Position numbers and translations under genes: made by a program. A stretch of 64,000 nt of DNA, taken from Patescibacteria group bacterium. GTDB lineage: Bacteria; Patescibacteriota; Patescibacteriia; UBA9934. The notes below the pieces were generated by a model. It saw only the letters and a list, made by a program, of their open reading frames with translations. It ran no database searches and was not told the origin of the DNA. The stretch covers positions 76,766-140,765 of the forward strand of contig JBAQTB010000003.1 in the NCBI GenBank assembly GCA_049296775.1, read 5' to 3'. Below, piece after piece: positions 1 to 64,000 of the stretch (positions are counted from its first letter, which is position 1; every line of letters starts with the position of its first letter).

Positions 1-409
1 CGCTGACACAATTATCGCCTCGGCCTTTTCTGATGTGGGTGGGATTGGAGTCACCATGTCTTATCTGGATAACTCTCAGCAGAATCTGAATGAAGGGTTG
101 GAGTACGTGCAGCTGACATCTGCAAAATTCAAAGATTACGGGAGTCCAGATCGGCCGATGACGGCTGAGGAGCGTGCCTTGTTACAGCGTGATTTAGATC
201 TTTGGCACCGTGAGTTTGTGGACCAGGTCGCGAGTAACCGCAATCTGCCAGTTGAGCAAGTGGAAAAGTTAGCTGATGGGTCGACTTTGCCGGGGGAGTT
301 GGCGTTAACGGCGGGTTTAGTGGATGAGCTTGGGGATGCGGAGTCGGCCAGACAGTGGTTTGTGAAAACTTTGGACATGCCAGACGCTGACGTGGCGTTG
401 TGTGAATGA
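1..409 (+). CDS. sppA: Signal peptide peptidase SppA, C-terminal fragment (5' end lies outside the window)
   Basis: The translation ...ADGSTLPGELALTAGLVDELG... matches the conserved SppA/ClpP-fold C-terminal region (compare B. subtilis [21 protein letters not shown]). The reading frame runs open to the window edge. Confidence 0.5.
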   Translation, partial: ADTIIASAFSDVGGIGVTMSYLDNSQQNLNEGLEYVQLTSAKFKDYGSPDRPMTAEERALLQRDLDLWHREFVDQVASNRNLPVEQVEKLADGSTLPGELALTAGLVDELGDAESARQWFVKTLDMPDADVALCE

Positions 410-438
410 TCGACGTAATGAGTTTGATTCTAGCTTAA

Positions 439-957
439 GTGTGTATGCCGACTAAGATTGTAACGGTGACAGATAAATTTCAGCAGGGTTACAAGTATGA
501 GCTAACCGCATCGGTGGGGCGGAAGTTTCAGGCGGATTTTAAACCGGATTTAACGCCCAAAGAGATGTTGGCGCTGGGTGTGTTTGGTGGCAAATACATG
601 ACAGATTGTCAAAAAGAATTTCCCAAATCCTGGTTTACCCGGGCTAAGTTGTCACCAGAACAGCATGACGACACCCTCAACTTTTTTCATAAGCATGCTA
701 GTCAGCCGCTCAAAGTGTGGCAGGAAAAAGGCTGGATCAATGAAGAGCATGACCCCAGGGGCTGGTTCCAGTGGTATTGCAGATATTACATGGGGCGGCG
801 GTTGCCTGGAGAAGATGAGCTACAGATCAAACGCTGGAAGGCGATTAGCCGACATATTTCGCAGATCAAGAAGAATTGTCGCCTTAAGGACTTAACGTGC
901 CGACCAACCCAACGCCAAGCCGTGCTCCACTGGGCTTATGATAGCCGGAAGCTGTAA
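439..957 (+). CDS. Conserved hypothetical cytoplasmic protein (GWFQWY motif)
   Basis: A 172-aa ORF with codon usage like its neighbours. I recognise no catalytic motif. Confidence 0.35.
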   Translation: MCMPTKIVTVTDKFQQGYKYELTASVGRKFQADFKPDLTPKEMLALGVFGGKYMTDCQKEFPKSWFTRAKLSPEQHDDTLNFFHKHASQPLKVWQEKGWINEEHDPRGWFQWYCRYYMGRRLPGEDELQIKRWKAISRHISQIKKNCRLKDLTCRPTQRQAVLHWAYDSRKL

Positions 958-1085
958 GTGGATGCACATTGACGTTTTTTAGTGAATGAGAAGTAGGTGA
1001 ACGCCTGGCTACTACAGGCGGGGTGGTTTGTTGTAATTGTGTTTATGCGATCAGGCCGTGAGATTCATTGCTATACTGGTTAGGT

Positions 1086-3461
1086 ATGAAGCAATTAATC
1101 TCGTGTGTTTTAGCCTTGGGCCTGATGGTGACTCATGCGCCGGTAGCTGCGGCGGCGGTATCCGCGGATGGGGCGCTGGTTAAGGCGGTGGATGGTATAC
1201 AGGTGTATTTGCTTGAGAATGGCACCAAACGTTGGGTGTCTTCTGAAGAGGCGTTTGTGGCGCATGGTTTTGCTTGGAATGACATTCAGACAGTGTCGTC
1301 GTTTGAGCTAGACATTTACGCGGAGGGTGAGGACGTCACGACCTTTAGTGTCATTGATGTTCCGGCTACGCATGATCTGTTGCCAGATCTGATTCCGCTG
1401 CCGGCGGATGATATTAGTTTCAGCCAGATTAACGGAGCAGATGTTCTCAGATTTAGTGGGTTGTTTTGGAACAATGGCCCGGGAACACTGCGATTGCGTG
1501 TGAATAAGGATACATCCGAGTCTTATCAGTTGGTAGATCAAGTGGCTGGGGGAGTGCGGGAGCGTTTGGCTGGTGAGGTGGAATATCATGATATTCATTA
1601 TCACTATCACCTAGATGATTTTGGGACTTACATTTTGCAATCAGCTGAAGTGGAAAACGTAGCGAGTTCGTCCCAGGCCAAGGTGTCATTTTGTATGCGT
1701 GATAACAGTGTGTATGACAGCACGCTGCCAAACGCAGCTCCTTACGCCGAATTCACTAGCTGTTCAAATGTCACGCAAGGGGTGTCTGTGGGCTGGATTG
1801 ATGAATATTCTTACACTCTGCCGGATCAATATCTGGCGCTGGCGGGGCTTGAAAGTGGCGTGTATCAGTTGATTTTTGCTGTTGACCCCACCGGTATTTT
1901 GGAAGAACAGCGGATTGCCAATAACCGAAGTGTGACGCTGATTGACCTGGATATGGAGGCTCGTTCATTTGAGGTGCTGGCCTCTATCACTCCAAATGTT
2001 GGGTCGCGTCAACAGCTGGATGATAATTTGTTGCTGAAGGGTGACCGGAGTGATCGGGTGTATTTAACGTATGACGGCAAAAAACGCTTACTCTTGAATG
2101 ATGAGTTGCTGTCTGTTTACGGCCACGCAGCTGATGATATTTTGCAAATTCCGGAAGAGGCTTTGCAGTCCGTACCGGACACGCAATTTATTCGTGACAG
2201 CAGTGGGGCTATTTACATGCTGAATCAATACGGTTACGTGCGCCGTATCCTAAACCCTGAGGTGCTCGGGAGCTACACCACGGGCAATATTCCTGTGATT
2301 GCGGATGCGGAGCTGGCTACTTACAAAACCACTGAGTTTATCAAGCCAGAAGGTGATGATCGCGTTTATTCCATCAACGAGAAGCAGCTTGTAGGGCATG
2401 AAGGGAAGCTGTCACAATTAGCTATAGATCAAAGAGCGGTGCAAACGGTGAATAAAACTGACTTGCGATCCTATGCGGTTGCGACTGTCGCAACCAAGCT
2501 AGATGTGCCGTGGGATATTGCGTTCTTGCCTGATGGTGACATGCTCGTGACGGAGCGGACCGGTTACCTCAATCGTTTTGGAGCCGTCAATGCTCACATT
2601 AAAGTGCCGGGCGCGCTTGAATACGGTGAGGCCGGACTTTTAGGTATTGCCGTGCACCCAAATTTTGCAGAGAATCAGTATATTTATCTTTATTACAGTA
2701 CCCAGACTGGCGGCACTAGCAATCAAGTTGTTCGTTTCCGCTTGGATGGCGATACGCTGATTAGGGATAAAACGATTTTAGACAACATTCCAGGGGCCAT
2801 CTATCACGACGGTGGACAGTTGGCTTTTGGGCCGGACGGACTGCTGTACATTTCCGCCGGTGACGCCAGTGACAGCTCTAAGGCACAAGACTTAGCCTCT
2901 TTGGCCGGCAAGACGTTACGGTTGACGGCTGACGGTGAGATTCCGCCGGGGAATCCATTTGCAACGGCGGTTTATTCTTACGGCCACCGCAACGTGCAGG
3001 GGTTGGCCTGGGACGAAAGCGGTAATCTCTGGGAGGTTGAGCACGGGCCGACAGGTGCGGAATCTGGTTATGACGAGGTTAATTTAGTGCAATCAGGTGG
3101 CAACTACGGTTGGCCGCTTGTAAAGGGAGATCAACAACGGGCGGGACTGACTGGTCCAAAACTCAACTCCGGACCTAATCAGCAAGATACCTGGGCACCG
3201 GCCGGCTTGGCTTACGCTGACGGTAAATTGTATTACACCGGTTTGTACGGATCGCAGCTTTACGTGGTAACGCTCGCGGGTGAACACATTCAGCGGGTCG
3301 ATGATTATTTTGAGGATGTCTACGGGCGTTTACGTGCGGCGACCATTGGTCCGGACGGGATGCTGTATATCTCGACCTCAAACCGTGACGGCCGCGGATC
3401 ACCCGCCTCAACCCACGATTTGGTACTCAAAATCGCCCCAGGTTTACTTGAAGCGCTTTAA
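1086..3461 (+). CDS. Secreted multidomain protein: lysyl-oxidase-like (Cu/LTQ) domain + 3 repeat modules + PQQ-dependent sugar (glucose/sorbosone) dehydrogenase beta-propeller
   Basis: The ATG at 1086 gives the signal peptide MKQLISCVLALGLMVTHAPVAAAA. The segment HDIHYHYHLDDFGTY...AKVSFCMRDNSVYD...FTSCSNVTQGVSVGWIDEYSYTLPDQYLALAGLESGVYQLIFAVDP aligns with the LOX copper site and LTQ region (HQHYHSMDEFSHYDLL...KASFCLEDT...[22 protein letters not shown]). C-terminal motifs such as HGPTGAESGYDEVNLVQSGGNYGWP, LLYISAGD and GLAWDESGNLW are typical of the soluble quinoprotein sGDH family. Confidence 0.75.
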   Translation: MKQLISCVLALGLMVTHAPVAAAAVSADGALVKAVDGIQVYLLENGTKRWVSSEEAFVAHGFAWNDIQTVSSFELDIYAEGEDVTTFSVIDVPATHDLLPDLIPLPADDISFSQINGADVLRFSGLFWNNGPGTLRLRVNKDTSESYQLVDQVAGGVRERLAGEVEYHDIHYHYHLDDFGTYILQSAEVENVASSSQAKVSFCMRDNSVYDSTLPNAAPYAEFTSCSNVTQGVSVGWIDEYSYTLPDQYLALAGLESGVYQLIFAVDPTGILEEQRIANNRSVTLIDLDMEARSFEVLASITPNVGSRQQLDDNLLLKGDRSDRVYLTYDGKKRLLLNDELLSVYGHAADDILQIPEEALQSVPDTQFIRDSSGAIYMLNQYGYVRRILNPEVLGSYTTGNIPVIADAELATYKTTEFIKPEGDDRVYSINEKQLVGHEGKLSQLAIDQRAVQTVNKTDLRSYAVATVATKLDVPWDIAFLPDGDMLVTERTGYLNRFGAVNAHIKVPGALEYGEAGLLGIAVHPNFAENQYIYLYYSTQTGGTSNQVVRFRLDGDTLIRDKTILDNIPGAIYHDGGQLAFGPDGLLYISAGDASDSSKAQDLASLAGKTLRLTADGEIPPGNPFATAVYSYGHRNVQGLAWDESGNLWEVEHGPTGAESGYDEVNLVQSGGNYGWPLVKGDQQRAGLTGPKLNSGPNQQDTWAPAGLAYADGKLYYTGLYGSQLYVVTLAGEHIQRVDDYFEDVYGRLRAATIGPDGMLYISTSNRDGRGSPASTHDLVLKIAPGLLEAL

Positions 3462-3484
3462 AATATTGTTATTAAGTTTATCTT

Positions 3485-3871
3485 ATGGACATTACTTTGT
3501 TCTTGGCGAAGGTGTGGGGACCGACGATTTTGGCGGTGGGAATTGGGGTGTTTGTGAGTAGGAGTTATTATGTAAAAATCTATCGTGATCTTGAGAAAGC
3601 CCCGTTGGCGGCCTTTGTCTTTGGCATGCTGGCCATGGCAGCCGGTATTGCGCATATTCTTAAGCACAATGTGTGGGGGTCGTTATTGGAGGGTGTGGTG
3701 AGTTTCTTGGGCTGGGCCTTGCTCCTCAAAGGTATCTTATTTGTGATCGCTCCCAAGTTTGTAGATAAAGCCGGCGATTTTTGGGTCAACAAGAACTTGC
3801 TATATGTTGCTGGCAGCTTATCCTTGCTTGTGGGTGCTTATTTGACCATAGTTGCCTACGTGTTACATTGA
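3485..3871 (+). CDS. Small multi-pass membrane protein
   Basis: 128 aa with 4 hydrophobic segments. Confidence 0.4.
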   Translation: MDITLFLAKVWGPTILAVGIGVFVSRSYYVKIYRDLEKAPLAAFVFGMLAMAAGIAHILKHNVWGSLLEGVVSFLGWALLLKGILFVIAPKFVDKAGDFWVNKNLLYVAGSLSLLVGAYLTIVAYVLH

Positions 3872-3951
3872 TATAGACAAGAATTTAGATTTGAGACATC
3901 AGAATTTAGTTGAAATTAATCTGTATTTTGATAATTTGCTGATATAATTAG

Positions 3952-4407
3952 GTGTATATGCAAAAACTTCATTTTTCTATTGTAATTAAGGCGTCTAAGG
4001 AAAAGGTTTGGCACGTCATGTTGGATGATGCCACTTATCGTGATTGGACGAGTGTGTTTAATGCGGGCTCGTACTATGTTGGTGACTGGAGCAAGGGGTC
4101 GAAAATTTTATTTCTTGGTCCCAATCCTGACGGTTCCGGCGAAGGCGGCATGGTCAGCCGGATTGCAGACAATCAGCCATACGAATTCATTTCTATTCAG
4201 CATCTTGGCATTGTGAAGGACGGCATAGAAGATACCACCAGCGAAATGGCAAAGAAATGGGGTACGTCCTTTGAGAATTACACGTTCAAAGAAGTCGACG
4301 GGGGCACAGAGGTCCTGGTTGATATTGATGTTGAAGATGAGTTTGTAGAGTTTTTTGATCAGTCATGGGATGAGGCACTCCAGCGACTTAAGACTTTGGC
4401 TGAATAG
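3952..4407 (+). CDS. SRPBCC / AHSA1-like (activator of Hsp90 ATPase homolog) domain protein
   Basis: The N-terminal pattern SIVIKASKEKVWHVMLDDATYRDWTSVF is typical of the AHSA1/SRPBCC family. Confidence 0.55.
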   Translation: MYMQKLHFSIVIKASKEKVWHVMLDDATYRDWTSVFNAGSYYVGDWSKGSKILFLGPNPDGSGEGGMVSRIADNQPYEFISIQHLGIVKDGIEDTTSEMAKKWGTSFENYTFKEVDGGTEVLVDIDVEDEFVEFFDQSWDEALQRLKTLAE

Positions 4408-4429
4408 AGTGTTCGCTATTTAGTGTATT

Positions 4430-4765
4430 TTACCGACGATTAGTTTGTCTCTTTACTTGCACTCTCTTAATGCCCCAAAAGCCTAGGAGTGTCAGGGTGA
4501 GGATGATGGCCTTTAAAAGGTAGTTGTCATTTGGGTCTAGAAATCGGGTGACCATGGGAGTGCGGGTGCCGACTATCAGATGCGCTAGAATTCCGATAGG
4601 GAGGGCCCAGATCACCCAACTTCTGACGGGAATAAACAGGTTTAGTTTGAGAAACAGTTTGGACAACGGCCAGGCTAATAAAGCCATGCCTAAAATAGCC
4701 GCCGCTAAATCAAAAACAGCATAATCTGAAATGCGGACTTGTCTAACGGCTTCAAAGAATGACAT
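4430..4765 (-). CDS. Small membrane protein
   Basis: 111 aa with 3 predicted TM helices. Confidence 0.35.
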   Translation of the reverse strand: MSFFEAVRQVRISDYAVFDLAAAILGMALLAWPLSKLFLKLNLFIPVRSWVIWALPIGILAHLIVGTRTPMVTRFLDPNDNYLLKAIILTLTLLGFWGIKRVQVKRQTNRR

Positions 4766-5079
4766 AAGGCTGACCGTTTGTCATTGTAACAGGTTATTAT
4801 TACTGATCGCCGACTTTTGACCAAAACTAATTTTTCTGCTAAACTGAAAAAGTAGAAGTGAAGATGTAGTTCGCCCAATGGCGAACCTCGCATCGCTCCC
4901 TCACGGGTAGGCAATCAGGGAAATCTGCTGAGAGCCATAAGCGATGTTGAGACTAATCACGCCCCCCTGCGCTCCTCACGGAGCTACGGAGGGGTAAGAA
5001 GTGGTTGGGAGATTTCATCCGAAGTTTTTCGGGTCAAATCTTTCGACCACTTTTATGTTTTATTCTTTACGTATAGTTT

Positions 5080-5676
5080 ATGACGAACACAAATAATCTA
5101 AGCTTAGTTAACGGAGCAATTGAGTTGGCGATTCAGACTCATGAAGTTGATCAGAAACAGAAACGGAAGGGCAAAGATATTCCGTATATTGTTCATCCTT
5201 TGGCTGTTGGGCTGATTTTGGCTCGGGCGGGTGCTCGTGATGCAGTGATTGCCGCTGGGATACTGCATGACACTATCGAGGATAGTATTGCTGAGAAGAA
5301 GGTGACTAAAGAGATGATTGAGGATGGTTTTGGGCCGGCCGTGGCTAAAATGGTGAATGATGTATCTGAACAGGATAAAAATCTGTCTTGGCAGGAACGT
5401 AAGCGTGAAGCGTTTGAGCACATCAGCGTCTTGGAGGGCGATTCGTTATGGGTAAAAACCGCGGATACAATTTCCAATGTCTCAGATTTATTACGAGACT
5501 GTGAAAAAGACCCGGACTTGGCCTTTGTGTACTTCAATGCCTCAAAAGCCGAGATCATTACTAACTATCATCGTGTGATTGAGGTACTCATTCAGCGTTG
5601 GGGCCCTCAAGCCGAGAACCCTATGTTGGTCGACCTCCATACTTTGGCGGTCGGACTGGAAGCATTAAAATACTAA
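5080..5676 (+). CDS. HD-domain metal-dependent phosphohydrolase, (p)ppGpp-hydrolase (SpoT/RelA HD)-like
   Basis: HPLAVGLILARAGARDAVIAAGILHDTIED contains the H...HD motif of the RelA/SpoT-type HD domain. Confidence 0.55.
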   Translation: MTNTNNLSLVNGAIELAIQTHEVDQKQKRKGKDIPYIVHPLAVGLILARAGARDAVIAAGILHDTIEDSIAEKKVTKEMIEDGFGPAVAKMVNDVSEQDKNLSWQERKREAFEHISVLEGDSLWVKTADTISNVSDLLRDCEKDPDLAFVYFNASKAEIITNYHRVIEVLIQRWGPQAENPMLVDLHTLAVGLEALKY

Positions 5677-6073
5677 CCGAAAAAGCAATCATCACCACGT
5701 CCTCGAGAATGGTCGTCCAGGTGAGGGGGCGGGCGAGGAAGACGCCGAAACAACCGCAGTTGCTGATGGGAATATTCCGTAGGAGGGTGATGGTGAGAAT
5801 GATGATGAAGATGAGATGTAGCGCGATTGCTCCAAGTGCAGCCCAGCGTGTCTGCCAAGACAGGAGTAGCGAGAATCCGATAGCTAACTCCACGAACGGC
5901 AAGGTGTAGGCGATAACGGTGTAGATTGTTAGGTTGTTGAAAAGTTGATAGTGAGACAGGACTTCAGCAAAGCCTGGCATGTCTAAAACTTTCGCCAGTC
6001 CAGTTATCACAAGCACACTCCCCACCAAAATCCGGGGCAGATGTATGATGACTCGTTGCGGCCAGGTGTGCAT
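5621..6073 (-). CDS. MauE/DoxX-like membrane protein
   Basis: Four TM helices and an NCGCFGVF motif. There is a 56-nt convergent overlap with the HD gene. Confidence 0.4.
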   Translation of the reverse strand: MHTWPQRVIIHLPRILVGSVLVITGLAKVLDMPGFAEVLSHYQLFNNLTIYTVIAYTLPFVELAIGFSLLLSWQTRWAALGAIALHLIFIIILTITLLRNIPISNCGCFGVFLARPLTWTTILEDVVMIAFSVSILMLPVRPPKYGGRPT

Positions 6074-6140
6074 AAAAATGCGATCTATTTATTCTGTCTT
6101 CGTTGACCCGGGCTATGATACAGGATATCATTTAATTAAT

Positions 6141-6293
6141 ATGAAGCTTTTATCATCGTTTTTACATCGTCTTGGATTGACTAAGAAGGTGAGACAGCAG
6201 GTATCAATGAAAGATACGGCCGCTTTTGTTGTTAAGAAGCGTGCCGATGTCTTGAGGCGACTTGCTGAATATGACAAACAAGGCGCACGTTAA
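6141..6293 (+). CDS. Putative Phd-like antitoxin partner of the Doc toxin (start uncertain: ATG 6141 or ATG 6207)
   Basis: A small ORF immediately upstream of the doc gene, overlapping it by 32 nt. AGGTGA lies 16 nt before the ATG at 6207. Confidence 0.3.
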   Translation: MKLLSSFLHRLGLTKKVRQQVSMKDTAAFVVKKRADVLRRLAEYDKQGAR

Positions 6294-6705
6294 ATACTTG
6301 GATTTAGCTTCGATTCAAATCATTTACGAGGAACTATACGAATTTGCTATTCATGACGGAGAGCCGATTGCCCCATTTGAACGAGCTTTGGTAGGAAGAA
6401 GTCAATTGGCAGGTATTTTGGGATCTGTCGCACATGTAGTATTCGAGCGAGAGCTATATCCAACAATATCGGATAAGGCTGCTTTTTTATTTTATACCAT
6501 TGCTAAGAATCATGTTTTTATTAATGGTAATAAGCGCATGGCTTCATTGTGTGTTGAAATTTTTCTTTTGATTAACGGCCATAAACTTCACGTGACAGCC
6601 GATGAGTTGACAGGCAAAGTTCTTGAGATTGTTCTTTCTGATGCAAAAGCCTACGCATCGGTAATGAGTTCTTTGACTGTTTGGGTCCGTGATCACATTG
6701 AGTGA
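6262..6705 (+). CDS. doc: Doc (death-on-curing) family toxin, Fic fold
   Basis: Carries the Doc signature NHVFINGNKRMA (HxFx[ND]GNKR). Confidence 0.7.
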   Translation: MLNMTNKAHVKYLDLASIQIIYEELYEFAIHDGEPIAPFERALVGRSQLAGILGSVAHVVFERELYPTISDKAAFLFYTIAKNHVFINGNKRMASLCVEIFLLINGHKLHVTADELTGKVLEIVLSDAKAYASVMSSLTVWVRDHIE

Positions 6706-6748
6706 GGTTGATTTGATGTTGTATTTTTATGTGAGTGTAACGATGGGG

Positions 6749-8383
6749 TTATGGAGTGGTAGTGAGGTTTGCGCCGAGGGTATATTTGGTAAAGAGAGTA
6801 ACGGGGATATCTAGGACGAGTGAGGCCCAGTGGGAGCCAAAGAGTTGTGTGGCCATTGCCTCTGAATCAATTTTTCTTAAGAGTGGTGAAAACTCGTTCT
6901 CAGGGTTGGTGTCTACGGCGTACACGCTTGGGTCAGATTCGATTTTAACTAGTTTGGTACCTGGTTTTGGTAGCATTGGACGCCCCATGGGCATGAGCGC
7001 GAGGGTGGCATCTGGAACTCTTTGTACGGCCGTGAAGTCCGTCTGCCAGGTGAAATAGATATGTTCGTTAAAGAAGGGGTGACGGATCATCTGATCGTCA
7101 ATATAGTAAACGGCACTAAAGGTGGTACCGACAATGTAGGTGCGGGGCTGAACGCCGTTGATGACGACTTCATCTGTTTCGGTGACTGGTGATTCTGCCG
7201 GTTGCTCGGCGCCGCCAGTTGCAGGGGGAGTACTTGTGATCGTGAATGATCCAGACGTGTCGCTAGCAAGTGTAATTGCTAGATCAGTCATATCGATCCG
7301 GATTAGTCCCTCGGTGGTGGCCTGGGCTGGGACGGTCCAGGCGTACTGCCCGCTGTCCTCAATTTGATTAGCAATTTTAGTGTAGGTAGAGCCGTTATTG
7401 CTTGAGAACCAAATATTTACAAAGCCACCGCTTGAAACTGTATTCCAGGCAATAGTTTGCGTTGATCCGGCAGCAAAAGCGGCGCTCTCGGTTGGAGCGG
7501 TGAGCTCAATAGCTGCGGAAGTACTTGAGTCGATGATGCTTGAGCCTGAGCAGCCACGGGTGGTAAAGCTCCAATCGCCATCTTCTGGCCCGGTAGTGAC
7601 TAAGCCGGTAGAAGATCCGGCTGAGGCGTTGATTGCAGTGTTATCGGTGGTGATCGTGTAAGCGGTGGTACAGGCAAAAGCTGGTCCATTTAAAGTTAGA
7701 ATGGTATTTCCAGCAGACCATTCGGCTGTGAATGCGCCAGGATCTGGGGAGATGTCAAATTCTGTATCTTCAACAAAGGTGGTGTCCATTGGTTCTGAGA
7801 AAGTGATGATGAGGTCTTGAGTTGGGCTGTGGCTAGCTGAGCCATCGGCCGGATTGGTGAGGACAACGGCTGGAGCTGTCCAGTCTGTTAGGGCGCTGCC
7901 TTGAGTTGAGATTTGTGCTGTAGTTACGCCACTCAAGCTGCCAAGTGTGCCTTGGTTGGTGTAAGTAATCGTTGGTGCTGTTGCACCACCCGTGACGTTG
8001 GCGGTGGTTGTAACGTTCAAATATACTCGGCCATCAGATCCGTCACAGGTACCTTCGCCTGGGGTTTCAACACCGCTAGTGTCAATGCCGGTAATCGCTG
8101 TGATCCCAATCGTACCGGCGGTATTGATACTCCAATCTCCGGCTTCATAGGTACATTGATCGATATTTTCATCAAAGATAAATTCAGCGTGATCAACTGT
8201 GCCGTCAAAGTCAGCATCGACAAAATAAGCTGAACTAATGGTGTTAGCCGCCAGCGCCTGGGAAGTGATGCCAAAGGCCATGCACAACACTGCTACCACC
8301 GCGAACGTACAAACGGCCAGTTGTTGTAAAATTCTAAGACTCATAATGACATTTAGGGAGTTTAATTTGTTCGAGTATAGCAT
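6749..8383 (-). CDS. Secreted Thr/Ser/Gly-rich cell-surface protein with C-terminal repeat modules shared with the 1086..3461 protein
   Basis: Has a signal peptide and a low-complexity T/S/G-rich body. Its C-terminal 130 aa hold two roughly 45-aa modules (for example SVYAVDTNPENEFSPLLRKIDSEAMATQLFGSHWASLVLDIPVTLFTKYTLG) similar to IQVYLLENGTKRWVSSEEAFVAHGFAWNDIQTVSSFELDIYAEG. Confidence 0.5.
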   Translation of the reverse strand: MLYSNKLNSLNVIMSLRILQQLAVCTFAVVAVLCMAFGITSQALAANTISSAYFVDADFDGTVDHAEFIFDENIDQCTYEAGDWSINTAGTIGITAITGIDTSGVETPGEGTCDGSDGRVYLNVTTTANVTGGATAPTITYTNQGTLGSLSGVTTAQISTQGSALTDWTAPAVVLTNPADGSASHSPTQDLIITFSEPMDTTFVEDTEFDISPDPGAFTAEWSAGNTILTLNGPAFACTTAYTITTDNTAINASAGSSTGLVTTGPEDGDWSFTTRGCSGSSIIDSSTSAAIELTAPTESAAFAAGSTQTIAWNTVSSGGFVNIWFSSNNGSTYTKIANQIEDSGQYAWTVPAQATTEGLIRIDMTDLAITLASDTSGSFTITSTPPATGGAEQPAESPVTETDEVVINGVQPRTYIVGTTFSAVYYIDDQMIRHPFFNEHIYFTWQTDFTAVQRVPDATLALMPMGRPMLPKPGTKLVKIESDPSVYAVDTNPENEFSPLLRKIDSEAMATQLFGSHWASLVLDIPVTLFTKYTLGANLTTTP

Positions 8384-8442
8384 GTTATGCTAATTAGTTT
8401 GTTATGATTGCCAAGCCTCATGAAGCGGCGTAAGGTTTATAT

Positions 8443-8745
8443 ATGCTGAATAAAATTATTGCTGGTGGTACAGCGCATAAAGTGCCGAATGATGTGCGGC
8501 AGGCGCTTGGCGCTAGTCAGGCGGCATTAGTGGCGTGGGAGAGTTTGACGCCGCTGGCGCGGAATGAGTGGATCTGTTGGGTGACGTTTGTTAAGAAGAA
8601 GGAAACACGGCAAGAGCATATTACGCGTCTAGTCGATGAGCTGAAGCACGGTAAACGCCGGCCATGTTGCTGGATAGGTTGCATCCACCGGCCTGACAAG
8701 CCAATGAGTCCGTCGGTACGCGGAATATTAAAGAAAAAAAGATAG
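8443..8745 (+). CDS. YdeI/OmpD-associated family protein
   Basis: PNDVRQALGASQAALVAWESLTPLARNEWICWV is the family hallmark. Confidence 0.55.
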   Translation: MLNKIIAGGTAHKVPNDVRQALGASQAALVAWESLTPLARNEWICWVTFVKKKETRQEHITRLVDELKHGKRRPCCWIGCIHRPDKPMSPSVRGILKKKR

Positions 8746-8826
8746 AATTTAGATTTTAGACTTTAGACCCTTCGTAACCTCAGGGTGGTGCCCTGAAATG
8801 GTTAACGGAATGCTAAGTAAACGCTT

Positions 8827-9186
8827 ATGCCCAAGCATAGAATTTACACCATGAGTTTCTCCAGTGTCTATCCGTTATACATCGCCAAGGCGGAGAGGAA
8901 GGGGAGGACTAAAGCAGAGGTCGATGAAATAATTTTGTGGTTAACCGGATATACTAAAAAGAGTTTTGAGTCCCAGCTAAAGAAGGGTACTGATTTTGAG
9001 ACCTTCTTTGGTAAAGCTCCAAAAATGAATCCGTTACGATCTTTGATTAATGGCGTTGTCTGCGGCGTGCGGGTTGAGGACATTAAAGATCCGCTCATGC
9101 GAGAAATCAGATACCTAGATAAGTTGATCGACGAACTCGCCAAAGGCAAAGTGATGGATAAGATCTTGCGGACCAAGGTTGAATAG
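8827..9186 (+). CDS. DUF2200 family protein
   Basis: [33 protein letters not shown] matches the DUF2200 N-terminus. Confidence 0.5.
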
Positions 9187-9261
9187 CTGTACCTTGAGTT
9201 TAGTAGCCAGATGCAATGTTTGTACTGCAGACATTTGATTCGAGCTTAAAGATATAAGCGT

Positions 9262-9648
9262 ATGCAAGGATACATTCACGATATCGAGAAGGCGACTTTG
9301 GAAAATGCGGATTATAGACGCGTGCTGTATACCACTAAGAACAGTCAATTGGTGGTGATGTGTATTCAGGCCGGTGATGAGATTGGTGTAGAAACACACA
9401 CCCATGATCAGTTTCTGCGTTTAGAGCAGGGGGAGGCCAAGGTGATTATTGATGACGTTGAGACCAAAGTAGATAATGGTTTTGCGATTGTAATTCCGGC
9501 TGGCGCTAAACATAACATCATCAACACCGGCCCAGAGGCCTTAAAGTTATACTCGATCTACTCACCTCCAGAACACAAACACGGCACCATTACCCGGATT
9601 AAATCAGAAGAGATTGAAGAGCACTTTGATGGAGTGACTAGCGAGTAA
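9262..9648 (+). CDS. Cupin domain protein
   Basis: Two His-containing cupin motifs (GVETHTHDQ ... IPAGAKHNI). Confidence 0.55.
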   Translation: MQGYIHDIEKATLENADYRRVLYTTKNSQLVVMCIQAGDEIGVETHTHDQFLRLEQGEAKVIIDDVETKVDNGFAIVIPAGAKHNIINTGPEALKLYSIYSPPEHKHGTITRIKSEEIEEHFDGVTSE

Positions 9649-9668
9649 GCAGGGCTCGGTGCGCGAGA

Positions 9669-10061
9669 TTACCGTTCGATACGCTGCAACTTACCCTGTC
9701 TAGCGCGGATGTTTTTGTAATCCCATTGGATCTCCACAGCTTTGTCTAGCCAACGTAGGAGATCGGCTTCATTGATTTGAGCAACGGCGGTGTACCTGGC
9801 TTCTGCGGCTTTGAAAGAACCTTCTGACTTTAGGCCCGGTTCTTTGAAAGATTGGCCACTCCAAAAGAGCAGACGCACGCAATCTTTGAGCTTGTCATAA
9901 CCAACAATTGGATTCTCAGCTATAAACCAGACCGGATGTCCGTGCCACACTTTACTGTCTGCAGTTTTAAGCTGAGCCTCAATAAGTTTAGCTAATTTAT
10001 TACAAATAGCCTTATCGACTGGTGCTTGCTTGGCGTTATATGCTCTAATATCTGGGTGCAT
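9669..10061 (-). CDS. DUF1801 (YdhG-like) domain protein
   Basis: I placed the start at the internal ATG (10061), giving MHPDIRAYNAKQ... The upstream part of the ORF-track ORF looks non-coding. Confidence 0.5.
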   Translation of the reverse strand: MHPDIRAYNAKQAPVDKAICNKLAKLIEAQLKTADSKVWHGHPVWFIAENPIVGYDKLKDCVRLLFWSGQSFKEPGLKSEGSFKAAEARYTAVAQINEADLLRWLDKAVEIQWDYKNIRARQGKLQRIER

Positions 10062-10156
10062 AGGGGGGATTATTGTATAAATGTATATTAACACGGGCAT
10101 TGGGATAGGCGTACAGACGGGTCGGCGACCAGTCTCTACCGCGAATCTCCCTGTGA

Positions 10157-10267
10157 TCACCATCCTGAGGTGAATACCGCCTGTCCTGAACGAAGTTGAA
10201 GGAAAGGACAGTGATATCAGGCTCGTCACCACCTTAATCTTTCCTCCTTCCTCTTTAATCTCTCATC
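10157..10267 (+). promoter_or_regulatory. Conserved leader element, copy A (two hairpins + CT-rich TTAATCT direct-repeat core)
   Basis: About 85 nt are shared with the reverse complement of 49991..50072. The core ccttaatctttcctccttcctctttaatctc ends 5 nt before the ATG at 10272. Confidence 0.5.
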
Positions 10268-10271
10268 TAAT

Positions 10272-10733
10272 ATGCAAAGTAAGGCCGTGAGGGTCAAAGA
10301 CTATCTAGCGGAATTGCCAGCTGAGCGCCGGCAGGCTATTGAGGCGGTCCGGAAGGTGATTTTGAAAAGTTTACCTAAAGGTTACAAAGAAGCCATGGTG
10401 TACGGCATGATGGGTTATGTGGTACCGCTTAAAACTTACCCTAAAGGTTATTTGGATAATCCCAAGATGCCGTTGACGTATGTCGCTTTAGCCTCGCAGA
10501 AGAACTACATGGCCCTTTACCTGATTAACGTGTATACCGGCGCGAGTGTCGCGAAGTGGTTTACGGAGGCATACAAAGCAAGCGGCAAGAAGCTGGATAT
10601 GGGCAAGTCTTGCATCAGATTTAAGCATTTAGAGGATCTACCCCTAGACGTCGTCGCCAAAGCTGTTGCTCTGACTCCTGTCCCTGAGTTTATCGAGCTG
10701 TACGAACAAGGCCGTGTTTCACGGAAGAAGTGA
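10272..10733 (+). CDS. DUF1801 (YdhG-like) domain protein, paralog
   Basis: VKDYLAELPAERRQAIEAVRKVI is the typical DUF1801 N-terminus. It lies divergent from the paralog above. Confidence 0.5.
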   Translation: MQSKAVRVKDYLAELPAERRQAIEAVRKVILKSLPKGYKEAMVYGMMGYVVPLKTYPKGYLDNPKMPLTYVALASQKNYMALYLINVYTGASVAKWFTEAYKASGKKLDMGKSCIRFKHLEDLPLDVVAKAVALTPVPEFIELYEQGRVSRKK

Positions 10734-11088
10734 TATGAAAAATCAACCTTTATAAGCGGGAGTCAGGTTTTGGCTCTGGCGCACAACGCATCCATGCTGT
10801 CCTACCTCCAACCCACGGCTGCTGTGACATTTTTAATTTTCGTACGCGATGCTCACTCCCATCACGCCTAGGTAGCAAAGAACTCGTTTCGAGCTGATTT
10901 CACGATTTATTTTTTTTACTTCATCCGGCTATTACAGGTGGGGGGCTTTTATGCGGTTATAATGATATTGTGCGCATTATGAAAAATTATCTGTACTTAT
11001 CAGTAGCTTTAGTAATAATATATGGTGATCTCTAAACGTTGTATTTAGGAAATGCTATTGGTTGGAGTAGCGGTAAGTAATTAAAAAT

Positions 11089-11802
11089 ATGAGAAAAAAA
11101 TTATTTCCTTCCGTGGCGGTATTAATGTCATCATTAATTATCGGAGGGGCTATTATTGTTGCTCAATCCATTAAGTCTGGGTCGTTTGACGCTTTGGATG
11201 GTTCTCGTGTTAGCTCCCAAGATTCTTCTCAACACGTTGAGGAGACCGGAATTACCGAAGAGATTCGTGAAGACGACTCTTTGCCTTCTTCGAGCTTTCA
11301 GCCGTTGGTAGTCACGGATTTGGATATGTATTATTCAAAAGCTTCGGAAAACTTAGCTGATTGTTGTGATATACCTAGCGAAACTCTAACATTTTTTCTC
11401 ACGAAAAGGAACATCGCTCAGCAGTCATTTACTGAAAATACTGAATGGCTAAAAACCGCTAAAACTGCAGATGCAACCGTTTGTGTTTTAGAGTGGAATA
11501 AACTACTTACCGATACTCAAAAACTTATTAACGAAGCTCAAAATTTAGTCGATGTGGTGAGCATTAATAATGCAGGCGCTGAAGAAATTAAGAGTCAAGC
11601 GCGTAGTTATATAAATTCCATTCAAAATAAAACGTATCCTAACAAGGCTTTGTTAGAGAATTTTATAAACACCTCTATCGTCAGGTTAGATAGCTTCACT
11701 GTTGATGTTAATACTGCCGCTGACCAATTTAATACTGCTTTAACTACGAGAGATTCATCGGGGGAAAACTTAAAAACATGTCTTTCATCCTACTTGCAAT
11801 AG
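11089..11802 (+). CDS. Secreted/membrane-anchored hypothetical protein
   Basis: An N-terminal hydrophobic segment. AT-rich. Confidence 0.4.
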   Translation: MRKKLFPSVAVLMSSLIIGGAIIVAQSIKSGSFDALDGSRVSSQDSSQHVEETGITEEIREDDSLPSSSFQPLVVTDLDMYYSKASENLADCCDIPSETLTFFLTKRNIAQQSFTENTEWLKTAKTADATVCVLEWNKLLTDTQKLINEAQNLVDVVSINNAGAEEIKSQARSYINSIQNKTYPNKALLENFINTSIVRLDSFTVDVNTAADQFNTALTTRDSSGENLKTCLSSYLQ

Positions 11803-11955
11803 GCGCCGGACGTTTTTAACATCACGGTATAATCGAAGAATCTAGGCAGTTTGATGTGTGGATATGCCTAGATGACGTGAAATGCACGTTGGTAGTGCGG
11901 GAGAGAGGGGGGGTGATTTTTTGCCATAGTTAAAAATCCACATTGTTCATCTAAT

Positions 11956-12612
11956 ATGAAAAAACTGCTGTTGTTATGTTTTATCAGTCTGGCAGTATTG
12001 GGGAACGGTTGTTCTAACGTAACTTCATTACCCATCAATCAACAAATCGATGAATACGAGGATGTTGATATTGAAGCGTTGGAGTCGAGAGTCTCTGAGC
12101 TTGAAGGAATCGCAGGGTCTATTGAGTCCGTAAATAGTTTTATTTCACTAGATTCTCAGGCTGAAAGTTATCATCAATCTCCTATTAAATTCGTTGGGAA
12201 TGTTTCGCCTGATACATCTAGGATTGTGGTAACCGCACTATACGGAGGCAAGACGGACGTTTATACACTAAAAGATTATGCGCCTGGCAGTGCCTCGTTT
12301 GAATATCAAGCAGCAGAAAAATGGAATAATTTAGCGACTGGACAAAATACCTATTATTTTCAGGCGTATTTCAATGATGGAAGTAGTAATATATTTGAAA
12401 GAACGATTAGCTATTATCCACCTGTAGTTGAAGCGATGCCGATTCCCATTTCACCTCCCGTCAGTAAAACTGTTCAACCACCTGCTTATGTCGCGCCCTC
12501 AACGACACGTAGTTGCTGTAAGACTTGTGTGACGGGTAAAGCGTGTGGAGATTCATGTATATCTAAGAGTTATACATGCCATAAAGGCCCTGGTTGTGCC
12601 TGTAACCAATAG
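11956..12612 (+). CDS. Lipoprotein with C-terminal Cys-rich tail
   Basis: Lipobox LGNGC. The tail SCCKTCVTGKACGDSCISKSYTCHKGPGCACNQ has 10 Cys in 33 aa. Confidence 0.5.
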   Translation: MKKLLLLCFISLAVLGNGCSNVTSLPINQQIDEYEDVDIEALESRVSELEGIAGSIESVNSFISLDSQAESYHQSPIKFVGNVSPDTSRIVVTALYGGKTDVYTLKDYAPGSASFEYQAAEKWNNLATGQNTYYFQAYFNDGSSNIFERTISYYPPVVEAMPIPISPPVSKTVQPPAYVAPSTTRSCCKTCVTGKACGDSCISKSYTCHKGPGCACNQ

Positions 12613-12731
12613 CCAGTTATTAACTAAATTACATATAATTAGCTCCGTTACTGTTTCTTGCGGGTGCATTGCACAGGATGTCCACTTATTGCTGTTGCTT
12701 AGACTCGCGGAATTTGTTATTATATCTCCGT

Positions 12732-13079
12732 ATGGCAAAAAGTGATGTCGTGAAATTAACTGAGCGGTTGAGCGAACTTCAAGAGCTTCTCGCTAAGAAA
12801 ACTGAGATTGAGGATCGGTTGATGTATTTGACTGGCATTAAGCGTGAGGAGAAGAAGGCTGAATTAAAGCCTGACGGATTTTCTGTTATGGCAGCGATCC
12901 GTGAGGCGCTCACTGAAGCCAATCGCCCGCTCAAGGTTAATAGTCTTTGTTTGGCTATTAAAGCTCGCCATAATTTCGAGCCTGAGCCGGCGAGTGTTAG
13001 AACTACCGCTAAATATATGGTTAATAAAGGAGTATTAATTATGAATGATGTTACTAAAGAATTCAGTTTAATTACTTGA
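12732..13079 (+). CDS. Hypothetical protein
   Basis: ATG at 12732 (MAKSDVVKLTERLSELQELLAKK...). Confidence 0.3.
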   Translation: MAKSDVVKLTERLSELQELLAKKTEIEDRLMYLTGIKREEKKAELKPDGFSVMAAIREALTEANRPLKVNSLCLAIKARHNFEPEPASVRTTAKYMVNKGVLIMNDVTKEFSLIT

Positions 13080-13222
13080 AAGACACCCGTCCTTTGCAGT
13101 GGCGGTGCTATCAGGCTTATCGGATCTCCCGTTGAAAGTAGATCTATAAAGACTGGTAACACTCCCATTGGAAGGGATTGGTGGTAGGCCAATCGTCCCA
13201 AAATTGAATGGGTAATAAATAG

Positions 13223-13320
13223 GGAGGGATGACCGAGTTGGTCGATGGTACCGGCCTTATAAGCCGACAAACATTGCCTGAAAGCGTGTTTCGAGGGTTC
13301 GAATCCCTCTCCCTCCGCCA
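13223..13320 (+). tRNA. Type-II (long variable arm) Ser-like tRNA with apparent anticodon UAU
   Basis: The cloverleaf was folded by hand. Acceptor GGAGGGA/TCCCTCC, G73 and CCA are encoded. T-arm GAGGG-TTCGAAT-CCCTC. D-arm ACC...GGT. Anticodon stem CCGGC/GCCGA with loop CTTATAA (U33, A37). A 25-nt variable arm. Confidence 0.6.
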
Positions 13321-13462
13321 GATATTACTCATTCAATTTTGGAACGATCAGTGATTGTATTTTATAACATCCTTTTATTTCAACGTCAACTACATAAGTT
13401 TTATAAATTTATTTTAACATATTTATCGTCGAAGGTAATGTTTATCAACAACCGTATTTATT

Positions 13463-13960
13463 ATGGATAAATCTGAGGTTGAATTTTATTTAATATTAGC
13501 AGCTTTAGTAGTAGTTTTGAGTATTGCCTTGGCTGCATTATACTTCAATGCCTCAAAAGAAAATATTAGTGTGATCGTGGGGGAATATGACAATGGCAAA
13601 ATCTCCTTTTTAAAAATAGAAACTGCTAAACAGATTGTCGCTAAAAATATTGATAAGCCTCAATCACGCATTCATTATTGTCAGATCATCTTTGATAACG
13701 GGCTTATAATTTTAGGGTTATATCAAGAGGGAAATACGATTAAAGCTAGTCTTAAGGCAATCATAGCGAAAGCATTTGATAAGGACACTGAAATTAAGTT
13801 GTTTGTGGATGATCAACACGGAGTGCAACGATCCGGTAAAGATTATTTTATAGATGACATGGCATCTATTGGTATCTCTGATGATGGGGAGACCTCACGT
13901 ATTATCTTTGGCCCTACACCAATTCGCAAATTGTTAGACGATGCTCTAAAAGTTGGTTAA
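13463..13960 (+). CDS. Single-pass membrane protein (first gene of the AT-rich islet)
   Basis: An N-terminal TM helix (LILAALVVVLSIALAALYF). About 33% GC. Confidence 0.4.
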   Translation: MDKSEVEFYLILAALVVVLSIALAALYFNASKENISVIVGEYDNGKISFLKIETAKQIVAKNIDKPQSRIHYCQIIFDNGLIILGLYQEGNTIKASLKAIIAKAFDKDTEIKLFVDDQHGVQRSGKDYFIDDMASIGISDDGETSRIIFGPTPIRKLLDDALKVG

Positions 13961-13983
13961 GTGGTTATTGGTTCTAAACAAAA

Positions 13984-14007
13984 AACTAGCCTGGGCTGGT
14001 TTTTTTG
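13984..14007 (+). terminator. Rho-independent terminator
   Basis: ctagcctgggctgg hairpin followed by ttttttt. Confidence 0.4.
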
Positions 14008-14040
14008 CGAGGTTAATTAATTTCATAATTTCCAATAAGC

Positions 14041-14412
14041 ATGGTAGGCTTTGGGTATATGGAAGATAGTCGTTTAGATCTCATTATTCAGCAAATTATT
14101 GCTTTTAGAGATGCTAGGGATTGGAAGCAATTTCATAATCCTAAGGACTGTTCGTTGTCTTTGATCTTGGAGGCCGCAGAAGTGGCCGAGCATTTTCAAT
14201 GGAAAAATCAAGAAGAAATGCAAGCACATTTAGATGGGCACCGTGAAGAGGTGGCGGATGAATTGGCAGACGCCATGTATTGGATTTTGTTAATGAGTCA
14301 TGATGCTGGCATTGATATTCTTGAGGCCGTTGAACGTAAACTTGGGAAAAATAACTTAAAATACCCGGTAGATAAATCAAAGGGTCGCCATACTAAATAT
14401 ACCGAGCTCTAA
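14041..14412 (+). CDS. MazG-like nucleotide pyrophosphohydrolase
   Basis: EAAEVAEHFQWK ... EVADELADAMYWILLMSHDAGIDI are the MazG EExxE/D motifs. Confidence 0.65.
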   Translation: MVGFGYMEDSRLDLIIQQIIAFRDARDWKQFHNPKDCSLSLILEAAEVAEHFQWKNQEEMQAHLDGHREEVADELADAMYWILLMSHDAGIDILEAVERKLGKNNLKYPVDKSKGRHTKYTEL

Positions 14413-14415
14413 TGT

Positions 14416-15984
14416 ATGTCTGAAATTACTACATATCCATTTAATGCCGAGCAGGTGGTGCAAGTTTGTGAATACCATTTTGGCATGAATTGGCCGGTAG
14501 TTTATATTTTAGAGAATAAAAAGGAGGTATACATTGGTGAAACTGTTAGTGCTTATTCTAGAAGTAGACAGCATTTAGAGAATTCTGATCGAAGGCGATT
14601 GAACAGGATGCATATTGTTACGGATGAAGAATTTAACAAATCTGCCGCTTTGGACATTGAATCATTATTGATTCAGTACATGTCTGCCGAGGGGTCGCTG
14701 GTTTTACAAAATGGCAATAAGGGATTGGTTGATCATAACTATTATGATCGTGAAAAGTACCAAGCCAAGTTTGAAACTATTTGGGACAAGCTGAAGGCGA
14801 TGTCATTGGTGTCTAAAGATTTAAAGGACATTAGAAATAGCGATTTATTTAAGTTTTCACCGTTTAAGGCCTTAACGGTAGATCAGATTTTAGTAGCTGA
14901 TCAAATATTGGAGATCTTGAGAACTAAAACTGAAGCTACAATCGTCATTTCTGGTAAACCAGGTACTGGCAAAACTATCTTGGCGATTTACTTAATGAAA
15001 AGATTGAAGGAAGAGGAGGAATTCAAGCAGCTCAAGACGGCTTTGGTGGTTCCGATGGCTTCATTGCGAGAGACTTTGAAAGGCGTATTTTCCTTTGTTA
15101 AAAATCTTAGTGGTGGGATGGTGAAAGGGCCGAGCCACGTTACAGATTCTAGTTATGATTTGTTGATTGTAGATGAGGCGCACCGATTGCATCGTAGAAG
15201 GAATATTGTTAATTACGCCTCTCATGATAAAACTAATCAGAAATTAGGTTTAGCTAATGACGGGACTGAGTTAGATTGGATTATGAAATCCGCACGGTAT
15301 AAAATTTTGTTTTACGATGAAAAGCAACATGTCAGACCATCTGACGTAACCCCGGCGGATTTTAAAAAGTTAGCAGCAACACATTTAGACCTACAGACTC
15401 AAAAGAGAGTGGAGGGTGGCGATGAGTACATTCAATTCATCGATAGCTTATTTAATGAGTCAAAAGGTTTACCAGCATTTAAAGATTATGACTTTAAAAT
15501 TTTTGATAGTTTAGAATTAATGGTGAAGCAAATTGATGAAAGAGAGAAAGAGGTGAAGTTATCTCGTTTGGTTGCTGGTTATGCCTGGGAGTGGATCTCA
15601 AAAAAGAATAAGGCTTTGTATGACATTGAAATCGATGGAGTTAAGTTAAAATGGAATAGCGTGAACACTGACTGGGTAAACTCTCCAAATTCAGCAAATG
15701 AGGTTGGCTGTATTCATACTATTCAAGGATACGATTTAAATTACACTGGAGTTATTATTGGGCCAGAAATGACTTATGATCCAATTAGCGAACAGCTAAA
15801 GGTCGTTAAAGGTAATTATAAGGATAGGAATGGTCATGCTGGTGTTGATGATTCTGCTGAGTTAGAGAGATACATTTTTAATATCTACCGCACTTTGTTG
15901 ACTAGAGGCATGAAGGGAACATATGTGTATGCTGTTGATCCGGAGTTGAGGGCTTATTTGAAACGGTGTTTGCTGGGAGAATAA
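14416..15984 (+). CDS. GIY-YIG nuclease domain fused to a DUF2075/Schlafen-like P-loop ATPase (SF1-helicase-related)
   Basis: VYILENKKEVYIGETVSAYSRSRQH (GIY-YIG). Walker A ISGKPGTGKT and Walker B LLIVDEAHRL. FKFSPFKALTVDQILVADQILE is typical of DUF2075. About 37% GC. Confidence 0.6.
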   Translation: MSEITTYPFNAEQVVQVCEYHFGMNWPVVYILENKKEVYIGETVSAYSRSRQHLENSDRRRLNRMHIVTDEEFNKSAALDIESLLIQYMSAEGSLVLQNGNKGLVDHNYYDREKYQAKFETIWDKLKAMSLVSKDLKDIRNSDLFKFSPFKALTVDQILVADQILEILRTKTEATIVISGKPGTGKTILAIYLMKRLKEEEEFKQLKTALVVPMASLRETLKGVFSFVKNLSGGMVKGPSHVTDSSYDLLIVDEAHRLHRRRNIVNYASHDKTNQKLGLANDGTELDWIMKSARYKILFYDEKQHVRPSDVTPADFKKLAATHLDLQTQKRVEGGDEYIQFIDSLFNESKGLPAFKDYDFKIFDSLELMVKQIDEREKEVKLSRLVAGYAWEWISKKNKALYDIEIDGVKLKWNSVNTDWVNSPNSANEVGCIHTIQGYDLNYTGVIIGPEMTYDPISEQLKVVKGNYKDRNGHAGVDDSAELERYIFNIYRTLLTRGMKGTYVYAVDPELRAYLKRCLLGE

Positions 15985-16004
15985 TCCGGTCGTTATTCGA
16001 AACT

Positions 16005-17501
16005 ATGCACATCACGAAAACGGATTATCTTGAATATACTTACTGTAAGAAGAATCTTTGGCTTAAGAAGTTTAAGCGGGAGTTGTTTGAGGGCGTTGAG
16101 TTGTCCGAATTTGAGAAGAAGATTATTGAGGAGGGCAATGCGGCGGATGAGGCGGCCAGGCATTTGTTTCCGGAGGGGCAGTTGGTAGAGACGGTGGGGG
16201 TGGGGGCGGCCTTGGCCACCAAGACGTTTTTAGAGGCGGGTGTCAAGACAATTTTTCAGGGAGCATTTAAGCATGGGGAGTTCTTTGTCCAGGCCGACAT
16301 TTTGAGATTTGATGCTGTTACTGGTGGATGGGAATTGTATGAGGTCAAGGCGACCAATGCGGTGAAACGGATTGTGCCGCATCATCATGTGAATGATTTG
16401 GCGTTTCAGAAATCTGTGATTGAGGCGTGTGGTTTGGAGATTAAGAAGACGGGGGTGATTCATTTGAATGGGGAGTATCGTCCGCAGGGGCGGCTGAACT
16501 ACGGAGAGTTGTTTGTGGTGGCGGATTTGACGGATGAGGTGTTGGAGGCTCAGGCGGGAGTTAAGCTGCAGATGCAGGATTTAAAGACGTATTTGAGTTT
16601 GCCGGAGGAGCGGGGGTGTGAGTGTTTGTACCGGGGGCGGAATGCCCAGTGCACTACTTTTGCGTATTCCAATCCGGAGGTGCCGGAGTATTCTGTGCAT
16701 GACATTAGTCGGATTGGGGGGAGTAAGAAGTTGTTTTTTGATTGGATTGACCGGGGGATTTATGCGCTTAATGACATTGATAATCCTGAGAAATTGACTG
16801 GGTCCAAGCGGTCACAGTATGACGCGTACATGCTGGGCCGGCCGCTCATTGATCAGACGGGGATTAAGCAGGCCTTGGACGGTTTACAGTTCCCGCTGTA
16901 CTTCTTTGATTATGAAGGTTACTCCTCGGCCATTCCGCGGTTTGATGGTTTTGGCACGTATGAGCAGGTACCGTTTCAGTATTCACTCCACATTCTGCAT
17001 GCAGATGGGGAGATGGAGCACAAAGAGTTTTTGATTACAGATTTATCTCAAGATTTAACTTTGCCGTTAGTGGAGCAGATGAGGCGGGATTTTGGGGAGA
17101 CTGGTTCTGTGATTTCTTGGTATAAGTCTTACGAATCACAGCGCAACACTAAGTTGGCAGAATTGCATCCTAGCCACGCCGAGTTTTTGGAGGCCTTGAA
17201 TGACCGCATGTTTGACTTGATGACGATTTTTTCAACTGATCTGTATGTGGATGCGGCCTTTAAGGGGAGTGCGAGTATCAAAAAGGTTTTGCCAGTGCTA
17301 GTCCCAGAGTTGAGCTACAAGGTGTTGAAGGTGCAGAAAGGAGATCAAGCCATTGAGCGTTGGGAAAAGATGATCGCTGCTGACACATCCCCATCAGACA
17401 AAGCCCAAATCGCCCAAGACCTGCTGGAGTACTGCAAGCTAGATACCCTCGCCATGGTCAAGATTTATGAGGCTTTGAGGGGTATATACTCAGGGATATG
17501 A
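16005..17501 (+). CDS. Cas4/RecB-like PD-(D/E)xK nuclease fused to a DEDD-type 3'-5' exonuclease-like (DUF2779-like) domain
   Basis: ADILRFD...ELYEVK (D/ExK core). Cys residues YCKK and CECLYRGRNAQC. C-terminal FFDYEGYS (Exo I DxE) and EYCKLDTLAMVKIY (Exo III YxxxD). An alternative GTG start at 15966 would overlap the upstream gene by 19 nt. Confidence 0.5.
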   Translation: MHITKTDYLEYTYCKKNLWLKKFKRELFEGVELSEFEKKIIEEGNAADEAARHLFPEGQLVETVGVGAALATKTFLEAGVKTIFQGAFKHGEFFVQADILRFDAVTGGWELYEVKATNAVKRIVPHHHVNDLAFQKSVIEACGLEIKKTGVIHLNGEYRPQGRLNYGELFVVADLTDEVLEAQAGVKLQMQDLKTYLSLPEERGCECLYRGRNAQCTTFAYSNPEVPEYSVHDISRIGGSKKLFFDWIDRGIYALNDIDNPEKLTGSKRSQYDAYMLGRPLIDQTGIKQALDGLQFPLYFFDYEGYSSAIPRFDGFGTYEQVPFQYSLHILHADGEMEHKEFLITDLSQDLTLPLVEQMRRDFGETGSVISWYKSYESQRNTKLAELHPSHAEFLEALNDRMFDLMTIFSTDLYVDAAFKGSASIKKVLPVLVPELSYKVLKVQKGDQAIERWEKMIAADTSPSDKAQIAQDLLEYCKLDTLAMVKIYEALRGIYSGI

Positions 17502-18100
17502 TTCAACAATATACTTGCCCGATGCATCCGGAGGTGGTGTCTGATCAGCCAGGGACATGCCCTAAGTGTGGGATGGCGTTGGTGGAGATGAGCGTGGTTA
17601 AGGTCGCTCAACCGGCTCAGCCGGGGGGCGCCTGGAGTAGGTACCAACCGTTAGCGGTGGTGGTTTTGATGATTACGGCGGTGACGGCGGTTAGTTCGGC
17701 GGCTGATTTTGAGCTACAGTCCGCCTTGATGACCTTCATGATCGGATTCTTTTTGGTCTTTGGTAGCTTTAAGCTCATGGATCTGAAGGGCTTTGTGGAG
17801 GGTTATGCTACTTATGATTTATTGGCTGCAAAATTTAAAGGGTATGGTTACGTCTACCCGTTTATTGAGATCGCCTTTGGTTTGTTGATGCTCGGAGGTT
17901 ACCATCCGGATTGGCTGTTGGGCGTGGAGTTTGGGGTGATGGCTTTTAGTGGCTTGGGAGTCTCGATAAAATTAGCCAAGGGGGAGAAATTCACTTGCGC
18001 TTGTCTAGGGACCTTTTTGAAGGTACCTTTGACCTACGTCACTCTGGTAGAAGATTTTGGCATGGCGATTATGGCTTTATTGCTGATTTTGGCGTTTTAA
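17498..18100 (+). CDS. Heavy-metal-binding domain (CPxHPEV...CPKCGM) fused to a MauE/DoxX-like membrane domain
   Basis: N-terminal YTCPMHPEVVSDQPGTCPKCGMAL, then 4 TM helices with FTCACLG. The ATG overlaps the preceding stop (ATGA). Confidence 0.5.
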   Translation: MIQQYTCPMHPEVVSDQPGTCPKCGMALVEMSVVKVAQPAQPGGAWSRYQPLAVVVLMITAVTAVSSAADFELQSALMTFMIGFFLVFGSFKLMDLKGFVEGYATYDLLAAKFKGYGYVYPFIEIAFGLLMLGGYHPDWLLGVEFGVMAFSGLGVSIKLAKGEKFTCACLGTFLKVPLTYVTLVEDFGMAIMALLLILAF

Positions 18101-18130
18101 TCCCTCCGATGAAGTAAGAAAGAAGAAAGT

Positions 18131-19399
18131 ATGCGGGTTGGAATCATCGGAGCGGGCGCAGCGGGCATGATGTGTGCCGCGACTTTGCAAGAGGCCAATC
18201 CTGAGGTCGAGATTTTTTTGTTGGATAGAAATGATGGTTTAGGGAAAAAGGTGATTATTTCTGGAGGTGGCCGTTGCAACGTGACGACCGGCATTCACGA
18301 TGTCCAGATGGTATTGGCTAAGTATCCTAGAGGGAGTAAATTTTTGATTCGTGCCATGTTGAATTTTCCTCCGCAAGCAGTGTTTGCCTGGTTTGTGGAG
18401 CACGGTGTGCCGCTCAAAACTGAGGACGATTTACGTGTGTTCCCAGAATCGAATAATGGCAAAGATGTTGTAGGCGTGTTTGAACGCTTGTTTGCGGCAG
18501 GTAAAACTCGGTTGTTGCTGAAAAGTTCAGTGGTTAAGATCGATAAGCAAGGTGATGTTTTTGCGCTGCACATTAAAGATCAACCCACGCCGCTCATGGT
18601 CGATAAGTTAGTCCTGACAACAGGTGGTCAGGCTTACCGGCAGACGGGATCGACGGGAGATGGTTACGCTTTTGCAATGTCACTTGGTCATACGGTAACC
18701 GCGCTAGCACCAAGCTTGAATGCTTTTTATACCAAGCAAACCTGGCCGGCTAAAATTTCTGGCCTGTCCTTTAAAAAGGCTACTATCACCGCCCGCCGTG
18801 ATCGGACTCCGCATTTTACGGGACCGTTTTTGTTTACGCATAAAGGCGTGAGTGGTCCGGCGGTCTTTGCGTTATCTTCTTTGGTAGCGTTTGAGAAGTA
18901 TGATGCCACCTTGCCGTTAGACATTACGATCGATATTTTTCCAGATGAAACCAGCGAGGCCTTACGCGGCCGGTTTGAGTTACTCATGGCAGATAAACAG
19001 AATAAGCAGTTCTCAAATGTTCTAGGTTTATTGGTGCCGAAATCTTTAGCCGAGGTGGTGGTAAGTGAATTGGAAATTTCTGAAACTAAACGCGTTAATC
19101 AAGTGGCCAAAAAAGAGATTAATAAAGTTATTGATTGGTTGAAAGCTATTCCACTCTCCGTGATCGCCAGAGGAGCCGGAGATGAGTTTGTCACGGCTGG
19201 TGGGGTGGAATTGTCAGAGATTGATCCCAAGACTTTGAGCTCCAAGATCTGCCCTGGTTTATATTTTGCTGGGGAAGTTATGGACGTTGACGGCTTCACT
19301 GGTGGCTTCAATTTACAGGCCTCCTGGGCCGCCGGCAGACTAGCCGGGCAGAGTTTAGCTGACGAGATTTTGCATTCTCGCACTTCGAACGAAGGTTAG
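18131..19399 (+). CDS. BaiN/HI0933-family NAD(P)/FAD-dependent oxidoreductase
   Basis: VGIIGAGAAGMMCA (FAD-binding GxGxxG) and KKVIISGGGRCNVTT (HI0933 signature). Confidence 0.7.
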   Translation: MRVGIIGAGAAGMMCAATLQEANPEVEIFLLDRNDGLGKKVIISGGGRCNVTTGIHDVQMVLAKYPRGSKFLIRAMLNFPPQAVFAWFVEHGVPLKTEDDLRVFPESNNGKDVVGVFERLFAAGKTRLLLKSSVVKIDKQGDVFALHIKDQPTPLMVDKLVLTTGGQAYRQTGSTGDGYAFAMSLGHTVTALAPSLNAFYTKQTWPAKISGLSFKKATITARRDRTPHFTGPFLFTHKGVSGPAVFALSSLVAFEKYDATLPLDITIDIFPDETSEALRGRFELLMADKQNKQFSNVLGLLVPKSLAEVVVSELEISETKRVNQVAKKEINKVIDWLKAIPLSVIARGAGDEFVTAGGVELSEIDPKTLSSKICPGLYFAGEVMDVDGFTGGFNLQASWAAGRLAGQSLADEILHSRTSNEG

Positions 19400-19505
19400 A
19401 AGTCTCATCGCTCTTCACCTTAACAACTAAAATATAAGTTCTATCCTCATTGCCAGGTTCTTCCATTTCTTCGATCTTTACGTTAACCTGTCATGGGGGT
19501 GATTA

Positions 19506-19994
19506 ATGGCAATTGTCGCAATTGGATTGGGTGGCAATTTGGACCATCCACTCCCTAGGCTGAGGCGAGTGGTGGCGGACTTGAGTAGGTTTATAGACAG
19601 GGGGAGGCTGTCTAGGTTTTATGAAACCCGGGCCTTCCCGGATCCAAGCGAACCGAACTTTGTCAACGCGGTGTTTGTGGGGAGAACTGTGTTTTCGCCA
19701 CCGGATGTGCTTGAGAAATTACAGGACATCGAGGTCAAACACGGACGGATCAAGCGGGGTCGTTGGAAGAGTCGGGAGGTGGATCTAGACCTCATATTCT
19801 ATGACGATCTCGTCTTGACCACTGCGGATCTGATTGTTCCGCATGCTTTTATGCATGAGCGAGATTGCGTGCTGAAGCCGCTCAAGGAGATATACCCAAC
19901 TTGGCGACATCCTGTCTTGGGCCTGGATATCAATCAAATGATCACTGCGCTAGACCAGGAGACATTGTCGATCATCCGAGTGGTGATCGAATAG
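19506..19994 (+). CDS. folK: 2-amino-4-hydroxy-6-hydroxymethyldihydropteridine pyrophosphokinase (HPPK)
   Basis: AIVAIGLGGNL ... SRFYETRAFPDPSEPNFVNAV ... REVDLDLIFYDDLV are HPPK motifs. Confidence 0.8.
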   Translation: MAIVAIGLGGNLDHPLPRLRRVVADLSRFIDRGRLSRFYETRAFPDPSEPNFVNAVFVGRTVFSPPDVLEKLQDIEVKHGRIKRGRWKSREVDLDLIFYDDLVLTTADLIVPHAFMHERDCVLKPLKEIYPTWRHPVLGLDINQMITALDQETLSIIRVVIE

Positions 19995-20173
19995 TCCTAT
20001 TCCGTCTCATGCTGATGTGTGAATACGGAACTTATCCCAGCCCACTCGTGGCTGGGATTTTCTTGACAATTTCCAATTTTTGGCGCTAAATGGACGGTCA
20101 GTTGATTTGCTGTATGTTGCTTATGGTTATAGGCAATACTGAGGAGATCAATTTCTGATCTTGGGAGGTAGCC

Positions 20174-20959
20174 GTGGAACTCACCGATAAAGAGATGTTT
20201 GTGTTGATGTGTACTAAGGGTGTCGACCCGGCCAAGGCCTGGAAGCGTTACCAGTATTGGCGAAAGGTGTTTGCACGCATGCCGCAGCGTGAAATGGCGG
20301 AGGGGGCGGCGGAGGACGACGAGCCAATCATGGTGCCGTGTGACTGGCCAACGTACGTGGCCAGGCGTCCGGTGACTGCGGCAGAAGCTGGGGAGTTGAT
20401 CGACTTCCTGGCGAAAAGCGGCAAGGTGGCGCTGAGCAAAGTGCCGCTATATTCTGCGGAATGCAGCGACTCTTTACCCTATCTGTCCGAGGTGGGCATT
20501 GCGCGTGAAGATTTCAAGGCTATAGTGAAGCAGACCTTTGGTGCGGCCGGATTCGAACGTCGCCCGGGGCTTGAGTCAATCGTCGATGTTCGGGAGATGC
20601 CGGGCTGGGACTACTTTTATGAGCACACCGAGCCCGGGCGGTCAATTCGGCGTTGCTTCGACGGCCTGGATAGAGCCAGGGAGAAGCTTAATGAGCTGCT
20701 TGGTTACGAGGCCCTAGAGGATGGCTATGTGCCCCTCTTTGACTTCCATTCTGGCTTAGCCGAGCAGATGCTCGGCGAGGATATCTCGCCAGCATTCGGT
20801 GGTGATGATATCTGCGGTTTGCTGGTCTGGCCATTGCCAGTCCTGCTCGCGCAGGAGCCGGAGTTGGGTGAAAAGCTGGGGCGATTGGTACGTACTTGTA
20901 CCAGGGTCCAGATCAAATGGGAGAATGGAGCGTGGCTCGTCTACGGCTTGCCGGACTAG
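20174..20959 (+). CDS. Hypothetical protein (GTG start, GGGAGG RBS 5 nt upstream)
   Basis: A 261-aa ORF with noticeably higher GC (about 57%) than its neighbours. Confidence 0.4.
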   Translation: MELTDKEMFVLMCTKGVDPAKAWKRYQYWRKVFARMPQREMAEGAAEDDEPIMVPCDWPTYVARRPVTAAEAGELIDFLAKSGKVALSKVPLYSAECSDSLPYLSEVGIAREDFKAIVKQTFGAAGFERRPGLESIVDVREMPGWDYFYEHTEPGRSIRRCFDGLDRAREKLNELLGYEALEDGYVPLFDFHSGLAEQMLGEDISPAFGGDDICGLLVWPLPVLLAQEPELGEKLGRLVRTCTRVQIKWENGAWLVYGLPD

Positions 20960-21133
20960 GCTCGCAATTTACTCGTCAATATGACGAGTCGTGCAGCGAC
21001 AAGGTACATCCTTGTCGCTGCTCAAGCTAAGAACATGACACGTGCAGTCGTGCGTTTAGCTTGAGTGATTAGTGAGGTCGAGGGTTTTAGTTTATACTGA
21101 CTCAGCTGAGTTTTAATTGGCTTTGGGTCTGGT

Positions 21134-22090
21134 ATGACTTACGTGTTATTGATCGTGGGCTTTGCGTTACTCATTAAGGGCGCTGATTGGTTGGTGAACG
21201 GGGCGTCGTCCGTGGCGACTAAATTCAAAATCTCAAATTTAGTCATTGGATTAACCATTGTCGCCTTTGGCACGAGCATGCCAGAGCTGTTTGTGAATTT
21301 GTTTGCGTCATTTCAGGATAAGGCCGACATCGCTATTGGGAATGTGGTCGGGAGTAACTTAGTGAATACGTTATTGATTTTAGGAGTAGCGGCGGTGATT
21401 TATCCGCTCAAGGTCGTTAGAGGCACGGTGTGGAAGGAGATTCCTATGAGTTTGTTGGCCGGTGTCATGGTCTTTGTGTTGGCTAACGATGGTTTGATAA
21501 ATGGAGGTGATGTCAATGTTCTCTCTAGAATCGACGGCATCATTTTGATGATCTTTTTTGGCTTCTTTGGCCTGTATCTATTCGACCTCTCCAAAACTCA
21601 GGTGATCCACCAGGAACAGATAGAGCCCAAACAGTACCCAGTTTCGCGATCAGCTGCTCTGGTCCTGATCGGGATTGTGAGTTTAGTGTTGGGCGGACAG
21701 ATGATCGTGCAGAGTGCGAGTGAGATTGCGGTTACTTTTGGCTTGAGTCAAGCATTGATTGGTCTGACGATCGTCGCCGTGGGTACGTCATTACCGGAAT
21801 TAGCGACCTCAGCGGTGGCGGCGTATAAGAAAAATGCGGATATTGCGGTGGGCAATGTGGTGGGGTCGAATATTTTTAATGTCTTTTGGGTGTTGGGCTT
21901 GAGTGCGGTGATTAGACCTGTACCTTTTCAGGCGAGTTTGAACTGGGATGTCGGCTTGGTAATCGCCGCGAGTTTATTGTTATTTATTGCCATGTTTGTG
22001 GGCAAGAAATACATTCTGCAACGCTGGCAAGGTGTACTGCTGATCTTGGCTTACGTGGCGTATATTGTGATGGTGGTGATGAGGGGGTAG
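21134..22090 (+). CDS. Ca2+/Na+ antiporter (CaCA family, YrbG-like)
   Basis: Two alpha-repeats, GTSMPELFVN and GTSLPELATS. Confidence 0.8.
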   Translation: MTYVLLIVGFALLIKGADWLVNGASSVATKFKISNLVIGLTIVAFGTSMPELFVNLFASFQDKADIAIGNVVGSNLVNTLLILGVAAVIYPLKVVRGTVWKEIPMSLLAGVMVFVLANDGLINGGDVNVLSRIDGIILMIFFGFFGLYLFDLSKTQVIHQEQIEPKQYPVSRSAALVLIGIVSLVLGGQMIVQSASEIAVTFGLSQALIGLTIVAVGTSLPELATSAVAAYKKNADIAVGNVVGSNIFNVFWVLGLSAVIRPVPFQASLNWDVGLVIAASLLLFIAMFVGKKYILQRWQGVLLILAYVAYIVMVVMRG

Positions 22091-22232
22091 CTGTAAGGTT
22101 AAAATAATGGTATAATATTGGTATAAATTTAAGTGATTAAGCGTATGGCCAAGGGCATGAATTCACGTAAGAATGTTAAGAAGCCTAAGAAAGATGCTAA
22201 GAAGAAGTAGGTTTATTATTTAACGTCTGTTT

Positions 22233-22730
22233 ATGAAGAAATTGCTAGGGCTATTTGCAGTGTTAGTCATGCTCGGAGCTGGTTGTGCAGAAGTAACCGT
22301 GGACAATACCACCCCAGACACATCCGCTAATGGTGAAGAGCCTAGCGCAATGATCGACGCGACTTTGACGGTATCGCTCAGTGAACTCAAGAATAATATC
22401 TTGGATGCTAAGAAAGATGTCAGCGCGTATGTGTATACGGCTGATTCTGGGACATGCGTAGGCCAGGGTGCACCGGCGGTGATTTCATACCATGAAGATA
22501 CTACGCTGAAGTATTTCGTGGTCGATTCTGGTGATGGCGTGTATTCAGATAACTCTGTGTCGGCCACTGCGGGTAACTTAATTACTTTCAATGAGGTGCC
22601 TTTGACTGGTGGCGCTGCTACCTGTCAGATCCAGGTTTCATACGGCAAGGATACTGGTACTTACACGTGTAAGATTGCAGATAAAGAGGTGTGTGCTTCA
22701 ACTGTGACCGCGACTGCGACCATGCGCTAA
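22233..22730 (+). CDS. Lipoprotein, hypothetical
   Basis: Signal peptide plus lipobox LGAGC. Confidence 0.45.
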   Translation: MKKLLGLFAVLVMLGAGCAEVTVDNTTPDTSANGEEPSAMIDATLTVSLSELKNNILDAKKDVSAYVYTADSGTCVGQGAPAVISYHEDTTLKYFVVDSGDGVYSDNSVSATAGNLITFNEVPLTGGAATCQIQVSYGKDTGTYTCKIADKEVCASTVTATATMR

Positions 22731-22753
22731 TCATCCCTTAAACGTTAGTGTAA

Positions 22754-22786
22754 AACCCCCGGACTTGTTCGGGGGTTTTGTGACTT
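22754..22786 (+). terminator. Rho-independent terminator
   Basis: aaaacccccggacttgttcgggggttttg. Confidence 0.7.
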
Positions 22787-22795
22787 GTATACTGA

Positions 22796-23152
22796 ATGCA
22801 ATCTTGGCTTATGGTTAGCATGCCAGACAAATTCACCCCAGCGACCCCTGAATGGCAGGTGCGGATTCGGGCACTTGTAAAAAAGTATCAGACTGAGATC
22901 GCTAAGACTCATCCGATTACCAACGATTGGCAGTGGAATGTGAATGATTACGGTTACTTGGGTGTGAATATTCAGGCTAATGGGACTTTGGTGTGGTATG
23001 ACCACCGGCATAACACTTTGGACGGGAATGCTTGGGGCGCGGAGCAGCCGATCCAAGATTTTTTAGACAATGGGCCGAAGTATCCGAATCTAGACGTGCC
23101 GGAAGAAGTTTTAGCCCAAGTGTACGCCAAAGGTTTGGCGCAACGAGGATAG
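22796..23152 (+). CDS. Hypothetical protein
   Basis: ORF only. Confidence 0.3.
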   Translation: MQSWLMVSMPDKFTPATPEWQVRIRALVKKYQTEIAKTHPITNDWQWNVNDYGYLGVNIQANGTLVWYDHRHNTLDGNAWGAEQPIQDFLDNGPKYPNLDVPEEVLAQVYAKGLAQRG

Positions 23153-23276
23153 GCTGGGGAGGTCGTTGCTGGTTACTCCTTGACTCGATCACTGCTTTGC
23201 GTTACTTTACTTAGTTGAGGACGCCTAAACCGGCAGATGGGCCGGGGAAGGCAGTTTCAATGTTTGGAGGAGTGTC

Positions 23277-23708
23277 ATGATCGATCCGGCTGTAGCCGAG
23301 ATGCTGCTGCAGACCCTCATGTGCAATTTGCACATGTTTCGCAACGTACAAGCGTATGTTGAGAACCAGTCGTGGGCAGAGGGACTTGATGTTTTGCTCA
23401 GCTTAACTAGGGTCGTGCGAGATCACGTGTCTAACCTAGGTTTCGATGAGGCTGACCATGACGAAGAGAGGATGTGTTTAACTGTCGCCTACATGCTCAG
23501 GGTCGAGCTGCAGACAGGGCGATACGAGAGGGCGAGGAAGAATTTGCGTCACTATAAATTAGAGCAGCTTGTTTTTCTTGGGTACACGTCTGAGGACGTA
23601 GCCCGTCAGCACTTGAGAGATTTAGAGCAGTTCGTACGCTGGACATCAAAATGTGGGTTGCCTGTCCAGACCCTGGTAGTCGGATACGAGCAGGCCGCGG
23701 AGGCCTAA
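23277..23708 (+). CDS. Hypothetical protein
   Basis: ORF only. Confidence 0.3.
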   Translation: MIDPAVAEMLLQTLMCNLHMFRNVQAYVENQSWAEGLDVLLSLTRVVRDHVSNLGFDEADHDEERMCLTVAYMLRVELQTGRYERARKNLRHYKLEQLVFLGYTSEDVARQHLRDLEQFVRWTSKCGLPVQTLVVGYEQAAEA

Positions 23709-23783
23709 CGTTATGACGCCAGCATGCGGGTATCTAGTCGATGCCCGCTTTTCTTTTTGCACGCGTGCTAAACTTATAGCCAT

Positions 23784-24296
23784 ATGGCAAAGATCACAAC
23801 GCAGGCAACACGCGATGCTTGGTGGGCGAAAGGTTTGACTTTAGGCTTGGCGATTTTGGCGTGTGAGGTGTTGGGGGCTTCTGGGAGTTTGTTTACGGGG
23901 CCAGAGATCGAGACTTGGTATGCGACTTTGACCAGGCCGGAAATAGCGCCACCTAATTGGGTGTTTGCGCCGGTGTGGACGACGCTTTTTGCATTCATGG
24001 GCATAGCGGCATGGTTGGTGTGGCGGCAGGGACTGGGCGTCCGGCAGGTTAAGCTGGGCTTAGCCGTGTTTGCCTGGCAGTTTGCGTTGAACATTTTGTG
24101 GTCAGCTGTGTTCTTTGGCTTGCATGAACCGGGGGCGGCGCTCGGCGTTATTTTAGCGTTGTGGTTATCAATCGCCGGCACGATGTTGGCTTTTTACAAA
24201 GTATCTCGGCCAGCAGCCTGGTTGTTGTTGCCGTATCTACTTTGGGTAAGTTTTGCGACGTATTTAAATTATGCGTTTTGGCTATTGAATAGCTAG
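23784..24296 (+). CDS. tspO: TspO/MBR family tryptophan-rich sensory protein
   Basis: WYATLTRPEIAPPNWVFAPVWTTLFAFMGIAAWLVW. Confidence 0.75.
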   Translation: MAKITTQATRDAWWAKGLTLGLAILACEVLGASGSLFTGPEIETWYATLTRPEIAPPNWVFAPVWTTLFAFMGIAAWLVWRQGLGVRQVKLGLAVFAWQFALNILWSAVFFGLHEPGAALGVILALWLSIAGTMLAFYKVSRPAAWLLLPYLLWVSFATYLNYAFWLLNS

Positions 24297-24357
24297 TTGT
24301 CGTTAGGTGACTTTTGAGGCATGCTCAGAATGAATTTGAATTTTTATTGATCCCCGT

Positions 24358-24747
24358 ATGTTGAACAGAGTTGTGCATTTTGAGATTCATGCGGATGACA
24401 TAGAGCGGGCTAGAGCTTTTTACACAGAGGTCTTTGGTTGGGAAATTTCGCAATGGTCTGGGATGGATTATTGGATGGTCATGACAGCGCCCAAGGATTC
24501 TCCTGAACCGGGAATTAACGGCGGCTTATTGCAGCGCCCAGCGCCGATTATGGGCATGGGCATGAACGCCTTTGTCTGTACCATTCAGGTGGAGGATATC
24601 GATGCCATCATCGCTAAACTCGAAGCGCATAAATGTGAAGTTGCGATGTCTAAGTTTGCCTTTCCGGGCATGGCTTGGCAGGCGTATTACAAAGACACGG
24701 AGGGCAATGTCTTTGGGATTCATCAGGCTGACGCTAATGCTAAATAA
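24358..24747 (+). CDS. VOC family (glyoxalase/bleomycin resistance) protein
   Basis: [23 protein letters not shown]. Confidence 0.6.
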
Positions 24748-24749
24748 GT

Positions 24750-25238
24750 ATGTTGAAAACTGCTGTGTTCGCTGGGGGTTGTTTTTGGGGCCTGGAAGAC
24801 TTGATCCGGGCTTTGCCAGGCGTGCAGACGACTGAAGTGGGCTACACCGGCGGCACCAATCAAAATCCCACTTATGAAAATCATCCCGGTCATGCTGAAG
24901 CGGTACAGATAACTTATGACTCAGCCGTGACGAGTTATAAAAACTTGTTAGATTTCTTTTTCCGCGTGCACGATCCCACTACTTTGAACAGACAGGGGAA
25001 CGATGTTGGTTCGGCCTACCGCTCAGCGATTTTTTACGGCACTGAAGACGAGAAGTTGGCGGCCGAAGCGTTTATCGAGATCGTAAATAAATCTGGGCGT
25101 TGGCCGAAGCCGGTGGCAACTAGCTTGGAGCCGTTGACGCAATTCTATCCAGCCGAGACTTATCACCAAGATTACTTACAAAAAGATCCTGGTGGCTATA
25201 CCTGCCATTTTGTGCGATTTGAGAGCTATTTAGAATAA
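24750..25238 (+). CDS. msrA: Peptide methionine sulfoxide reductase MsrA
   Basis: [10 protein letters not shown] ... the active-site GCFWG motif. Confidence 0.85.
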
Positions 25239-25266
25239 ATTTTAGTTATTTCTGGACCCCAACCTT

Positions 25267-25310
25267 GGCACGGCGTTCGTGAACGCCGTGCCTTGACTTT
25301 TAAGTATTTT
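25267..25310 (+). terminator. Rho-independent terminator
   Basis: Perfect hairpin ggcacggcgttcgtgaacgccgtgcc followed by a T-run. Confidence 0.7.
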
Positions 25311-25353
25311 TTTGCTAAATTACTCAGTTGGCTATTGTCAACGGGAGGTCGCT

Positions 25354-26001
25354 TTGAATTCAAACCAACAGATCACCAAGCTCATCCACGGCGTGTTCAA
25401 CCGCGCTGACGACGTCCTTGAGGCCACCCTCAAGCGTCTCGTCGAGAAGGGCTTCATGGTTGACCAGTTCACCTGGATCGGTTCCGAGACCCCGTTCGAC
25501 TTCACTGAGGACATCGAGGTCGTGGTCGCGCTTGATGTGATGCTTGGCGACCTCAAGTCCACTATCGAGTTCGCCTACGAGTGGGCGGCCGAAGGACAGG
25601 AAAACGGCGGCTGGCGCTGGAAAGATCTCAGTACCGACCCGGATAAACTCCGTCTTCTGCAGGGTTCCGTGGCCTTCAAGCCGATGACCCTACGCTGGCG
25701 TCGGATCAAGCTCAACGCGAACGTCGACAAGAAGCCGATCGACGTGCGGAGCCCCGAGGCGTCCCCCGGTACCGTCCTCGTCTTCGTCGCCGCTCAGCAC
25801 CCCACTCGGGTGAAGGCGACGGACTACGTGAAGCGGTTCGGCTGGTTCGTCCCCGGTCTCGAGTGCACTGGGCCCGACTACGGGCCGTGGCGGCGCGTGC
25901 TCTGCGTCAACTTCTACCAGCACGATCGCCGGGTGGGGCTGTACGGACTCTGGCACGACGACAGCCGCATCTATCTGGCCGTTCCCGTCTTTCTGGAGTA
26001 G
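25354..26001 (+). CDS. Hypothetical protein, high-GC (about 62%) atypical gene; probable TTG start with GGGAGG RBS
   Basis: The ORF has a GC content that contrasts strongly with its flanks. It is followed by a long imperfect hairpin terminator at 26103..26170. Confidence 0.35.
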   Translation: MNSNQQITKLIHGVFNRADDVLEATLKRLVEKGFMVDQFTWIGSETPFDFTEDIEVVVALDVMLGDLKSTIEFAYEWAAEGQENGGWRWKDLSTDPDKLRLLQGSVAFKPMTLRWRRIKLNANVDKKPIDVRSPEASPGTVLVFVAAQHPTRVKATDYVKRFGWFVPGLECTGPDYGPWRRVLCVNFYQHDRRVGLYGLWHDDSRIYLAVPVFLE

Positions 26002-26257
26002 GGCACTCGGTACTAGGAAGCTTTGCGCTCGGGAGTCTTGGACCTTTGGTCCTTGGCTCCCGTCCGCGAAATGGTGAAGACACTGGTTGAACCGACGTCT
26101 CTAAGACACCCAGAAAATACTAGCCCAAACAGTGGGCAGTATTCTCCTCCGGGTGTCTTTTCTTTTTCTCTAATCTTCATTTAGCGACGGGCGCCCTGTT
26201 TACTAAAAGCCGTAATCGACCTAGACTTAGACTAACTAACCCATTAACTAAGAGCTT

Positions 26258-26722
26258 ATGTGCAAACCAGCTAATTTCTTATACTCTCGTTCTTTGGAGA
26301 TCAAAGCTCCGGCTGATAAAATTTTCCCGTTGATTAATGATTTTAAGGAGTGGGTTAAGTGGTCGCCGTACGAAAAGAAAGATCTAAACATGAGTAAGGA
26401 ATTTTCTGGTTCTCAAAGTGGTGTTGGGGCTAAATACGCTTGGTCTGGCAAGAAGTCTGGTGTAGGCAAAATGGAAATCGTGGAGTCAGCTAGCCCCATT
26501 AAAATTAATATCAAGTTGTCATTCACTAAGCCAATGAAGGCTGAGAATGATGCGCTGTTTATGTTAGAGAGTCTGGGGGAGACCACCAAAGTAACTTGGA
26601 CCATGTCAGGACAGCAGCCAATGATCGCTAGATTCATAGGGATGTTTATCAATATGGATAAACTCATTGCTAAAGATTTCGAAGCTGGTTTGAAGAATTT
26701 GGCGGCTGAAGTTGAGGCTTAA
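26258..26722 (+). CDS. SRPBCC family protein
   Basis: IKAPADKIFPLINDFKEWVKWSP is a START/Bet v1-like N-terminus. Confidence 0.5.
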   Translation: MCKPANFLYSRSLEIKAPADKIFPLINDFKEWVKWSPYEKKDLNMSKEFSGSQSGVGAKYAWSGKKSGVGKMEIVESASPIKINIKLSFTKPMKAENDALFMLESLGETTKVTWTMSGQQPMIARFIGMFINMDKLIAKDFEAGLKNLAAEVEA

Positions 26723-26766
26723 GAGTTGGTACATCGTGTGGCCAAAGTTTTTGGTATGATAGCGGC

Positions 26767-27846
26767 ATGCTAAAACGTCATTGGGATCGTCTTGGGCTGG
26801 ATAAGCGCTTGCGAGCCATTTACACCAAATACGAGCGTTTGTTTATCCCAGGTTTTTTGGTGGTGGGTTTTGTTTTTGACATTATCACTTTCCGCACGCT
26901 GCAGATTAATACCACCTTGCGACTCCTGTTTGTGTATGCGGTCGGTATCATTCTCATGATCGCGTATATCCACTTGTATGATGATAGGCCTAAGCCACCC
27001 AAGTCTGTAATTTTAAACTATCTACGCTTTCTAGCGAGTTTTGCCACGCAGATTGCTATGGGTGCGCTGCTCAGCTCGGCGTTGTTATTTTACTGGTTTA
27101 GTGGATCGTTTTCTGTGAGCTGGCCGTTGTTTGCTTTGACTACTGGTGTCATGGTTTCCAGCGAAATCTTTAGACGCATTTATCTCAAGCCCACGGTGCA
27201 GTTGGGCGTTTACAATTTCGCCTTGTTGTCTTACTTTTCTGTTTTATTACCTTTTGTCCTGCGTTCATTGAGTGGTTGGACCTTTATTTTGGCCGGCGTC
27301 ATGAGCACATTAGTGACTTTGTTGTTGGCTCTATTTTTGGCGCACTTTTCATCTAAGATCAGACCACTGCGTTCGAGTTTATTTGCTTCCATCATGAGCG
27401 TGTTTGCTCTCATGAGTGCGTTGTATGTGTTTAAGTTGATTCCACCGTTGCCACTGTCTATTACTGAGGCGGGCATTTATCACAATATTCAACGCCAAGC
27501 CGGGGAGTACATTTTGACTGGTGATGACGAGAACTTTTTCCAACGCTTAATTCCTGGGCAAAAAATCTACGCGAATTTGAACGAGAGTATTTACGCTTAC
27601 ACTGCGATTTTTGTACCGGCTGATTTGAGCACAGAAATTTATCATTTGTGGGAATACAAAGACCCACTCTCTGACAAGTGGGTCGACAGGAATCTTTTAC
27701 ATTTTAGTGCGCACGGTGGTCGCCAGCAGGGGTATCGTGGTTATACGACTAAGACCGGTTTAGCGCCGGGCCAATGGCGCGTTACGGTGCAGAATAGTCG
27801 TGGTCAGGTTTTGGGCCGGCTTAAATTCACTGTGGAGAGTCACTAA
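26767..27846 (+). CDS. Multi-pass membrane protein with C-terminal soluble domain
   Basis: 6-7 TM helices, then a roughly 120-aa hydrophilic C-terminal domain. Confidence 0.4.
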   Translation: MLKRHWDRLGLDKRLRAIYTKYERLFIPGFLVVGFVFDIITFRTLQINTTLRLLFVYAVGIILMIAYIHLYDDRPKPPKSVILNYLRFLASFATQIAMGALLSSALLFYWFSGSFSVSWPLFALTTGVMVSSEIFRRIYLKPTVQLGVYNFALLSYFSVLLPFVLRSLSGWTFILAGVMSTLVTLLLALFLAHFSSKIRPLRSSLFASIMSVFALMSALYVFKLIPPLPLSITEAGIYHNIQRQAGEYILTGDDENFFQRLIPGQKIYANLNESIYAYTAIFVPADLSTEIYHLWEYKDPLSDKWVDRNLLHFSAHGGRQQGYRGYTTKTGLAPGQWRVTVQNSRGQVLGRLKFTVESH

Positions 27847-28656
27847 TTAGCGACCAGAATATTTGCGGAATAAACTTGCCGCCAACGGCACGGTGATGGC
27901 TATGATGCCTAAGCACCACATGCTAGCTAACAGAGCGTGATTCCCGACTGGTTGACCGAGCATGAGGGCGCGGATAGCTTCAATGACATGGGTGACCGGT
28001 TGATTTTCTGCAAAGATTTTCAGCACTGGCGCCATGCTTTCAGTCGGAGCAAAGGCGGCACTGGCAAAGGTGAGGGGGAAGATCAACAAGAAACCCATCC
28101 ACTGCACGGCTTCCACACTTTTAGCTACTAAGCCAAGAATGGCCGAGACCCAAGAGATCGCTAGAGTAAAGAGCAGCATGATGCCGGCAATTAATAACCA
28201 GTCAGTTACGCTTGCACTTGGCCTAAAGCCAACAATCACTGCGACTGTTAGCAAGATGATGGAAGACAGGAAGTTGCGACCAAGATCCGCAATCACGTGA
28301 CCGACCATTAAGCCCCAGCTCGCAATCGGTAATGATTTGAGTCTATCGATCAGACCACGTTTCATGTCAGTAGCGACGGAGAGGGAGGTGGTGAGTGAGC
28401 CGAAAGCGGCCATCTGAACTAAAATTCCGGCGGTTAAGAAGTTGACGTAGCTGGTGCCGGTTTCAATGGCGCCACCAAACACGTAACGGAACAGCAACAT
28501 GAACATGACTGGCTGGACGCACAAGCCAATTAATTGCTCAGGATTTTTGAAGATATGTTTTAAGCTGCGGACGGTGAGGACGTAAGTGTCACTTAGCATC
28601 CAGTAGGCGCGCGAACGGTGTTGAGGCTGCATGGAGCCAGCAATATATTCAGACAT
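27847..28656 (-). CDS. ABC-2 type transporter permease
   Basis: 6 TM helices. Adjacent to the ATPase. Confidence 0.7.
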   Translation of the reverse strand: MSEYIAGSMQPQHRSRAYWMLSDTYVLTVRSLKHIFKNPEQLIGLCVQPVMFMLLFRYVFGGAIETGTSYVNFLTAGILVQMAAFGSLTTSLSVATDMKRGLIDRLKSLPIASWGLMVGHVIADLGRNFLSSIILLTVAVIVGFRPSASVTDWLLIAGIMLLFTLAISWVSAILGLVAKSVEAVQWMGFLLIFPLTFASAAFAPTESMAPVLKIFAENQPVTHVIEAIRALMLGQPVGNHALLASMWCLGIIAITVPLAASLFRKYSGR

Positions 28657-28657
28657 A

Positions 28658-29641
28658 TTATTTAGGATCTACTTCAACTTTAGCCTCAGCGTGGTGTCCG
28701 GTGAGCTGCATGAAAACATCGTCTAGGGTGGGTTTCTGCATGGACAAATTTTCAATCTCAATGTTTAGAGCTTGGAGTTTGTCTAGAATTTGTTTCACGT
28801 CAGTGACGCCGCCATCTAGCGCAATGCTGATAGTTCTAGCCGTAGCATCGGTCAGAGTCGACTCATTCCCAATCCCGGCGACCGCTTTTTCGAAATCGCC
28901 TTTGATGGTCAGGACGAGTCTTTCTTTACCGACCTTGTCTTTAAGCTCATCAGCCGTGCCCTCTGCAATGATTTTACCGCCATCAAGGACTGCGATACTG
29001 TCAGCTAGTTGATCGGCTTCATCAAGATATTGCGTGGTCAAGAGAATGGTCACATCGGCTTCCACGAGTTTCTTGATCACAGCCCACATGGCTAGGCGGC
29101 TACGTGGATCAAGACCGGTGGTGGGTTCATCTAAGTACAGAACTTGAGGGGTCGCAATCAGACTGGCAGCCAGATCTAAACGTCGACGCATACCGCCGGA
29201 GTATGTTTTGGTGGATCTGTTAGCCGCCTCTACCAAATCAAATTGCTCCAGGAGTTCATGTGCACGTTTAACGGAGTTAGCTGGTGACAAGTGATAAAGT
29301 CTGCCCATCATGACCAAGTTTTCGTAACCAGTCAGAAATTCATCTACGGCGGCGTATTGGCCAGTGAGACCAATGTTGGAACGGACTTCATGACCTTGAG
29401 TAACCACGTCATAGCCGTTGACGCGCACAGTACCGCTATCGGGCTTGAGTAAAGTACTTAAAATTCTGACCGTAGTCGTCTTGCCGGCACCGTTAGGGCC
29501 CAGTAGGGCCAGCATGGTGCCGCGCTTAACTTTAAGATTCAAACCATCTAGAACTTTTATGTTCTTATATGATTTAGTTAAGTTTTCAATGGTAATTGCG
29601 TATTCGTCATTTATTTGAGAGGCCATAGTGGCCAAGATCAT
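28658..29641 (-). CDS. ABC transporter ATP-binding protein (DrrA-like)
   Basis: Walker A GPNGAGKTT, signature YSGGMRRR, Walker B LYLDEPTTGLD. Confidence 0.85.
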   Translation of the reverse strand: MILATMASQINDEYAITIENLTKSYKNIKVLDGLNLKVKRGTMLALLGPNGAGKTTTVRILSTLLKPDSGTVRVNGYDVVTQGHEVRSNIGLTGQYAAVDEFLTGYENLVMMGRLYHLSPANSVKRAHELLEQFDLVEAANRSTKTYSGGMRRRLDLAASLIATPQVLYLDEPTTGLDPRSRLAMWAVIKKLVEADVTILLTTQYLDEADQLADSIAVLDGGKIIAEGTADELKDKVGKERLVLTIKGDFEKAVAGIGNESTLTDATARTISIALDGGVTDVKQILDKLQALNIEIENLSMQKPTLDDVFMQLTGHHAEAKVEVDPK

Positions 29642-29672
29642 GCCTGAGTTTTATGGCTTTGTAAAGCGGAAT

Positions 29673-29921
29673 TTAGGCCGTGAGTATCAGTACTTCCTTG
29701 TCTGCTTTACGGAGTTTTTTGATAGCCGCCTCTCTTTTGCGGGCTTGTTGAGCAGTTTTAAGCTCTTCAAAATAGACCAAATTGACGGGTCTGAAGGCAC
29801 GAGTGTATTTGGCGCCGGTACCGGCATTATGTTTATTGACGCGCTTTTCAAGATCGTTGGTGAGGCCCGTGTACAGGCTACCATTGCGACATCTGAGGAT
29901 ATACACAAACCATCGGGACAT
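29673..29921 (-). CDS. GIY-YIG nuclease family protein (YhbQ-like)
   Basis: FVYILRCRNGSLYTGLTNDLEKRVNKH. Confidence 0.7.
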   Translation of the reverse strand: MSRWFVYILRCRNGSLYTGLTNDLEKRVNKHNAGTGAKYTRAFRPVNLVYFEELKTAQQARKREAAIKKLRKADKEVLILTA

Positions 29922-29922
29922 A

Positions 29923-31647
29923 ATGTTCGCATATTATCATGAGCTCGGTTACACTGAGCGCGGTATGACTCAGTTAGAAGCTTTGGCGATTTTAAAAACG
30001 GGGGTAAATATTTTCCTAACGGGTGAACCTGGAGCTGGAAAATCTTACACCATTCGGCAGTACGTGAATTTTTTGCGTTCGAGCGCGATCGATCCGGCTA
30101 TCACCGCCTCCACCGGCATTGCCGCGACTCACATTGGTGGTATGACTCTGCATTCCTGGAGTGGGATTGGGATTAGTAAATCCATGAACGCGGGGGAGCT
30201 TAAGGAATTGGCGAATAAGGATCGATTGGCTAAGCGCATCAAGGCCACGCAAGTTTTGATCATTGATGAGATCTCGATGTTCGAAGGTCAGACTTTGAAT
30301 TTGGTCGATGCTGTGTGCAAGGTCATTAAGCAAAATGAAGAACCGTTCGGTGGCATGCAGATAATTTTCGTGGGTGACTTTTTCCAGTTGCCACCTGTCA
30401 GTCGGTCTGGTGACCCAACGCCACAATTTGCTTTTTCATCCGCGGCTTGGTTGGCGGCTGATCCGGTGATCTGTTATTTGTCAGAACAGCATCGTCAGGA
30501 GGACGAAACGTTTTTGGAGATTTTATCTGCCTTGCGCCGGGGCACCATTAATGACGATCACAAGGCCTTATTGAGTAGTCGCCAGGCCACGTTTGTAGAT
30601 GACAGTTTCTCTGAGATGACCAAATTATATTCGCACAATGTAGACGTGGACCGCATGAATACACAGGCTTTAGCGCAGTTAGATACTGACCCTAGGACTT
30701 ACAGAATGCATGCGTACGGGGCACCACCACTTATTGATCAGCTTAAGCGCGGCTGTTTGTCTCCGGAATTGTTAGAGTTAAAACTTGGGGCCAGAGTCAT
30801 GTTTACTAAGAACAGTTCAGACGGGAGTTATGTGAATGGCACAACCGGAGAGGTGAGTGCTTTTTCCAAAGAGAACGGTTACCCGATAGTGAAGTTACGC
30901 TCTGGCCGGCAAGTTGAGGCTGCCACTACGGAATGGAAGATTGAAGCTGAGGGTAAGAGCGTAGCGGCGATTGTGCAGATTCCGCTGCGCTTAGCTTGGG
31001 CGATGACGGTGCACAAGAGTCAGGGTATGTCCTTGGACGCGGCGTTGATCGACCTGTCTAGTGCTTTTGCCTATGGCCAGGGTTATGTAGCGTTGTCGCG
31101 GGTGCGGTCTTTGAGCGGGTTGCATTTAAAAGGTTTGAACCAACGGGCGTTAGAAGTGGATCCTACCGTGTTAGCACAGGATGAAACGTTCAGGCAGCGG
31201 TCACTAGAGGCGCGTGATACTTTGGCGGCTTTAACGGAGGAGCATTTAAAAAAGGCGCATGAGGAGTTTATTGTGACGCGTGGTGGGTCGTTAAGTGGGG
31301 GAGGCTTTGTGGGCAGGCCAAAAGCCGTCCAGAAAAAAGCGAAGCGTTACGAGCAGACTTTAGCGCTCGTAGTCGGTGGTATGACGATCGCCGAAGCTGC
31401 GAATGAGAGGAGTAGGACTGAGTTCACGATTTTTGAGCACTTGGAAGAGTTGCGTGATCTCAAAGTTTTACCGTTAGACAAGTTGGGGCATTTGATCGCC
31501 GGCAAAGAGGATGATGTGAAATTGATTCAGGCTAAATTCAAGCAGTTGGACACTCAATTGCTGAAACCAGTTCATGAGCATTTCAAGGGTGAGCATAGTT
31601 ACGACGTCATTCGTTTAGCGCGCTTATTCATTCCAGTGAATCACTAG
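29923..31647 (+). CDS. PIF1/RecD-like SF1 DNA helicase (alternative start ATG at about 29965)
   Basis: Walker A TGEPGAGKS and Walker B LIIDEISM. The motif AMTVHKSQGMSLD is PIF1/RecD-specific. Confidence 0.75.
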   Translation: MFAYYHELGYTERGMTQLEALAILKTGVNIFLTGEPGAGKSYTIRQYVNFLRSSAIDPAITASTGIAATHIGGMTLHSWSGIGISKSMNAGELKELANKDRLAKRIKATQVLIIDEISMFEGQTLNLVDAVCKVIKQNEEPFGGMQIIFVGDFFQLPPVSRSGDPTPQFAFSSAAWLAADPVICYLSEQHRQEDETFLEILSALRRGTINDDHKALLSSRQATFVDDSFSEMTKLYSHNVDVDRMNTQALAQLDTDPRTYRMHAYGAPPLIDQLKRGCLSPELLELKLGARVMFTKNSSDGSYVNGTTGEVSAFSKENGYPIVKLRSGRQVEAATTEWKIEAEGKSVAAIVQIPLRLAWAMTVHKSQGMSLDAALIDLSSAFAYGQGYVALSRVRSLSGLHLKGLNQRALEVDPTVLAQDETFRQRSLEARDTLAALTEEHLKKAHEEFIVTRGGSLSGGGFVGRPKAVQKKAKRYEQTLALVVGGMTIAEAANERSRTEFTIFEHLEELRDLKVLPLDKLGHLIAGKEDDVKLIQAKFKQLDTQLLKPVHEHFKGEHSYDVIRLARLFIPVNH

Positions 31648-31683
31648 CTTTAATCTTTCATCCTTCCTTTTTAATCTCTAATC
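31647..31683 (+). promoter_or_regulatory. CT-rich TTAATCT direct-repeat core motif, copy C
   Basis: gctttaatctttcatccttcctttttaatctctaatc, 47 nt upstream of the ABC-F gene. Confidence 0.45.
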
Positions 31684-31729
31684 CGTGTCATTGCTTAATT
31701 ATCCCAATTAGGCTAGACTACTGGCCATT

Positions 31730-33187
31730 ATGGATCAAGGTGATGTCATTATTCGATTTGAGCAGGTATCCTTTGGCTACGATGCTGAAAATCTCGTCTT
31801 GGACGCGGCTGATTTTTCTGTCCGGGAAGACACTAAAATGACGATCATGGGTCAGAACGGTGCTGGAAAAAGCACCATTCTGAAGTTGCTGACGGGCGCT
31901 TTAAAACCTGACCGTGGTCAGATTCACGTTAAGGCCGGGTCTAGAATTGCTATTGCCACTCAGGTTATGGCGCCGGAGCACAAGACTAGGACTATTGCTG
32001 AGTTTTTCGCGACCGCTTTTGAGGAGACCCGTCATGATTTGCCTAAGCTGATTACTGACGTGTTAGAGACGGTGAATTTGCAAACTGTTTTAGACAAGAA
32101 GATCGAGGATTTTTCTGGTGGGCAACAGGCGAGATTATTGTTGGCCTATGCCTTGATCCAGGAGCCAGACATTTTGCTTTTAGATGAGCCGACTAACAAC
32201 CTGGATGCTGATGGCATTGCGCACCTGACTGGTTTTTTGATCATGTATCCAAAAACTGTCTTGGTGATTTCTCACGACGCCGATTTCTTGAATACTTTTA
32301 CTGAGGGTGTGTTGCACTTGGATGTTTACACCGGCAAGGTCGATAAGTATGACGGTAACTATTTTGACGTAGTAGAAGAAATTACGGCGCGTTTAGAGCG
32401 TGATCGCATGAAGAATGCCCGGTTGTTGAAAGAGATTCAGGATAGAAAGGACAAGATCAACTTCTTTGCCCACAAGGGCGGTAAGATGCGTAAGTTGGCT
32501 AGCAAGCTCCGCGATCAGGTAGAAGACGCTGAAGAAAACATGGTTGAAGTGCGCCGGGATGACCGGACAATTCGTGATTTTGAAATTCCAGCGCAGCCGT
32601 GGCATGACAATGTGGTCACTATCAACTCCTTCAAGATCGTGAAAAATCATGAGGCAGAAAGAGTTGAGGCTAAGATCTTTTTACGTAAAGGTCAGCGGTT
32701 GTTGATCTCCGGACCAAACGGTATTGGTAAGAGTACCTTTTTGCGCTCCTTGGCTGAGGGTAAAGACGAAGGCGCAGCGATCGCTAAAAACGTGTCCGTT
32801 GGTTATTACCGCCAGGATTTTTCCGGTTTAGATTTCCAGAAGTCAGCCTATGACTCATTAGCTGAGATGATGTCGGTGCCGGATAACCAAGTTATTAGAG
32901 CCGTAGGTGCCCATTTCTTATTGAATGGCGATGCCTTGGCGACCCGGGTGGGAGCTTTGTCTGAAGGTCAAAAAGGTTTGTTGTGTTTTGCTAGATTCGT
33001 CTTGCAGAAGCCGGGCTTGCTGATTTTGGATGAGCCGACTAACCACATTAACTTCCGTCATTTGCCGGTTATCGCCAAGGCGCTTGAGAAGTACGAAGGT
33101 ACAATGATCGTGGTTAGTCACGTCCCAGACTTTGTGAGTCAGATTAATTTCCCGCAAGAGTTGGATTTGGGTAAGTATTTGAAGTAA
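31730..33187 (+). CDS. ABC-F family ATPase (tandem ABC domains, no TMD)
   Basis: Two Walker A motifs (GQNGAGKST, GPNGIGKST) and two signature motifs. Confidence 0.8.
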   Translation: MDQGDVIIRFEQVSFGYDAENLVLDAADFSVREDTKMTIMGQNGAGKSTILKLLTGALKPDRGQIHVKAGSRIAIATQVMAPEHKTRTIAEFFATAFEETRHDLPKLITDVLETVNLQTVLDKKIEDFSGGQQARLLLAYALIQEPDILLLDEPTNNLDADGIAHLTGFLIMYPKTVLVISHDADFLNTFTEGVLHLDVYTGKVDKYDGNYFDVVEEITARLERDRMKNARLLKEIQDRKDKINFFAHKGGKMRKLASKLRDQVEDAEENMVEVRRDDRTIRDFEIPAQPWHDNVVTINSFKIVKNHEAERVEAKIFLRKGQRLLISGPNGIGKSTFLRSLAEGKDEGAAIAKNVSVGYYRQDFSGLDFQKSAYDSLAEMMSVPDNQVIRAVGAHFLLNGDALATRVGALSEGQKGLLCFARFVLQKPGLLILDEPTNHINFRHLPVIAKALEKYEGTMIVVSHVPDFVSQINFPQELDLGKYLK

Positions 33188-33247
33188 TTAATGAGACTGG
33201 GGATAGAAGGTGTAGTAGCTGATTTTTTTGTGTTACAAAGTTAGCCT

Positions 33248-33706
33248 ATGCCTCATATCCATGATTTGATCGATTTCTGCGTTAACGCTGTGATCGTGTG
33301 TGATGACAAGGTTTTACTCGTCGACCACAAGAAATTACACACTTGGATGCCCGTTGGCGGGCATATTGAGCTGGACGAAGATCCTGACCAAGCTTTACTT
33401 AGAGAGGTGCGGGAGGAATGTGGCTTGGAGATTGAGGTTGTAGCAGATAAGGCTCAAGTTGAAGGGTCAGATGTTAAATTTTTGTATCGACCTCAATTTG
33501 TTGATATTCACCAAGTGAATGAAGCTCATAGGCATGTTGGCTTTGTGTATTTTTGTAAGAGTAAGACGCAAGCAGTAACGCTTGCGGCGGATGAACATAA
33601 TGCGATTCGTTGGTTTACATTGGCAGAGTTAGCCGACCCACAATTTGCGATTTTGCCCAGTATTAGACATTACGCTGAGCAAGCATTATTGAAGTTTAGG
33701 TTGTAA
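33248..33706 (+). CDS. NUDIX hydrolase
   Basis: Nudix box GGHIELDEDPDQALLREVREECGLE. Confidence 0.7.
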   Translation: MPHIHDLIDFCVNAVIVCDDKVLLVDHKKLHTWMPVGGHIELDEDPDQALLREVREECGLEIEVVADKAQVEGSDVKFLYRPQFVDIHQVNEAHRHVGFVYFCKSKTQAVTLAADEHNAIRWFTLAELADPQFAILPSIRHYAEQALLKFRL

Positions 33707-33734
33707 GAAAGTGGGATTTGAGGCGTAATACTAA

Positions 33735-34292
33735 GTGCCTATGGATTCCGGTTTGACGGATGAGGATTTGGTGTTACAGGCACTTAAGCACAAAGAAGCA
33801 TTTCGTGGCTTGGTTGAGAGGTATCAGCACAAGCTCATGAGATATATTTTTAGAATTGGTGGCAAAGATGCGAGTGAGGACTTGTTGCAGGAGGTTTTTA
33901 TTAATGTTTATCAAAACTTAGCAGGCTTTGATAGAAGCTTGTCTTTTTCGGCCTGGATATATCGGATTACCCATAATGTGGTAATCAGTTATTATCGTAA
34001 GCAGAAAGTGCGACCAGAGGGGAATCTGCACCAAGACGGGGAGGAGATCTTGGCCAGAGTCTACGGCGAGGATGACGTGGAGCGGGCAGCGGATCTGCAG
34101 CTAGATACGGAGCGCTTGAATGAGGTGCTTAAAAAGTTGAAGCCACTTTACAGAGATGTCCTGGTGCTGCGCTACTTTGAACAGCTAGAGTACCAGGAGA
34201 TCTCTGACGTGTTGCGGATACCTATGGGGTCAGTAGCGGTGTACTTGCATAGAGCCAAGAAGCAACTCAAGGACTTGTATGACAAACGATAA
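33735..34292 (+). CDS. ECF-type RNA polymerase sigma factor (sigma-70 regions 2 and 4)
   Basis: Region 2 WIYRITHNVVISYYRK and region 4 LRYFEQLEYQEISDVL...VAVYLHRAKKQL. Confidence 0.75.
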   Translation: MPMDSGLTDEDLVLQALKHKEAFRGLVERYQHKLMRYIFRIGGKDASEDLLQEVFINVYQNLAGFDRSLSFSAWIYRITHNVVISYYRKQKVRPEGNLHQDGEEILARVYGEDDVERAADLQLDTERLNEVLKKLKPLYRDVLVLRYFEQLEYQEISDVLRIPMGSVAVYLHRAKKQLKDLYDKR

Positions 34293-35124
34293 GTCAACAT
34301 CTGAATCAAAAATCGACTTTGTAGCCAACGTGATGCAAAGAATCGAGTCAGAAAAAATCCAGACTAAGAGTCGGGTCTGGTTTATTTTGCATGATTTGGG
34401 TTTTTGGAGCTTATGGTTTCTCTCGGCCTTGATTGGCGCTTTCGCGTTATCGGCCACCGTGTTTGTGATTCAAAGTAGCAGTTGGCGCTGGTACTTGGTG
34501 ACTCATGATTCATTTCTAGATTACGCCACGGACGTCATGCCGTACGTGTGGTTGGTATTGTTTGGCCTCATGTGTGTGATTGCGTATGTGAATTTGCGGC
34601 ATACGCCTAAGGGGTATAAATATTCGTTTTTAGGACTAATCGTTTTGAATCTGGGCGTGACGGTGCTGTTGGCAGGTTTATTGACGGCGGCGGGTTTGGG
34701 TAAATTTGTGGATGAGCAGGTCGGTAAACATATTCCGTTATATTCTTCGATCTCTAAAAAGCAGGAACTGGAATGGTTTAAGCCGAGTCAAGGACTGTTG
34801 ATTGGAGAAGTGGCTGCCCTGGAACAGACACAAATGATCTTTATCCTGACAGCACCAGATGCATCTGAGTTAGTGATTGACGGTCACTTATTGTCAGAGG
34901 GTGAATGGCGGTTGTTGGAGGTCGAAAAAGTTCGGGTGCGGGTCATTGGTGTACCTAAAGAGTCAGCCCCGTTTGTGGCGTGTGTGGTCTTGCCAGTGTT
35001 GCCGCCAGGCATTAGCCCAGCCTTGGCTAGACAGCCGATTGAAAGAAACTTTATGGAGCTGCGTAATACTGAGTGTAAGGGCGTACAACCTTACGACCGT
35101 TTTGATCAGCTTAAACATTGGTAA
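34279..35124 (+). CDS. Putative membrane anti-sigma factor
   Basis: Overlaps the sigma gene by 14 nt. A cytoplasmic N-terminus, then 4 TM helices. Confidence 0.4.
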   Translation: MTNDKSTSESKIDFVANVMQRIESEKIQTKSRVWFILHDLGFWSLWFLSALIGAFALSATVFVIQSSSWRWYLVTHDSFLDYATDVMPYVWLVLFGLMCVIAYVNLRHTPKGYKYSFLGLIVLNLGVTVLLAGLLTAAGLGKFVDEQVGKHIPLYSSISKKQELEWFKPSQGLLIGEVAALEQTQMIFILTAPDASELVIDGHLLSEGEWRLLEVEKVRVRVIGVPKESAPFVACVVLPVLPPGISPALARQPIERNFMELRNTECKGVQPYDRFDQLKHW

Positions 35125-35127
35125 GCT

Positions 35128-35754
35128 ATGAAAAAGACTTTATTGGCCCTGCCGGCTCTAGCGATTTTACTTGGAGTTGGTGGCGCGGGGACTGCCTACG
35201 CACACGGATTAGCGGGGGAGGGTTTGACAGAGGAGCAGCAGGCTTCGTATGAGACTTTGAAAGAGCTCATGCATGACGGTAAAATTGAAGAGGCTAAAGC
35301 TTTTGCAGCTGAGGCTGGTTTGCCCAATCTTAAGCACGGCAAACGTTTACGTTTAGACCCAGAGAAGCAAGAGGCCATACAAGCCGCCTTAGACGCCGCC
35401 GACTATTCAGCCTTTGCGGAGTTAACAGCTGAAGCGCCGTTTGCAGATGAATTGACTCCAGAGAATTTCTCTCGCTTAGTTGAGGCTCACACCTTGATGG
35501 AGGCTGGGGACATGGAAGGAGCCAGGGCTATTTTAGACGAGGTCGGTGTGCGCTTGCCTATGGTTGGTGGTCAGGAGATGAAACGTGGTTTCAATCAGGG
35601 CACCGGACACTGGCAACGTGAGTTAACTGATGAACAACAAGATTTACTCGATCAGGCTAAGAAGCTGCACCAAAGTGGTGATGAAGAGGGTGCCCGCGCG
35701 ATTATAGAAGAATTAGATCTGCCACATCCACCAGCGCCAAGATTCGAGCGCTAA
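35128..35754 (+). CDS. Secreted protein with internal GxxEGARAI-type repeats
   Basis: Has a signal peptide. Starts 4 nt after the anti-sigma gene. Terminator at 35757..35795 (aatcacccgggttatcccgggtgatt). Confidence 0.4.
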   Translation: MKKTLLALPALAILLGVGGAGTAYAHGLAGEGLTEEQQASYETLKELMHDGKIEEAKAFAAEAGLPNLKHGKRLRLDPEKQEAIQAALDAADYSAFAELTAEAPFADELTPENFSRLVEAHTLMEAGDMEGARAILDEVGVRLPMVGGQEMKRGFNQGTGHWQRELTDEQQDLLDQAKKLHQSGDEEGARAIIEELDLPHPPAPRFER

Positions 35755-35756
35755 AC

Positions 35757-35795
35757 AAAAAATCACCCGGGTTATCCCGGGTGATTTTAGTTTAG
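35757..35795 (+). terminator. Rho-independent terminator
   Basis: Perfect 10-bp stem followed by a T-rich tail. Confidence 0.7.
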
Positions 35796-35883
35796 GCCCG
35801 TAGGGGATAACGTGATTTTGAATACGTAGGGCTTGGAGTAAACTACGATAAAGTTTCTTTTTTGTAATTCCTTCTGTATAGCT

Positions 35884-37755
35884 ATGGAAAAACATCCCCT
35901 GCACCTCAAGAATTCCGGACTCCAGACCTCTCCTGAGGTACAGCGGGCAGTACAGCGCCAAGAGCAGCGTACGGATGAGAAGATTCCTAATGATCCAAAG
36001 GAACGTATTGAGGCATATGTGGGTAGGCTTGAAAATGTATTCTTGAATCCTGACGAGCGCATCCGTGAACGTAACCTTGAGATGTTCCGGCCAAATATTT
36101 ACGCTGCTCTACTGACTAAGAAGGAAAACTTTCCCGAAAGCTATTTTGAGCTCCAACAACGTATTGCACGAGAACGTGGTCAGGCGGTTGAGGAAATACC
36201 TGATAACGTTCGTGAACAGATGAAAGATGTCGCGATTACGGACCAACGGCATTCTTTGGATGCCTGGATAGATTATCTGTCATCAAATGATGCCATGTAT
36301 CCACCTTGGTTCAAGTTATTTATTTGGCAAAACATTACCAAGCTCTCCCAGTTTGATAAAGAACGCGGTGAGTTCAAAAAACGCACAAAGAGCACCGTGG
36401 CACCTTTCCCGGATATTTACCGAGAACCACTAGCACGCATTGCTGACGTTTATGAGCAAGTTAAAAAGGATAATCAGAGTCTCAAGGACGAGGATGTTCG
36501 TGAGGTTTTCTCAAAGCAGTTTCCTGCACTTTATGCCGAGTTTATTCAGGAGTCACTAGCTGCTTCTCTTGAAAATCGAGAGAATACCTTAGGTCAATGG
36601 GTCAAGTATGAGCAGGGAGATGGTGAAGCGGCTGAGACCTTATTCACATCTCTGGAAGGCAAAGGTACGGGTTGGTGTACGGCTGGACGCTCAACGGCAG
36701 CAGCTCAGATAGAGAGTGGTGATTTTCACGTTTATTATACGAATGATGCTAGTGGTACTCCCGCTCAGCCACGCCTCGCTATCCGTATGGTTGGTACCGA
36801 CTATATTGGCGAAGTGCGCGGCACGCTTCCAAGTCAAGGGGTGGAGCCTGTAATGCAAGAAGTGCTTGATATTAAGCTCAACGAGTTCGGTCCTGAAGCT
36901 GATGCCTACCGCAAGAAGAGTCAAGACATGCGCAGGCTCACCGAACTCGATGAGAAGATGTTCATTCGCGACAATCAAGGTGATATTACTGAACGCCTCA
37001 ATCCCACACTTAAAAAACAAGACCTCCTTTTCCTCTACGAAATCAACGCTCCTATCAAGGGCTTCGGGTACGAGAAAGACCCTCGTGTTTTCGAGCTACG
37101 CAATGAACGCAATCCTGATGAGGATATGCCTATCATTTTTGATTGTCCAAAGGAGCAAATTGCGAGGAACGTGGCAGAAATAGATGAATACACTTGGGCT
37201 TATGTGGGTCCACTTGAAGCCGGTATTTTTGATAAACTCCCCGAGCACATTGAACATATCTATACCTCTTTCCCTGAAGGTAAAATCCGTCGCGAGCACA
37301 TAGAGATTGGAGATAAGACGAGTGAGGAACTAAGAGACCTGCTTACGGAGAGTGGTGTGAAAATCGGTGATTATGCTGATTTCATGATGAACAGTCCCGA
37401 GTTCATGAAACGCCAAGAGTCAGAAATTGTTGAGCTTATCAGGCTGAAAGTGCGTGACCTTGGTTTGTTTAGTCGTCCAACCACAGATCAGATTTATGCC
37501 CGTATCGGAGAGTTGGGTCTTGAGCTCTGTCCTGCTGAGGTCGGCCCTCGCTACCGGTTAATCTATAAGGATCAGCCTGTCGGTGAGTATATAGCCGTTG
37601 GCATGAAACCAATCATCGGCCAGAACGGGTACCCGTTCGTTTTCAGCGTTGGACGCCGCGGTGATGGTTCGTGGCTGAACGACAGCTGGGCGAGGCCGGA
37701 CGAGCAGTGGAATCCCGACCACGAGTTCTTGTTCCGTCTGCGCAAAGAAATTTAG
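35884..37755 (+). CDS. Large hypothetical protein (623 aa), no recognised domain
   Basis: A long uninterrupted ORF. Confidence 0.4.
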   Translation: MEKHPLHLKNSGLQTSPEVQRAVQRQEQRTDEKIPNDPKERIEAYVGRLENVFLNPDERIRERNLEMFRPNIYAALLTKKENFPESYFELQQRIARERGQAVEEIPDNVREQMKDVAITDQRHSLDAWIDYLSSNDAMYPPWFKLFIWQNITKLSQFDKERGEFKKRTKSTVAPFPDIYREPLARIADVYEQVKKDNQSLKDEDVREVFSKQFPALYAEFIQESLAASLENRENTLGQWVKYEQGDGEAAETLFTSLEGKGTGWCTAGRSTAAAQIESGDFHVYYTNDASGTPAQPRLAIRMVGTDYIGEVRGTLPSQGVEPVMQEVLDIKLNEFGPEADAYRKKSQDMRRLTELDEKMFIRDNQGDITERLNPTLKKQDLLFLYEINAPIKGFGYEKDPRVFELRNERNPDEDMPIIFDCPKEQIARNVAEIDEYTWAYVGPLEAGIFDKLPEHIEHIYTSFPEGKIRREHIEIGDKTSEELRDLLTESGVKIGDYADFMMNSPEFMKRQESEIVELIRLKVRDLGLFSRPTTDQIYARIGELGLELCPAEVGPRYRLIYKDQPVGEYIAVGMKPIIGQNGYPFVFSVGRRGDGSWLNDSWARPDEQWNPDHEFLFRLRKEI

Positions 37756-37774
37756 ATTCGTTGTTAGTTTTTAT

Positions 37775-38281
37775 TTAGGCGATGTTTGTGATTTTGTAAG
37801 TGGTGTTGGCGTGAGGGGTGGTGAGGGTGATGGTGTCGTGTAGAGATTTGCCGATGAGTAAAGTGCCGAGCGGGGAGCTGTAAGAAATTCTACCGCGGGC
37901 GGGGTTGCTTTCTACTGAGCCCACGATTTCATAAGTGATAGTTTGTCCGTTGGTCTCAAGCATCACGGTGGAACCGATCCGGATTTTGCCGTCAGTCGGT
38001 CCGAGATCGATGGGGATAGCTTGGTTGAGGCGCTCTTGCAGGATCAAAATTCGGCTGTTTATCCGCCTTAAGTTTTGTTTGGCAAATTGGTAGGCAGCAT
38101 TTTCTGATAAGTCGCCCATTTGGGAGGTTCTAGCCACTTCTTCCGCGGCTGGCCCACGCTTAGATTTGACCAAATCAGTCAATTCTTCTCTCATTTTAGC
38201 GATTTTTGCTGGGGTTAAATGATTATCAACCACCTGATTTTGGAGGCGTTCGGTCTCAGATTTACGGGTTGGAAGGCGCAT
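37775..38281 (-). CDS. greA: Transcription elongation factor GreA
   Basis: ERLQNQVVDNHLTPAKIAKMREEL (coiled coil) ... SPLGTLLIGKSLHDTI (the FKBP-like C-terminus). Start placed at ATG 38281. Confidence 0.8.
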   Translation of the reverse strand: MRLPTRKSETERLQNQVVDNHLTPAKIAKMREELTDLVKSKRGPAAEEVARTSQMGDLSENAAYQFAKQNLRRINSRILILQERLNQAIPIDLGPTDGKIRIGSTVMLETNGQTITYEIVGSVESNPARGRISYSSPLGTLLIGKSLHDTITLTTPHANTTYKITNIA

Positions 38282-38406
38282 AGGTATAAGGTACTTTACT
38301 TTTTTTTGGAAATAGTGTATAGTATTCCTGCAAAACAGCACTACGTGGAGATGAAGAGTATTTCCCGCAGTAAGCGTTATTGCGGTTAATATTTATCGCT
38401 ATCGAT

Positions 38407-38613
38407 ATGATGACAGGTACAATCAAGCGTTTGACTGATAAGGGTTTTGGTTTCATCACCCCAGATGAGGCAGGCGCAAAGGATGTATTCTTCCACACTT
38501 CTGCACTCGTTGACGTTATGTTCGACGATCTTCGCGAAGGTGACAAGGTTTCTTTCGAAACCGAAGAGTCTGACAAGGGTCCTCGCGCTGTAAACGTACA
38601 GCGCATCGCCTAA
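38407..38613 (+). CDS. cspA: Cold-shock protein (CspA family)
   Basis: MTGTIKRLTDKGFGFITPDE... (RNP1 GFGFI) and VFFHTSAL (RNP2). Terminator at 38624..38656. Confidence 0.85.
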   Translation: MMTGTIKRLTDKGFGFITPDEAGAKDVFFHTSALVDVMFDDLREGDKVSFETEESDKGPRAVNVQRIA

Positions 38614-38681
38614 CTCAGGCACACCAAAAACACTCGGCCTCGGCCGGGTGTTTTTGTATTGCGAGAATCAAGAGTCTTAGC

Positions 38682-40496
38682 TTGTACTACAGCTGGATTT
38701 CGGTTATTGTGGCGCACGTGTCGAAACCATTGTTTGAGGTAAAAAATTTGCGGAAGAGTTACGGGAAACAGGTCGTGTTTGATGAGCTGTCTTTTGTGGT
38801 TTCAGAAGGGGAGAAGGTGGCGCTCGTGGGTAGGAACGGAGCGGGGAAGTCGACGTTGTTAAATATCTTGATGGGGTTAGAGGAGGCAGATGCGGGACAG
38901 GTTGCGCCGTTGCCCTGGACTAGGTTAGGCATGGTGGCGCAGCACGAACATTTGCCGAGTGATGTCACCACGGCGGAGTTTTTGGAAGTACGCGGCGGTA
39001 AGCAGCTCTGGGAGATCAGGAAACTGGCTGCTCGTTTTGGGCTGGGTAATGCTGAGCTGGCTAAGCCGCCGAGTGCTTTGTCTGGTGGTTACCAAATGCG
39101 CGTGAAGATCGTGGCGATGTTATTGCAAGATCCCAACTTACTTTTGCTAGACGAGCCGGTTAACTATCTAGATTTGTCGACCTTGATTCTGCTGGAAAGA
39201 TTTTTAGCAGATTACCCGGGGAGTTTTATCATGACCGCGCATGACCGGGAGTTTTTGCAGAATACTTGCACGCATACCTTTGAGATCGACCAAGGGGAAC
39301 TGACCGATTACAACGGGCCGGTTGAGGAATATTTTGCCTGGAAAGAAGATCAGCTGCAATTTAAGTTGCGAACAAACAAACGCTTAGCTAAGGAGATGGC
39401 GCATCACCAGAAGTTTGTGGACCGGTTTAGGTTCAAGGCCAGTCAAGCCACGCGGGCACAGAGCAAGATTAAACATATCGCTAAATTGCGTACGCAAGTT
39501 TCCAGTCTGAAGGCGGATTTGTCGACGGCGAAAATTGTGATTCCTACGCCACACTTTATTGATGGTACGGCGGTGAGGGTGGACAGGCTGACGATTGGTT
39601 ATCCGGATAAGGTCATCGCTTCCGAGATTTCTTTAGAATTTAGACGTGGCGTTAAGGTGGTCATTGCGGGTGAGAACGGCAGAGGAAAATCGACTTTGTT
39701 AAAAACCTTAGCTGGAAAATTAGCACCGTTGTCCGGCACGGTGAAATGGTGGCACAACGCGAGTATTGGGTATTACGATCAAAAAACTGATGCCAACCTA
39801 GAGCCAGGGGAAACTGTGCTCGGTTATTTGACGCGCATGGCGCCGGTGTTAACCCCGGGTGAGCGAATTTTAATGATGGCCGGTAACTTCCTGTTTAGAA
39901 ACGATGATTTAGAAAAAACTACCAGCGTTTTGTCTGGTGGTGAGCGGGCAAGGTTGTGCTTGGCAGGCATCTTACTGGGTAATCACAATGTCTTGTTGTT
40001 AGACGAACCGACTAACCATTTGGATGTGGAAACGGCCGAGGCTTTAGCGCTGGCACTGAAAGAGTACGGGGGAACGGTGATTTTTGTGTCCCATGCCCGT
40101 ACGTTTGTGAATGCTTTGGCGGAAGATATTTATGAAATCAGAAACGGTAACCTCCGGCATTACATTGGCACTTACGAGGAGTACGTCAATGATTTGGCGC
40201 ATGACATTGAGCCGGATGACGTTGAGGGTGATGAGGCGGATAAGGCTGAACACGCCAAACTTAGAGCCGAGCAACGTTTGCAGTTAAAAGAGAAACAGCG
40301 TTTGCAAGTCAAGTTGAATGCCGAGATTGCTCAGTTAGATAAAGACAAGAGTGCGATTTTGGCATACTTTTTTGAGAATCCTACAGATTACGCCACGGAG
40401 AAGTCGCGTCGGTTAATCGAGATCGATGAAGAGCTCTTGAAAATTGAGAAGAAATGGCTTAAGCTACAGGAAGATATCGACGTACTCAGAAGTTAA
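38682..40496 (+). CDS. ABC-F family ATPase, second paralog
   Basis: GRNGAGKST and GENGRGKST Walker A motifs, with LSGG signatures. Confidence 0.8.
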   Translation: MYYSWISVIVAHVSKPLFEVKNLRKSYGKQVVFDELSFVVSEGEKVALVGRNGAGKSTLLNILMGLEEADAGQVAPLPWTRLGMVAQHEHLPSDVTTAEFLEVRGGKQLWEIRKLAARFGLGNAELAKPPSALSGGYQMRVKIVAMLLQDPNLLLLDEPVNYLDLSTLILLERFLADYPGSFIMTAHDREFLQNTCTHTFEIDQGELTDYNGPVEEYFAWKEDQLQFKLRTNKRLAKEMAHHQKFVDRFRFKASQATRAQSKIKHIAKLRTQVSSLKADLSTAKIVIPTPHFIDGTAVRVDRLTIGYPDKVIASEISLEFRRGVKVVIAGENGRGKSTLLKTLAGKLAPLSGTVKWWHNASIGYYDQKTDANLEPGETVLGYLTRMAPVLTPGERILMMAGNFLFRNDDLEKTTSVLSGGERARLCLAGILLGNHNVLLLDEPTNHLDVETAEALALALKEYGGTVIFVSHARTFVNALAEDIYEIRNGNLRHYIGTYEEYVNDLAHDIEPDDVEGDEADKAEHAKLRAEQRLQLKEKQRLQVKLNAEIAQLDKDKSAILAYFFENPTDYATEKSRRLIEIDEELLKIEKKWLKLQEDIDVLRS

Positions 40497-40520
40497 TTAA
40501 CTGTCTACGTCTTCCGCCTT

Positions 40521-41207
40521 ATGTCTGTTTTTAAGAAGGTGCTGTTGGTAATTGTGGCCATGGCAATTTTGTTGGGCCTGGGACTCTTTGTCTTGGCGCT
40601 AAACGTTGGTTACTGGCCTAAGCTAGCTAAAGTAGTTGGGGTAGGGGGAGTTAAGGATTTGGGTGTGAGTTATGCGGATGAGGATTACATTAGTGCTAGG
40701 ACAAAATTAGATGCGGCTTTAGATTCACAGATTGTTAAAACGACTTTGTCCGATGCTGAGTTAACCGCACTCGTAAATGGTTGTACGGCTTCAGTATGTG
40801 TGGTGGATGAAGTCCAGGTCATGACAGATCCAGAAGGTACAGTGGAGCTTTCAGGCGCGATTAACCGGGACGATTTGGCAGATTTGATGGTGGAGCTCGG
40901 CGATACTGGTACCTTTGATCCTGAATTTGAGCAGATGATTAAATGGCTTCCAGCCCGACCGAGTGTGTATGTGCGGTTTGCAGCTGCTGGACATGATGAC
41001 ACAGTGACACTTGCACTCGAGTCCTTCAAATTGGCAGGGATTGAAGTACCAAAAGCTAGCTTAACTGATTTGAGCGCTGATTTATCTCAGCGGTTGACTG
41101 AATATTTAGCTGACTTAGACGGCACGCAAGTTAATCAGTTTAAGATCACTGAAGACGGTTTGTACTTAGAAGGTAATTTGGAGCAGTTTGATGAAGAGTC
41201 ACTCTAG
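40521..41207 (+). CDS. Membrane-anchored hypothetical protein
   Basis: A single N-terminal TM helix. Confidence 0.4.
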   Translation: MSVFKKVLLVIVAMAILLGLGLFVLALNVGYWPKLAKVVGVGGVKDLGVSYADEDYISARTKLDAALDSQIVKTTLSDAELTALVNGCTASVCVVDEVQVMTDPEGTVELSGAINRDDLADLMVELGDTGTFDPEFEQMIKWLPARPSVYVRFAAAGHDDTVTLALESFKLAGIEVPKASLTDLSADLSQRLTEYLADLDGTQVNQFKITEDGLYLEGNLEQFDEESL

Positions 41208-41268
41208 AGCTGCTGACCCTAAATAATGGTTTATACTTAGGGTAAGTTTTTAGTCACTCATATTTTAC

Positions 41269-42267
41269 ATGTCCGGTGGAAGTTTGTGGCAATCGACGAT
41301 CTTCAGGTTGATTTTTGGCTTAGGTTTGTTTGCGGTGATCGTGTTTATTTTGGCGGGGTCGTTTAAGTTTGATGAGGTTGTAGATACGGTGGCTGATTTT
41401 CCATTATCCTATTTAGCGATCTTGTTGACGGCATCTTTTTTGGTGAGCGTGCTGAAAGGAGCACGCTTTCATGTTTTGGTGAGGCACGCCGGGATTGAAA
41501 TTAATTTCAGGCATAGCTTACGTTTATTTTTGGCTAGTCAGGCCGCGACCCCTATCCCGGCCGGTGAAACTATTCGGGTTGGTTTGCTCAAACAGGAGAC
41601 GGGGGCGTCCTTGGGTAAGGCGGTGAGTCCAGTCTTGGGGCAGGCGGTGTATGAAATTGCGGCTGCGGCCGTGATTGTGTTTGCAGCTAGCGCTTATTAT
41701 CCTGAGCTGTTCGTGCCGTCCGTGATCGCGGTGATCGGTTTAGTCTTGATGGTGTGGATATTGTTGTACCGTAGAGCGTTTAATTTTGCCCTTAGACTCT
41801 TTGTAACAATACCGGGCGTTGGTCAGTATGCCGAGCGTATCAAATCAGCGCGAGAACATTTGCGACACAATTTCACGCTGTTGCAAGAGGGCGGTTTTGA
41901 TCGTCACGTGTTTGCGGCGATTATACTAGCGCTAGTAGCACAGCTGATGGGCGGGTTGCTGGTGCTGATTGCGACCACAGCTTTTGATTTACCTCTGAAC
42001 TTTTTTCAAGCGACTTTGGTCTATGCCTGCGGCGCGATCTTGCAAGGTTTATTCACTTTGATTCCAGCAGGACTCGGCGTGACAGAGGGTGGCATGAGCG
42101 GGGTTTTGCACGTCTTGGGGATTGAGCTGTCAGTGGCCTTGGCTGTGGTGATTATTATTCGTGTAGCGACCTTACTGTTCCCAGTGGTTTTAGGGGTGAT
42201 TTTGTTTATCATGTTTTACGCCAAGCAAACTTTTTTTGGTGCGTCTAAACGCCGGCACGCTGCTTGA
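41269..42267 (+). CDS. Polytopic membrane protein, LPG-synthase-TM / UPF0104 flippase-like
   Basis: About 8 TM helices. The family assignment rests on topology and weak similarity only. Confidence 0.35.
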   Translation: MSGGSLWQSTIFRLIFGLGLFAVIVFILAGSFKFDEVVDTVADFPLSYLAILLTASFLVSVLKGARFHVLVRHAGIEINFRHSLRLFLASQAATPIPAGETIRVGLLKQETGASLGKAVSPVLGQAVYEIAAAAVIVFAASAYYPELFVPSVIAVIGLVLMVWILLYRRAFNFALRLFVTIPGVGQYAERIKSAREHLRHNFTLLQEGGFDRHVFAAIILALVAQLMGGLLVLIATTAFDLPLNFFQATLVYACGAILQGLFTLIPAGLGVTEGGMSGVLHVLGIELSVALAVVIIIRVATLLFPVVLGVILFIMFYAKQTFFGASKRRHAA

Positions 42268-42317
42268 CCTGTGGGCTGTGATAATTTAAGCTTGTCAGTG
42301 GCCTAAAAATTGGAGGC

Positions 42318-42719
42318 TTGATGTTGTGTCTGGTTGTATATGCGGATTGTCAGTTATTGGACTTTTCGCATGTCCCGGGTTTAACCGGTGCTGATCGTGC
42401 CCTGGCTTTGACTGAGCTCTGGCAGTCACCAGCTAGGGTCTTCACACTTGGACCAGGGTGTTACGAGATCGAGGAGGTGAGTAACCCCGCTTACGGTTCA
42501 GGTGGAGAGCCTTGGTACGTACTTGTTGGCACTTACCGTGGCTTGCCGTGCAGCCAGTGGTGGCAACGTCGTAGCTACGAGGTCACATGTACATTGCGTG
42601 TTGAGATTAGAGATGACCCTCCAGCGACTCTTGAGCTCGTCAAGCCGAGTCCATGTGTGAGGCCAGGCGGCCTGCTGTTGAGCTTGGCTGAACTTATAAC
42701 ACAACAGCAGGCCGCGTAG
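42318..42719 (+). CDS. Hypothetical protein
   Basis: ORF only. A hairpin terminator overlaps the stop. Confidence 0.3.
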   Translation: MMLCLVVYADCQLLDFSHVPGLTGADRALALTELWQSPARVFTLGPGCYEIEEVSNPAYGSGGEPWYVLVGTYRGLPCSQWWQRRSYEVTCTLRVEIRDDPPATLELVKPSPCVRPGGLLLSLAELITQQQAA

Positions 42720-42769
42720 GGCCTGCTGTCTGACACTCGCGCGTTTAACCACGCGCGTTTTATTTTTGC

Positions 42770-44059
42770 TTAGAGGATGCGATAGATTGGGGTTTGATTG
42801 GCTTCTTCAATGATGCTCTTAACGAGTGGAATGACAACTTGCTCGGAGTAGACGGGATAGGTGTCTGAATTTTTGGTAATCGGGAAACTGAGGGCTGGAA
42901 TGAAGAGTGATTCGCTGACGTTATTTTGGTAAGTGTAGTAATTAATTAAGATTACTTCTGGCGTACCCAGTTCAATGTTGACCGTTTCAGTTACGCCTTC
43001 AGAAGCGTAGTCATACAGGCCACCTTGCGCAGCGTACTTGAGAATAGTCGCTGGATCACGCTCCAGTTCGTAGCTGGATTTGTCATACGCGCTCGCGATG
43101 TTGATAGACACATTGGTGACGGTTTGTGTGCGAATATTTACACTCACGTACAGGCCATAAGCTGAACCATCACTTGTGAAAGTCGGCTGACCTTCAATCA
43201 AGATCGGGTAGGTGACGTTCATGACTTCTGGGAGATAGCGCAAGTCTACGGGTTGGCTGAGGGCGTAGGCTAGGCCGCGCTGATCTACCACTGGATCGCC
43301 AAAGTCGGTGGTCGAAATGTTGTGAGAGTTTAAGAACTTGCCGGCAATGGAGATGAGCTGTTCTTCTGGGAGGAGTTCCGCGGCGCTGACGGGTGTATAC
43401 ACGCTGTCAGTGTAATTCCAGAAACCGGAGTTACCGTTAATTGAGATGCTGCTGTTGATGGGGTCGATGTAAATTGAATAACCGTTGTCATCTGTTTGGG
43501 TTAAGCTAAAGTTTTGTAATTCAAGTCCGCTAAAGCCGTTTAAATTGACCGGGCCAAAGGTGCCTCTGGCTAAATCCGCGCCCGCATTGCCCAAGTTCAA
43601 GCCGCCGCGTTTACGATACACGGCGTCAGACACTGAGCTTAGATCCAGGTCTGTTCCGGTGTACGTGTAGGTGTATTCAACGATATTGCCCGGGTAGGGT
43701 TCGCCAATGACAATGCTGGTGCCGGGCGCTATCAGTTTAGCGTCTTCTGACATGGTAGTTGTGCCCCCTCCGCCTAGGCCAGCCGGTTGTCTAGCAGAGA
43801 TACTGGAAGCGTCAGTGGTGTTACTGCTAGCGTACTCGGTTAGATTGCCAAAAGCCGTGGCTGGCAAGGTCTGAATTTCAGGTGTAGTGGTCATTGGAGT
43901 GGGGTAGAAACGTTGGGATAGCGCACCGCGGCTAGTGATCTCATAAGTGACGGGTACGGCCACCACTAAGGCGACCAGGCTACCCAGACCAGCGATGGCG
44001 AGTTTGCTGATGTGCTGTTTGTACATATGGAGTGTGGCTAGGTGAGGAATTAGCTGCAC
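42770..44059 (-). CDS. Secreted/anchored extracellular protein, hypothetical
   Basis: An N-terminal TM/signal anchor and a Thr/Ser/Asn-rich body. Confidence 0.45.
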   Translation of the reverse strand: MQLIPHLATLHMYKQHISKLAIAGLGSLVALVVAVPVTYEITSRGALSQRFYPTPMTTTPEIQTLPATAFGNLTEYASSNTTDASSISARQPAGLGGGGTTTMSEDAKLIAPGTSIVIGEPYPGNIVEYTYTYTGTDLDLSSVSDAVYRKRGGLNLGNAGADLARGTFGPVNLNGFSGLELQNFSLTQTDDNGYSIYIDPINSSISINGNSGFWNYTDSVYTPVSAAELLPEEQLISIAGKFLNSHNISTTDFGDPVVDQRGLAYALSQPVDLRYLPEVMNVTYPILIEGQPTFTSDGSAYGLYVSVNIRTQTVTNVSINIASAYDKSSYELERDPATILKYAAQGGLYDYASEGVTETVNIELGTPEVILINYYTYQNNVSESLFIPALSFPITKNSDTYPVYSEQVVIPLVKSIIEEANQTPIYRIL

Positions 44060-44170
44060 TATTTTAGTGGGCTTAGTCTGCTTAGTATACTAAATTCTAG
44101 CATCATGATGCGTTTAAACCACTTTTTGCATCTTGGCGATTGGCTAAAAAAGGAGTATGGTCTGGCGCGT

Positions 44171-45067
44171 ATGATCCCACTTAAAATTGAGCGCGTTAGC
44201 AAGACTTTTAAGTCACCCAAGCGTCCGGCGGTGCAGGCCTTGAAAGAGGTATCTTTGGAGCTAAAGCCTGGCAAAATTCATGGTTTATTAGGGCCAAACG
44301 GGGCGGGTAAGTCTACTTTAATCGGCATGATTAGCGGGATTTTGGTGCCGGACACGGGTAGCATTAAAGTCTTTGATTTAGATATCACTAAAGATACTCA
44401 GGCGGCCAAGAAATTGATGGGGGTGGTGCCTCAGGAGGTCACGTACGAAATGGCGTTTACGGTCAGAGAAGTGCTGTACTACTTTAGTGGCATGTACGGC
44501 GTGCCAGCGGCGGAACGTAACGGTAGGATTGATGCGGTTTTGGCCGATCTGGACCTGACGGACAAAGCGGATGAGCGGGCGAGGAATTTGTCCGGTGGCA
44601 TGAAGCGGAGGTTAATGATCGCCAAGGCAATTTTACACAAGCCTAAGTTTTTGATCTTAGATGAGCCTACGGCTGGAGTAGACGTGGCTTTGCGCCAACG
44701 CATTTGGCAGTTGGTGCGCCGTTTGAACGCAGAAGGTACAACAATTCTATTCACGACGCATTATTTGGAAGAGGCCGAGCAATTGTGTGATGAGATTACT
44801 TTGATCGATCATGGCCAGGTTATTCGGGAAGGTAATTTAAAAGAGTTGCAAACTGAGTTTGCCCAGAACACGATTCATTTTGAGTTGTTCGATACCAATG
44901 TGCCGCACTTGCCGCAGGCTACTCCCGTGGGTGTTGAGTTTGAGTATCCGCTGAAGGATCTGGAGTCAGACATGCACGCGATTACTTCACATTACGCGGG
45001 TAATCTAAAATCGATAAAAAGCGGGGCGGCGTCTCTAGAAACGATCTTCTTGGCATTAACCAAATAA
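44171..45067 (+). CDS. ABC transporter ATP-binding protein
   Basis: GPNGAGKST, LSGGMKRR and LILDEPTAGVD. Start placed at the internal ATG (MIPLKIERVSKTF). Confidence 0.8.
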   Translation: MIPLKIERVSKTFKSPKRPAVQALKEVSLELKPGKIHGLLGPNGAGKSTLIGMISGILVPDTGSIKVFDLDITKDTQAAKKLMGVVPQEVTYEMAFTVREVLYYFSGMYGVPAAERNGRIDAVLADLDLTDKADERARNLSGGMKRRLMIAKAILHKPKFLILDEPTAGVDVALRQRIWQLVRRLNAEGTTILFTTHYLEEAEQLCDEITLIDHGQVIREGNLKELQTEFAQNTIHFELFDTNVPHLPQATPVGVEFEYPLKDLESDMHAITSHYAGNLKSIKSGAASLETIFLALTK

Positions 45068-45068
45068 T

Positions 45069-45818
45069 ATGACTTACATGTGGGCCTTGTACGCGCGGGA
45101 AGTGAAGCGCTTTCGTAAGTTGTGGATGGATACGGTCTTCAGTCCGATTGTCTCGACGACTTTGTATTTAGCGGTGTTTGGGATTGTGGCTGGGGGGAGA
45201 GCCGTGGGGGAGATCGATTATTTGGTGTTTATTTATACCGGTCTGTTGGCCATGACCATGGTGAACAGTAGTTTTTCTAATCCAGCTTTTGCCTTAATTA
45301 TCGGCAAGAATACGGGGACAGTGGTGGATTTACAGTTGGTGCCCATTCAGCCCTGGGGGATTGGGATTGCGTATGCTTTGGCGGCTTTGACCAGAGCTTT
45401 GGTAACCGTAGCGATCGCGGTGGCGTTTACAGCTTGGTTTATTCCGAATTTAGGTTTGGTTCACCCTTTGCTTCTCATTGGCGCGATGTTGTTGACCGGT
45501 TTGCAGTTTGGCATGCTTGGAGTGGTGTTTGGCATGTGGGCCAAGGGTTTTGAATCCTTGACCTTCATGACCACGTTCATCATGCAGCCCATGATCTTTT
45601 TGGCCGGTGTATTTTACCCAATCGCTAGTCTGCCAGCACCTTGGGATAAAATTAGCGCTTTCAATCCGTTGCATCACAATATCAACTTGCTCCGGTACGC
45701 GGTGACTGATTATTCTGATGGCAATCCGCTCGTGTCTGCGGCGGTGGTTCTTGGGTTGTCTTCAGTTTTATTTGTAGCCATGCATTACTCCACCAAGCGC
45801 AAGATGAGCGCATTGTAA
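45069..45818 (+). CDS. ABC-2 type transporter permease
   Basis: 6 TM helices, immediately downstream of the ATPase. Confidence 0.7.
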   Translation: MTYMWALYAREVKRFRKLWMDTVFSPIVSTTLYLAVFGIVAGGRAVGEIDYLVFIYTGLLAMTMVNSSFSNPAFALIIGKNTGTVVDLQLVPIQPWGIGIAYALAALTRALVTVAIAVAFTAWFIPNLGLVHPLLLIGAMLLTGLQFGMLGVVFGMWAKGFESLTFMTTFIMQPMIFLAGVFYPIASLPAPWDKISAFNPLHHNINLLRYAVTDYSDGNPLVSAAVVLGLSSVLFVAMHYSTKRKMSAL

Positions 45819-45823
45819 GTACT

Positions 45824-47647
45824 TCAATCAACGGTCACGGCTTTGGCTAAGTTGCGGGGCTTGTCTGGATTGATGCCTTTCATGACGGCTAATTCATAGG
45901 CGATCATCTGCATCGGTACGGTGGCTAATAAGCCGGTTAAGCTGCCATCATTTGGGATGATGATGGTTTCGTGGGCGATATGTTCAGCTAGGCTAGGTTT
46001 ATCTGTGATGATGATTGTTCTAGCGCCTCTGGCTCTGACTTCTTCAGTCGCGGTGCGCATGTGATCAGCGTGTTCGTCATCTAAAATGACTAAGAGTACT
46101 GGCGTGTCCTGTTGGATTAAAGCGAATGGACCGTGTTTTAAGGCGCCACCTGGATAACCTTCGGCGTGCAGGTAAGTGATCTCTTTGATTTTGAGAGCGC
46201 CTTCTCTAGCAATCGCTTCACCGTAACCTTTGCCGAGGACGAACATGTGTTCAGCGGTGAGTAGGGTGGTTGCGACTTCTTTACAACGCTCGCGGAGCTT
46301 TAAGCTAGCTTCAAGATTGGTCGGCAGGCGACGGAGGTCATCTATAAGCTGACGGCGTCGGGCGAGTTCGCCGCCACGTTGTTCGGCAAACCAAATGGCG
46401 ATGAGTTCTAGGGCGGTGACTTGAGTCACAAAAGCTTTAGTGGAAGCCACGGCGCGTTCACGGCCAGCGTTTAAGTACACTCCGCACTGAGTACTTCTAG
46501 CAATCAAAGAACCAACGGCATTGATGACGGAGAACACGGGCAAGCCTAAATCTTGCCCCAGGATAACCGCGCGGTGTACATCTTTGGTTTCTCCAGATTG
46601 AGAAATCACTAACAAGCTCGCGTCCTTGCTGGGGAAATGTTGGGGTGTGAGTTCTGAGGCATCAACGACTTGTACCGTGTCAAAAGCGCGTAAGGCCCGC
46701 ATGGTGTGGGCGGCGTACAGGCCAGCGTGATATGACGTTCCGCACGCCACGATGACCAGATGTTTAATGCTGGCTAGTTCTGCTTTGCGAATTTCTAAGC
46801 CGCCTAATTTTACTTCGGTGTCATTTTTAAGTCTGGCACCGTGATTGAGTGTGCGGCGCACAGCTTCTGGTTGTTCTAGAATTTCTTTAATCGTCCAGTG
46901 CGGGAACGGGTCTGGAGAAATGGCGACAGTTTCCTCCGCGGCTTTTTCTAAGCGGGTTAAATCCAGGCCTTCGCGGTTGACTCTGACAATGGCGAGTTCT
47001 CCGTTTTGGAGAGCGATAAAGTCTCGGGTTGAGGTTCCAAAGGCGACCGGCTCTGAGGCGATGAACGCTTTGTCTTCCGCAATGCCGATCACAATTGGGC
47101 TGCCGTTTTTTGCTACGATGATGCCGTCTGGCAATAGCGGTGACAGAATCGCTAAGCCCCAGGTGCCTTCAAGTTGCTGCAAGGTGCGTTTGACGGCGGT
47201 GGTGAGGTCGAAACCATGATCTAGTTCTACGCCAATTAATTGCGCGATAACTTCTGTGTCAGTTTGTGAAGTAAATACGACACCGGTTTTTTGCAGCTGA
47301 TCTTTGAGGGTGGCGTAATTGGTGATGACGCCATTGTGAACCACGGCCACGCGGTGTTTGGCGTCCTGGTGCGGGTGAGCGTTGGCGTCGGTCTTGGCGC
47401 CGTGGGTGGCCCAACGTGTGTGGCCAATCCCGAGTGTATGGCCCACGTGCCGGCCGGCCGCTTGTTTAAGATGCGCAATGGCATCACCTTCGTCACCGCT
47501 GGCGAATTTGGTGAGGGTGAGTTCGTGAGTGGGGGAGAGGGTCGCAATGCCGGCGGAGTCGTAACCACGATTTTCTAAAATGGTTAGACCGTCAGTAATA
47601 TGATTGACAGCATCTTCTTTGCCAATAAAGCCGATAATTCCACACAT
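45824..47647 (-). CDS. glmS: Glutamine--fructose-6-phosphate aminotransferase
   Basis: MCGIIGFIGK N-terminal nucleophile, two SIS domains and a C-terminal ...KAVTVD. Confidence 0.9.
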   Translation of the reverse strand: MCGIIGFIGKEDAVNHITDGLTILENRGYDSAGIATLSPTHELTLTKFASGDEGDAIAHLKQAAGRHVGHTLGIGHTRWATHGAKTDANAHPHQDAKHRVAVVHNGVITNYATLKDQLQKTGVVFTSQTDTEVIAQLIGVELDHGFDLTTAVKRTLQQLEGTWGLAILSPLLPDGIIVAKNGSPIVIGIAEDKAFIASEPVAFGTSTRDFIALQNGELAIVRVNREGLDLTRLEKAAEETVAISPDPFPHWTIKEILEQPEAVRRTLNHGARLKNDTEVKLGGLEIRKAELASIKHLVIVACGTSYHAGLYAAHTMRALRAFDTVQVVDASELTPQHFPSKDASLLVISQSGETKDVHRAVILGQDLGLPVFSVINAVGSLIARSTQCGVYLNAGRERAVASTKAFVTQVTALELIAIWFAEQRGGELARRRQLIDDLRRLPTNLEASLKLRERCKEVATTLLTAEHMFVLGKGYGEAIAREGALKIKEITYLHAEGYPGGALKHGPFALIQQDTPVLLVILDDEHADHMRTATEEVRARGARTIIITDKPSLAEHIAHETIIIPNDGSLTGLLATVPMQMIAYELAVMKGINPDKPRNLAKAVTVD

Positions 47648-47730
47648 AATCTTGCAAATAAAGCATCAGACTAAAAAATTATACTCTGATAATTTAGCAA
47701 AGCAAGTAGTGTCTGGGGAAAGATTGACAG

Positions 47731-48144
47731 TTAGTCAAAATTGGGGGAGAGGGGTTTTCTGGATTTTTTGATTTGGCCGCGGAGTTTTTTATGCGCAAGC
47801 CGATTGAGGGTGGAGCTGTAGGGAGCCTTAGTTTTATATCTGGGTGTGGTTGGAGTCAGGGCATCGTTGACTAGTTGATTCAGGATTTCCTTGGCCCGGA
47901 GTTTGTTTTGAATTTGGGATCTGGTTTCGCTGCACTGAATAATTAATTCACCGGTGTTGGTGAGTTTAGACCTGAGCCGCTCTGAGACGATGAGTTTTTG
48001 CATCTCGTTCAAGACAACGGAATTATCTACGTGCCAACGAAGCTGAACTTTAGTTGAGGTTTTATTGACATTCTGACCGCCCGGGCCAGAGGCTCGGACA
48101 AAGTCAAAATTAAGTTCTGATTCAGGAATGTGAAGCATACACAA
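47731..48144 (-). CDS. arfB: Peptidyl-tRNA hydrolase ArfB (alternative ribosome rescue factor)
   Basis: GGQ motif (ASGPGGQNVNKTSTKV) and a basic C-terminal tail. Confidence 0.7.
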   Translation of the reverse strand: MCMLHIPESELNFDFVRASGPGGQNVNKTSTKVQLRWHVDNSVVLNEMQKLIVSERLRSKLTNTGELIIQCSETRSQIQNKLRAKEILNQLVNDALTPTTPRYKTKAPYSSTLNRLAHKKLRGQIKKSRKPLSPNFD

Positions 48145-48243
48145 AACAATTTTGCTTATAGTGTAATCTATCTTTCCCTAGCCACACAATTGTATAAAAA
48201 AGCACCGTCAGGGACGGTGCAGGAAGAGCTCTGATGTTTTGGA

Positions 48244-48891
48244 TTACCGGCCGACGCTGGCCAGTAACTCTTTGTGACTCGGCACGGGTAGATGCGTCCA
48301 CACGGCGTAGTCAGGCGTGAGCCCTTGTGCTCGTGTCAGAAGCCGGCGGACCAGGCTGGGCCGCAACCCGGGATTGAGGTGCAGCAGCGCAGCTGTAAAC
48401 AATTTCTCAGCTTGTAAATATTTGCCGTCCGGATCATCTGTTTGAATGTAGTGCCGGCGGCTGAGTTCTTCATGTTCGTAGGGAGCGCCTCTGTGGGCAC
48501 GGCGACCACAGGATTGCATGGGACCAAAATTCCAGATGATACGCGTGCCGCGTTCCACAGATCGGCAGACGTGTTTGGCTGCGTAGAACGCGGTGTGGGT
48601 GTCTTTAGGCCCGAGATCGATGAGCCAATCCGCTTGGTCCTTTTTTGACTCAGTGGCGTGATATTCGCCGTGTGTCACGTCGAGATTGACGTAGGCGTAC
48701 GGGGAGTAGAGCCTGGATGGGCCCGTGTAGGGCATGAGCCAGGTTTGTCGCCAAACACTGCGGTCTGGCTCAGACTCGAGCAACTGGTCGATACGGAGTA
48801 CCTCGCCCGTGAAGCCGGTACGATTGTCGATGTATGGCACCAGGATGCCACGTCGTGTAGTCAGCTCCCTGCGGAGTCGGTCGAAGATCAT
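48244..48891 (-). CDS. Hypothetical protein (high GC, about 58%)
   Basis: ORF only. A hairpin terminator (gcaccgtcagggacggtgc) lies at about 48196..48222. Confidence 0.35.
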   Translation of the reverse strand: MIFDRLRRELTTRRGILVPYIDNRTGFTGEVLRIDQLLESEPDRSVWRQTWLMPYTGPSRLYSPYAYVNLDVTHGEYHATESKKDQADWLIDLGPKDTHTAFYAAKHVCRSVERGTRIIWNFGPMQSCGRRAHRGAPYEHEELSRRHYIQTDDPDGKYLQAEKLFTAALLHLNPGLRPSLVRRLLTRAQGLTPDYAVWTHLPVPSHKELLASVGR

Positions 48892-49063
48892 TTTTTGCTC
48901 CTTTCAAAGGTCGTAAATACGACTCAGCAGCTTAGGCGAGGACAGCCTGTTTGTCAATTGATTTACAAGTTGCAAAAAATATGTCAGCCTTGACGGGCTT
49001 AGTTGATTTAATCGGGGGTGATTGGATCTTGACTGAGTAGTGTTTGTTGAGAGGGGGTGAGGG

Positions 49064-49324
49064 GTGAACTCTGAGCAGTATGTAGCTCCACGTAGCCCAG
49101 AGGAGGCCGTGGAATGGTATAAGCAGCTGTTGCTAAAGATGGAGGCTGACGAGCCTTCTTGGCAGAAATTCGTCAATTGCGAACTCGAGGGGGATCACGT
49201 GAGAGCTGCGCGGGTCTTGAGACAGCTCAGACTTGTCTCGCGCAACGCGGAGACCGAGACGTGTCAGTTTCTGATTTGGGCTCGAGCATCCGTGCGCGCT
49301 AACGGTACCTCCTACCTGGAGTAA
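49064..49324 (+). CDS. Hypothetical small protein
   Basis: ORF followed by a strong terminator at 49337..49378 (ccggtgacgtaactcttacgtcaccgg + T7). Confidence 0.3.
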   Translation: MNSEQYVAPRSPEEAVEWYKQLLLKMEADEPSWQKFVNCELEGDHVRAARVLRQLRLVSRNAETETCQFLIWARASVRANGTSYLE

Positions 49325-49336
49325 ACCGTCCGACTG

Positions 49337-49378
49337 GCCGGTGACGTAACTCTTACGTCACCGGTCGTTTCTTTTTTT
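49337..49378 (+). terminator. Rho-independent terminator
   Basis: Perfect 11-bp stem plus a poly-T tail. Confidence 0.7.
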
Positions 49379-49434
49379 AGTAAAATTTACAAAATGAAAC
49401 CACCAGGCGGACCTGGTGGCTAGACACGGGGGAG

Positions 49435-49902
49435 TCAAACTCGGCCGTGTTTGAAATAGTGCGCCATGCGCCTGATGTTTTCGGCAAACTTGGGACGATC
49501 TCTGGTTTCGTATTCATCCCACTTGGGGTAGCGTGTGACGAAGCCCCAAAGAGGGTGGCCAGTGTCTTTGGTTAGTGACACGCTCTCGTGATGAATGAAC
49601 GTTGGCTGGGCATTGGTATACCTCTCCAGCGTGCATTCGATTTCGATTGTGCTGTTCAGCGGCACGGTGTCAGGGACATGCTCCGTTAGCTCGATGCTGA
49701 TCGAGGTTTCGTCTGGGTCACTCGTATCGATGACCCAGCGGAGACACAAGTGCGCATTCACCATCTGGTACAGGGTGACGCGGTTCTTGCCGTCGTCCTT
49801 CACCAGTTGGCAAGCTGACGTTGTGTCGATCCCGGCTTGGACCAGGATTAGTTTGATCGCATCAACGAGCTCCCTGGCATCATTGTGTAGGGTATCATCC
49901 AT
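49435..49902 (-). CDS. Hypothetical protein
   Basis: ORF with a CCAGGAGGAATTC RBS. Preceded by leader-element copy B. Confidence 0.35.
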   Translation of the reverse strand: MDDTLHNDARELVDAIKLILVQAGIDTTSACQLVKDDGKNRVTLYQMVNAHLCLRWVIDTSDPDETSISIELTEHVPDTVPLNSTIEIECTLERYTNAQPTFIHHESVSLTKDTGHPLWGFVTRYPKWDEYETRDRPKFAENIRRMAHYFKHGRV

Positions 49903-49990
49903 GAATTCCTCCTGGCGTAATTGCCGATCAGTTATCGACTAATCAGCTTACAAAGACTTACGGCATGTGTCAATCAGTGGGTAGTTATTG

Positions 49991-50120
49991 GAGATTAAAG
50001 AGAAAAGAAGAAAGATTAAGGTGGTGACGAGCCTGATATCACGGTCCTTCGGTATTCACCTCAGGATGGTGAGTGCGATAAGGTGAAGAGATTAAAGAGG
50101 AAAGTCGAAAGATTAAAGTC
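49991..50120 (-). promoter_or_regulatory. Conserved leader element copy B (contains two tandem CT-rich core motifs, B1 49991..50021 and B2 50085..50120)
   Basis: The reverse complement of 49991..50072 matches 10157..10267, with 22/22 identity in the first hairpin and about 50 nt in the core. It is oriented toward the minus-strand gene starting at 49902. Confidence 0.5.
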
Positions 50121-50224
50121 GGACCATCCCGGGGCTACTACCTTGTCCTGTGAGAAGTTGAGGTGGTTTTTGCCTTAATTTTAGTGTAAACTTACTCAGG
50201 AATTGAGTTAATCTGTCTAAGACT

Positions 50225-50494
50225 GTGGAGTTGCATATGATTGAGTCAGAAACCCTGCGATCATTCCTTGGATACCTGCCTGTTCAACAGAGGAGCTGGA
50301 CTGTGATCATGTTAGAGCAATACCCAGAACTTCAGGCTGAATTTATCCAGAATGTCTTGGCAAAAATGGGGGCGTTACAAAGTGACAATCGTCAAGACTT
50401 GCAAACCTTGCAAAAGTCAGAGGCTAAGAAGTTGCAAGCCTTTGTTGATGAGTTGGCCAAGACTGAGCATCGCTTAAAACTGGCAAGTTTATGA
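50225..50494 (+). CDS. Hypothetical small protein
   Basis: ORF with an ATGA overlap to the next gene. Confidence 0.3.
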   Translation: MELHMIESETLRSFLGYLPVQQRSWTVIMLEQYPELQAEFIQNVLAKMGALQSDNRQDLQTLQKSEAKKLQAFVDELAKTEHRLKLASL

Positions 50495-52020
50495 TTTCCC
50501 CTGAAATGTACCGTGATTCGGCGGTTGATCGTGTGTCTGTAGCACCGACGGTTGAAACGCCGGTCCCAGTTGAGTCGGAGGGGGAGATTGGGGATTTGGT
50601 TAAAGAGTTGTTAGCGACTGAGGCAGGCTTTTCCGCTGCAGCTAAGGACGGTGTGTGGTCTTTTATGAAGGCCATGCGGGAGATGGGCGGGGAGGTGTTG
50701 CCAGATGCAACCAAAGCGGCTTTGTTTGGAATTTTACTCATGGGTTCAGAAACTGCCATTGCAGCCGAGATTGTTGGTGAGCCAGCAGATTCAACTGAGA
50801 TTGAGCAAGCGTTTGAGAATAGCGCCGCCCACGAGATGTCTCCAGAGTTACGCCGTCAGTTGGGGGAGATAATTCAAGCTGGCACCAGGATAAGATTGGT
50901 CAAACAGAGCGGTGACCGCCAAGATATTCAGATAAATTCTGTTGCCGACCTTGAAGCGGTGACCGGATTTGAGATTGATAGTAGTTCATGGATTGAATTC
51001 GTGACTGCCGACGATAATTACGACCCTTTGAATGATACGCGTAATTGGGAAGGCTGGGAGGAGCGAGAATTAGATGCAGGCAGTTACATTGGGTCTAAGA
51101 CAGCAGTTGATGAGTCTGGAGCAAGGGTCGAAGTTTATAGGAAAATTGGCAAATTTTACGGTTCTGACCAGTTTAGATTCATGCAAACTGTTATAGTGCA
51201 TCCGGAAATAGTTTTTGCATTACCCGGTGCAAGTGCCGAAACCCAATTAAGCGCGGATCTAACTGACTTTGGACTAGGCAAATTGGAAAACTTGGCGACA
51301 TACCAGGGCTTTGAAGCAATTGCAGATTTGGACGGAACGTATGTTTATACTGACGGTCAATATGAGGGTGAGTACACTGAATTACTTGAACCGTATACCA
51401 ATTCAATAGCGGCGGGTATCAGACATTCAACCGAGTTGTTTGGTTTGCAGCCAGATATTGTAAAAGAGATTTTTGTTCAAGATAGTATTGAGCGTAATGC
51501 TGCGGCACTTATTAGCGATACGGCTCCGGTGCTTATTTTTAATGATGAATTATTTAAGGCTTCAGCTGGATCTAAGATTGGTGATCCGGAGTATGGATTG
51601 CTGTCGATTCAAATTCAACAAGTCGCTGAACATGAAACCTTTCATGCGGTTGACGGCTTTATTGGTTTATCAAAAGATAAAGGTTGGCAAGAGGCATTCT
51701 ACGTTCTCTCCTCTGAGTATTTAAAGAGTGTGAGTGAATCTAATAGGGGAGGTATCGGCGGCCATGCTCAAGACAATCCCTATGAGTTTACGGCTTCACT
51801 TCTGAATGTTATTGATTGCAAGGATGAGGCTTGGATTACCGAGACGCAGCGGATGACAGATGAAGAAATTGTACTGTTTAAATACGCTTTGAGCGCGATG
51901 AGAGGCGCATTAAACAATAATCCCGCTGTTGGTGAAGATGCTCCAGTCAAGCGGCTTGTAAATGACCGGCTAGATTACATGCTCACTCTATCAACGAAAT
52001 ATGATCAAGTCTCTCCGTAG
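50491..52020 (+). CDS. Hypothetical protein with HExxH motif (possible zinc metallopeptidase)
   Basis: QQVAEHETFHAVDGF. There is no other recognisable domain. Confidence 0.35.
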   Translation: MISPEMYRDSAVDRVSVAPTVETPVPVESEGEIGDLVKELLATEAGFSAAAKDGVWSFMKAMREMGGEVLPDATKAALFGILLMGSETAIAAEIVGEPADSTEIEQAFENSAAHEMSPELRRQLGEIIQAGTRIRLVKQSGDRQDIQINSVADLEAVTGFEIDSSSWIEFVTADDNYDPLNDTRNWEGWEERELDAGSYIGSKTAVDESGARVEVYRKIGKFYGSDQFRFMQTVIVHPEIVFALPGASAETQLSADLTDFGLGKLENLATYQGFEAIADLDGTYVYTDGQYEGEYTELLEPYTNSIAAGIRHSTELFGLQPDIVKEIFVQDSIERNAAALISDTAPVLIFNDELFKASAGSKIGDPEYGLLSIQIQQVAEHETFHAVDGFIGLSKDKGWQEAFYVLSSEYLKSVSESNRGGIGGHAQDNPYEFTASLLNVIDCKDEAWITETQRMTDEEIVLFKYALSAMRGALNNNPAVGEDAPVKRLVNDRLDYMLTLSTKYDQVSP

Positions 52021-52053
52021 GCTTGTAATTATCTTTATTCTCTACAAATAAAA

Positions 52054-52135
52054 CAAAAAGCACCTGTACGGCAGTGAGCAGATGCTCTTTGCCACGCAGG
52101 TGCGTGAGGGGGTCTAGACGTCGGTCGGTGGTTTT
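52054..52135 (-). repeat. Terminator-hairpin repeat, family variant 1 (copy 1)
   Basis: aaaaagcacctgtacggcagtgagcagatgctctttgccacgcaggtgcgtgagggggtctagacgtcggtcgg is about 80 nt identical to 53074..53150. It overlaps the stop of the minus gene 52114..52329. Confidence 0.7.
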
Positions 52136-52329
52136 TTCAGCATGTGAATGTAGGACTGGCCGCCCATGAGCATTCCCCATGAGAAGGCAACCATTACGAG
52201 AAGCAGGGTGTACATCCATTTTTCCAGGATGGTTTCGCTGTACACAGCAGTCGTCGCCGTGGAGATCACTTGGACTGGTAGTAGGATTACGATCATCACC
52301 CACATTAGGATGCTATCTATATCCTTCAC
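52114..52329 (-). CDS. Small membrane protein (71 aa)
   Basis: Two TM helices. The C-terminal codons (KKPPTDV*) lie inside the repeat. Confidence 0.35.
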   Translation of the reverse strand: MKDIDSILMWVMIVILLPVQVISTATTAVYSETILEKWMYTLLLVMVAFSWGMLMGGQSYIHMLKKPPTDV

Positions 52330-52627
52330 GTTTACCTCCTAAGAGTGAGTTCAGTAGAGCGTTTCGAGCTCCACCATACGAATCCTGACAATAAAACATT
52401 CAGGACGTGTCACTATAGCATAAAACATGTCTTTGTCAATATAGAAACCCGAGGCTCCCATAGCGCACCTGAGTGCGGATAATGCTATGATTTGGGTATT
52501 AAGGAGAGTTATTTAGCTTGACAAAGACAGAAATTTTGCTATCTTTAGTTATATTCAGGAGAGTCACGTAAACCTTATCATTGAGACATTGTAAAGTTTA
52601 CGGGGTTCTTCTTCCCCGGGAGTAGTC

Positions 52628-52969
52628 ATGCGATTTATTGCGACGCTGTTCGTGGTCGTCGGCTGCGTCAAGCATGCCGATAGGATCGATCCGTACAAGG
52701 ATCTCTTTGTAGCCGTCACTGACGAGCCTGAGGTGAGCACGGCACCGACGGAAGCCGTCGATGATGCCGAGTCCGCGCCGGTCAGTCAAGACCAGACCGA
52801 GTACGGCGATTGCGACACCACGGTGATGCTGCCCGCAGATAACGCCGAGACTGAGGGTCTCGATGACTGCGGTTCCGGGCCGTACATCAGGCCTGCTGGT
52901 GACATGACCGCAAGACAGAAACGTAAAAGGCGCGATTCTTACAGAGACCTCTGGGTGAATATCCAGTAG
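52628..52969 (+). CDS. Putative lipoprotein, acidic
   Basis: LFVVVGC lipobox-like. About 58% GC. Confidence 0.35.
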   Translation: MRFIATLFVVVGCVKHADRIDPYKDLFVAVTDEPEVSTAPTEAVDDAESAPVSQDQTEYGDCDTTVMLPADNAETEGLDDCGSGPYIRPAGDMTARQKRKRRDSYRDLWVNIQ

Positions 52970-53073
52970 CCTACGAGCGCAACCTGCACCCGCGCGAGTC
53001 CAAGGAACACATTACTGTGTCTCCCAAAACTCGCCGGGTGCGTTTTTTATTTACACTTGATTTATTGTTGTTA

Positions 53074-53150
53074 AACAAAAAGCACCTGTACGGCAGTGAG
53101 CAGATGCTCTTTGCCACGCAGGTGCGTGAGGGGGTCTAGACGTCGGTCGG
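53074..53150 (-). repeat. Terminator-hairpin repeat, family variant 1 (copy 2)
   Basis: Near-identical to 52054..52135. It lies 30 nt downstream of the stop of 53185..53574. Confidence 0.7.
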
Positions 53151-53184
53151 CGGCGGTTGTACGCGCACGTTCGCTTATGGTCGA

Positions 53185-53574
53185 TCAGCGTTGCCACGTA
53201 TTACAGAAGATATTTGAACTCGCACAGACGAGTATGAGCGAGCGCTCATCGTAGGTGCCGATGTAGGTCAGCTCGCCGTCGCCAGTGCTGACTGCGTCGA
53301 AGACCTTGTACGCGGGGTAGTCCTTATGACGACAGTAGGCCAACTCGCGCAGCTCCTCAGGGTAGTCGTGAAGGCGACAATAGGCCGACTGGCGAGTGTC
53401 TACGATCAAGCATGGCTGGTAGCCCGATTCGTAGATGCCCTGACAAGTTTCCTTGTCCCCGTGCCATTGTTCCGAGACCATCTCAGCGCACACCTCTCTG
53501 GGGCTGTACCACAAGCCACCAAAGATACACGAGCCACAGCAGATAATGAAAATGCCAATGATCCACTTTTCCAT
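53185..53574 (-). CDS. Cys-rich small secreted protein (10 Cys)
   Basis: N-terminal hydrophobic signal, then C-x-C patterns. Confidence 0.4.
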   Translation of the reverse strand: MEKWIIGIFIICCGSCIFGGLWYSPREVCAEMVSEQWHGDKETCQGIYESGYQPCLIVDTRQSAYCRLHDYPEELRELAYCRHKDYPAYKVFDAVSTGDGELTYIGTYDERSLILVCASSNIFCNTWQR

Positions 53575-53733
53575 GAAACCTCCAATGGTGGGGTTGTGAA
53601 GAGCGACGTAAATGACGCCGTTCGACCAGGCAACGTACTCTTAGGTTTAGATTTTGTCAATGTTTACGTAGTGCCGTCAAAAAGAAAAGGGCCGCAACGG
53701 TGAGGTAGCGGCCCAGAGAGCTCCGTTAGAAGC

Positions 53734-54369
53734 TTAGGTAGACTGGCGTGCGCGGAACTCGCGTCCTTTGCCGAGGTCCATGTTGATTGGGATATTTTGC
53801 TCACAGAGCGGGCACGTGGATTCGTCGTAAGTGACGAGTTGCATGTTCAAGAGGGCGATGAGTTTGGGGACATCGGCCACGTCTGACGGCGTGACGTCTC
53901 CGCGGTTACACAGCACACCGAGACCGACGACGTGGCCACCGATGGCGCGTGTAGCTTCAATCACTTTTTTGGCGGAGCCGCCGGTGGTCAGGATATCCTC
54001 TACCACCAACACATTTTTGCCGGCGATGAGCTGGTCGTAGCCGCGCTTGATAATAAACGTTTTGCCATCTTCGGCTTTTTCGGCGTAGACCGCCAGGACT
54101 CGGTGGCCCAACATCTCGGTGAGGTGATGAGCTGTCCATTGGGACAGAATGACGCCACCAATAGCCGGTGCAATAACCACTTGCACCCGGTCGTCGGCGA
54201 ACTGTTCGGCGATGGCGCGGCAGAGCAGGGATGTTTCCTCGATATGAGGATAAATCGCGTCTTTGTTGACGTATGACGTACCGTGCCGGCCTGACGTGTA
54301 AACAATGTGGTCGCCCACAGTGAATGCACCAACTTTGCCAAGAATCTCCGTGACCTCGTGCTCAAGCAT
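53734..54369 (-). CDS. Type-I phosphoribosyltransferase, orotate-PRTase-like, with C-terminal CxxC extension
   Basis: PRPP-binding motif VLVVEDILTTGGSA. N-terminal FTVGDHIVYTSGRHGTSYVNK resembles the PyrE FTLKSGRKSPYFFN. C-terminal DESTCPLCEQN. Confidence 0.55.
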   Translation of the reverse strand: MLEHEVTEILGKVGAFTVGDHIVYTSGRHGTSYVNKDAIYPHIEETSLLCRAIAEQFADDRVQVVIAPAIGGVILSQWTAHHLTEMLGHRVLAVYAEKAEDGKTFIIKRGYDQLIAGKNVLVVEDILTTGGSAKKVIEATRAIGGHVVGLGVLCNRGDVTPSDVADVPKLIALLNMQLVTYDESTCPLCEQNIPINMDLGKGREFRARQST

Positions 54370-54487
54370 GACGTACCTCCGGTGTTGTCAACTCTAACAT
54401 TTAGATAAGAGGGAGGCGATTTTACAAAATCAAATCCAAAGCGTCAATGCTGAATAATTTACCATCGCGGTCAATTAAAACTTGTCA

Positions 54488-54555
54488 TAAAAAAAGAGCG
54501 CGTCCCATCGGTAGGCAGCCGAGGGACGGCTTGCTCTTGATGGTGACGCGCGAGA
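54488..54555 (-). repeat. Terminator-hairpin repeat, divergent family member
   Basis: aaaaaaagagcgcgtcccatcggtaggcagccgagggacggcttgctcttgatggtgacgcgcgag shares the A-run/GCGC stem/(t)cgg/ctctt/GCGCGAG architecture. Confidence 0.5.
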
Positions 54556-54557
54556 GT

Positions 54558-54812
54558 TCAATCGTTTGTCTTTGCGTAGCTACCGAGGATCATCATGGTT
54601 GAGAGAAATGACAGATGTGCTGCTGCGATGATTGTGAGTGGCTTGTTTGCGATAGACGAAGCGATCACGAACACGATGAGCGCAGCCACAGCACCGCTGA
54701 TACTCAATACCAATTTAATGAACCCGTGATTCATGCTGACTCCTTGAAAGTCGTACGAATTTGTTACGTAAGTGCAGCAATTCGACCGTGTAACGTATCC
54801 GCAAATTAGCAT
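54558..54812 (-). CDS. Small membrane protein (84 aa)
   Basis: Two TM helices. Confidence 0.3.
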   Translation of the reverse strand: MLICGYVTRSNCCTYVTNSYDFQGVSMNHGFIKLVLSISGAVAALIVFVIASSIANKPLTIIAAAHLSFLSTMMILGSYAKTND

Positions 54813-54910
54813 TTCGTCAATAGTTGCAAAATAGGTGTTGTGGAGTTTGTATAAACAACAAAACTGACCGCATGGGGCGGTCAGTTTTGAGGTATCTATT
54901 TGAAGATCGA

Positions 54911-55504
54911 TTAGAATGTTTTTAGATCAAAATTCAGTGTACGGAAGATTTGTAGCGCAGTTTCTTGCTCTGAAGCGGTGAGGTTACTACCGGATAATGA
55001 GAGTCGCTTGAGCTTTTGAATGCCAGAGATAAAAATCCCTGTTGCTCCATCGCCTGTAACTTTAGGGACAAATATTTTTGCAGTGTAACCGTTGATGATC
55101 TCGTCGGTGACGATATAGTTAGGGTTATCGTCTCCTGGAAATGAACTGGAATACATACCGTAATCAAACCTTAGACTGACGCCGTTGCCGACGAATTCGC
55201 CTACTTGTGAATCGTAGCCTTGTAGCGCATTGAATTTCCATCCAGGTGGTAATGAGACTCTGAAGACGCCAGTATCAATTATCTGCCAGCTAGTTGGCGT
55301 GGGGGAGTCATCCGAAGGAACGGTTGTAGTATCAGGTGTAGTTGGGATGTTTTCTGTGTCCTGATCAACCACGGGTACATTTGTATCCGTCACGACTGAC
55401 GATCGATCTGCCTGCTTTTGCCATACATAAATACCGCCAATTATAATAAGGGCAGTGATAGCAGCCGCTAGGACGATTTTTGACGTCTGTGATTGCATAA
55501 TCAA
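54911..55504 (-). CDS. Membrane-anchored/secreted hypothetical protein
   Basis: An N-terminal TM segment. A bidirectional hairpin terminator lies at 54858..54890. Confidence 0.4.
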   Translation of the reverse strand: MIMQSQTSKIVLAAAITALIIIGGIYVWQKQADRSSVVTDTNVPVVDQDTENIPTTPDTTTVPSDDSPTPTSWQIIDTGVFRVSLPPGWKFNALQGYDSQVGEFVGNGVSLRFDYGMYSSSFPGDDNPNYIVTDEIINGYTAKIFVPKVTGDGATGIFISGIQKLKRLSLSGSNLTASEQETALQIFRTLNFDLKTF

Positions 55505-55626
55505 GCTAATTAGGACTCAATTGAGCCTCTAAATTCTTACACCAAAATTGCCATTTTGTCAACACAAAATAGCCAAAAATAGCCAAAAATAGCTGTAAAT
55601 AGTGGTATTTTAGTGGGATAATTTTT

Positions 55627-55684
55627 AAAAAAAACGCACTCTACGGAACGCAAGCCGGATTGGCTCTTGTCCCGCGAGTGCGCT
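55627..55684 (-). repeat. Terminator-hairpin repeat, family variant 2 (copy 1, core only)
   Basis: aaaaaaaacgcactctacggaacgcaagccggattggctcttgtcccgcgagtgcgc ends 3 nt before the stop of 55687..56520. Confidence 0.7.
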
Positions 55685-55686
55685 AG

Positions 55687-56520
55687 TTAGTGGTCGAATA
55701 GACCGTCGGCGATGGAGATGTATGACTGCATCGCGTCGACGTCGATGCGGTCCTCGGGGGCTGGGGTCCTAAGACGACCCTCCGCGTCGAGGCTCAGGTT
55801 GGGAAACTTCTCGGCGAGCGGTCGGATGTCTTTCATGCCTTCGTGTGACAGTCCGCCCGCGACCCCAATGCCGAGGTCAGTGTGCCGACCACCGATGGCT
55901 CGTACGTATGCTTCGGCGATTTCGACGTCCATCGGGATGCCGAGTCCGCCGCTCGCATCGATGAGGACGTCGGTGATGTATGGTTTGTACCAGTCGAGTT
56001 CTTTGGCCACGCGCTCGGGGTTGTTGTCATGCACCTCTAATGCCTTGCGGTTGAGTTGGAGCACGACCCGCATGCGCTTCCCGATGTCAATGCGGCTTGG
56101 CTCGGGCCACGTCACGTTGAGCTGGAAGCCGTCGAGGTAGCGTCCGCCGAGATCCATGAGCTGGTCGAGTTGCTCGGGCAGGGTGTGGTAGTCGTCGCTG
56201 GCGTAGTGGATGAGGTTGACGGTCCGCCGGTGTGGTGGGAATAGTCCTACGATGTCGAAAACATTGGGGTAGCGATTGGGCCATTTGTTGGTCTCGCCGC
56301 GCAGCGTCTTACTGCTCGCCAGCACACCGACCATGAGTACTCGCGTGCTCCAGTTCGGCAGATCGTCGAGAGAGGCAAGCGCCGCCGCGACCTCCTTCTT
56401 TGTCATGAAACCTGTAACACCAATGTACGGCGACATTACAACCCCTTGAGGACGATGGGATATCGTCACTCTGTCGTAAAAACGACTTTGTATATTAACA
56501 ATCAAATATGCTTTTGTCAA
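55687..56520 (-). CDS. TIM-barrel enzyme with phosphoribosylanthranilate-isomerase (TrpF)-like motifs (tentative)
   Basis: LIDASGGLGIPMD and GIGVAGGLSHEGM resemble the TrpF LLDxxxGGSGxxFDW and LAGGLxxxN motifs. This is weak. Confidence 0.3.
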   Translation of the reverse strand: MTKAYLIVNIQSRFYDRVTISHRPQGVVMSPYIGVTGFMTKKEVAAALASLDDLPNWSTRVLMVGVLASSKTLRGETNKWPNRYPNVFDIVGLFPPHRRTVNLIHYASDDYHTLPEQLDQLMDLGGRYLDGFQLNVTWPEPSRIDIGKRMRVVLQLNRKALEVHDNNPERVAKELDWYKPYITDVLIDASGGLGIPMDVEIAEAYVRAIGGRHTDLGIGVAGGLSHEGMKDIRPLAEKFPNLSLDAEGRLRTPAPEDRIDVDAMQSYISIADGLFDH

Positions 56521-56574
56521 GGATTATATGGTAAAAATATGCGTAAATACCGATATTAAGGAATGATAAACCTG

Positions 56575-56675
56575 CTAAAAACAAAAACGCACTCTACGGA
56601 ACGCAAGCCAGATTGGCTCTTGTTCCGCGAGTGCGCGAGGGGGGTGTTACAGGGAGGGGCCGTCATCGGGGCCGA
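56575..56675 (-). repeat. Terminator-hairpin repeat, family variant 2 (copy 2, core + 45-nt extension)
   Basis: About 95 nt are identical (2 mismatches) to 57848..57945. The extension is read out of frame by 56663..57241. Confidence 0.75.
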
Positions 56676-57241
56676 GCTCGTGCGTCCTCGACGTAGTCGG
56701 TGATAAGCCATACTTCGGTGTCGACCGTGATGCGCCGGTAGGAGACGCTCTCCGACGCCTCGGGATTCGAGACGAACATGTCCTGGTCCCATCGACGAAC
56801 GCGCTCGACCACCTGGACGATCGAGCGCTCGCCATCCCGTTCGATGCTCACGATCTCGAGCTCGCCATCAACGCGAGAAGATCCGCCCCGCTCAGCGTAG
56901 TGCTGGCGGACTCGCGCAATCGCCTCGGGGTCGTCCTCGATGAGGAGAAACTCGGTCGTCGGCCAGATGCCATCCACGAAGTAATCGGCGTAGGCGTCGA
57001 CATCTCCCGTCTCAATGGCTGAGTACTTCGCAGTCACGACGTCTTGAAGGAAACGGCCTTCCGGGGTGCGGCCAAGCTCGTCAGCGTCACCGGGGACGAT
57101 TTGTGACCGTGACATAAGGTTTGAGCAACCAGTGAGGAGGGCGATAGTGGCGAGTAAGATGATCCCTAATCGGAACAAGCTCAGCCTTTGTGTGAGGATG
57201 TTGTAAGACACACCATTCCTTTGTTTCATGAATAAGAGCAT
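56663..57241 (-). CDS. Lipoprotein, hypothetical (3' end inside the repeat; possible frameshifted tail)
   Basis: Lipobox LLTGCS. It ends ...ARPR* within the repeat, whereas the paralogous repeat copy encodes ...ELGPDDGPSL* in another frame. Confidence 0.4.
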   Translation of the reverse strand: MLLFMKQRNGVSYNILTQRLSLFRLGIILLATIALLTGCSNLMSRSQIVPGDADELGRTPEGRFLQDVVTAKYSAIETGDVDAYADYFVDGIWPTTEFLLIEDDPEAIARVRQHYAERGGSSRVDGELEIVSIERDGERSIVQVVERVRRWDQDMFVSNPEASESVSYRRITVDTEVWLITDYVEDARARPR

Positions 57242-57847
57242 ATCTATTACTTACAGTAGTGATCATGCAGGTTGATTCGTTGTGTAGTTAGCTTTATGCT
57301 CCATTTCTAGGTTTTCGGCTTGAATCGTTCATTTCGACAGTCTACGCCTACACATAGTGGCATGCAAGTACCCGCGACATTCACTCATACCAATAAAATA
57401 AAGGTGCTAGCAGAGTTAAACAGATAAATTAAATGACCACCCCGATGGGATGGTCACACGTGGCGCTTGTGCGCCTAACTTTGTGGCGGATTATTCGTGT
57501 CGATCGACTGCTTCCACAGATACCCTGCGACATAGCCTTGTAGAGTGATGGACGCCAAGAGCATGAGTAAGAAAGGCCATTGTATCGTTTGGTTTAGCGA
57601 ATTATGCAGAATGGTAATCACAATCGACGTGGAGAGGATTTTCGCGAGGAAAGATGGTGTCTGCAAGGGGCCTCCCTGGTTTGGTTTCCAAGGGGGCGTG
57701 CCCCTCGCTTCCGAGGCTCTTGGACAAGCCAAGCGCTGCGAAGGCGAGGGCACCATCAAAGTCGAACATTTATGGTACTTGATGGGTTTGGGATTGTCAA
57801 GGCTAAATGGCCTAAATTAGGTGTAAATAGTTGGTTTTAGCGAATAA

Positions 57848-57945
57848 AGAAAAACGCACTCTATGGAACGCAAGCCAGATTGGCTCTTGTTCCGCGAGTG
57901 CGCGAGGGGGGTGTTACAGGGAGGGGCCGTCATCGGGGCCGAGTT
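57848..57945 (-). repeat. Terminator-hairpin repeat, family variant 2 (copy 3, core + extension)
   Basis: The extension encodes the in-frame C-terminal tail ELGPDDGPSL* of 57914..58336. Confidence 0.75.
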
Positions 57946-58336
57946 CGTAACGCTCGATGCGTCTTACGAGTGTGATGGGCGCTTCAATGCCGTCGACGTC
58001 GATGGCGAAGAAGGTACAGCCTTCGTGTCCGATCAGTACGTTGAAACGTGGCCATTGTCCATTTTTCGGTGCCGTGTGATTGAGGAGAGTGGTGTTAAGA
58101 CACTCCGTGTTCCAAGAAACTCGGTAGCCAACTTGGAATGGTCTGTCGGTCTTGGCCTCAAAGACGATCACCGTTTTCCAGCCCCACCACCGCAGCCACA
58201 GATGGTTCCACCACCGTGTCGGAGGCACGGTGCGGTCACCCTCCGCGGTGTAGCCTCGGCATAAAGTACTAAACTCTCGTTTTTTCCACACCGGATCCTC
58301 CGCAAGGGCAGCAAAACGCCGCCACTCTATCGCCAA
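57914..58336 (-). CDS. Hypothetical Trp-rich protein with repeat-encoded C-terminal tail
   Basis: ORF. Its last 10 codons lie within the repeat. Confidence 0.35.
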   Translation of the reverse strand: MAIEWRRFAALAEDPVWKKREFSTLCRGYTAEGDRTVPPTRWWNHLWLRWWGWKTVIVFEAKTDRPFQVGYRVSWNTECLNTTLLNHTAPKNGQWPRFNVLIGHEGCTFFAIDVDGIEAPITLVRRIERYELGPDDGPSL

Positions 58337-58491
58337 CGCGACAGATCAAAATATCACAAAATTATCCCGCTGTCAAAGCAGGAAGGTGCAATTTGATGGG
58401 AATTGCAACACATAGACGCGTGGAGGTCTTTTTGTTAATCTTGTTTGGCGATGTCTGAAAGAGCCGTATTACACCAACCCACGAGGATTCC

Positions 58492-58833
58492 ATGACGCTT
58501 GATACTTTAGATCAGCTCAAGGTCGCTGTTAGAGGCGTCCTCATGAATGCTCCTAACGTCAATACCGCTCGGAACTGGATCCGAGCCTTGCCTGGCCCAC
58601 CACTCAGTTCATTGCCGGAAGGAGCGCCTGCGCCTCGGGGCATGTACTTCGATCTCGTTGGAGAGATCACCGTTCGCTTCAATGAAGACGGTTCCCGTGA
58701 AGCCGTATTCACCATGATTACGGAACCTGATGATCCGAGTCCGCAACTTATAAGTGTCCGGTGGGAACCTATTCCTGGTTTCCTGACTCCGGAACAAACC
58801 ATAGTGGTGAGAGAGGCACTCTTCGGAAGGTGA
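58492..58833 (+). CDS. Hypothetical protein
   Basis: ORF followed by a hairpin terminator at 58868..58925. Confidence 0.3.
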   Translation: MTLDTLDQLKVAVRGVLMNAPNVNTARNWIRALPGPPLSSLPEGAPAPRGMYFDLVGEITVRFNEDGSREAVFTMITEPDDPSPQLISVRWEPIPGFLTPEQTIVVREALFGR

Positions 58834-58947
58834 TACGGCGTCAGTGTTGATCTGTGATTCTTTCCTCGCCCCGTGCGAACGACAAGCCCCCACTACTGGG
58901 AGCGTCTGTCGTTCTCAGCACGGGGTTTTTGTCTATATTCACAATAT

Positions 58948-59015
58948 AAAAAAAGAGCGCATCTGAACGGCAAGTGAGCAGATGGCTCTTTGCCGCGCAG
59001 ATGCGCGAGCGGTGC
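58948..59015 (-). repeat. Terminator-hairpin repeat, variant 1-like (copy 3)
   Basis: aaaaaaagagcgcatctgaacggcaagtgagcagatggctctttgccgcgcagatgcgcgagcggtg is homologous to variant 1. It contains the stop of 59015..59512. Confidence 0.65.
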
Positions 59016-59512
59016 TACTTGGTGGCAACGTAGCAGTTGAGAACGCTCTGGAAGGCGTTCGAATCATCGTATGTTTTGCGGTTCTCTGTATCGACGCCAT
59101 CGACGCGGTCTATCGTGCCGTCCGCGCTCTCATCGATCATTGTGACCGTGAAATGCCTGTCGAGTCCTTGCCGCTCGACCCCCACCATCGTCGCGAAGAC
59201 GACGAGGGTCTGGCTGCCCGAGGGGTTCAACCGAAGGAGGACTTCGGTGCCAATGAAGGCAAGGGTCGGACAGGTGACCTGCGCGCGAAAGGTCTGGGTT
59301 CCGCCGTCGGCGTCGGAGGGCGCGGTCTGCTGGAGAAGAAACACCGCCTTTTTCGCTGCTGCGTCGGCGGGGATGGCGGGCTCGGAAGCGACTGCGGTGG
59401 AGGAAAGGGTCAGAAAAAAGGCGCAGATGAACGGAACGAACATTGGAACTCCTGTGAGGAAGGCAAGATGCCATTCGACTAATAAAATACCAAAAAATAG
59501 TCCTTTTGTCAA
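59015..59512 (-). CDS. Secreted hypothetical protein
   Basis: Has a signal peptide. A consensus promoter lies upstream (TTGACA-17-TATTTT). Confidence 0.4.
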   Translation of the reverse strand: MTKGLFFGILLVEWHLAFLTGVPMFVPFICAFFLTLSSTAVASEPAIPADAAAKKAVFLLQQTAPSDADGGTQTFRAQVTCPTLAFIGTEVLLRLNPSGSQTLVVFATMVGVERQGLDRHFTVTMIDESADGTIDRVDGVDTENRKTYDDSNAFQSVLNCYVATK

Positions 59513-59540
59513 GGCAAAATCGTCTAAAATACAGGTTTTT

Positions 59541-59568
59541 TGTGACTTTACCGGGAATCAACTCCGGC
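59541..59568 (-). repeat. Degenerate copy of the tRNA-Glu 3' half (possible att-site remnant)
   Basis: tttgtgactttaccgggaatcaactccggc against the tRNA region ttggtgacctcaccgggaatcgaacccgga gives 21/30 ungapped identity. The core gtgacNtNaccgggaatc matches 16/18. Confidence 0.35.
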
Positions 59569-59636
59569 TTTTGGGTCGATGTTATTTCTCGTTGATATAA
59601 TTTGGCTAATATAGGCCAATAATATGCGTATTTACC

Positions 59637-59665
59637 TTGACAAAAGGGTATTTTTCTGCTATGAT
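59637..59665 (+). promoter_or_regulatory. Sigma-70 consensus promoter (TTGACA - 17 nt - TATGAT)
   Basis: ttgacaaaagggtatttttctgctatgat lies 25 nt upstream of the ATG at 59690. The same TTGACAAAAG extended -35 recurs upstream of other island genes. Confidence 0.55.
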
Positions 59666-59689
59666 ATGTCGTTACCATGAAGCTCTCAG

Positions 59690-60121
59690 ATGAGCCCTGT
59701 AATCCCCATTTTCTTAGAAAGTGATGGTTACTGGTCTCATCTGTCTTACCCCCACACCACGGAGCGAATCATGGAACAGCCCCTTTGCCCCTGCGACAAG
59801 TGTCGTACCAGCGTCACCCCCGACAACGACGCCCTCGCGCTCGACCTCATGATGAAGAAGATGGCCAAGTACGGCTTCGACTTCAAGGAGGAGGAGCTGG
59901 ACGAGGAGGGACGGTGGATGAACACCGCGTGGCTGGCCCACGGGTCGCGTCACCTCCTCCCCGTCATGGACGGCGAGGAGGTGGTCTGTGCGGGCTCTCC
60001 CAGCCGCGCCCAGTACATTGAAGGTCAGCCGCGCGACGAACGCGGCTTCATCTACGACTCCTCCCGTGAAGTCCTCCATCGCGCGGCCTACGCCCGCATC
60101 CAGAGCAACACCAATTCGTAG
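59690..60121 (+). CDS. Hypothetical protein (about 62% GC)
   Basis: ORF with a strong promoter. Several overlapping alternative-frame ORFs here are artefacts of the high GC content. Confidence 0.35.
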   Translation: MSPVIPIFLESDGYWSHLSYPHTTERIMEQPLCPCDKCRTSVTPDNDALALDLMMKKMAKYGFDFKEEELDEEGRWMNTAWLAHGSRHLLPVMDGEEVVCAGSPSRAQYIEGQPRDERGFIYDSSREVLHRAAYARIQSNTNS

Positions 60122-60281
60122 CCGAAGCGCATCGGCGCGGCCACGCCTTCAACGTTCAATCGTTGTGGAGAGCGTAGCCCGTCGGTGCGCTCTTTGTTTT
60201 GAACACATTGTTTATTTCGAACCACTAAACCGGCGCTTATCTTACAAACAAAAACAACCCTCCACGAGGGAGAGTTGTCTT

Positions 60282-60356
60282 TGGTGACCTCACCGGGAAT
60301 CGAACCCGGATTTAAGGCTTGAGAAGCCTCTGTCCTAACCGTTAGACGATGAGGCC
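60282..60356 (-). tRNA. tRNA-Glu (anticodon CUC)
   Basis: The reverse complement folds as a cloverleaf: acceptor GGCCTCA/TGAGGTC, D-arm GTC...GAC, anticodon stem GAGGC/GCCTT with loop TTCTCAA, T-arm CCGGG-TTCGATT-CCCGG, and an encoded CCA. Confidence 0.8.
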
Positions 60357-60474
60357 AGACTAAACTGGCAAATGAGTGTTGGCTAGCTATGAACGTCAGG
60401 ATAATAGCAAACACTTTTGGTTTAGTCAAAGGCCAGGAGTCGTGAATCTGTCACTAATTCTGTGTGAGTAGGGC

Positions 60475-61392
60475 TTATCGGAGCTGTTCTAGGACTACGT
60501 CCAAGACACCGCCTGGTTGCAGATAGTCAGCGATGTCGGTGTAGTTGAGGCTGGCTTCAATGGGGCCGGCGACGTATGGCGCGATGTCGTAACTGTTGTA
60601 GTAAGTGTTCAAGCTGGTGGGAGTGAGGAAGAAGTTAGTGAGCTTGGCGTATTTGGCGGTTTGTTCAGCGGCGGTAGCTGGGGTCGCTGTGTTGATTAAC
60701 GCTTCATACTCCTCAATGGTTTCTGGGTAGAGATTATCTTGGTTTTCTACGAGGAGTTTTGATTTTTCAAATTTAACAAAGTTGGCTAGTTGCTCGGGCG
60801 CTAGGAGGTCGCCAAGGGTGAGGAGTTTGTCATTGCCACGATCGATATTGAAGTAAGTCGTGTGTTGATTGGGGTGAGCGCCACCGGTGTAGGAATATTC
60901 TTCTAGCCCAATGGAGAGTAGGTGATGTTGGTTAATTTTGACGGAGTAAATCACCTCGACACTGCGTTTGAGGTTGGTAAACATGTCAGCATCGGCGGCT
61001 GAGAGATGGTTGTATTCGGTTTCGATTCCAGATTGGCAACCGGCTAAATAATCATCAGCAATGTCTTCTAGCTCATGGGTGCTGTCAATTTCGTCATTAT
61101 GACCTAGGGCCTCGGCGATGAAATGAGCAATTTCATGATCGACTTGGAAACCAACTTTTTCTGGCAGACTTCCGGCTGGAAAGGTGGGGTAAGTAATTTT
61201 AAGTTCGCAACTAGCGTATTCATTCAGGACAAAAGATTTCTTCAGTTCCACGGCTTGCACGTCAACATCTCCAGCCAAGGTTTCCGGTACCCGGTCCGGT
61301 TGAGTTTGCAAAACAACAGGCTGGGGAGTTTTATTACAGCCAGCACCCATGACAATAAGGGTTGCTAGGAGCAAAGCAGGGAAGTAGCGCAT
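60475..61392 (-). CDS. Lipoprotein, hypothetical
   Basis: Lipobox MGAGC. Confidence 0.45.
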   Translation of the reverse strand: MRYFPALLLATLIVMGAGCNKTPQPVVLQTQPDRVPETLAGDVDVQAVELKKSFVLNEYASCELKITYPTFPAGSLPEKVGFQVDHEIAHFIAEALGHNDEIDSTHELEDIADDYLAGCQSGIETEYNHLSAADADMFTNLKRSVEVIYSVKINQHHLLSIGLEEYSYTGGAHPNQHTTYFNIDRGNDKLLTLGDLLAPEQLANFVKFEKSKLLVENQDNLYPETIEEYEALINTATPATAAEQTAKYAKLTNFFLTPTSLNTYYNSYDIAPYVAGPIEASLNYTDIADYLQPGGVLDVVLEQLR

Positions 61393-61552
61393 ACAAGAGA
61401 TATTTGAGTGATTCGTGACGACCTCCCCTTGATCCCTGTCATATTTTAGATCCTTCGATTTCTCTCAGGACTACGGGAGGGAAGCGAGGGTCAACTGTAA
61501 ACGTAATAGTACACTGATTCGTTCGGGGCTTGAAGGGTGAGTGTCTATAAAA

Positions 61553-61582
61553 CAAAAAACCAGCCGTGGGGCTGATTTTTTA
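61553..61582. terminator. Bidirectional hairpin terminator
   Basis: aaaaaaccagccgtggggctgatttttt. Confidence 0.55.
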
Positions 61583-61591
61583 AAACCTGGT

Positions 61592-61726
61592 TTACTTGGC
61601 AGCTTTAGCCTCTAGCTTAGCTAGGCGCTTGGCCTTAGCCTTGCGGCGCGTAAATTCAGCCTCTTTGCGGGTTACGGCAAAGCGGGCGTTGCGATCCTTT
61701 CTTGAGATGTGGTGGCGTGATGGCAT
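61592..61726 (-). CDS. Small highly basic protein (44 aa), possible ribosomal/ribosome-associated protein (not in the ORF track)
   Basis: MPSRHHISRKDRNARFAVTRKEAEFTRRKAKAKRLAKLEAKAAK. It lies between a terminator and a promoter-like AT-rich region. Confidence 0.35.
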   Translation of the reverse strand: MPSRHHISRKDRNARFAVTRKEAEFTRRKAKAKRLAKLEAKAAK

Positions 61727-61820
61727 ATAATATCGCTTAACTAGACGCTAGAAATTGATAATTGTTTGATCTTAGCCGGTATGCGGCGTAGTATGCCTGA
61801 GACTGACCATAACGTCAATT

Positions 61821-62111
61821 GTGGAATGTATGAATATTCAAAGTATCCCTTATAGTAAGGTAATTCTGGTGTGTGGGAATATCCGGACAGATGGCCGGAT
61901 TTCTTGTGGTCCACATGGTGGTACCGAGCTGAAGGATCGCCTAAAAGAGATGTGCAAAGCTAGGAATCTGCCAGTTAGAGTGGTGCAAAGTAGCTGTTTG
62001 GGGCAGTGCGATGACGGCCCAAATGTGCTGATTACCCCTGACAATATCTGGTTGTCTAAGGTGACTATGCAAGATACTGATGAGATTGTGAAGATGATTG
62101 AAAAATCCTGA
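61821..62111 (+). CDS. Thioredoxin-like [2Fe-2S] ferredoxin domain protein
   Basis: Cys pattern CGNIRTDGRISCGPH ... CLGQCDDGPNV. Confidence 0.55.
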   Translation: MECMNIQSIPYSKVILVCGNIRTDGRISCGPHGGTELKDRLKEMCKARNLPVRVVQSSCLGQCDDGPNVLITPDNIWLSKVTMQDTDEIVKMIEKS

Positions 62112-62113
62112 CT

Positions 62114-63607
62114 ATGACGATTACCGTAACTAAGGGAGGTTTATTTGAGAGTGGCGCCGAGTTGTTGGTGTTGCCGGTGTTCAGCGTGCCAGCTTTTGAG
62201 CCGGCTAATCTTAAGGGCTTAGACGAGGCTTTTATGCAGCGTGTTGCCAAGGCGGCTAAGGCCTTGGATTTCACGGGTAAGCCTGGTCAGGTCTTGGCGT
62301 TGCCGGTGCCGGCTGGATCCATGGCAGATGAGCTGTTATTGATTGGCGTAGGTGATAAGAAGCTCGAGACTTTAGTACAGGCGTTGCGGGATGGTATGGG
62401 TACTGCGGTAAGCGTGGCTAAGCGCAAAGGTTTGCGGACTCTTGCGATTGATCTGTCCGGTAAAGACTTTAAACCAGAGACAGCTGAGGCGGTGACGGTA
62501 GCGGCCATGTTGGCTGATTATCAATTTGAAACTTACAAAAAAAGTCGGACAGATAAACGCATTGGGACGGTCGATATTTTGGCGGTAGACAGTAAGGCGG
62601 TGCAGAGCATGCGTAAACGGGTGGAGCACGGGCAGGCTGTGGCTGATGGCGTGACGATCGCGCGGGATTTGGTGAACACACCAGCTCAAGAAATGACGCC
62701 GGTGCATTTGGCACAAGCCGCAGAACAGATCGCCAAGGCTTCTGGTGGAGTGGTTAAGGTCAAAGTTTTGGATCGGGCCGAGTGCACCAAGCTTAAGATG
62801 GGTGCGTATTTAGCCGTAGCTCAAGGTGCGGACCATGAACCTAGGTTTATTCACTTGACGTACACATCTCCAAGACCCACCAAGAAGACCCTCGCACTTG
62901 TGGGTAAGGGTGTGACCTTTGATTCGGGTGGGTTGTCACTGAAACCAGCTGACGCCATGATGACCATGAAATGTGACATGGGTGGCGGTGCGGCGGTGTT
63001 GGGTTTCTTTGCGACTTTGGCTAGACTGAAGCCACGCGTGAATATTCACGGAATTGTGGCGGCCACGGAGAACATGGTGTCCGGCAAGGCAATGCGTCCG
63101 GGTGACATTGTGTACGCTTCAAACGGCAAGTCAATTGAGATTTTGAATACAGATGCAGAGGGACGGTTGACCTTGGCAGATGCCATGACGTACGCGCTGA
63201 AGTTGAAACCAGACGTTATGCTTGATTTGGCGACTTTGACGGGAGCGTGTGTAGTGGCGCTTGGTGAGGAGATCACGGGCTTAATGACGAACGATAAAGC
63301 TTTGGGTAAACAGGTCCTGGAGGCGGCGGCTAGAGCGGGGGAGAAGATGTGGGAGTTGCCGCTTGAGGCTAGGTACAGAGATTTGATTGTATCTGACATT
63401 GCGGACTTGCGGAATATTGCCACTTCACGTTACGGCGGGGCTTTGACGGCCGGATTGTTCTTGCAGGAATTTGCGGAGGCTACTCCTTGGGCGCATCTGG
63501 ACATTGCCGGTCCGGCTTTTGCTGAGAGACCGCTCAGTTCTTATTTAGGTAAAGGTGGCACGGGACATGGGGTGAGAACGCTGGTAGACTTTGTGGAGAA
63601 TTTTTGA
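62114..63607 (+). CDS. pepA: Leucyl aminopeptidase (M17 family)
   Basis: NTDAEGRLTLAD signature, VGKGVTFDSGG. Confidence 0.85.
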   Translation: MTITVTKGGLFESGAELLVLPVFSVPAFEPANLKGLDEAFMQRVAKAAKALDFTGKPGQVLALPVPAGSMADELLLIGVGDKKLETLVQALRDGMGTAVSVAKRKGLRTLAIDLSGKDFKPETAEAVTVAAMLADYQFETYKKSRTDKRIGTVDILAVDSKAVQSMRKRVEHGQAVADGVTIARDLVNTPAQEMTPVHLAQAAEQIAKASGGVVKVKVLDRAECTKLKMGAYLAVAQGADHEPRFIHLTYTSPRPTKKTLALVGKGVTFDSGGLSLKPADAMMTMKCDMGGGAAVLGFFATLARLKPRVNIHGIVAATENMVSGKAMRPGDIVYASNGKSIEILNTDAEGRLTLADAMTYALKLKPDVMLDLATLTGACVVALGEEITGLMTNDKALGKQVLEAAARAGEKMWELPLEARYRDLIVSDIADLRNIATSRYGGALTAGLFLQEFAEATPWAHLDIAGPAFAERPLSSYLGKGGTGHGVRTLVDFVENF

Positions 63608-63640
63608 TCTGTAAATTGAGCTATGGAGTTGAATAGAATC

Positions 63641-64000
63641 ATGCCGGCTTTGGCCGACATTTCCCAAGACGTTGCTGGACCAATTCCGGTAGAGATTATT
63701 CAGCAGTGGGTGGAGAGCGCTCAAGATGAGGCGGCTCACACTAGAATTCTGGAGCCGTTTAAGCGGGTCGGGACCATGGTGAGTTCTGATGCCGCCGGTT
63801 TGAGTAAATTGACGGCGGGTAAAACTTTACTTGAGGTCATGAAATTGGTGAGTCAGCCTAAGGAGATTATTCACGCTTACGGTACGGAGATTGGCGGCCG
63901 GCCGATTGGGGTGTGGGTGGCAGATAACACGCAAATGTTTTACGGTCAGGAGGTTGATCCCAATCAGATCGTTGAGCAGATGGTGGGGGCGCAAAATGAG
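63641..64000 (+). CDS. Hypothetical protein, 3' truncated at the window edge
   Basis: ATG at 63641. The ORF is open to the end of the window. Confidence 0.3.
   Translation, partial: MPALADISQDVAGPIPVEIIQQWVESAQDEAAHTRILEPFKRVGTMVSSDAAGLSKLTAGKTLLEVMKLVSQPKEIIHAYGTEIGGRPIGVWVADNTQMFYGQEVDPNQIVEQMVGAQNE

Follow-up and report, generated by a model that had tools for sequence, protein, structure and literature searches.

Next to the 3′ end of tRNA-Glu(CUC), this Candidatus Uhrbacteria chromosome (Patescibacteria/CPR, a tiny genome) carries a plasticity zone composed of autonomous, mostly single-gene transcription units; the zone is neither a classical integrase island nor an integron. We studied it in a window of 64,000 nucleotides and compared it with related loci, given below as L numbers. 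By sequence comparison, the tRNA-Glu 3′ side is a lineage-variable hotspot: its genes differ from lineage to lineage and are for the most part GC3-rich. We lean toward a history in which this ~12-kb zone turns over through repeated gene acquisition at the tRNA site combined with recombination between promoter and terminator modules; the zone is in part consistent with serial insertion. The locus is an unusually tidy instance of an already known kind of genomic hotspot.

Conserved blocks flank the zone, ABC-GlmS-ArfB on one side and DUF3298-M17 peptidase on the other. L003, the only reasonably close genome to span the whole locus, has the same flanks, entirely different ORFs beside its tRNA-Glu, and a tRNA-plus-zone block that is inverted relative to the window. 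Because DNA nonsyntenic with the closest relative begins directly after ArfB (~48148), the zone extends over ~48.15-60.28 kb (~12.1 kb). The left edge that the sequence-only reading had drawn after the ORF at 50491..52020 is thus arbitrary, and its 52030-60281 segment is the tRNA-proximal two-thirds of a larger zone. With L003 as the sole such genome, no breakpoint of gain or loss was directly seen at a module boundary. In Logan, this organism is independently assembled with an identical gene order, and the breaks in that assembly fall exactly at the T1 repeats described below. The ~13 small proteins reported for the segment correspond to ~13 small ORFs between 52.1 and 60.1 kb, and the description of most as secreted proteins, lipoproteins or 2-TM proteins agrees with TM, signal-peptide or lipobox features in 8 of 13. 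All promoters and terminators listed here and below are sequence predictions.

48148..52029, no strand: left part of the zone, outside the segment first described; five ORFs without counterpart in L003 (48244-48891, minus; 49064-49324, plus; 49435-49902, minus; 50225-50494, plus; 50491-52020, plus), three of them GC3-rich
52045..52439, minus: i01 unit; promoter 52439->52412, 2-TM ORF 52114-52329, its last 5 codons and TAG stop provided by T1a copy 1 (52045-52131)
52518..53058, plus: i02 unit; promoter 52518-52545, lipoprotein (lipobox) ORF 52628-52969, terminator 52978-53058
53185..53574, minus: i03; 129 aa, 10 Cys, N-terminal hydrophobic segment; promoter 53680->53651
53734..54369, minus: i04; OPRTase-like phosphoribosyltransferase, CPLC tail; promoter 54447->54419, terminator 53668-53715
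54485..54737, minus: i05 and its terminator; 58-aa 2-TM micro-protein 54558-54734, terminator 54485-54558
54911..55504, minus: i06; membrane-anchored, N-terminal hydrophobic segment, normal GC; promoter 55562->55533, terminator 54859-54889
55687..56439, minus: i07; predicted TrpF-like TIM barrel; promoter 56520->56492, terminator T1d
56663..57241, minus: i08; lipoprotein, lipobox LTGC; last codons and stop within the T1b repeat
57433..57800, minus: i09 unit; promoter 57800->57772, doubtful 94-aa ORF 57475-57759 with 1 TM segment, terminator 57433-57457
57914..58336, minus: i10; 140 aa; promoter 58376->58348
58492..58833, plus: i11; 113 aa, cytoplasmic, not GC3-rich
59015..59443, minus: i12; secreted, signal peptide (N-terminal hydrophobic segment), GC3 0.77; promoter 59512->59484
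59690..60121, plus: i13; 143 aa, GC3 0.81

Three proteins singled out earlier hold up. The Cys-rich 129-aa secreted protein is i03; i04, read as an OPRTase-like PRTase with a CxxC tail, matches Pfam PF00156, PDB OPRTases and, below the curated cutoff, TIGR01367 (E=1.8e-36); and the AlphaFold2 model of i07 (pLDDT 94; target-normalised TM-score 0.75-0.78 against 1v5x and 1nsj) identifies a TIM barrel, closest to TrpF. The i07 family is conserved in Patescibacteria (393 members), and the orthologues in L083 and L085 retain the same neighborhood, the GC-rich composition and the terminator; from these comparisons, i07 appears to be an old resident of the neighborhood, not a recent arrival. The proposal that related genomes would distinguish an island from a native hypervariable region, the latter carrying the same genes with the same composition, gives a divided answer: the different ORFs of L003 fit a lineage-variable hotspot, and one cassette, i07, shared with two relatives, speaks in part against an island. 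For its part, i10 has a single homolog among 5.8 billion proteins (49% identity), which sits in another cassette array (L088). The i13 family comprises 214 cluster representatives, one of them in an integron-like array of an unrelated GC-rich genome, which marks i13 as a gene of a mobile pool. Homology of i13 spans residues 28-142, and Met28 may be the true start.

The claim that nearly every gene has its own consensus promoter is borne out: sigma-70-like promoters number 22 in 50-62 kb vs 11.6 +/- 2.9 in shuffles, matches at 10 or more of 12 positions number 12 there vs 6 in the other 52 kb (mostly TTGACA with an extended -10), and a promoter-like match lies directly upstream of 11/13 ORFs. 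Likewise, a stable hairpin with a T-run follows every ORF (13/13), with dG from -16 to -37 kcal/mol and z from -3 to -7.5 at the 11 sites folded. The further claim of a single repeat family does not stand, as a covariance model of the T1 family (covariation at 8/14 base pairs) finds just 7 strong copies, within the window restricted to the zone, and scores the i05, i13 and i02 terminators only weakly; T2 behind i11 and the plain hairpins after i04, i06 and i09 are unlike T1. With near-consensus extended -10 promoters and unusually long compound terminators, neighboring units would be transcriptionally insulated. The module features are as follows.

52045-52131, minus: T1a copy 1, ends i01; 81-nt repeat part 52051-52131
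53067..53153, minus: T1a copy 2, within the 81-nt repeat (D2), 99% identical to 52051-52131
55621..55690, minus: T1d, i07 terminator; kept with compensatory changes behind the i07 orthologs in L083 and L085
56574..56681, minus: T1b repeat and terminator, second copy; covers 56579-56681
57841..57948, minus: T1b terminator and last 35 coding nt of i10; 103-nt repeat (D1), 97% identical to 56579-56681
58866..58940, plus: T2 compound terminator of i11; two further copies in L003 and one in L088, behind unrelated ORFs
58944..59013, minus: T1c, i12 terminator
59595..59665, plus: i13 promoter module; palindrome TTGGCTAATATAGGCCAA, then TTGACA-17-TGnTATGAT; common to L003 and L082
60122..60205, plus: T3 compound terminator of i13; 89-97% identical in L003, L082 and L085, behind unrelated ORFs
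60401..60429, minus: tRNA promoter, TTGACT-17-TGnTATTAT, in the style of the cassette promoters

D1 and D2 run into ORF 3′ ends, in different reading frames (i08 vs i10 for T1b). T2, T3 and the promoter of i13 show 83-97% identity across L003, L082, L085 and L088, whereas the ORFs that they flank lack detectable similarity; where one promoter-terminator pair recurs from genome to genome, the enclosed ORFs measure 143, 97, 84 and 115 aa. Modules held in common around unrelated ORFs point to recombination on the modules, not to integrase-mediated stacking.

Base composition had been put at about 58-62% GC across the region, which is an overstatement: the mean of 52030-60281 is 0.521 vs 0.473 for 1-48147, GC of 0.58-0.65 is confined to 300-nt windows inside some ORFs, and intergenic DNA is at 0.38-0.44. 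Most zone ORFs are GC3-rich relative to same-strand core genes (i06 and i11 are not GC-rich), the excess holds on both strands after allowing for the strand skew of the genome, and the G3 depletion of resident minus-strand genes is absent from minus-strand island genes. Because the i07 orthologs stay GC-rich in hosts of 48-53% GC, however, GC3 richness need not imply recent transfer.

At the right end, the zone does extend from the 3′ end of the tRNA gene, as described, and the degenerate copy of the tRNA 3′ half reported inside it is real, matching 25/32 bases at 59540-59571, whereas the best matches in 30 shuffles of 60 kb reached 18-22.

59535..59571, minus: degenerate tRNA copy, 0.74 kb inside; last 32 nt of the tRNA and 5 nt of trailer, direct orientation
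60195..60246, no strand: empty attB-like site, core TCGAAC 60217-60222; predicted target of the relatives' elements
60240..60281, minus: tRNA trailer with intrinsic terminator; conservation extends to L003, L082 and L116-L119, also at loci with tRNA Glu(UUC)
60282..60356, minus: tRNA-Glu(CUC); ARAGORN, Rfam tRNA 63.5 bits; 3′ end toward the variable zone

In four other samples, a ~3-kb large-serine-recombinase element occupies the TCGAAC core, which lies ~60 nt downstream of the tRNA 3′ end, and L116 carries two in tandem, a literal serial insertion. The conserved genes of the elements number three, and cassettes of the window type are absent from them; their recombinases (505-528 aa) share the Pfam domains Resolvase, Recombinase and Zn_ribbon_recom, and a 125-nt relic of the recombinase gene 3′ end is found in L003, L082 and L119. 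Window homology to every recombinase-bearing locus ends at 60214, and the two L082 junctions rebuild the window sequence; the tRNA-Glu trailer of the window is, as predicted from these junctions, an unoccupied docking site for the ~3-kb elements. The picture of classical tRNA-side integration accordingly changes in both respects: the recombinases of the relatives are serine, not tyrosine, enzymes, and they target the trailer instead of the 3′ half of the tRNA.

Four other explanations have to be weighed against turnover by acquisition and module recombination. A native, vertically inherited hypervariable locus, in which fast-evolving surface or secreted genes owe their GC3, promoters and terminators to high expression and not to foreign origin, would account for the i07 family with its retained neighborhood, GC richness and T1 terminator, for a tRNA promoter in cassette style, and for promoter and terminator modules conserved across genomes. 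We consider it rather unlikely given same-module ORFs that differ in length and lack similarity, the near-orphan i10, an i13 family member inside an integron-like array elsewhere, and the missing G3 depletion on the minus strand. A classical island, in which at least one tyrosine-integrase element entered the tRNA-Glu 3′ half, regenerated the tRNA, displaced a 3′ fragment and later lost its integrase, is also unlikely. The locus resembles Islander-type tDNA islands, which are marked by a tyrosine integrase, a regenerated tRNA and a displaced fragment (PMC4383910), in its intact tRNA and in a direct repeat of the tRNA 3′ end, far above shuffles, inside adjoining DNA of atypical ORF composition on the tRNA 3′ side. 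Yet the repeat encloses only 0.71 kb, a single-gene unit whose tRNA-proximal part (trailer, terminator and T3) is common to L003, L082 and L085, and other tRNA fragments are absent from the window, L003 and L082. The earlier observation that no integrase is present agrees with our search, in which no integrase, recombinase or transposase was Pfam-detectable among window ORFs of at least 150 aa; no tyrosine integrase was found among the called genes of L083, L085-L087 and L116-L119, with L003 and L082 incompletely screened, and the recombinases that do occur at the locus are serine enzymes acting outside the tRNA.

The hairpins themselves could be the active agents, as REPIN/MITE-like mobile hairpins, functional 3′-UTR RNAs or protein-binding sites that have spread to, or been selected at, gene ends. 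Such activity would fit module identity (84-97%) above that of neighboring coding DNA (66-80%), the invariant T3 apical loop, the ends that T1 and T3 have in common, and near-identical window copies that overwrite ORF 3′ ends; conserved gene-end hairpins able to terminate, with near-identical copies in one genome, are also features of REP/REPIN and Correia-type elements. Unlike those, the window copies are clustered at one locus, always point the same way as the upstream gene and run into a T-run, like plain terminators; no copies occur in the remaining 52 kb of the window or across 1.3 Mb from other Uhrbacteria loci, IMG/VR gives no match, and no RAYT or other transposase was found, so that we regard this explanation as improbable. 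Most improbable is an integron-type array without integrase (CALIN), with the hairpins as attC sites. In its favor, the accessory genes are small and mostly orphan, behind each of them an imperfect palindrome begins at the stop codon, and a homolog of i13 forms one cassette of an array whose repeats are attC-like; but the window genes lie on both strands and largely have promoters of their own, the repeats are intrinsic terminators ending in T-runs without R″/R′ boxes, a model derived from the repeats of L120 detects no attC-like signal in the window or its relatives, and no IntI-like protein was found.

Returning to acquisition and module recombination, we posit that foreign or pool-derived genes have entered time and again at a permissive site next to the tRNA; that the short conserved promoter and terminator modules would then recombine or undergo gene conversion with one another, so that ORFs are swapped, duplicated or re-terminated; and that recombinase elements may arrive and leave, occasionally inverting the block. 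The pseudo-tRNA fragment would then be the scar of one older tRNA-targeted event, and at least one unit, i07, probably a long-standing resident. The suggested serial site-specific insertion is real in the L116 tandem, but site-specific stacking of the 13 genes is not demonstrated because we found no recombinase, recombinase relic or further att-like scar inside the zone of the window.

Among known systems, tycheposon islands in Prochlorococcus offer a close comparison: in the report on them (bioRxiv 10.1101/2020.12.28.424599), islands lie beside tRNA genes of a streamlined genome, repeated integration at one site drives older material deeper and leaves degraded remnants and partial tRNAs, and a minority of elements use large serine recombinases. 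The likeness lies in single and tandem recombinase elements at the relatives' tRNA-Glu trailer, the recombinase relic and the partial tRNA of the window; the differences are a window without element or integrase fragment, a docking site in the tRNA trailer and not in the tRNA, elements of just ~3 kb with three conserved genes, and the layout of one gene, one promoter and one terminator with shared terminator modules, a feature of the window not found in the passages of that report consulted. The relatives' recombinases share their domain set, a defined junction and a short common core with phiC31/Bxb1-type elements, of which the window holds only the empty target; set against those elements, the recombinase ORF at all five loci (5/5) continues past the junction and runs antisense to the tRNA trailer.

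Between ABC-GlmS-ArfB genes on the left and a DUF3298-M17 peptidase block on the right, about 12.1 kb of variable DNA lies on the 3' side of tRNA-Glu(CUC), whose 3' end points left (ARAGORN and Rfam). Comparison with related genomes shows this zone to be a tRNA-adjacent, lineage-variable set of predicted insulated single-gene units whose promoter and terminator modules are shared within and between genomes. We regard the locus as a variant of a tRNA-linked plasticity island; the sequence-only reading, which described a high-GC island of single-gene cassettes built by serial site-specific insertion, is confirmed in part as an observation and supported in part as an interpretation. The features discussed below are:

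48148-60281, variable zone
52030-60281, the part of the zone singled out as an island by the sequence-only reading, with small ORFs i01 to i13
53734-54369, minus strand, i04, OPRTase-like PRTase
55687-56439, minus strand, i07, predicted TIM barrel
57914-58336, minus strand, i10
58492-58833, plus strand, i11
59540-59571, tRNA-like repeat, direct orientation
59690-60121, plus strand, i13
60217-60222, TCGAAC core of the putative empty attB
60282-60356, minus strand, tRNA-Glu(CUC)
62114-63607, M17 peptidase gene

The 13 small ORFs span 52.1-60.1 kb, three of them plus-strand and ten minus-strand, and a simple hydrophobicity and lipobox analysis predicts membrane or export features in eight of them, in line with the earlier description of about 13 small, mostly secreted, lipoprotein or two-TM proteins. 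The GC content of 58-62% that had been assigned to the island does not describe the region overall, which averages 0.521 (0.473 in 1-48147); since 300-nt windows give 0.58-0.65 inside i02, i04, i07, i08, i12 and i13 and 0.38-0.44 between genes, the figure is true of ORF interiors only. Island GC3 is 0.62-0.81, with i06 and i11 as exceptions, against 0.47-0.60 in core genes. An apparent C-specific codon bias, considered as a sign of translational selection, is an artefact: the island genes compared were minus-strand and the core genes mostly plus-strand, in a genome with a strong third-position asymmetry (plus-strand core genes are G3-/T3-rich, minus-strand core genes C3-rich); once this skew is allowed for, both C3 and G3 are raised in island genes of either strand. 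Across the whole window, G3/(G3+A3) is ~0.7 and C3/(C3+T3) ~0.4 in plus-strand genes, with the reverse in minus-strand core genes, and the plus-strand GC skew is ~+0.2 throughout and ~0.05 in the zone. Next to the small ORFs, a 509-aa ORF (50491-52020) with an HExxH motif (AEHETFHAV) and no Pfam, NCBIfam or PHROG match overlaps by 4 nt the stop of an 89-aa ORF (50225-50494); the two may form an orphan metalloprotease pair within the variable zone.

The claim that almost every gene has a promoter and a terminator of its own holds up well. A hairpin followed by a T-run, on the ORF's own strand, stands after all 13 ORFs, most of these predicted rho-independent terminators being unusually long three-tier hairpins (-27 to -37 kcal/mol, z-scores -4 to -7.5), and most units carry a TTGACA/TGnTATAAT promoter. 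Scanned for the consensus, 50-62 kb yields 22 promoter-like sites where shuffles give 11.6 +/- 2.9; 12 sites in this interval match at least 10 of 12 positions, mostly with a perfect TTGACA and a TG-extended -10, and the remaining 52 kb of the window contains six matches of that quality, its total counts lying at or below shuffle expectation. Predicted promoters precede i01, i02, i03, i04, i06, i07, i09, i10, i12, i13 and the tRNA. The core part of the window also encodes, at 33735-34292, an ECF-type sigma factor (Sigma70_r2 plus r4_2), which would become relevant if the housekeeping sigma factor does not read the cassette promoters.

The hairpins do not all belong to the single repeat family originally proposed. 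Seven terminators, behind i01, i03, i07, i08, i10 and i12 (both i01/i03 copies counted), form a family, T1, with compensatory changes at 8 of 14 base pairs, and a covariance model built from the copies in the window and in relatives finds T1 nowhere else in the window. The model weakly detects the terminators of i13 (T3), i05 and i02, which have in common the ends CTCGCGCAYC... and ...GGTGCGCTCTTTGTTTT, whereas the i11 terminator (T2) and three simple hairpins are distinct; Rfam recognises only the tRNA, in the region or in relatives. Two T1 repeat pairs are nearly identical (52051-52131 and 53073-53153, 99%; 56579-56681 and 57846-57948, 97%) and reach into coding DNA, where they provide the final codons and stop of i01, of i10 and, in another frame, of i08; at i03 the repeat starts 32 nt past the stop codon. 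The same organism was also assembled independently from short reads (Logan), and that assembly, with 100% identity across 6 kb, has the same gene order; contigs of that sample merely break, exactly at T1 repeats, with no alternative adjacency that would point to structural variants. Outside the zone, two isolated GC3-rich genes without a Pfam match (20174-20959, GC3 0.68; 25312-26001, GC3 0.81) each come after a strong terminator with a -35 hexamer (TTGACA and TTGACT, respectively) immediately behind it, so the cassette style may also occur elsewhere in the genome; the T1 model weakly matches 26097-26171 (E=0.32), a short way past the end of the second gene. Weak T1-model matches in L006, a locus considered as a further cassette region, are ordinary terminators in a normal operon context.

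The M17 peptidase gene matches Candidatus Uhrbacteria and Patescibacteria MAGs, and the best relative spanning the locus, L003 (M17 73% identical), has the order ABC-ABC-GlmS-ArfB, a plus-strand tRNA-Glu(CUC), small ORFs of mosaic GC over 4.4 kb, DUF3298 ... M17. In the window the same flanks enclose the 12.1 kb zone with the tRNA at the opposite end and in the opposite orientation, so the tRNA-plus-variable block is inverted between the two; variable DNA faces the tRNA 3' end in both, and no inverted repeats were found at the junctions of the inverted block. For none of the 18 ORFs in the zone does L003, or any of 79 other M17 loci, contain a homologue.

Variable-zone DNA shared by the window and L003 consists of short non-coding pieces only.

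Non-coding modules shared by the window and L003
tRNA plus terminator: 95% identity
T3: 89% identity
T2 (two copies in L003): 84-88% identity
i13 promoter module: 83% identity

DNA identity between the same two genomes reaches only 66-80% in the flanking core genes, and what interests us most is that the modules surpass core genes in conservation and yet enclose unrelated ORFs. In L082 and L085, T3 is found again at 90-97% identity; CAACGTTCAATCGTTG, its apical sequence, does not vary, and the four ORFs whose stop codons it immediately follows (143, 97, 84 and 115 aa) have no detectable mutual similarity. The promoter module consists of a TGGCT-N-AGCCA-type palindrome, then CCTTGACAAAAGG, then TGnTAT, and is common to L003, L082 and the window as far as the -10 element, beyond which the sequences diverge. 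A shared promoter, a shared T3 and unrelated ORFs together show that the ORF at the i13 position has been replaced while the promoter before it and the terminator behind it were conserved. Cassette ORFs on shared modules have GC3 of 0.67-0.93 across contexts of 48-57% GC. A conserved palindrome, TTGGCTAAYATARGCCA (window 59595-59636; L003 5140-5173; L082 ~349-380), lies 20-40 nt upstream of the -35 element and could be an operator for some regulator. The single homologue of i10 (49% identity) is encoded on a 1.6 kb metagenome contig, L088, which is a cassette array too, with T2- and T1-type terminators and TTGACAAAAGG promoters.

Searching with the trailer and terminator of the tRNA led to one metagenome contig, L082, in which the same trailer lies behind tRNA-Glu(UUC) and which differs from the window by a 3.06 kb insertion encoding a 505/514-aa Resolvase + Recombinase + Zn-ribbon protein and ORFs of 167 and 278 aa. 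Homologues of the recombinase (59-89% identity) occur with the same companion genes in four further samples, L116-L119, the gene abutting tRNA-Glu(UUC) wherever the contig reaches that far. Homology to the window breaks off at 60214 in all recombinase loci, TCGAAC is found at both junctions, and the L082 junctions when joined reproduce window 60195-60246; these matches argue that the window holds an empty attB, its TCGAAC core ~60 nt past the tRNA 3' end, between the tRNA terminator and T3. Because this putative site is present but empty, the window is a target, not a member, of large-serine-recombinase elements. Two different recombinase genes of this class (528 and 505 aa), 3.8 kb apart and in the same orientation in L116 (4601-11518), indicate tandem elements next to tRNA-Glu(UUC), and 125 nt from the 3' end of the first gene persist as a relic in L003 (5252-5391), L082 (128-268) and L119 (1813-1954). 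Relative to the flanking genes, the block of recombinase and tRNA has opposite orientations in L118 and L119.

Serial site-specific insertion, as had been proposed, finds a precedent in the tandem elements of L116, but not in the window's own zone, which holds no recombinase, relic or additional att-like site: tblastn of the recombinase-locus ORFs matched only the shared tRNA trailer in the window, and the best local alignment of the 51-nt attB to 48-60.2 kb scored within the shuffle range. The reported lack of an integrase stands, Pfam detecting no integrase, recombinase or transposase domain in window ORFs of at least 150 aa or in island ORFs, and none of the three being encoded within 7.4 kb past the right end (L001). 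In the integrated elements the recombinase ORF reads across the TCGAAC junction (L082 2455-3999, L116 10001-11518, L118 3991-5529, L119 4383-5900; window counterpart 60218-60319), its last ~35 codons running antisense to trailer, terminator and 3' end of the tRNA, so integrated and excised forms should differ in the recombinase C-terminus. The tRNA-Glu(UUC) (L082 3959-4033, L116 11478-11552, L118 5489-5563) and tRNA-Glu(CUC) genes (window, L003) differ in the tRNA body, and their 3' trailer, terminator and att region are almost identical (window 60240-60356).

A degenerate copy of the tRNA 3' half ~0.7 kb inside the zone is borne out: in 59540-59571, 25 of 32 positions agree with the final 32 nt of the tRNA (31 of 42 with the trailer), against maxima of 18-22 matches in 30 shuffles of 60 kb. 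No further copy of the tRNA 3' end was found in the window, L003 or L082. Lying 742 bp from the tRNA, the repeat encloses the i13 unit alone, one gene rather than the 8-12 kb zone, and the tRNA-proximal part of the enclosed segment (trailer, tRNA terminator, T3) is common to other genomes; the repeat therefore cannot mark the edge of an 8 kb region, and this pseudo-tRNA may be the scar of one older event.

Some products of the zone have families of their own. i04 certainly contains a PRTase domain (Pfam), ends in a CPLC tail and scores 125.6 bits against TIGR01367, under the curated equivalog cutoff of 150.25; by sequence it is best called OPRTase-like, short of membership in the orotate phosphoribosyltransferase family. 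i07 yields a confident TIM-barrel model (pLDDT 94) whose nearest solved folds are TrpF enzymes, yet it has no Pfam or NCBIfam match and its profile finds TrpF in the PDB only at E=0.059, so we describe the modelled protein as TrpF-like in fold, not as a demonstrated TrpF. Its family comprises ~393 Patescibacteria proteins, with orthologues in L083 (79% identity, 4 kb from GlmS) and L085 (67% identity, 4.3 kb from the DUF3298-M17 block); both are GC-rich and carry a T1 terminator with compensatory substitutions, which makes i07, together with T1, an old resident. In L086, a relative of 64% GC, the i07 gene stands in a core ribosomal-protein context with host-typical composition, and a GC-rich lineage is a possible original source of i07. 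Nor is i13 an orphan (214 cluster representatives); one homologue lies in a 24-gene unidirectional array with 44-nt attC-like repeats in a genome of 59% GC. This array (L120 1-12330; GCA_016844925.1, contig JAERTI010000043.1) comprises 24 small same-strand ORFs without a Pfam match, parted by ~44-nt attC-like palindromes (YCTCAACGTAGAGCTCGAG...CTCGAGACCTGCGTTGRGG) with a second small hairpin before each, and is probably an integron or CALIN with unusually short attC sites.

How the zone itself arose can be judged against several known arrangements. A classical island made by a tyrosine integrase at the tRNA would leave an integrase and tRNA copies bounding the insert; the searches recovered no integrase, and the sole tRNA 3' copy bounds one gene. 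Membership in an integron or CALIN is contradicted by hairpins that lack RYYYAAC/GTTRRRY ends and finish in a T-run, by the failure of a model (R2) of the L120 attC-like repeats to match anywhere in the window, and by a layout with 3 of 13 units on the plus strand and 10 on the minus strand, most with a promoter, where integron cassettes are unidirectional and mostly promoterless. REP, REPIN or MITE elements fit poorly with a T1 family confined, within the window, to the zone, and with window ORFs of at least 150 aa among which no transposase was found. A phage or prophage origin is rejected: the only PHROG match is to a generic PRTase, and T1, T2 and T3 are absent from IMG/VR, where 27 matches to a T3 17-mer cover no more than 20 bases each and are regarded as coincidental.

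A native hypervariable region, with the same genes at the same composition in relatives, was the outcome that the sequence-only reading had set against an island, and here the evidence divides: L003 has unrelated ORFs within the same flanks, yet GC-rich i07 orthologues lie nearby in L083 and L085. Purely vertical inheritance is thus partly right for i07 and at odds with unrelated ORFs in identical promoter-terminator sockets. The closest published analogue is the tycheposon-fed tRNA islands of Prochlorococcus, in which, as that preprint outlines them, partial tRNAs and fragments of integrases are left over from serial integration followed by decay (bioRxiv 10.1101/2020.12.28.424599). Compared with the islands so outlined, the likely target here is the trailer and not the tRNA, the elements are very small, the window contains no element remnants, and its organization is strictly modular, with one promoter and one terminator per gene.

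We favor a composite history for the lineage-variable zone, in which genes would have been acquired repeatedly at a permissive site beside the tRNA, recombination or gene conversion on the short modules could swap, duplicate and re-terminate ORFs, and recombinase elements would visit and sometimes invert the block. A bolder proposal, to which we assign little likelihood, is that the promoter and T1/T2/T3 modules of the Uhrbacteria clade are standardized "expression sockets," between whose fixed promoter and terminator unrelated ORFs are exchanged precisely by a dedicated mechanism recognizing the invariant hairpin apical motifs; if true, this would be gene capture analogous to integrons, with each captured gene provided with its own promoter and terminator. 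Patescibacteria (CPR) have tiny genomes and few recognised mobile elements, and their gain of accessory genes is therefore poorly understood. The locus offers a concrete, compact hotspot in which the tRNA-Glu trailer would serve as docking site for small serine-recombinase elements and an array of predicted secreted or membrane micro-proteins comes as insulated transcription units that are each self-sufficient. Were the swapping of ORFs between fixed modules general, it would let small genomes try foreign genes without disturbing neighbours, and the modules would be ready-made expression parts for organisms not yet engineerable.

A second compositional anomaly lies elsewhere in the window. An AT-rich patch at 11000-16000 (GC 0.37-0.39, GC3 0.30-0.38) surrounds a 98-nt tRNA-Ile(TAT) call (13223-13320), holds a 522-aa ORF with Schlafen-type helicase and GIY-YIG matches (14416-15984), and is bordered on its right edge by a DUF2779 ORF of normal GC (15966-17501; 0.49). 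It looks like a second tRNA-linked island, opposite in composition to the zone and possibly defence-related.

Follow-up and report, generated by a model that had tools for sequence, protein, structure and literature searches.

Homologous long hairpins of the terminator type in single-gene accessory cassettes of a Patescibacteria genome

Intrinsic terminators are the closest known counterpart of the hairpins described here, as both have a GC-rich stem followed by a sense-strand U-tract just past the stop codon, with the pairing kept by compensatory changes. To our knowledge, however, ordinary terminators have no sequence in common between unrelated genes and genomes, whereas here ≈65 nt, among them unpaired bases and a TCTTTGTTTT tail, are 83–88% conserved across them, and the hairpin, with its three tiers and ≈20 bp, is unusually long. 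Phage morons are independent promoter-gene-terminator units (PMC3594210). The units that carry our hairpins likewise combine a single gene with a sigma-70 promoter and a factor-independent terminator of its own, differ in composition from their neighbors and can lie between genes that are adjacent in relatives, but they are chromosomal and form an array of 13 beside a tRNA gene, with no phage genes found. We know of no conserved common terminator in morons.

REP/BIME elements and REPINs of Proteobacteria are also extragenic imperfect palindromes at gene 3′ ends. REPs can stabilize or terminate transcripts and promote recombination; their copies number in the hundreds, are often arranged as inverted pairs and have an associated RAYT gene. 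The copies studied here are few, each stands alone in the orientation of its gene, and we saw no RAYT. In integrons, cassettes of small, unrelated genes are arrayed with a structured palindrome (attC) at the end of each, often beside the stop codon, but our array has no AAC/GTT core sites and no integrase was found. The DUS of Neisseria and USS of Haemophilus share with our family a conserved sequence inside terminator hairpins, and the Rickettsia RPEs can, as seen here, supply coding sequence to a host gene. DUS and USS are 10–12 nt long, present in thousands of copies and enriched in core genes, and RPEs insert within ORFs, whereas the present module of 65 nt is rare, tied to accessory ORFans and located past the stop codon.

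A preliminary description of a 64-kb stretch of a Patescibacteria genome (the window) had placed seven hairpin repeats of one shared architecture on the minus strand. Coordinates, folds, a degenerate family pattern and covariance models all agree with this (Table 1), and judged by their sequences the seven elements are homologous. Each is a ≈65-nt module made up of CTC, a three-tier GC-rich hairpin and a U-rich tail. Read on the minus strand, c1–c7 have fold energies between −26.6 and −33.9 kcal/mol, with z scores from −3.2 to −6.7 relative to shuffled sequences, and a T-run comes next. The pattern matches six of the seven copies against 0.00 expected (100 shuffles). Two covariance models of the hairpin family, R1 and R2, were scored in bits; R1, built from a six-copy seed, picks up the seventh copy (c3, outside the seed) with 16 bits. 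c3 is the divergent member with a longer apical part, while the apical part of c4 is common to the orthologous cassettes of two loci in other genomes, L058 and L060.

Some details of the architecture had to be revised. The sequence GAGGGGG, thought to be shared by all copies, is found in c1, c2, c5 and c6 only. Stop codons, reported to lie within several copies, do adjoin them in the conserved 5′ flank but never fall in the stem. They are 2–11 nt ahead of the stem in c1, c3, c4, c6 and c7, ≈28 nt upstream of it in c5 and ≈60 nt upstream in c2, where the stop codon ends 48 nt ahead of the model start; 18 nt belong to coding sequence in c1 but not in c2. All seven copies are real, but the count overlooked one strong (c8) and two divergent copies on the plus strand. 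c8 is 88% identical to L060:447-531, which sits behind an unrelated gene, and both have a distinctive apical insert. The element at 52974–53055 has GCACCCGCGCG...CGGGTGCG in common with the family, and the one at 58858–58937 is possibly a distant member. Outside the island, a solitary cassette lies between msrA and the next gene at a local GC of 0.564; its GC-rich ORF has no Pfam match, and its terminator bears a weak resemblance to the family.

Table 1. Features of the window, with fold energies and covariance model scores where available.
Feature	Position	Strand	Context	Fold and scores
c1 module	52046..52115 (hairpin 52060-52103)	-	3′ of 71-aa membrane-protein gene 52114-52329 (stop TAG 52114-52116)	-26.6 kcal/mol; R1 76 bits, R2 63 bits
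c2 module	53068..53137 (hairpin 53082-53125)	-	3′ of gene 53185-53574	R2 57.7 bits
c3 module	54486..54561 (hairpin 54498-54551)	-	3′ of 58-aa membrane-protein gene 54558-54734	-33.4 kcal/mol; R2 32.7 bits
c4 module	55622..55693 (hairpin 55633-55684)	-	putative terminator of conserved 249-aa gene 55687-56436	
c5 module	56575..56646 (hairpin 56587-56636)	-	3′ of ORFan lipoprotein gene 56663-57241	-33.8 kcal/mol
c6 module	57842..57913 (hairpin 57854-57903)	-	3′ of 140-aa gene 57914-58336	
c7 module	58945..59016 (hairpin 58957-59006)	-	3′ of secreted 142-aa gene 59015-59443	R2 82 bits
c8, strong member with long apical insert	60117..60202	+	3′ of gene 59690-60121	R2 28 bits, E 3e-7
Divergent family-like long terminator	52974..53055	+	3′ of lipoprotein gene 52628-52969	-33.5 kcal/mol; R1 17.4 bits before entry into any seed
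Three-tier long terminator	58858..58937	+	3′ of gene 58492-58833	-41.2 kcal/mol, z -7.1; R2 15.2 bits
Solitary cassette outside island	25290..26170	+	promoter, ORF 25312-26001, long terminator 26094-26170	terminator: R1 17.7 bits
Native 3′ coding end, ELGPDDGPSL (stop)	57904..57948	-	gene 57914-58336; source of 45-nt extension	
Copied 45-nt 3′ coding end, ARPR (stop)	56637..56681	-	fused in other frame to unrelated ORFan 56663-57241	
Cassette array	52046..60202	both	13 single-gene promoter-ORF-terminator units	
Example promoter, TTGACA-17-TAATAT, extended TG	56492..56520	-	249-aa gene	
tRNA-Glu(CUC)	60282..60356	-	borders island	

The reading of the repeats as Rho-independent-type terminators of the preceding genes holds for the window and for 19 of the 21 copies elsewhere, all with a hairpin and U-tract on the sense strand just past the stop codon, and we infer that the modules terminate transcription in vivo. 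A co-oriented ORF ends −17 to +7 nt from the model start in 6/7 listed window copies (c2: −48) and 17/21 copies elsewhere. Of the 28 copies examined, 26 immediately follow an ORF of the same orientation. The outer and inner helices covary, with 70 cells changed on both sides compared to 19.5 in shuffles (0/500 as high), and slid controls all fall below the true alignment. Among orthologues of the 249-aa gene the hairpin keeps its pairing by compensatory changes (GCGGGAC/GTTCCGT, GCGGGGC/GCCTCGT and GCGAAGC/GCTTCTC). Folds of the sense and antisense strands differ little in stability (19/30 favor sense, p = 0.13), and structure alone is therefore no proof of an RNA-level over a DNA-level role.

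The family is not a purely local repeat but reaches the wider Patescibacteria. We found the module in about 20 other contigs of the group, behind unrelated GC-rich orphan ORFs, with record labels reading 'Patescibacteria group', 'Minisyncoccota' (the phylum itself) or 'Uhrbacteria'. Across 16 contexts the mean pairwise identity is 0.88 for the 5′ arm and 0.83 for both the 3′ arm and the tail, compared to 0.28 for both flanks. An identical element with unrelated flanks is present in L017 and L041; c7 is 95% identical to these copies, and its type recurs nearly unchanged in other Patescibacteria genomes. Nine of ten ORFs upstream of the hairpin elsewhere lack a Pfam family, while their neighbors are housekeeping genes. 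The outer stem reads GCGCAYCYG/CRGGTGCGC. Conservation extends beyond pairing: the internal loop keeps CAAAGAGC, one G-U pair hardly varies (23/32), and the tail is a conserved non-canonical TCTTTG, complementary to CAAAGAGC. The module had no match in Rfam, in pattern scans of IMG/VR, in a BLAST search of phage records or in plasmid collections.

Within the 64 kb of the source genome, all eight strong copies are confined to 8.2 kb. The 13 units of this island end in eight strong family terminators, two divergent ones and three simple hairpins (53677–53724, 54859–54889 and 57433–57457). A strong family hairpin follows 8/13 island genes and 0/≈60 other window genes (p = 1e-7), so that the island enrichment on which the preliminary description had made its case depend is present in the window. 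A promoter and terminator scan gave every island gene its own TTGACA-N17 promoter, and for the 249-aa gene the promoter position is kept in L058 and L060. The cassette ORFs are mostly orphan (Pfam match in just 1 of 12 scanned) and have a mean GC3 of 0.66 compared to 0.53 for core genes (p = 0.001).

Loci of 1–15 kb in other genomes were used for comparison. The tRNA-Glu bordering the island also occurs in relatives, where a serine recombinase (L054) or a type I R-M system (L057) comes after it; L054 has in addition a lone cassette that has been inserted between ahpC and pepA. The 249-aa cassette is homologous from the promoter region to the T-run, and not beyond, in three genomes with differing flanks; in L058 the homology begins at the 5′UTR. 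The elements are best read as intrinsic terminators of moron-like accessory cassettes in a variable island.

Both near-identical pairs reported previously are real. c1 and c2 share 99% identity over 81 nt, and c5 and c6 share 97% over 103 nt, with three mismatches and not two. The two readings of the 45-nt extension were also correct: the same nucleotides encode the ELGPDDGPSL end of 57914–58336 and, in another frame, the ARPR end of 56663–57241, an ORFan for which we found no homologues. The repeat had been seen as the donor of ELGPDDGPSL, but this tail is native to the 57914–58336 family, whose homologues share the C-terminal motif (...D.PL.). Comparison of the two genes indicates that the sole donated tail is that of 56663–57241, which is a copy of the 3′ end of gene 57914–58336 in another frame.

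The suggestion that the modules are recombinogenic agrees with two further observations. c4 is 92% identical to its neighbor c5 but only 75% and 65% identical to the hairpins of the orthologous genes in L058 and L060, and a gene replacement between L007 and L014 stops precisely where the hairpin begins on its 5′ side. As the same hairpin lies behind unrelated orphan genes in other genomes, it appears to have been copied or exchanged between genes.

Identical copies behind unrelated genes of different genomes, and sharp module boundaries with flanks at random level, could also point to a REP/REPIN- or MITE-like hairpin moved by a trans-acting enzyme, e.g., RAYT or an IS200/IS605-type Y1 transposase. 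The enzyme would recognize the hairpin and a short 5′ motif such as CTC, and copies would be retained behind genes because they terminate transcription; the conserved 3-nt CTC directly 5′ of the stem does recall the REP guide tetranucleotide. We find such mobility unlikely, since the other 56 kb of the window has no copy above 26 bits (the best there, 26094–26170, belonged to the R2 seed), two contigs 646 kb and 784 kb long each contain a single match to the strict pattern, nearly all examined copies follow co-oriented ORFs, and none are paired in inverted orientation as REPINs or BIMEs typically are. Upstream flank of variable length (≈20 and ≈45 nt) is included in the near-identical pairs, which argues against precise transposition as this would carry none. 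Among the large ORFs of the window we found no transposase, Y1 or other, and none recurs beside copies elsewhere among the 25 of 99 families listed. The label REP/BIME-like was rejected, as the copies are too few, their arrangement is wrong and no strong ones occur in the other 56 kb. Conservation of the sequence itself, i.e., the CAAAGAGC loop, the G-U pair and the complementary tail, would suit a cis-acting 3′ UTR element bound by a conserved Patescibacteria protein or RNase, which would control the expression or stability of foreign genes, termination being just part of what the element does. This is a rather improbable explanation given that several copies do not keep the tail-to-arm pairing and Rfam has no match. 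The hairpins of the 249-aa orthologues moreover diverge about as fast as the gene, arguing against strong constraint on every base, and no partner protein of the hairpin is known to us.

An integron-like system, in which a site-specific recombinase excises and inserts cassettes at a folded attC-like hairpin, would likewise produce an array in which small unrelated genes each precede a structured, bulged and imperfect palindrome, as well as the adjoining stop codons and the one gene replacement that stops at the hairpin edge. The stem base, however, lacks the RYYYAAC...GTTRRRY pair, each cassette has its own promoter, both orientations occur, the duplicated segments have their junctions at no fixed point, and the conserved module incorporates the T-run, in keeping with termination. 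We found no tyrosine recombinase among the large ORFs scanned across the 64 kb, and none recurs near other copies among the 25 of 99 families listed. Such a system is very unlikely here, and an attC identity was rejected on the missing core sites, variable junctions and promoter-bearing cassettes. Finally, the breakpoints of independent short-read contigs from this sample coincide exactly with c1, c2, c5 and c6, which could make the near-identical pairs an artefact of mis-joined metagenomic contigs. Breaks at these points are the expected outcome of a real two-copy repeat, the unique segments between copies are present and can be joined in one order only, and the family occurs in many independent assemblies, so we regard a misassembly as barely credible.

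We consider it probable that the hairpins are intrinsic terminators of self-contained cassettes, and that the modules are copied non-reciprocally between the 3′ ends of genes. A cassette would begin with a sigma-70-type promoter and a ribosome-binding site, continue with a GC-rich, in most cases orphan, ORF and its stop codon, and end with the ≈65-nt module; 13 of these would have accumulated in a hypervariable island beside the tRNA-Glu of this ultra-small Patescibacteria (CPR) bacterium. The module would be copied from one gene's 3′ end onto another's by gene conversion or homologous recombination with the hairpin as its anchor, a mechanism that we infer from sequence comparison, both within one genome and between genomes after DNA uptake, and would at times drag adjoining coding sequence along. 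Non-reciprocal copying would account for the near-identical pairs, the out-of-frame tail of 56663–57241 and the swaps that end at the hairpin edge. Recombination alone may be insufficient to explain elements that are 95–100% identical across genomes whose orthologous proteins are 55–80% identical, and a dedicated mobilizing enzyme or a sequence-specific binding partner may be involved.

Seven related hairpin elements (c1–c7, in positional order) are found on the minus strand between 52 and 59 kb of the window, in agreement with the positions assigned to them in the preliminary description, whose reading frames were also correct. Read in the sense of the preceding genes, the module starts with a short conserved lead, which is CTC in most copies, and continues with a three-tier hairpin and a T-rich tail. 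The outer, middle and inner stems are 7–9, 5–7 and 4–6 bp long, respectively, with small internal loops between them. AAGAGC is invariant in the 5' arm and the 3' arm contains CCGWW in six copies and CCATA in c6. GAGGGGG, described earlier as a common feature, is present in only four of the seven copies. Stop codons were thought to lie within the copies; they do adjoin the 5' side of the stem but are not inside it. Two pairs are indeed near-identical, c1/c2 over 81 nt (99%) and c5/c6 over 103 nt (97%), the latter with three differences rather than two.

The predicted fold energies of the seven copies range from -26.6 to -33.9 kcal/mol (z-scores -3.2 to -6.7), and equally good folds were obtained in 0 to 2 of 200 shuffles per copy. 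A T-run follows every copy, so that on the transcribed strand a GC-rich stem-loop runs directly into a U-rich tract, as defined for intrinsic terminators. The outer and inner helices covary across the family members, and the hairpin behind the orthologous 249-aa gene (the gene before c4) shows compensatory changes in three genomes. The U-tract of the c7-type elements is conserved as TCTTTGTTTT in all aligned loci. A degenerate family pattern matched six of the window copies and had zero matches in shuffles, and a covariance model built from six copies recovered the seventh. Searching Rfam at the gathering threshold gave two tRNAs only for the whole window; at E-values up to 5, the hairpins between 51.8 and 59.8 kb were unmatched except for a 14-bit isrL hit that includes the T-run of c4. 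Judged from its sequence, it represents a new form of predicted intrinsic terminator whose sequence is conserved, and it is absent from the RNA family library searched (Rfam).

A second covariance model, built from 33 family members, gave the plus-strand copies listed in the table. With filters off, the model search found no strong copies in the other 56 kb of the window; all of them lie at 52–60.2 kb. All eight strong copies are downstream of a co-oriented ORF, that is, an ORF of at least 90 aa with its stop codon ending within 50 nt of the model start. A strong element follows 8 of the 13 genes of this island, compared to none of about 60 other genes in the window (p = 1e-7).

Features discussed in the text, in window coordinates unless a locus from another genome or metagenome (L-number) is given
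Feature	Position	Strand	Detected with
Island	52,046–60,202		
c8, behind the + strand gene 59690–60121	60117–60202	+	second model, 28 bits
Divergent copy	52974–53055	+	second model
Weak copy	58858–58937	+	second model
Conserved U-tract, c7-type (example)	58945–58958		
249-aa gene, before c4	55687–56436	-	
5' UTR of the 249-aa gene	56437–56486; L058:166–216; L060:575–625	- (window)	
ORFan, before c5	56663–57241		
140-aa gene, before c6	57914–58336		
37-nt tRNA-Glu copy	59535–59571		
Matching 3' half of tRNA-Glu	60277–60313		
Cassette between these two	59572–60276		
Copy with the apical insert of c8	L060:447–531		
Fragmented large serine recombinase at tRNA-Glu	L054:11058–12704		
HTH protein and type I restriction enzyme at tRNA-Glu	L057:11151–15039		
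Candidate transposase ORF	L041:2012–2859		read by eye
Solitary GC-rich cassette	25290–26170		
tRNA-Ile (anticodon UAU)	13223–13320		
GIY-YIG/Schlafen-type and DUF2779 genes	14416–17501		
797-aa protein	1068–3461		

The island is made up of 13 single-gene units, each with a promoter, an ORF and a terminator. The promoters are of the type TTGACA-N16-18, frequently with an extended TG, and the cassettes have mixed orientation (three are on the plus strand). The mean GC3 is 0.66 for the cassette ORFs vs 0.53 for the core genes (p = 0.001), and the spacers are AT-rich. A Pfam domain was found in one of the 12 cassette ORFs scanned, and several cassette ORFs have signal peptides, lipoboxes or membrane helices when read by eye. 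No integrase, transposase or reverse-transcriptase domains were found among the window ORFs scanned, including all ORFs of at least 230 aa. Elsewhere in the window, msrA and an SRPBCC-like gene flank a solitary cassette with a promoter, a 229-aa Pfam-less ORF and two hairpins; this cassette represents the GC peak outside the island (0.564).

Two pattern scans, the first of species-representative genomes and the second of metagenomes, together gave 50 loci. The model confirmed 17 of these, plus 4 loci reached via protein look-ups, all from groundwater contigs and Patescibacteria MAGs, one of which has the label Uhrbacteria. The remaining pattern loci (Acidobacteria and others) were rejected as false positives because they are parts of a conserved protein-coding gene rather than hairpins. 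The comparison covers the 64-kb window for the source genome and stretches of 1–15 kb for the loci elsewhere. In 19 of the 21 copies elsewhere the element is located behind the stop codon of a co-oriented ORF, and these ORFs are mutually unrelated except for one orthologous pair. They are GC-richer than their own contig (e.g., 0.67 vs 0.44 for L017), nine of ten have no Pfam family, and they are surrounded by ordinary housekeeping genes. Small arrays, with two or three cassettes each, were seen in L041, L050, L037, L017, L016, and L060. Across 16 contexts the mean pairwise identity is 0.88 for the 5' arm, 0.83 for the 3' arm and 0.83 for the 10-nt tail, but falls to 0.28 upstream of -4 and downstream of +11, with no common repeat in the flanks. 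The module is therefore a discrete unit with sharp edges.

No close relatives for a strain-level comparison of presence and absence were found in the collections (55% identity for the best homologue of a flanking protein), and exact-sequence look-ups returned only the same sample. Three of the MAGs (L004, L007, and L012) are labelled "uncultured Gammaproteobacteria". These labels are probably wrong, since L004 and L007 are collinear with the Patescibacteria loci L016 and L014, respectively, and L012 carries the element. The Hainich groundwater contig L041 has a Cys-rich ORF directly after its three-cassette array, which resembles an IS1595/ISXO2-type transposase and is apparently split by a frameshift.

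Sequence constraint alone does not account for the similarity of the copies. At the orthologous 249-aa gene, the hairpins share only 75% and 65% identity with c4, whereas c4 is 92% identical to c5, although c5 follows an unrelated gene 1 kb away. c7 is 95% identical to the copies in L017 and L041, which do not differ from one another although their flanks are unrelated, and c8 shares a distinctive apical insert with a copy in L060 while the proteins before them are unrelated. L007 and L014 are collinear (75–90% identity) apart from one non-homologous segment, 1.1 kb vs 0.5 kb long, that stops exactly at the 5' edge of the common hairpin.

The duplication reaches upstream of the module by about 20 nt in c1/c2 and about 45 nt in c5/c6, and the 18 nt upstream are coding at c1 and non-coding at c2. 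The repeat had been proposed to donate the C-terminal tail ELGPDDGPSL to the 140-aa protein. Homologues of this protein end alike, so the tail is native there, and the upstream copy at c5 is a fragment of the 3' end of its gene on the ORFan, read in another frame. Homologues of the ORFan were sought to test the idea of a frameshift, and none were found. In the two pairs available the copied tracts have variable 5' ends and 3' ends within the T-run. This pattern fits non-reciprocal recombination rather than a precise site-specific or transpositional event, and such recombination, anchored in the hairpin, may copy the module between genes.

For the 249-aa gene, the homology between genomes extends from the promoter region (from the 5' UTR onward in L058) to the T-run and then ends, and the neighbours differ, which makes the complete expression cassette the unit of evolution. 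L054 has a single cassette between ahpC and pepA. A unit of promoter, ORF and terminator is also the architecture of phage morons (PMC3594210). The window cassettes resemble morons in having their own promoter, a factor-independent terminator and a composition (GC3) unlike that of their neighbours, but they are chromosomal and arrayed, whereas morons reside in phage or prophage genomes. No phage-type domains were found in the window ORFs scanned. The 249-aa protein family has 579 homologues and no Pfam domain. In the 5' UTR of its gene, two small hairpins (GTCGT-TTTT-ACGAC and GACGAT-ATCCC-ATCGTC) precede the ribosome-binding site; the first hairpin and an AGAG spacer are kept in three genomes, conservation of the second is limited to L058, and the region may be a regulatory leader.

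The island adjoins a tRNA-Glu gene. At the same tRNA-Glu, two distant relatives carry a serine recombinase or a type I restriction system (L054 and L057, see table), and the site is therefore an integration hotspot for foreign DNA. A search for further tRNA-Glu fragments as att sites across the island gave one weak 37-nt copy only. It is 78% identical to the 3' half of the tRNA, lies 742 nt from it, and together with the tRNA brackets exactly one cassette. The copy could be a decayed att repeat of an integration event or a chance match.

Other parts of the window also have unusual features. The tRNA-Ile gene is 98 nt long, far above normal tRNA length, and may carry an insertion or intron; it lies in a low-GC stretch (0.37–0.39 at 11–16 kb). 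In the same stretch, a protein with GIY-YIG and a Schlafen-type helicase precedes a DUF2779 protein, and the two together resemble a defence or mobile module. The 797-aa protein has an unusual pairing of lysyl-oxidase and glucose/sorbosone dehydrogenase domains.

The preliminary description regarded the copies as recombinogenic terminator modules of a REP/BIME-like kind, and only the first part of this interpretation is retained. REP/BIME elements (REPINs) have high copy numbers across the chromosome and form inverted pairs or mosaic clusters with a RAYT transposase, whereas the strong copies here are few, confined to 52–60.2 kb, single and co-oriented with genes, and no RAYT was seen. The strict pattern, whose strictness limits the count, matched once in each of two contigs (646 kb and 784 kb), and neither the large window ORFs nor the recurrent families listed beside other copies included a Y1 transposase. 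Integron attC sites were rejected as well. Their stem base is RYYYAAC ... GTTRRRY, while the outer stem of the element is GCGCAYCYG/CRGGTGCGC with no conserved AAC/GTT pair. Integron cassettes are promoterless, co-oriented and found beside intI, attI and Pc, in contrast to the window cassettes, which carry their own promoter and occur on both strands, and the large ORFs scanned in the 64 kb gave no integrase domain. Recombination at attC also takes place at one fixed point, whereas the junctions here vary (~20 nt and 45 nt upstream, and at the stem edge in L007/L014). A DGR or retroelement, suggested by the VR/TR-like pair with a hairpin, was dropped because no reverse-transcriptase domain was found in the large window ORFs and the three differences between c5 and c6 show no adenine bias. 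A phage or plasmid origin was rejected, as three pattern scans of IMG/VR and BLAST against phage and plasmid records gave no match to the element.

It is possible that the element has an RNA-binding role beyond termination, or that a trans-acting enzyme mobilizes it, and two observations bear on these readings. When RNA and DNA roles were compared by fold stability, the difference between sense and antisense was not significant. In the U-tract, GCTCTTTG is the reverse complement of the invariant 5'-arm CAAAGAGC, to which the tail TCTTTG is complementary, and this suggests alternative or pseudoknot pairing between them; one compensatory change speaks for this pairing, three copies break it, and it is not consistently kept. 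As for a recurrent recombinase beside the element, 91 neighbouring ORFs were scanned against Pfam, and the 25 of 99 families listed had housekeeping functions only. In relation to MITEs, which have terminal inverted repeats, target-site duplications, and filled and empty sites that differ by nothing but the element, flanks were compared for 16 copies and had no repeat in common (identity 0.28). We consider it rather unlikely that the hairpin is the handle of a Patescibacteria-wide cassette exchange, a functional analogue of the integron built of complete expression units. In such a system the ~65-nt terminator would serve as portable homology or as the recognition site of a putative trans-acting enzyme, and would enable naturally competent, ultra-small bacteria to take up, exchange and discard foreign orphan genes at the hairpin's 3' edge. 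Our preferred reading of these sequence comparisons is that in Patescibacteria the predicted-terminator element is a mark of moron-like accessory cassettes and acts as a module for recombination.

Patescibacteria are host-dependent and have very small genomes, and the gain and shuffling of their accessory genes are poorly understood. The element provides a short searchable DNA/RNA signature of horizontally acquired orphan genes across their genomes, many of them encoding secreted proteins or lipoproteins, and this signature could allow variable islands to be mapped in metagenomes. It also represents an uncatalogued structured motif for RNA family libraries and offers a test of terminators as recombination anchors in gene capture. 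If a dedicated enzyme recognizes the element, this would be a new cassette-mobilization system.
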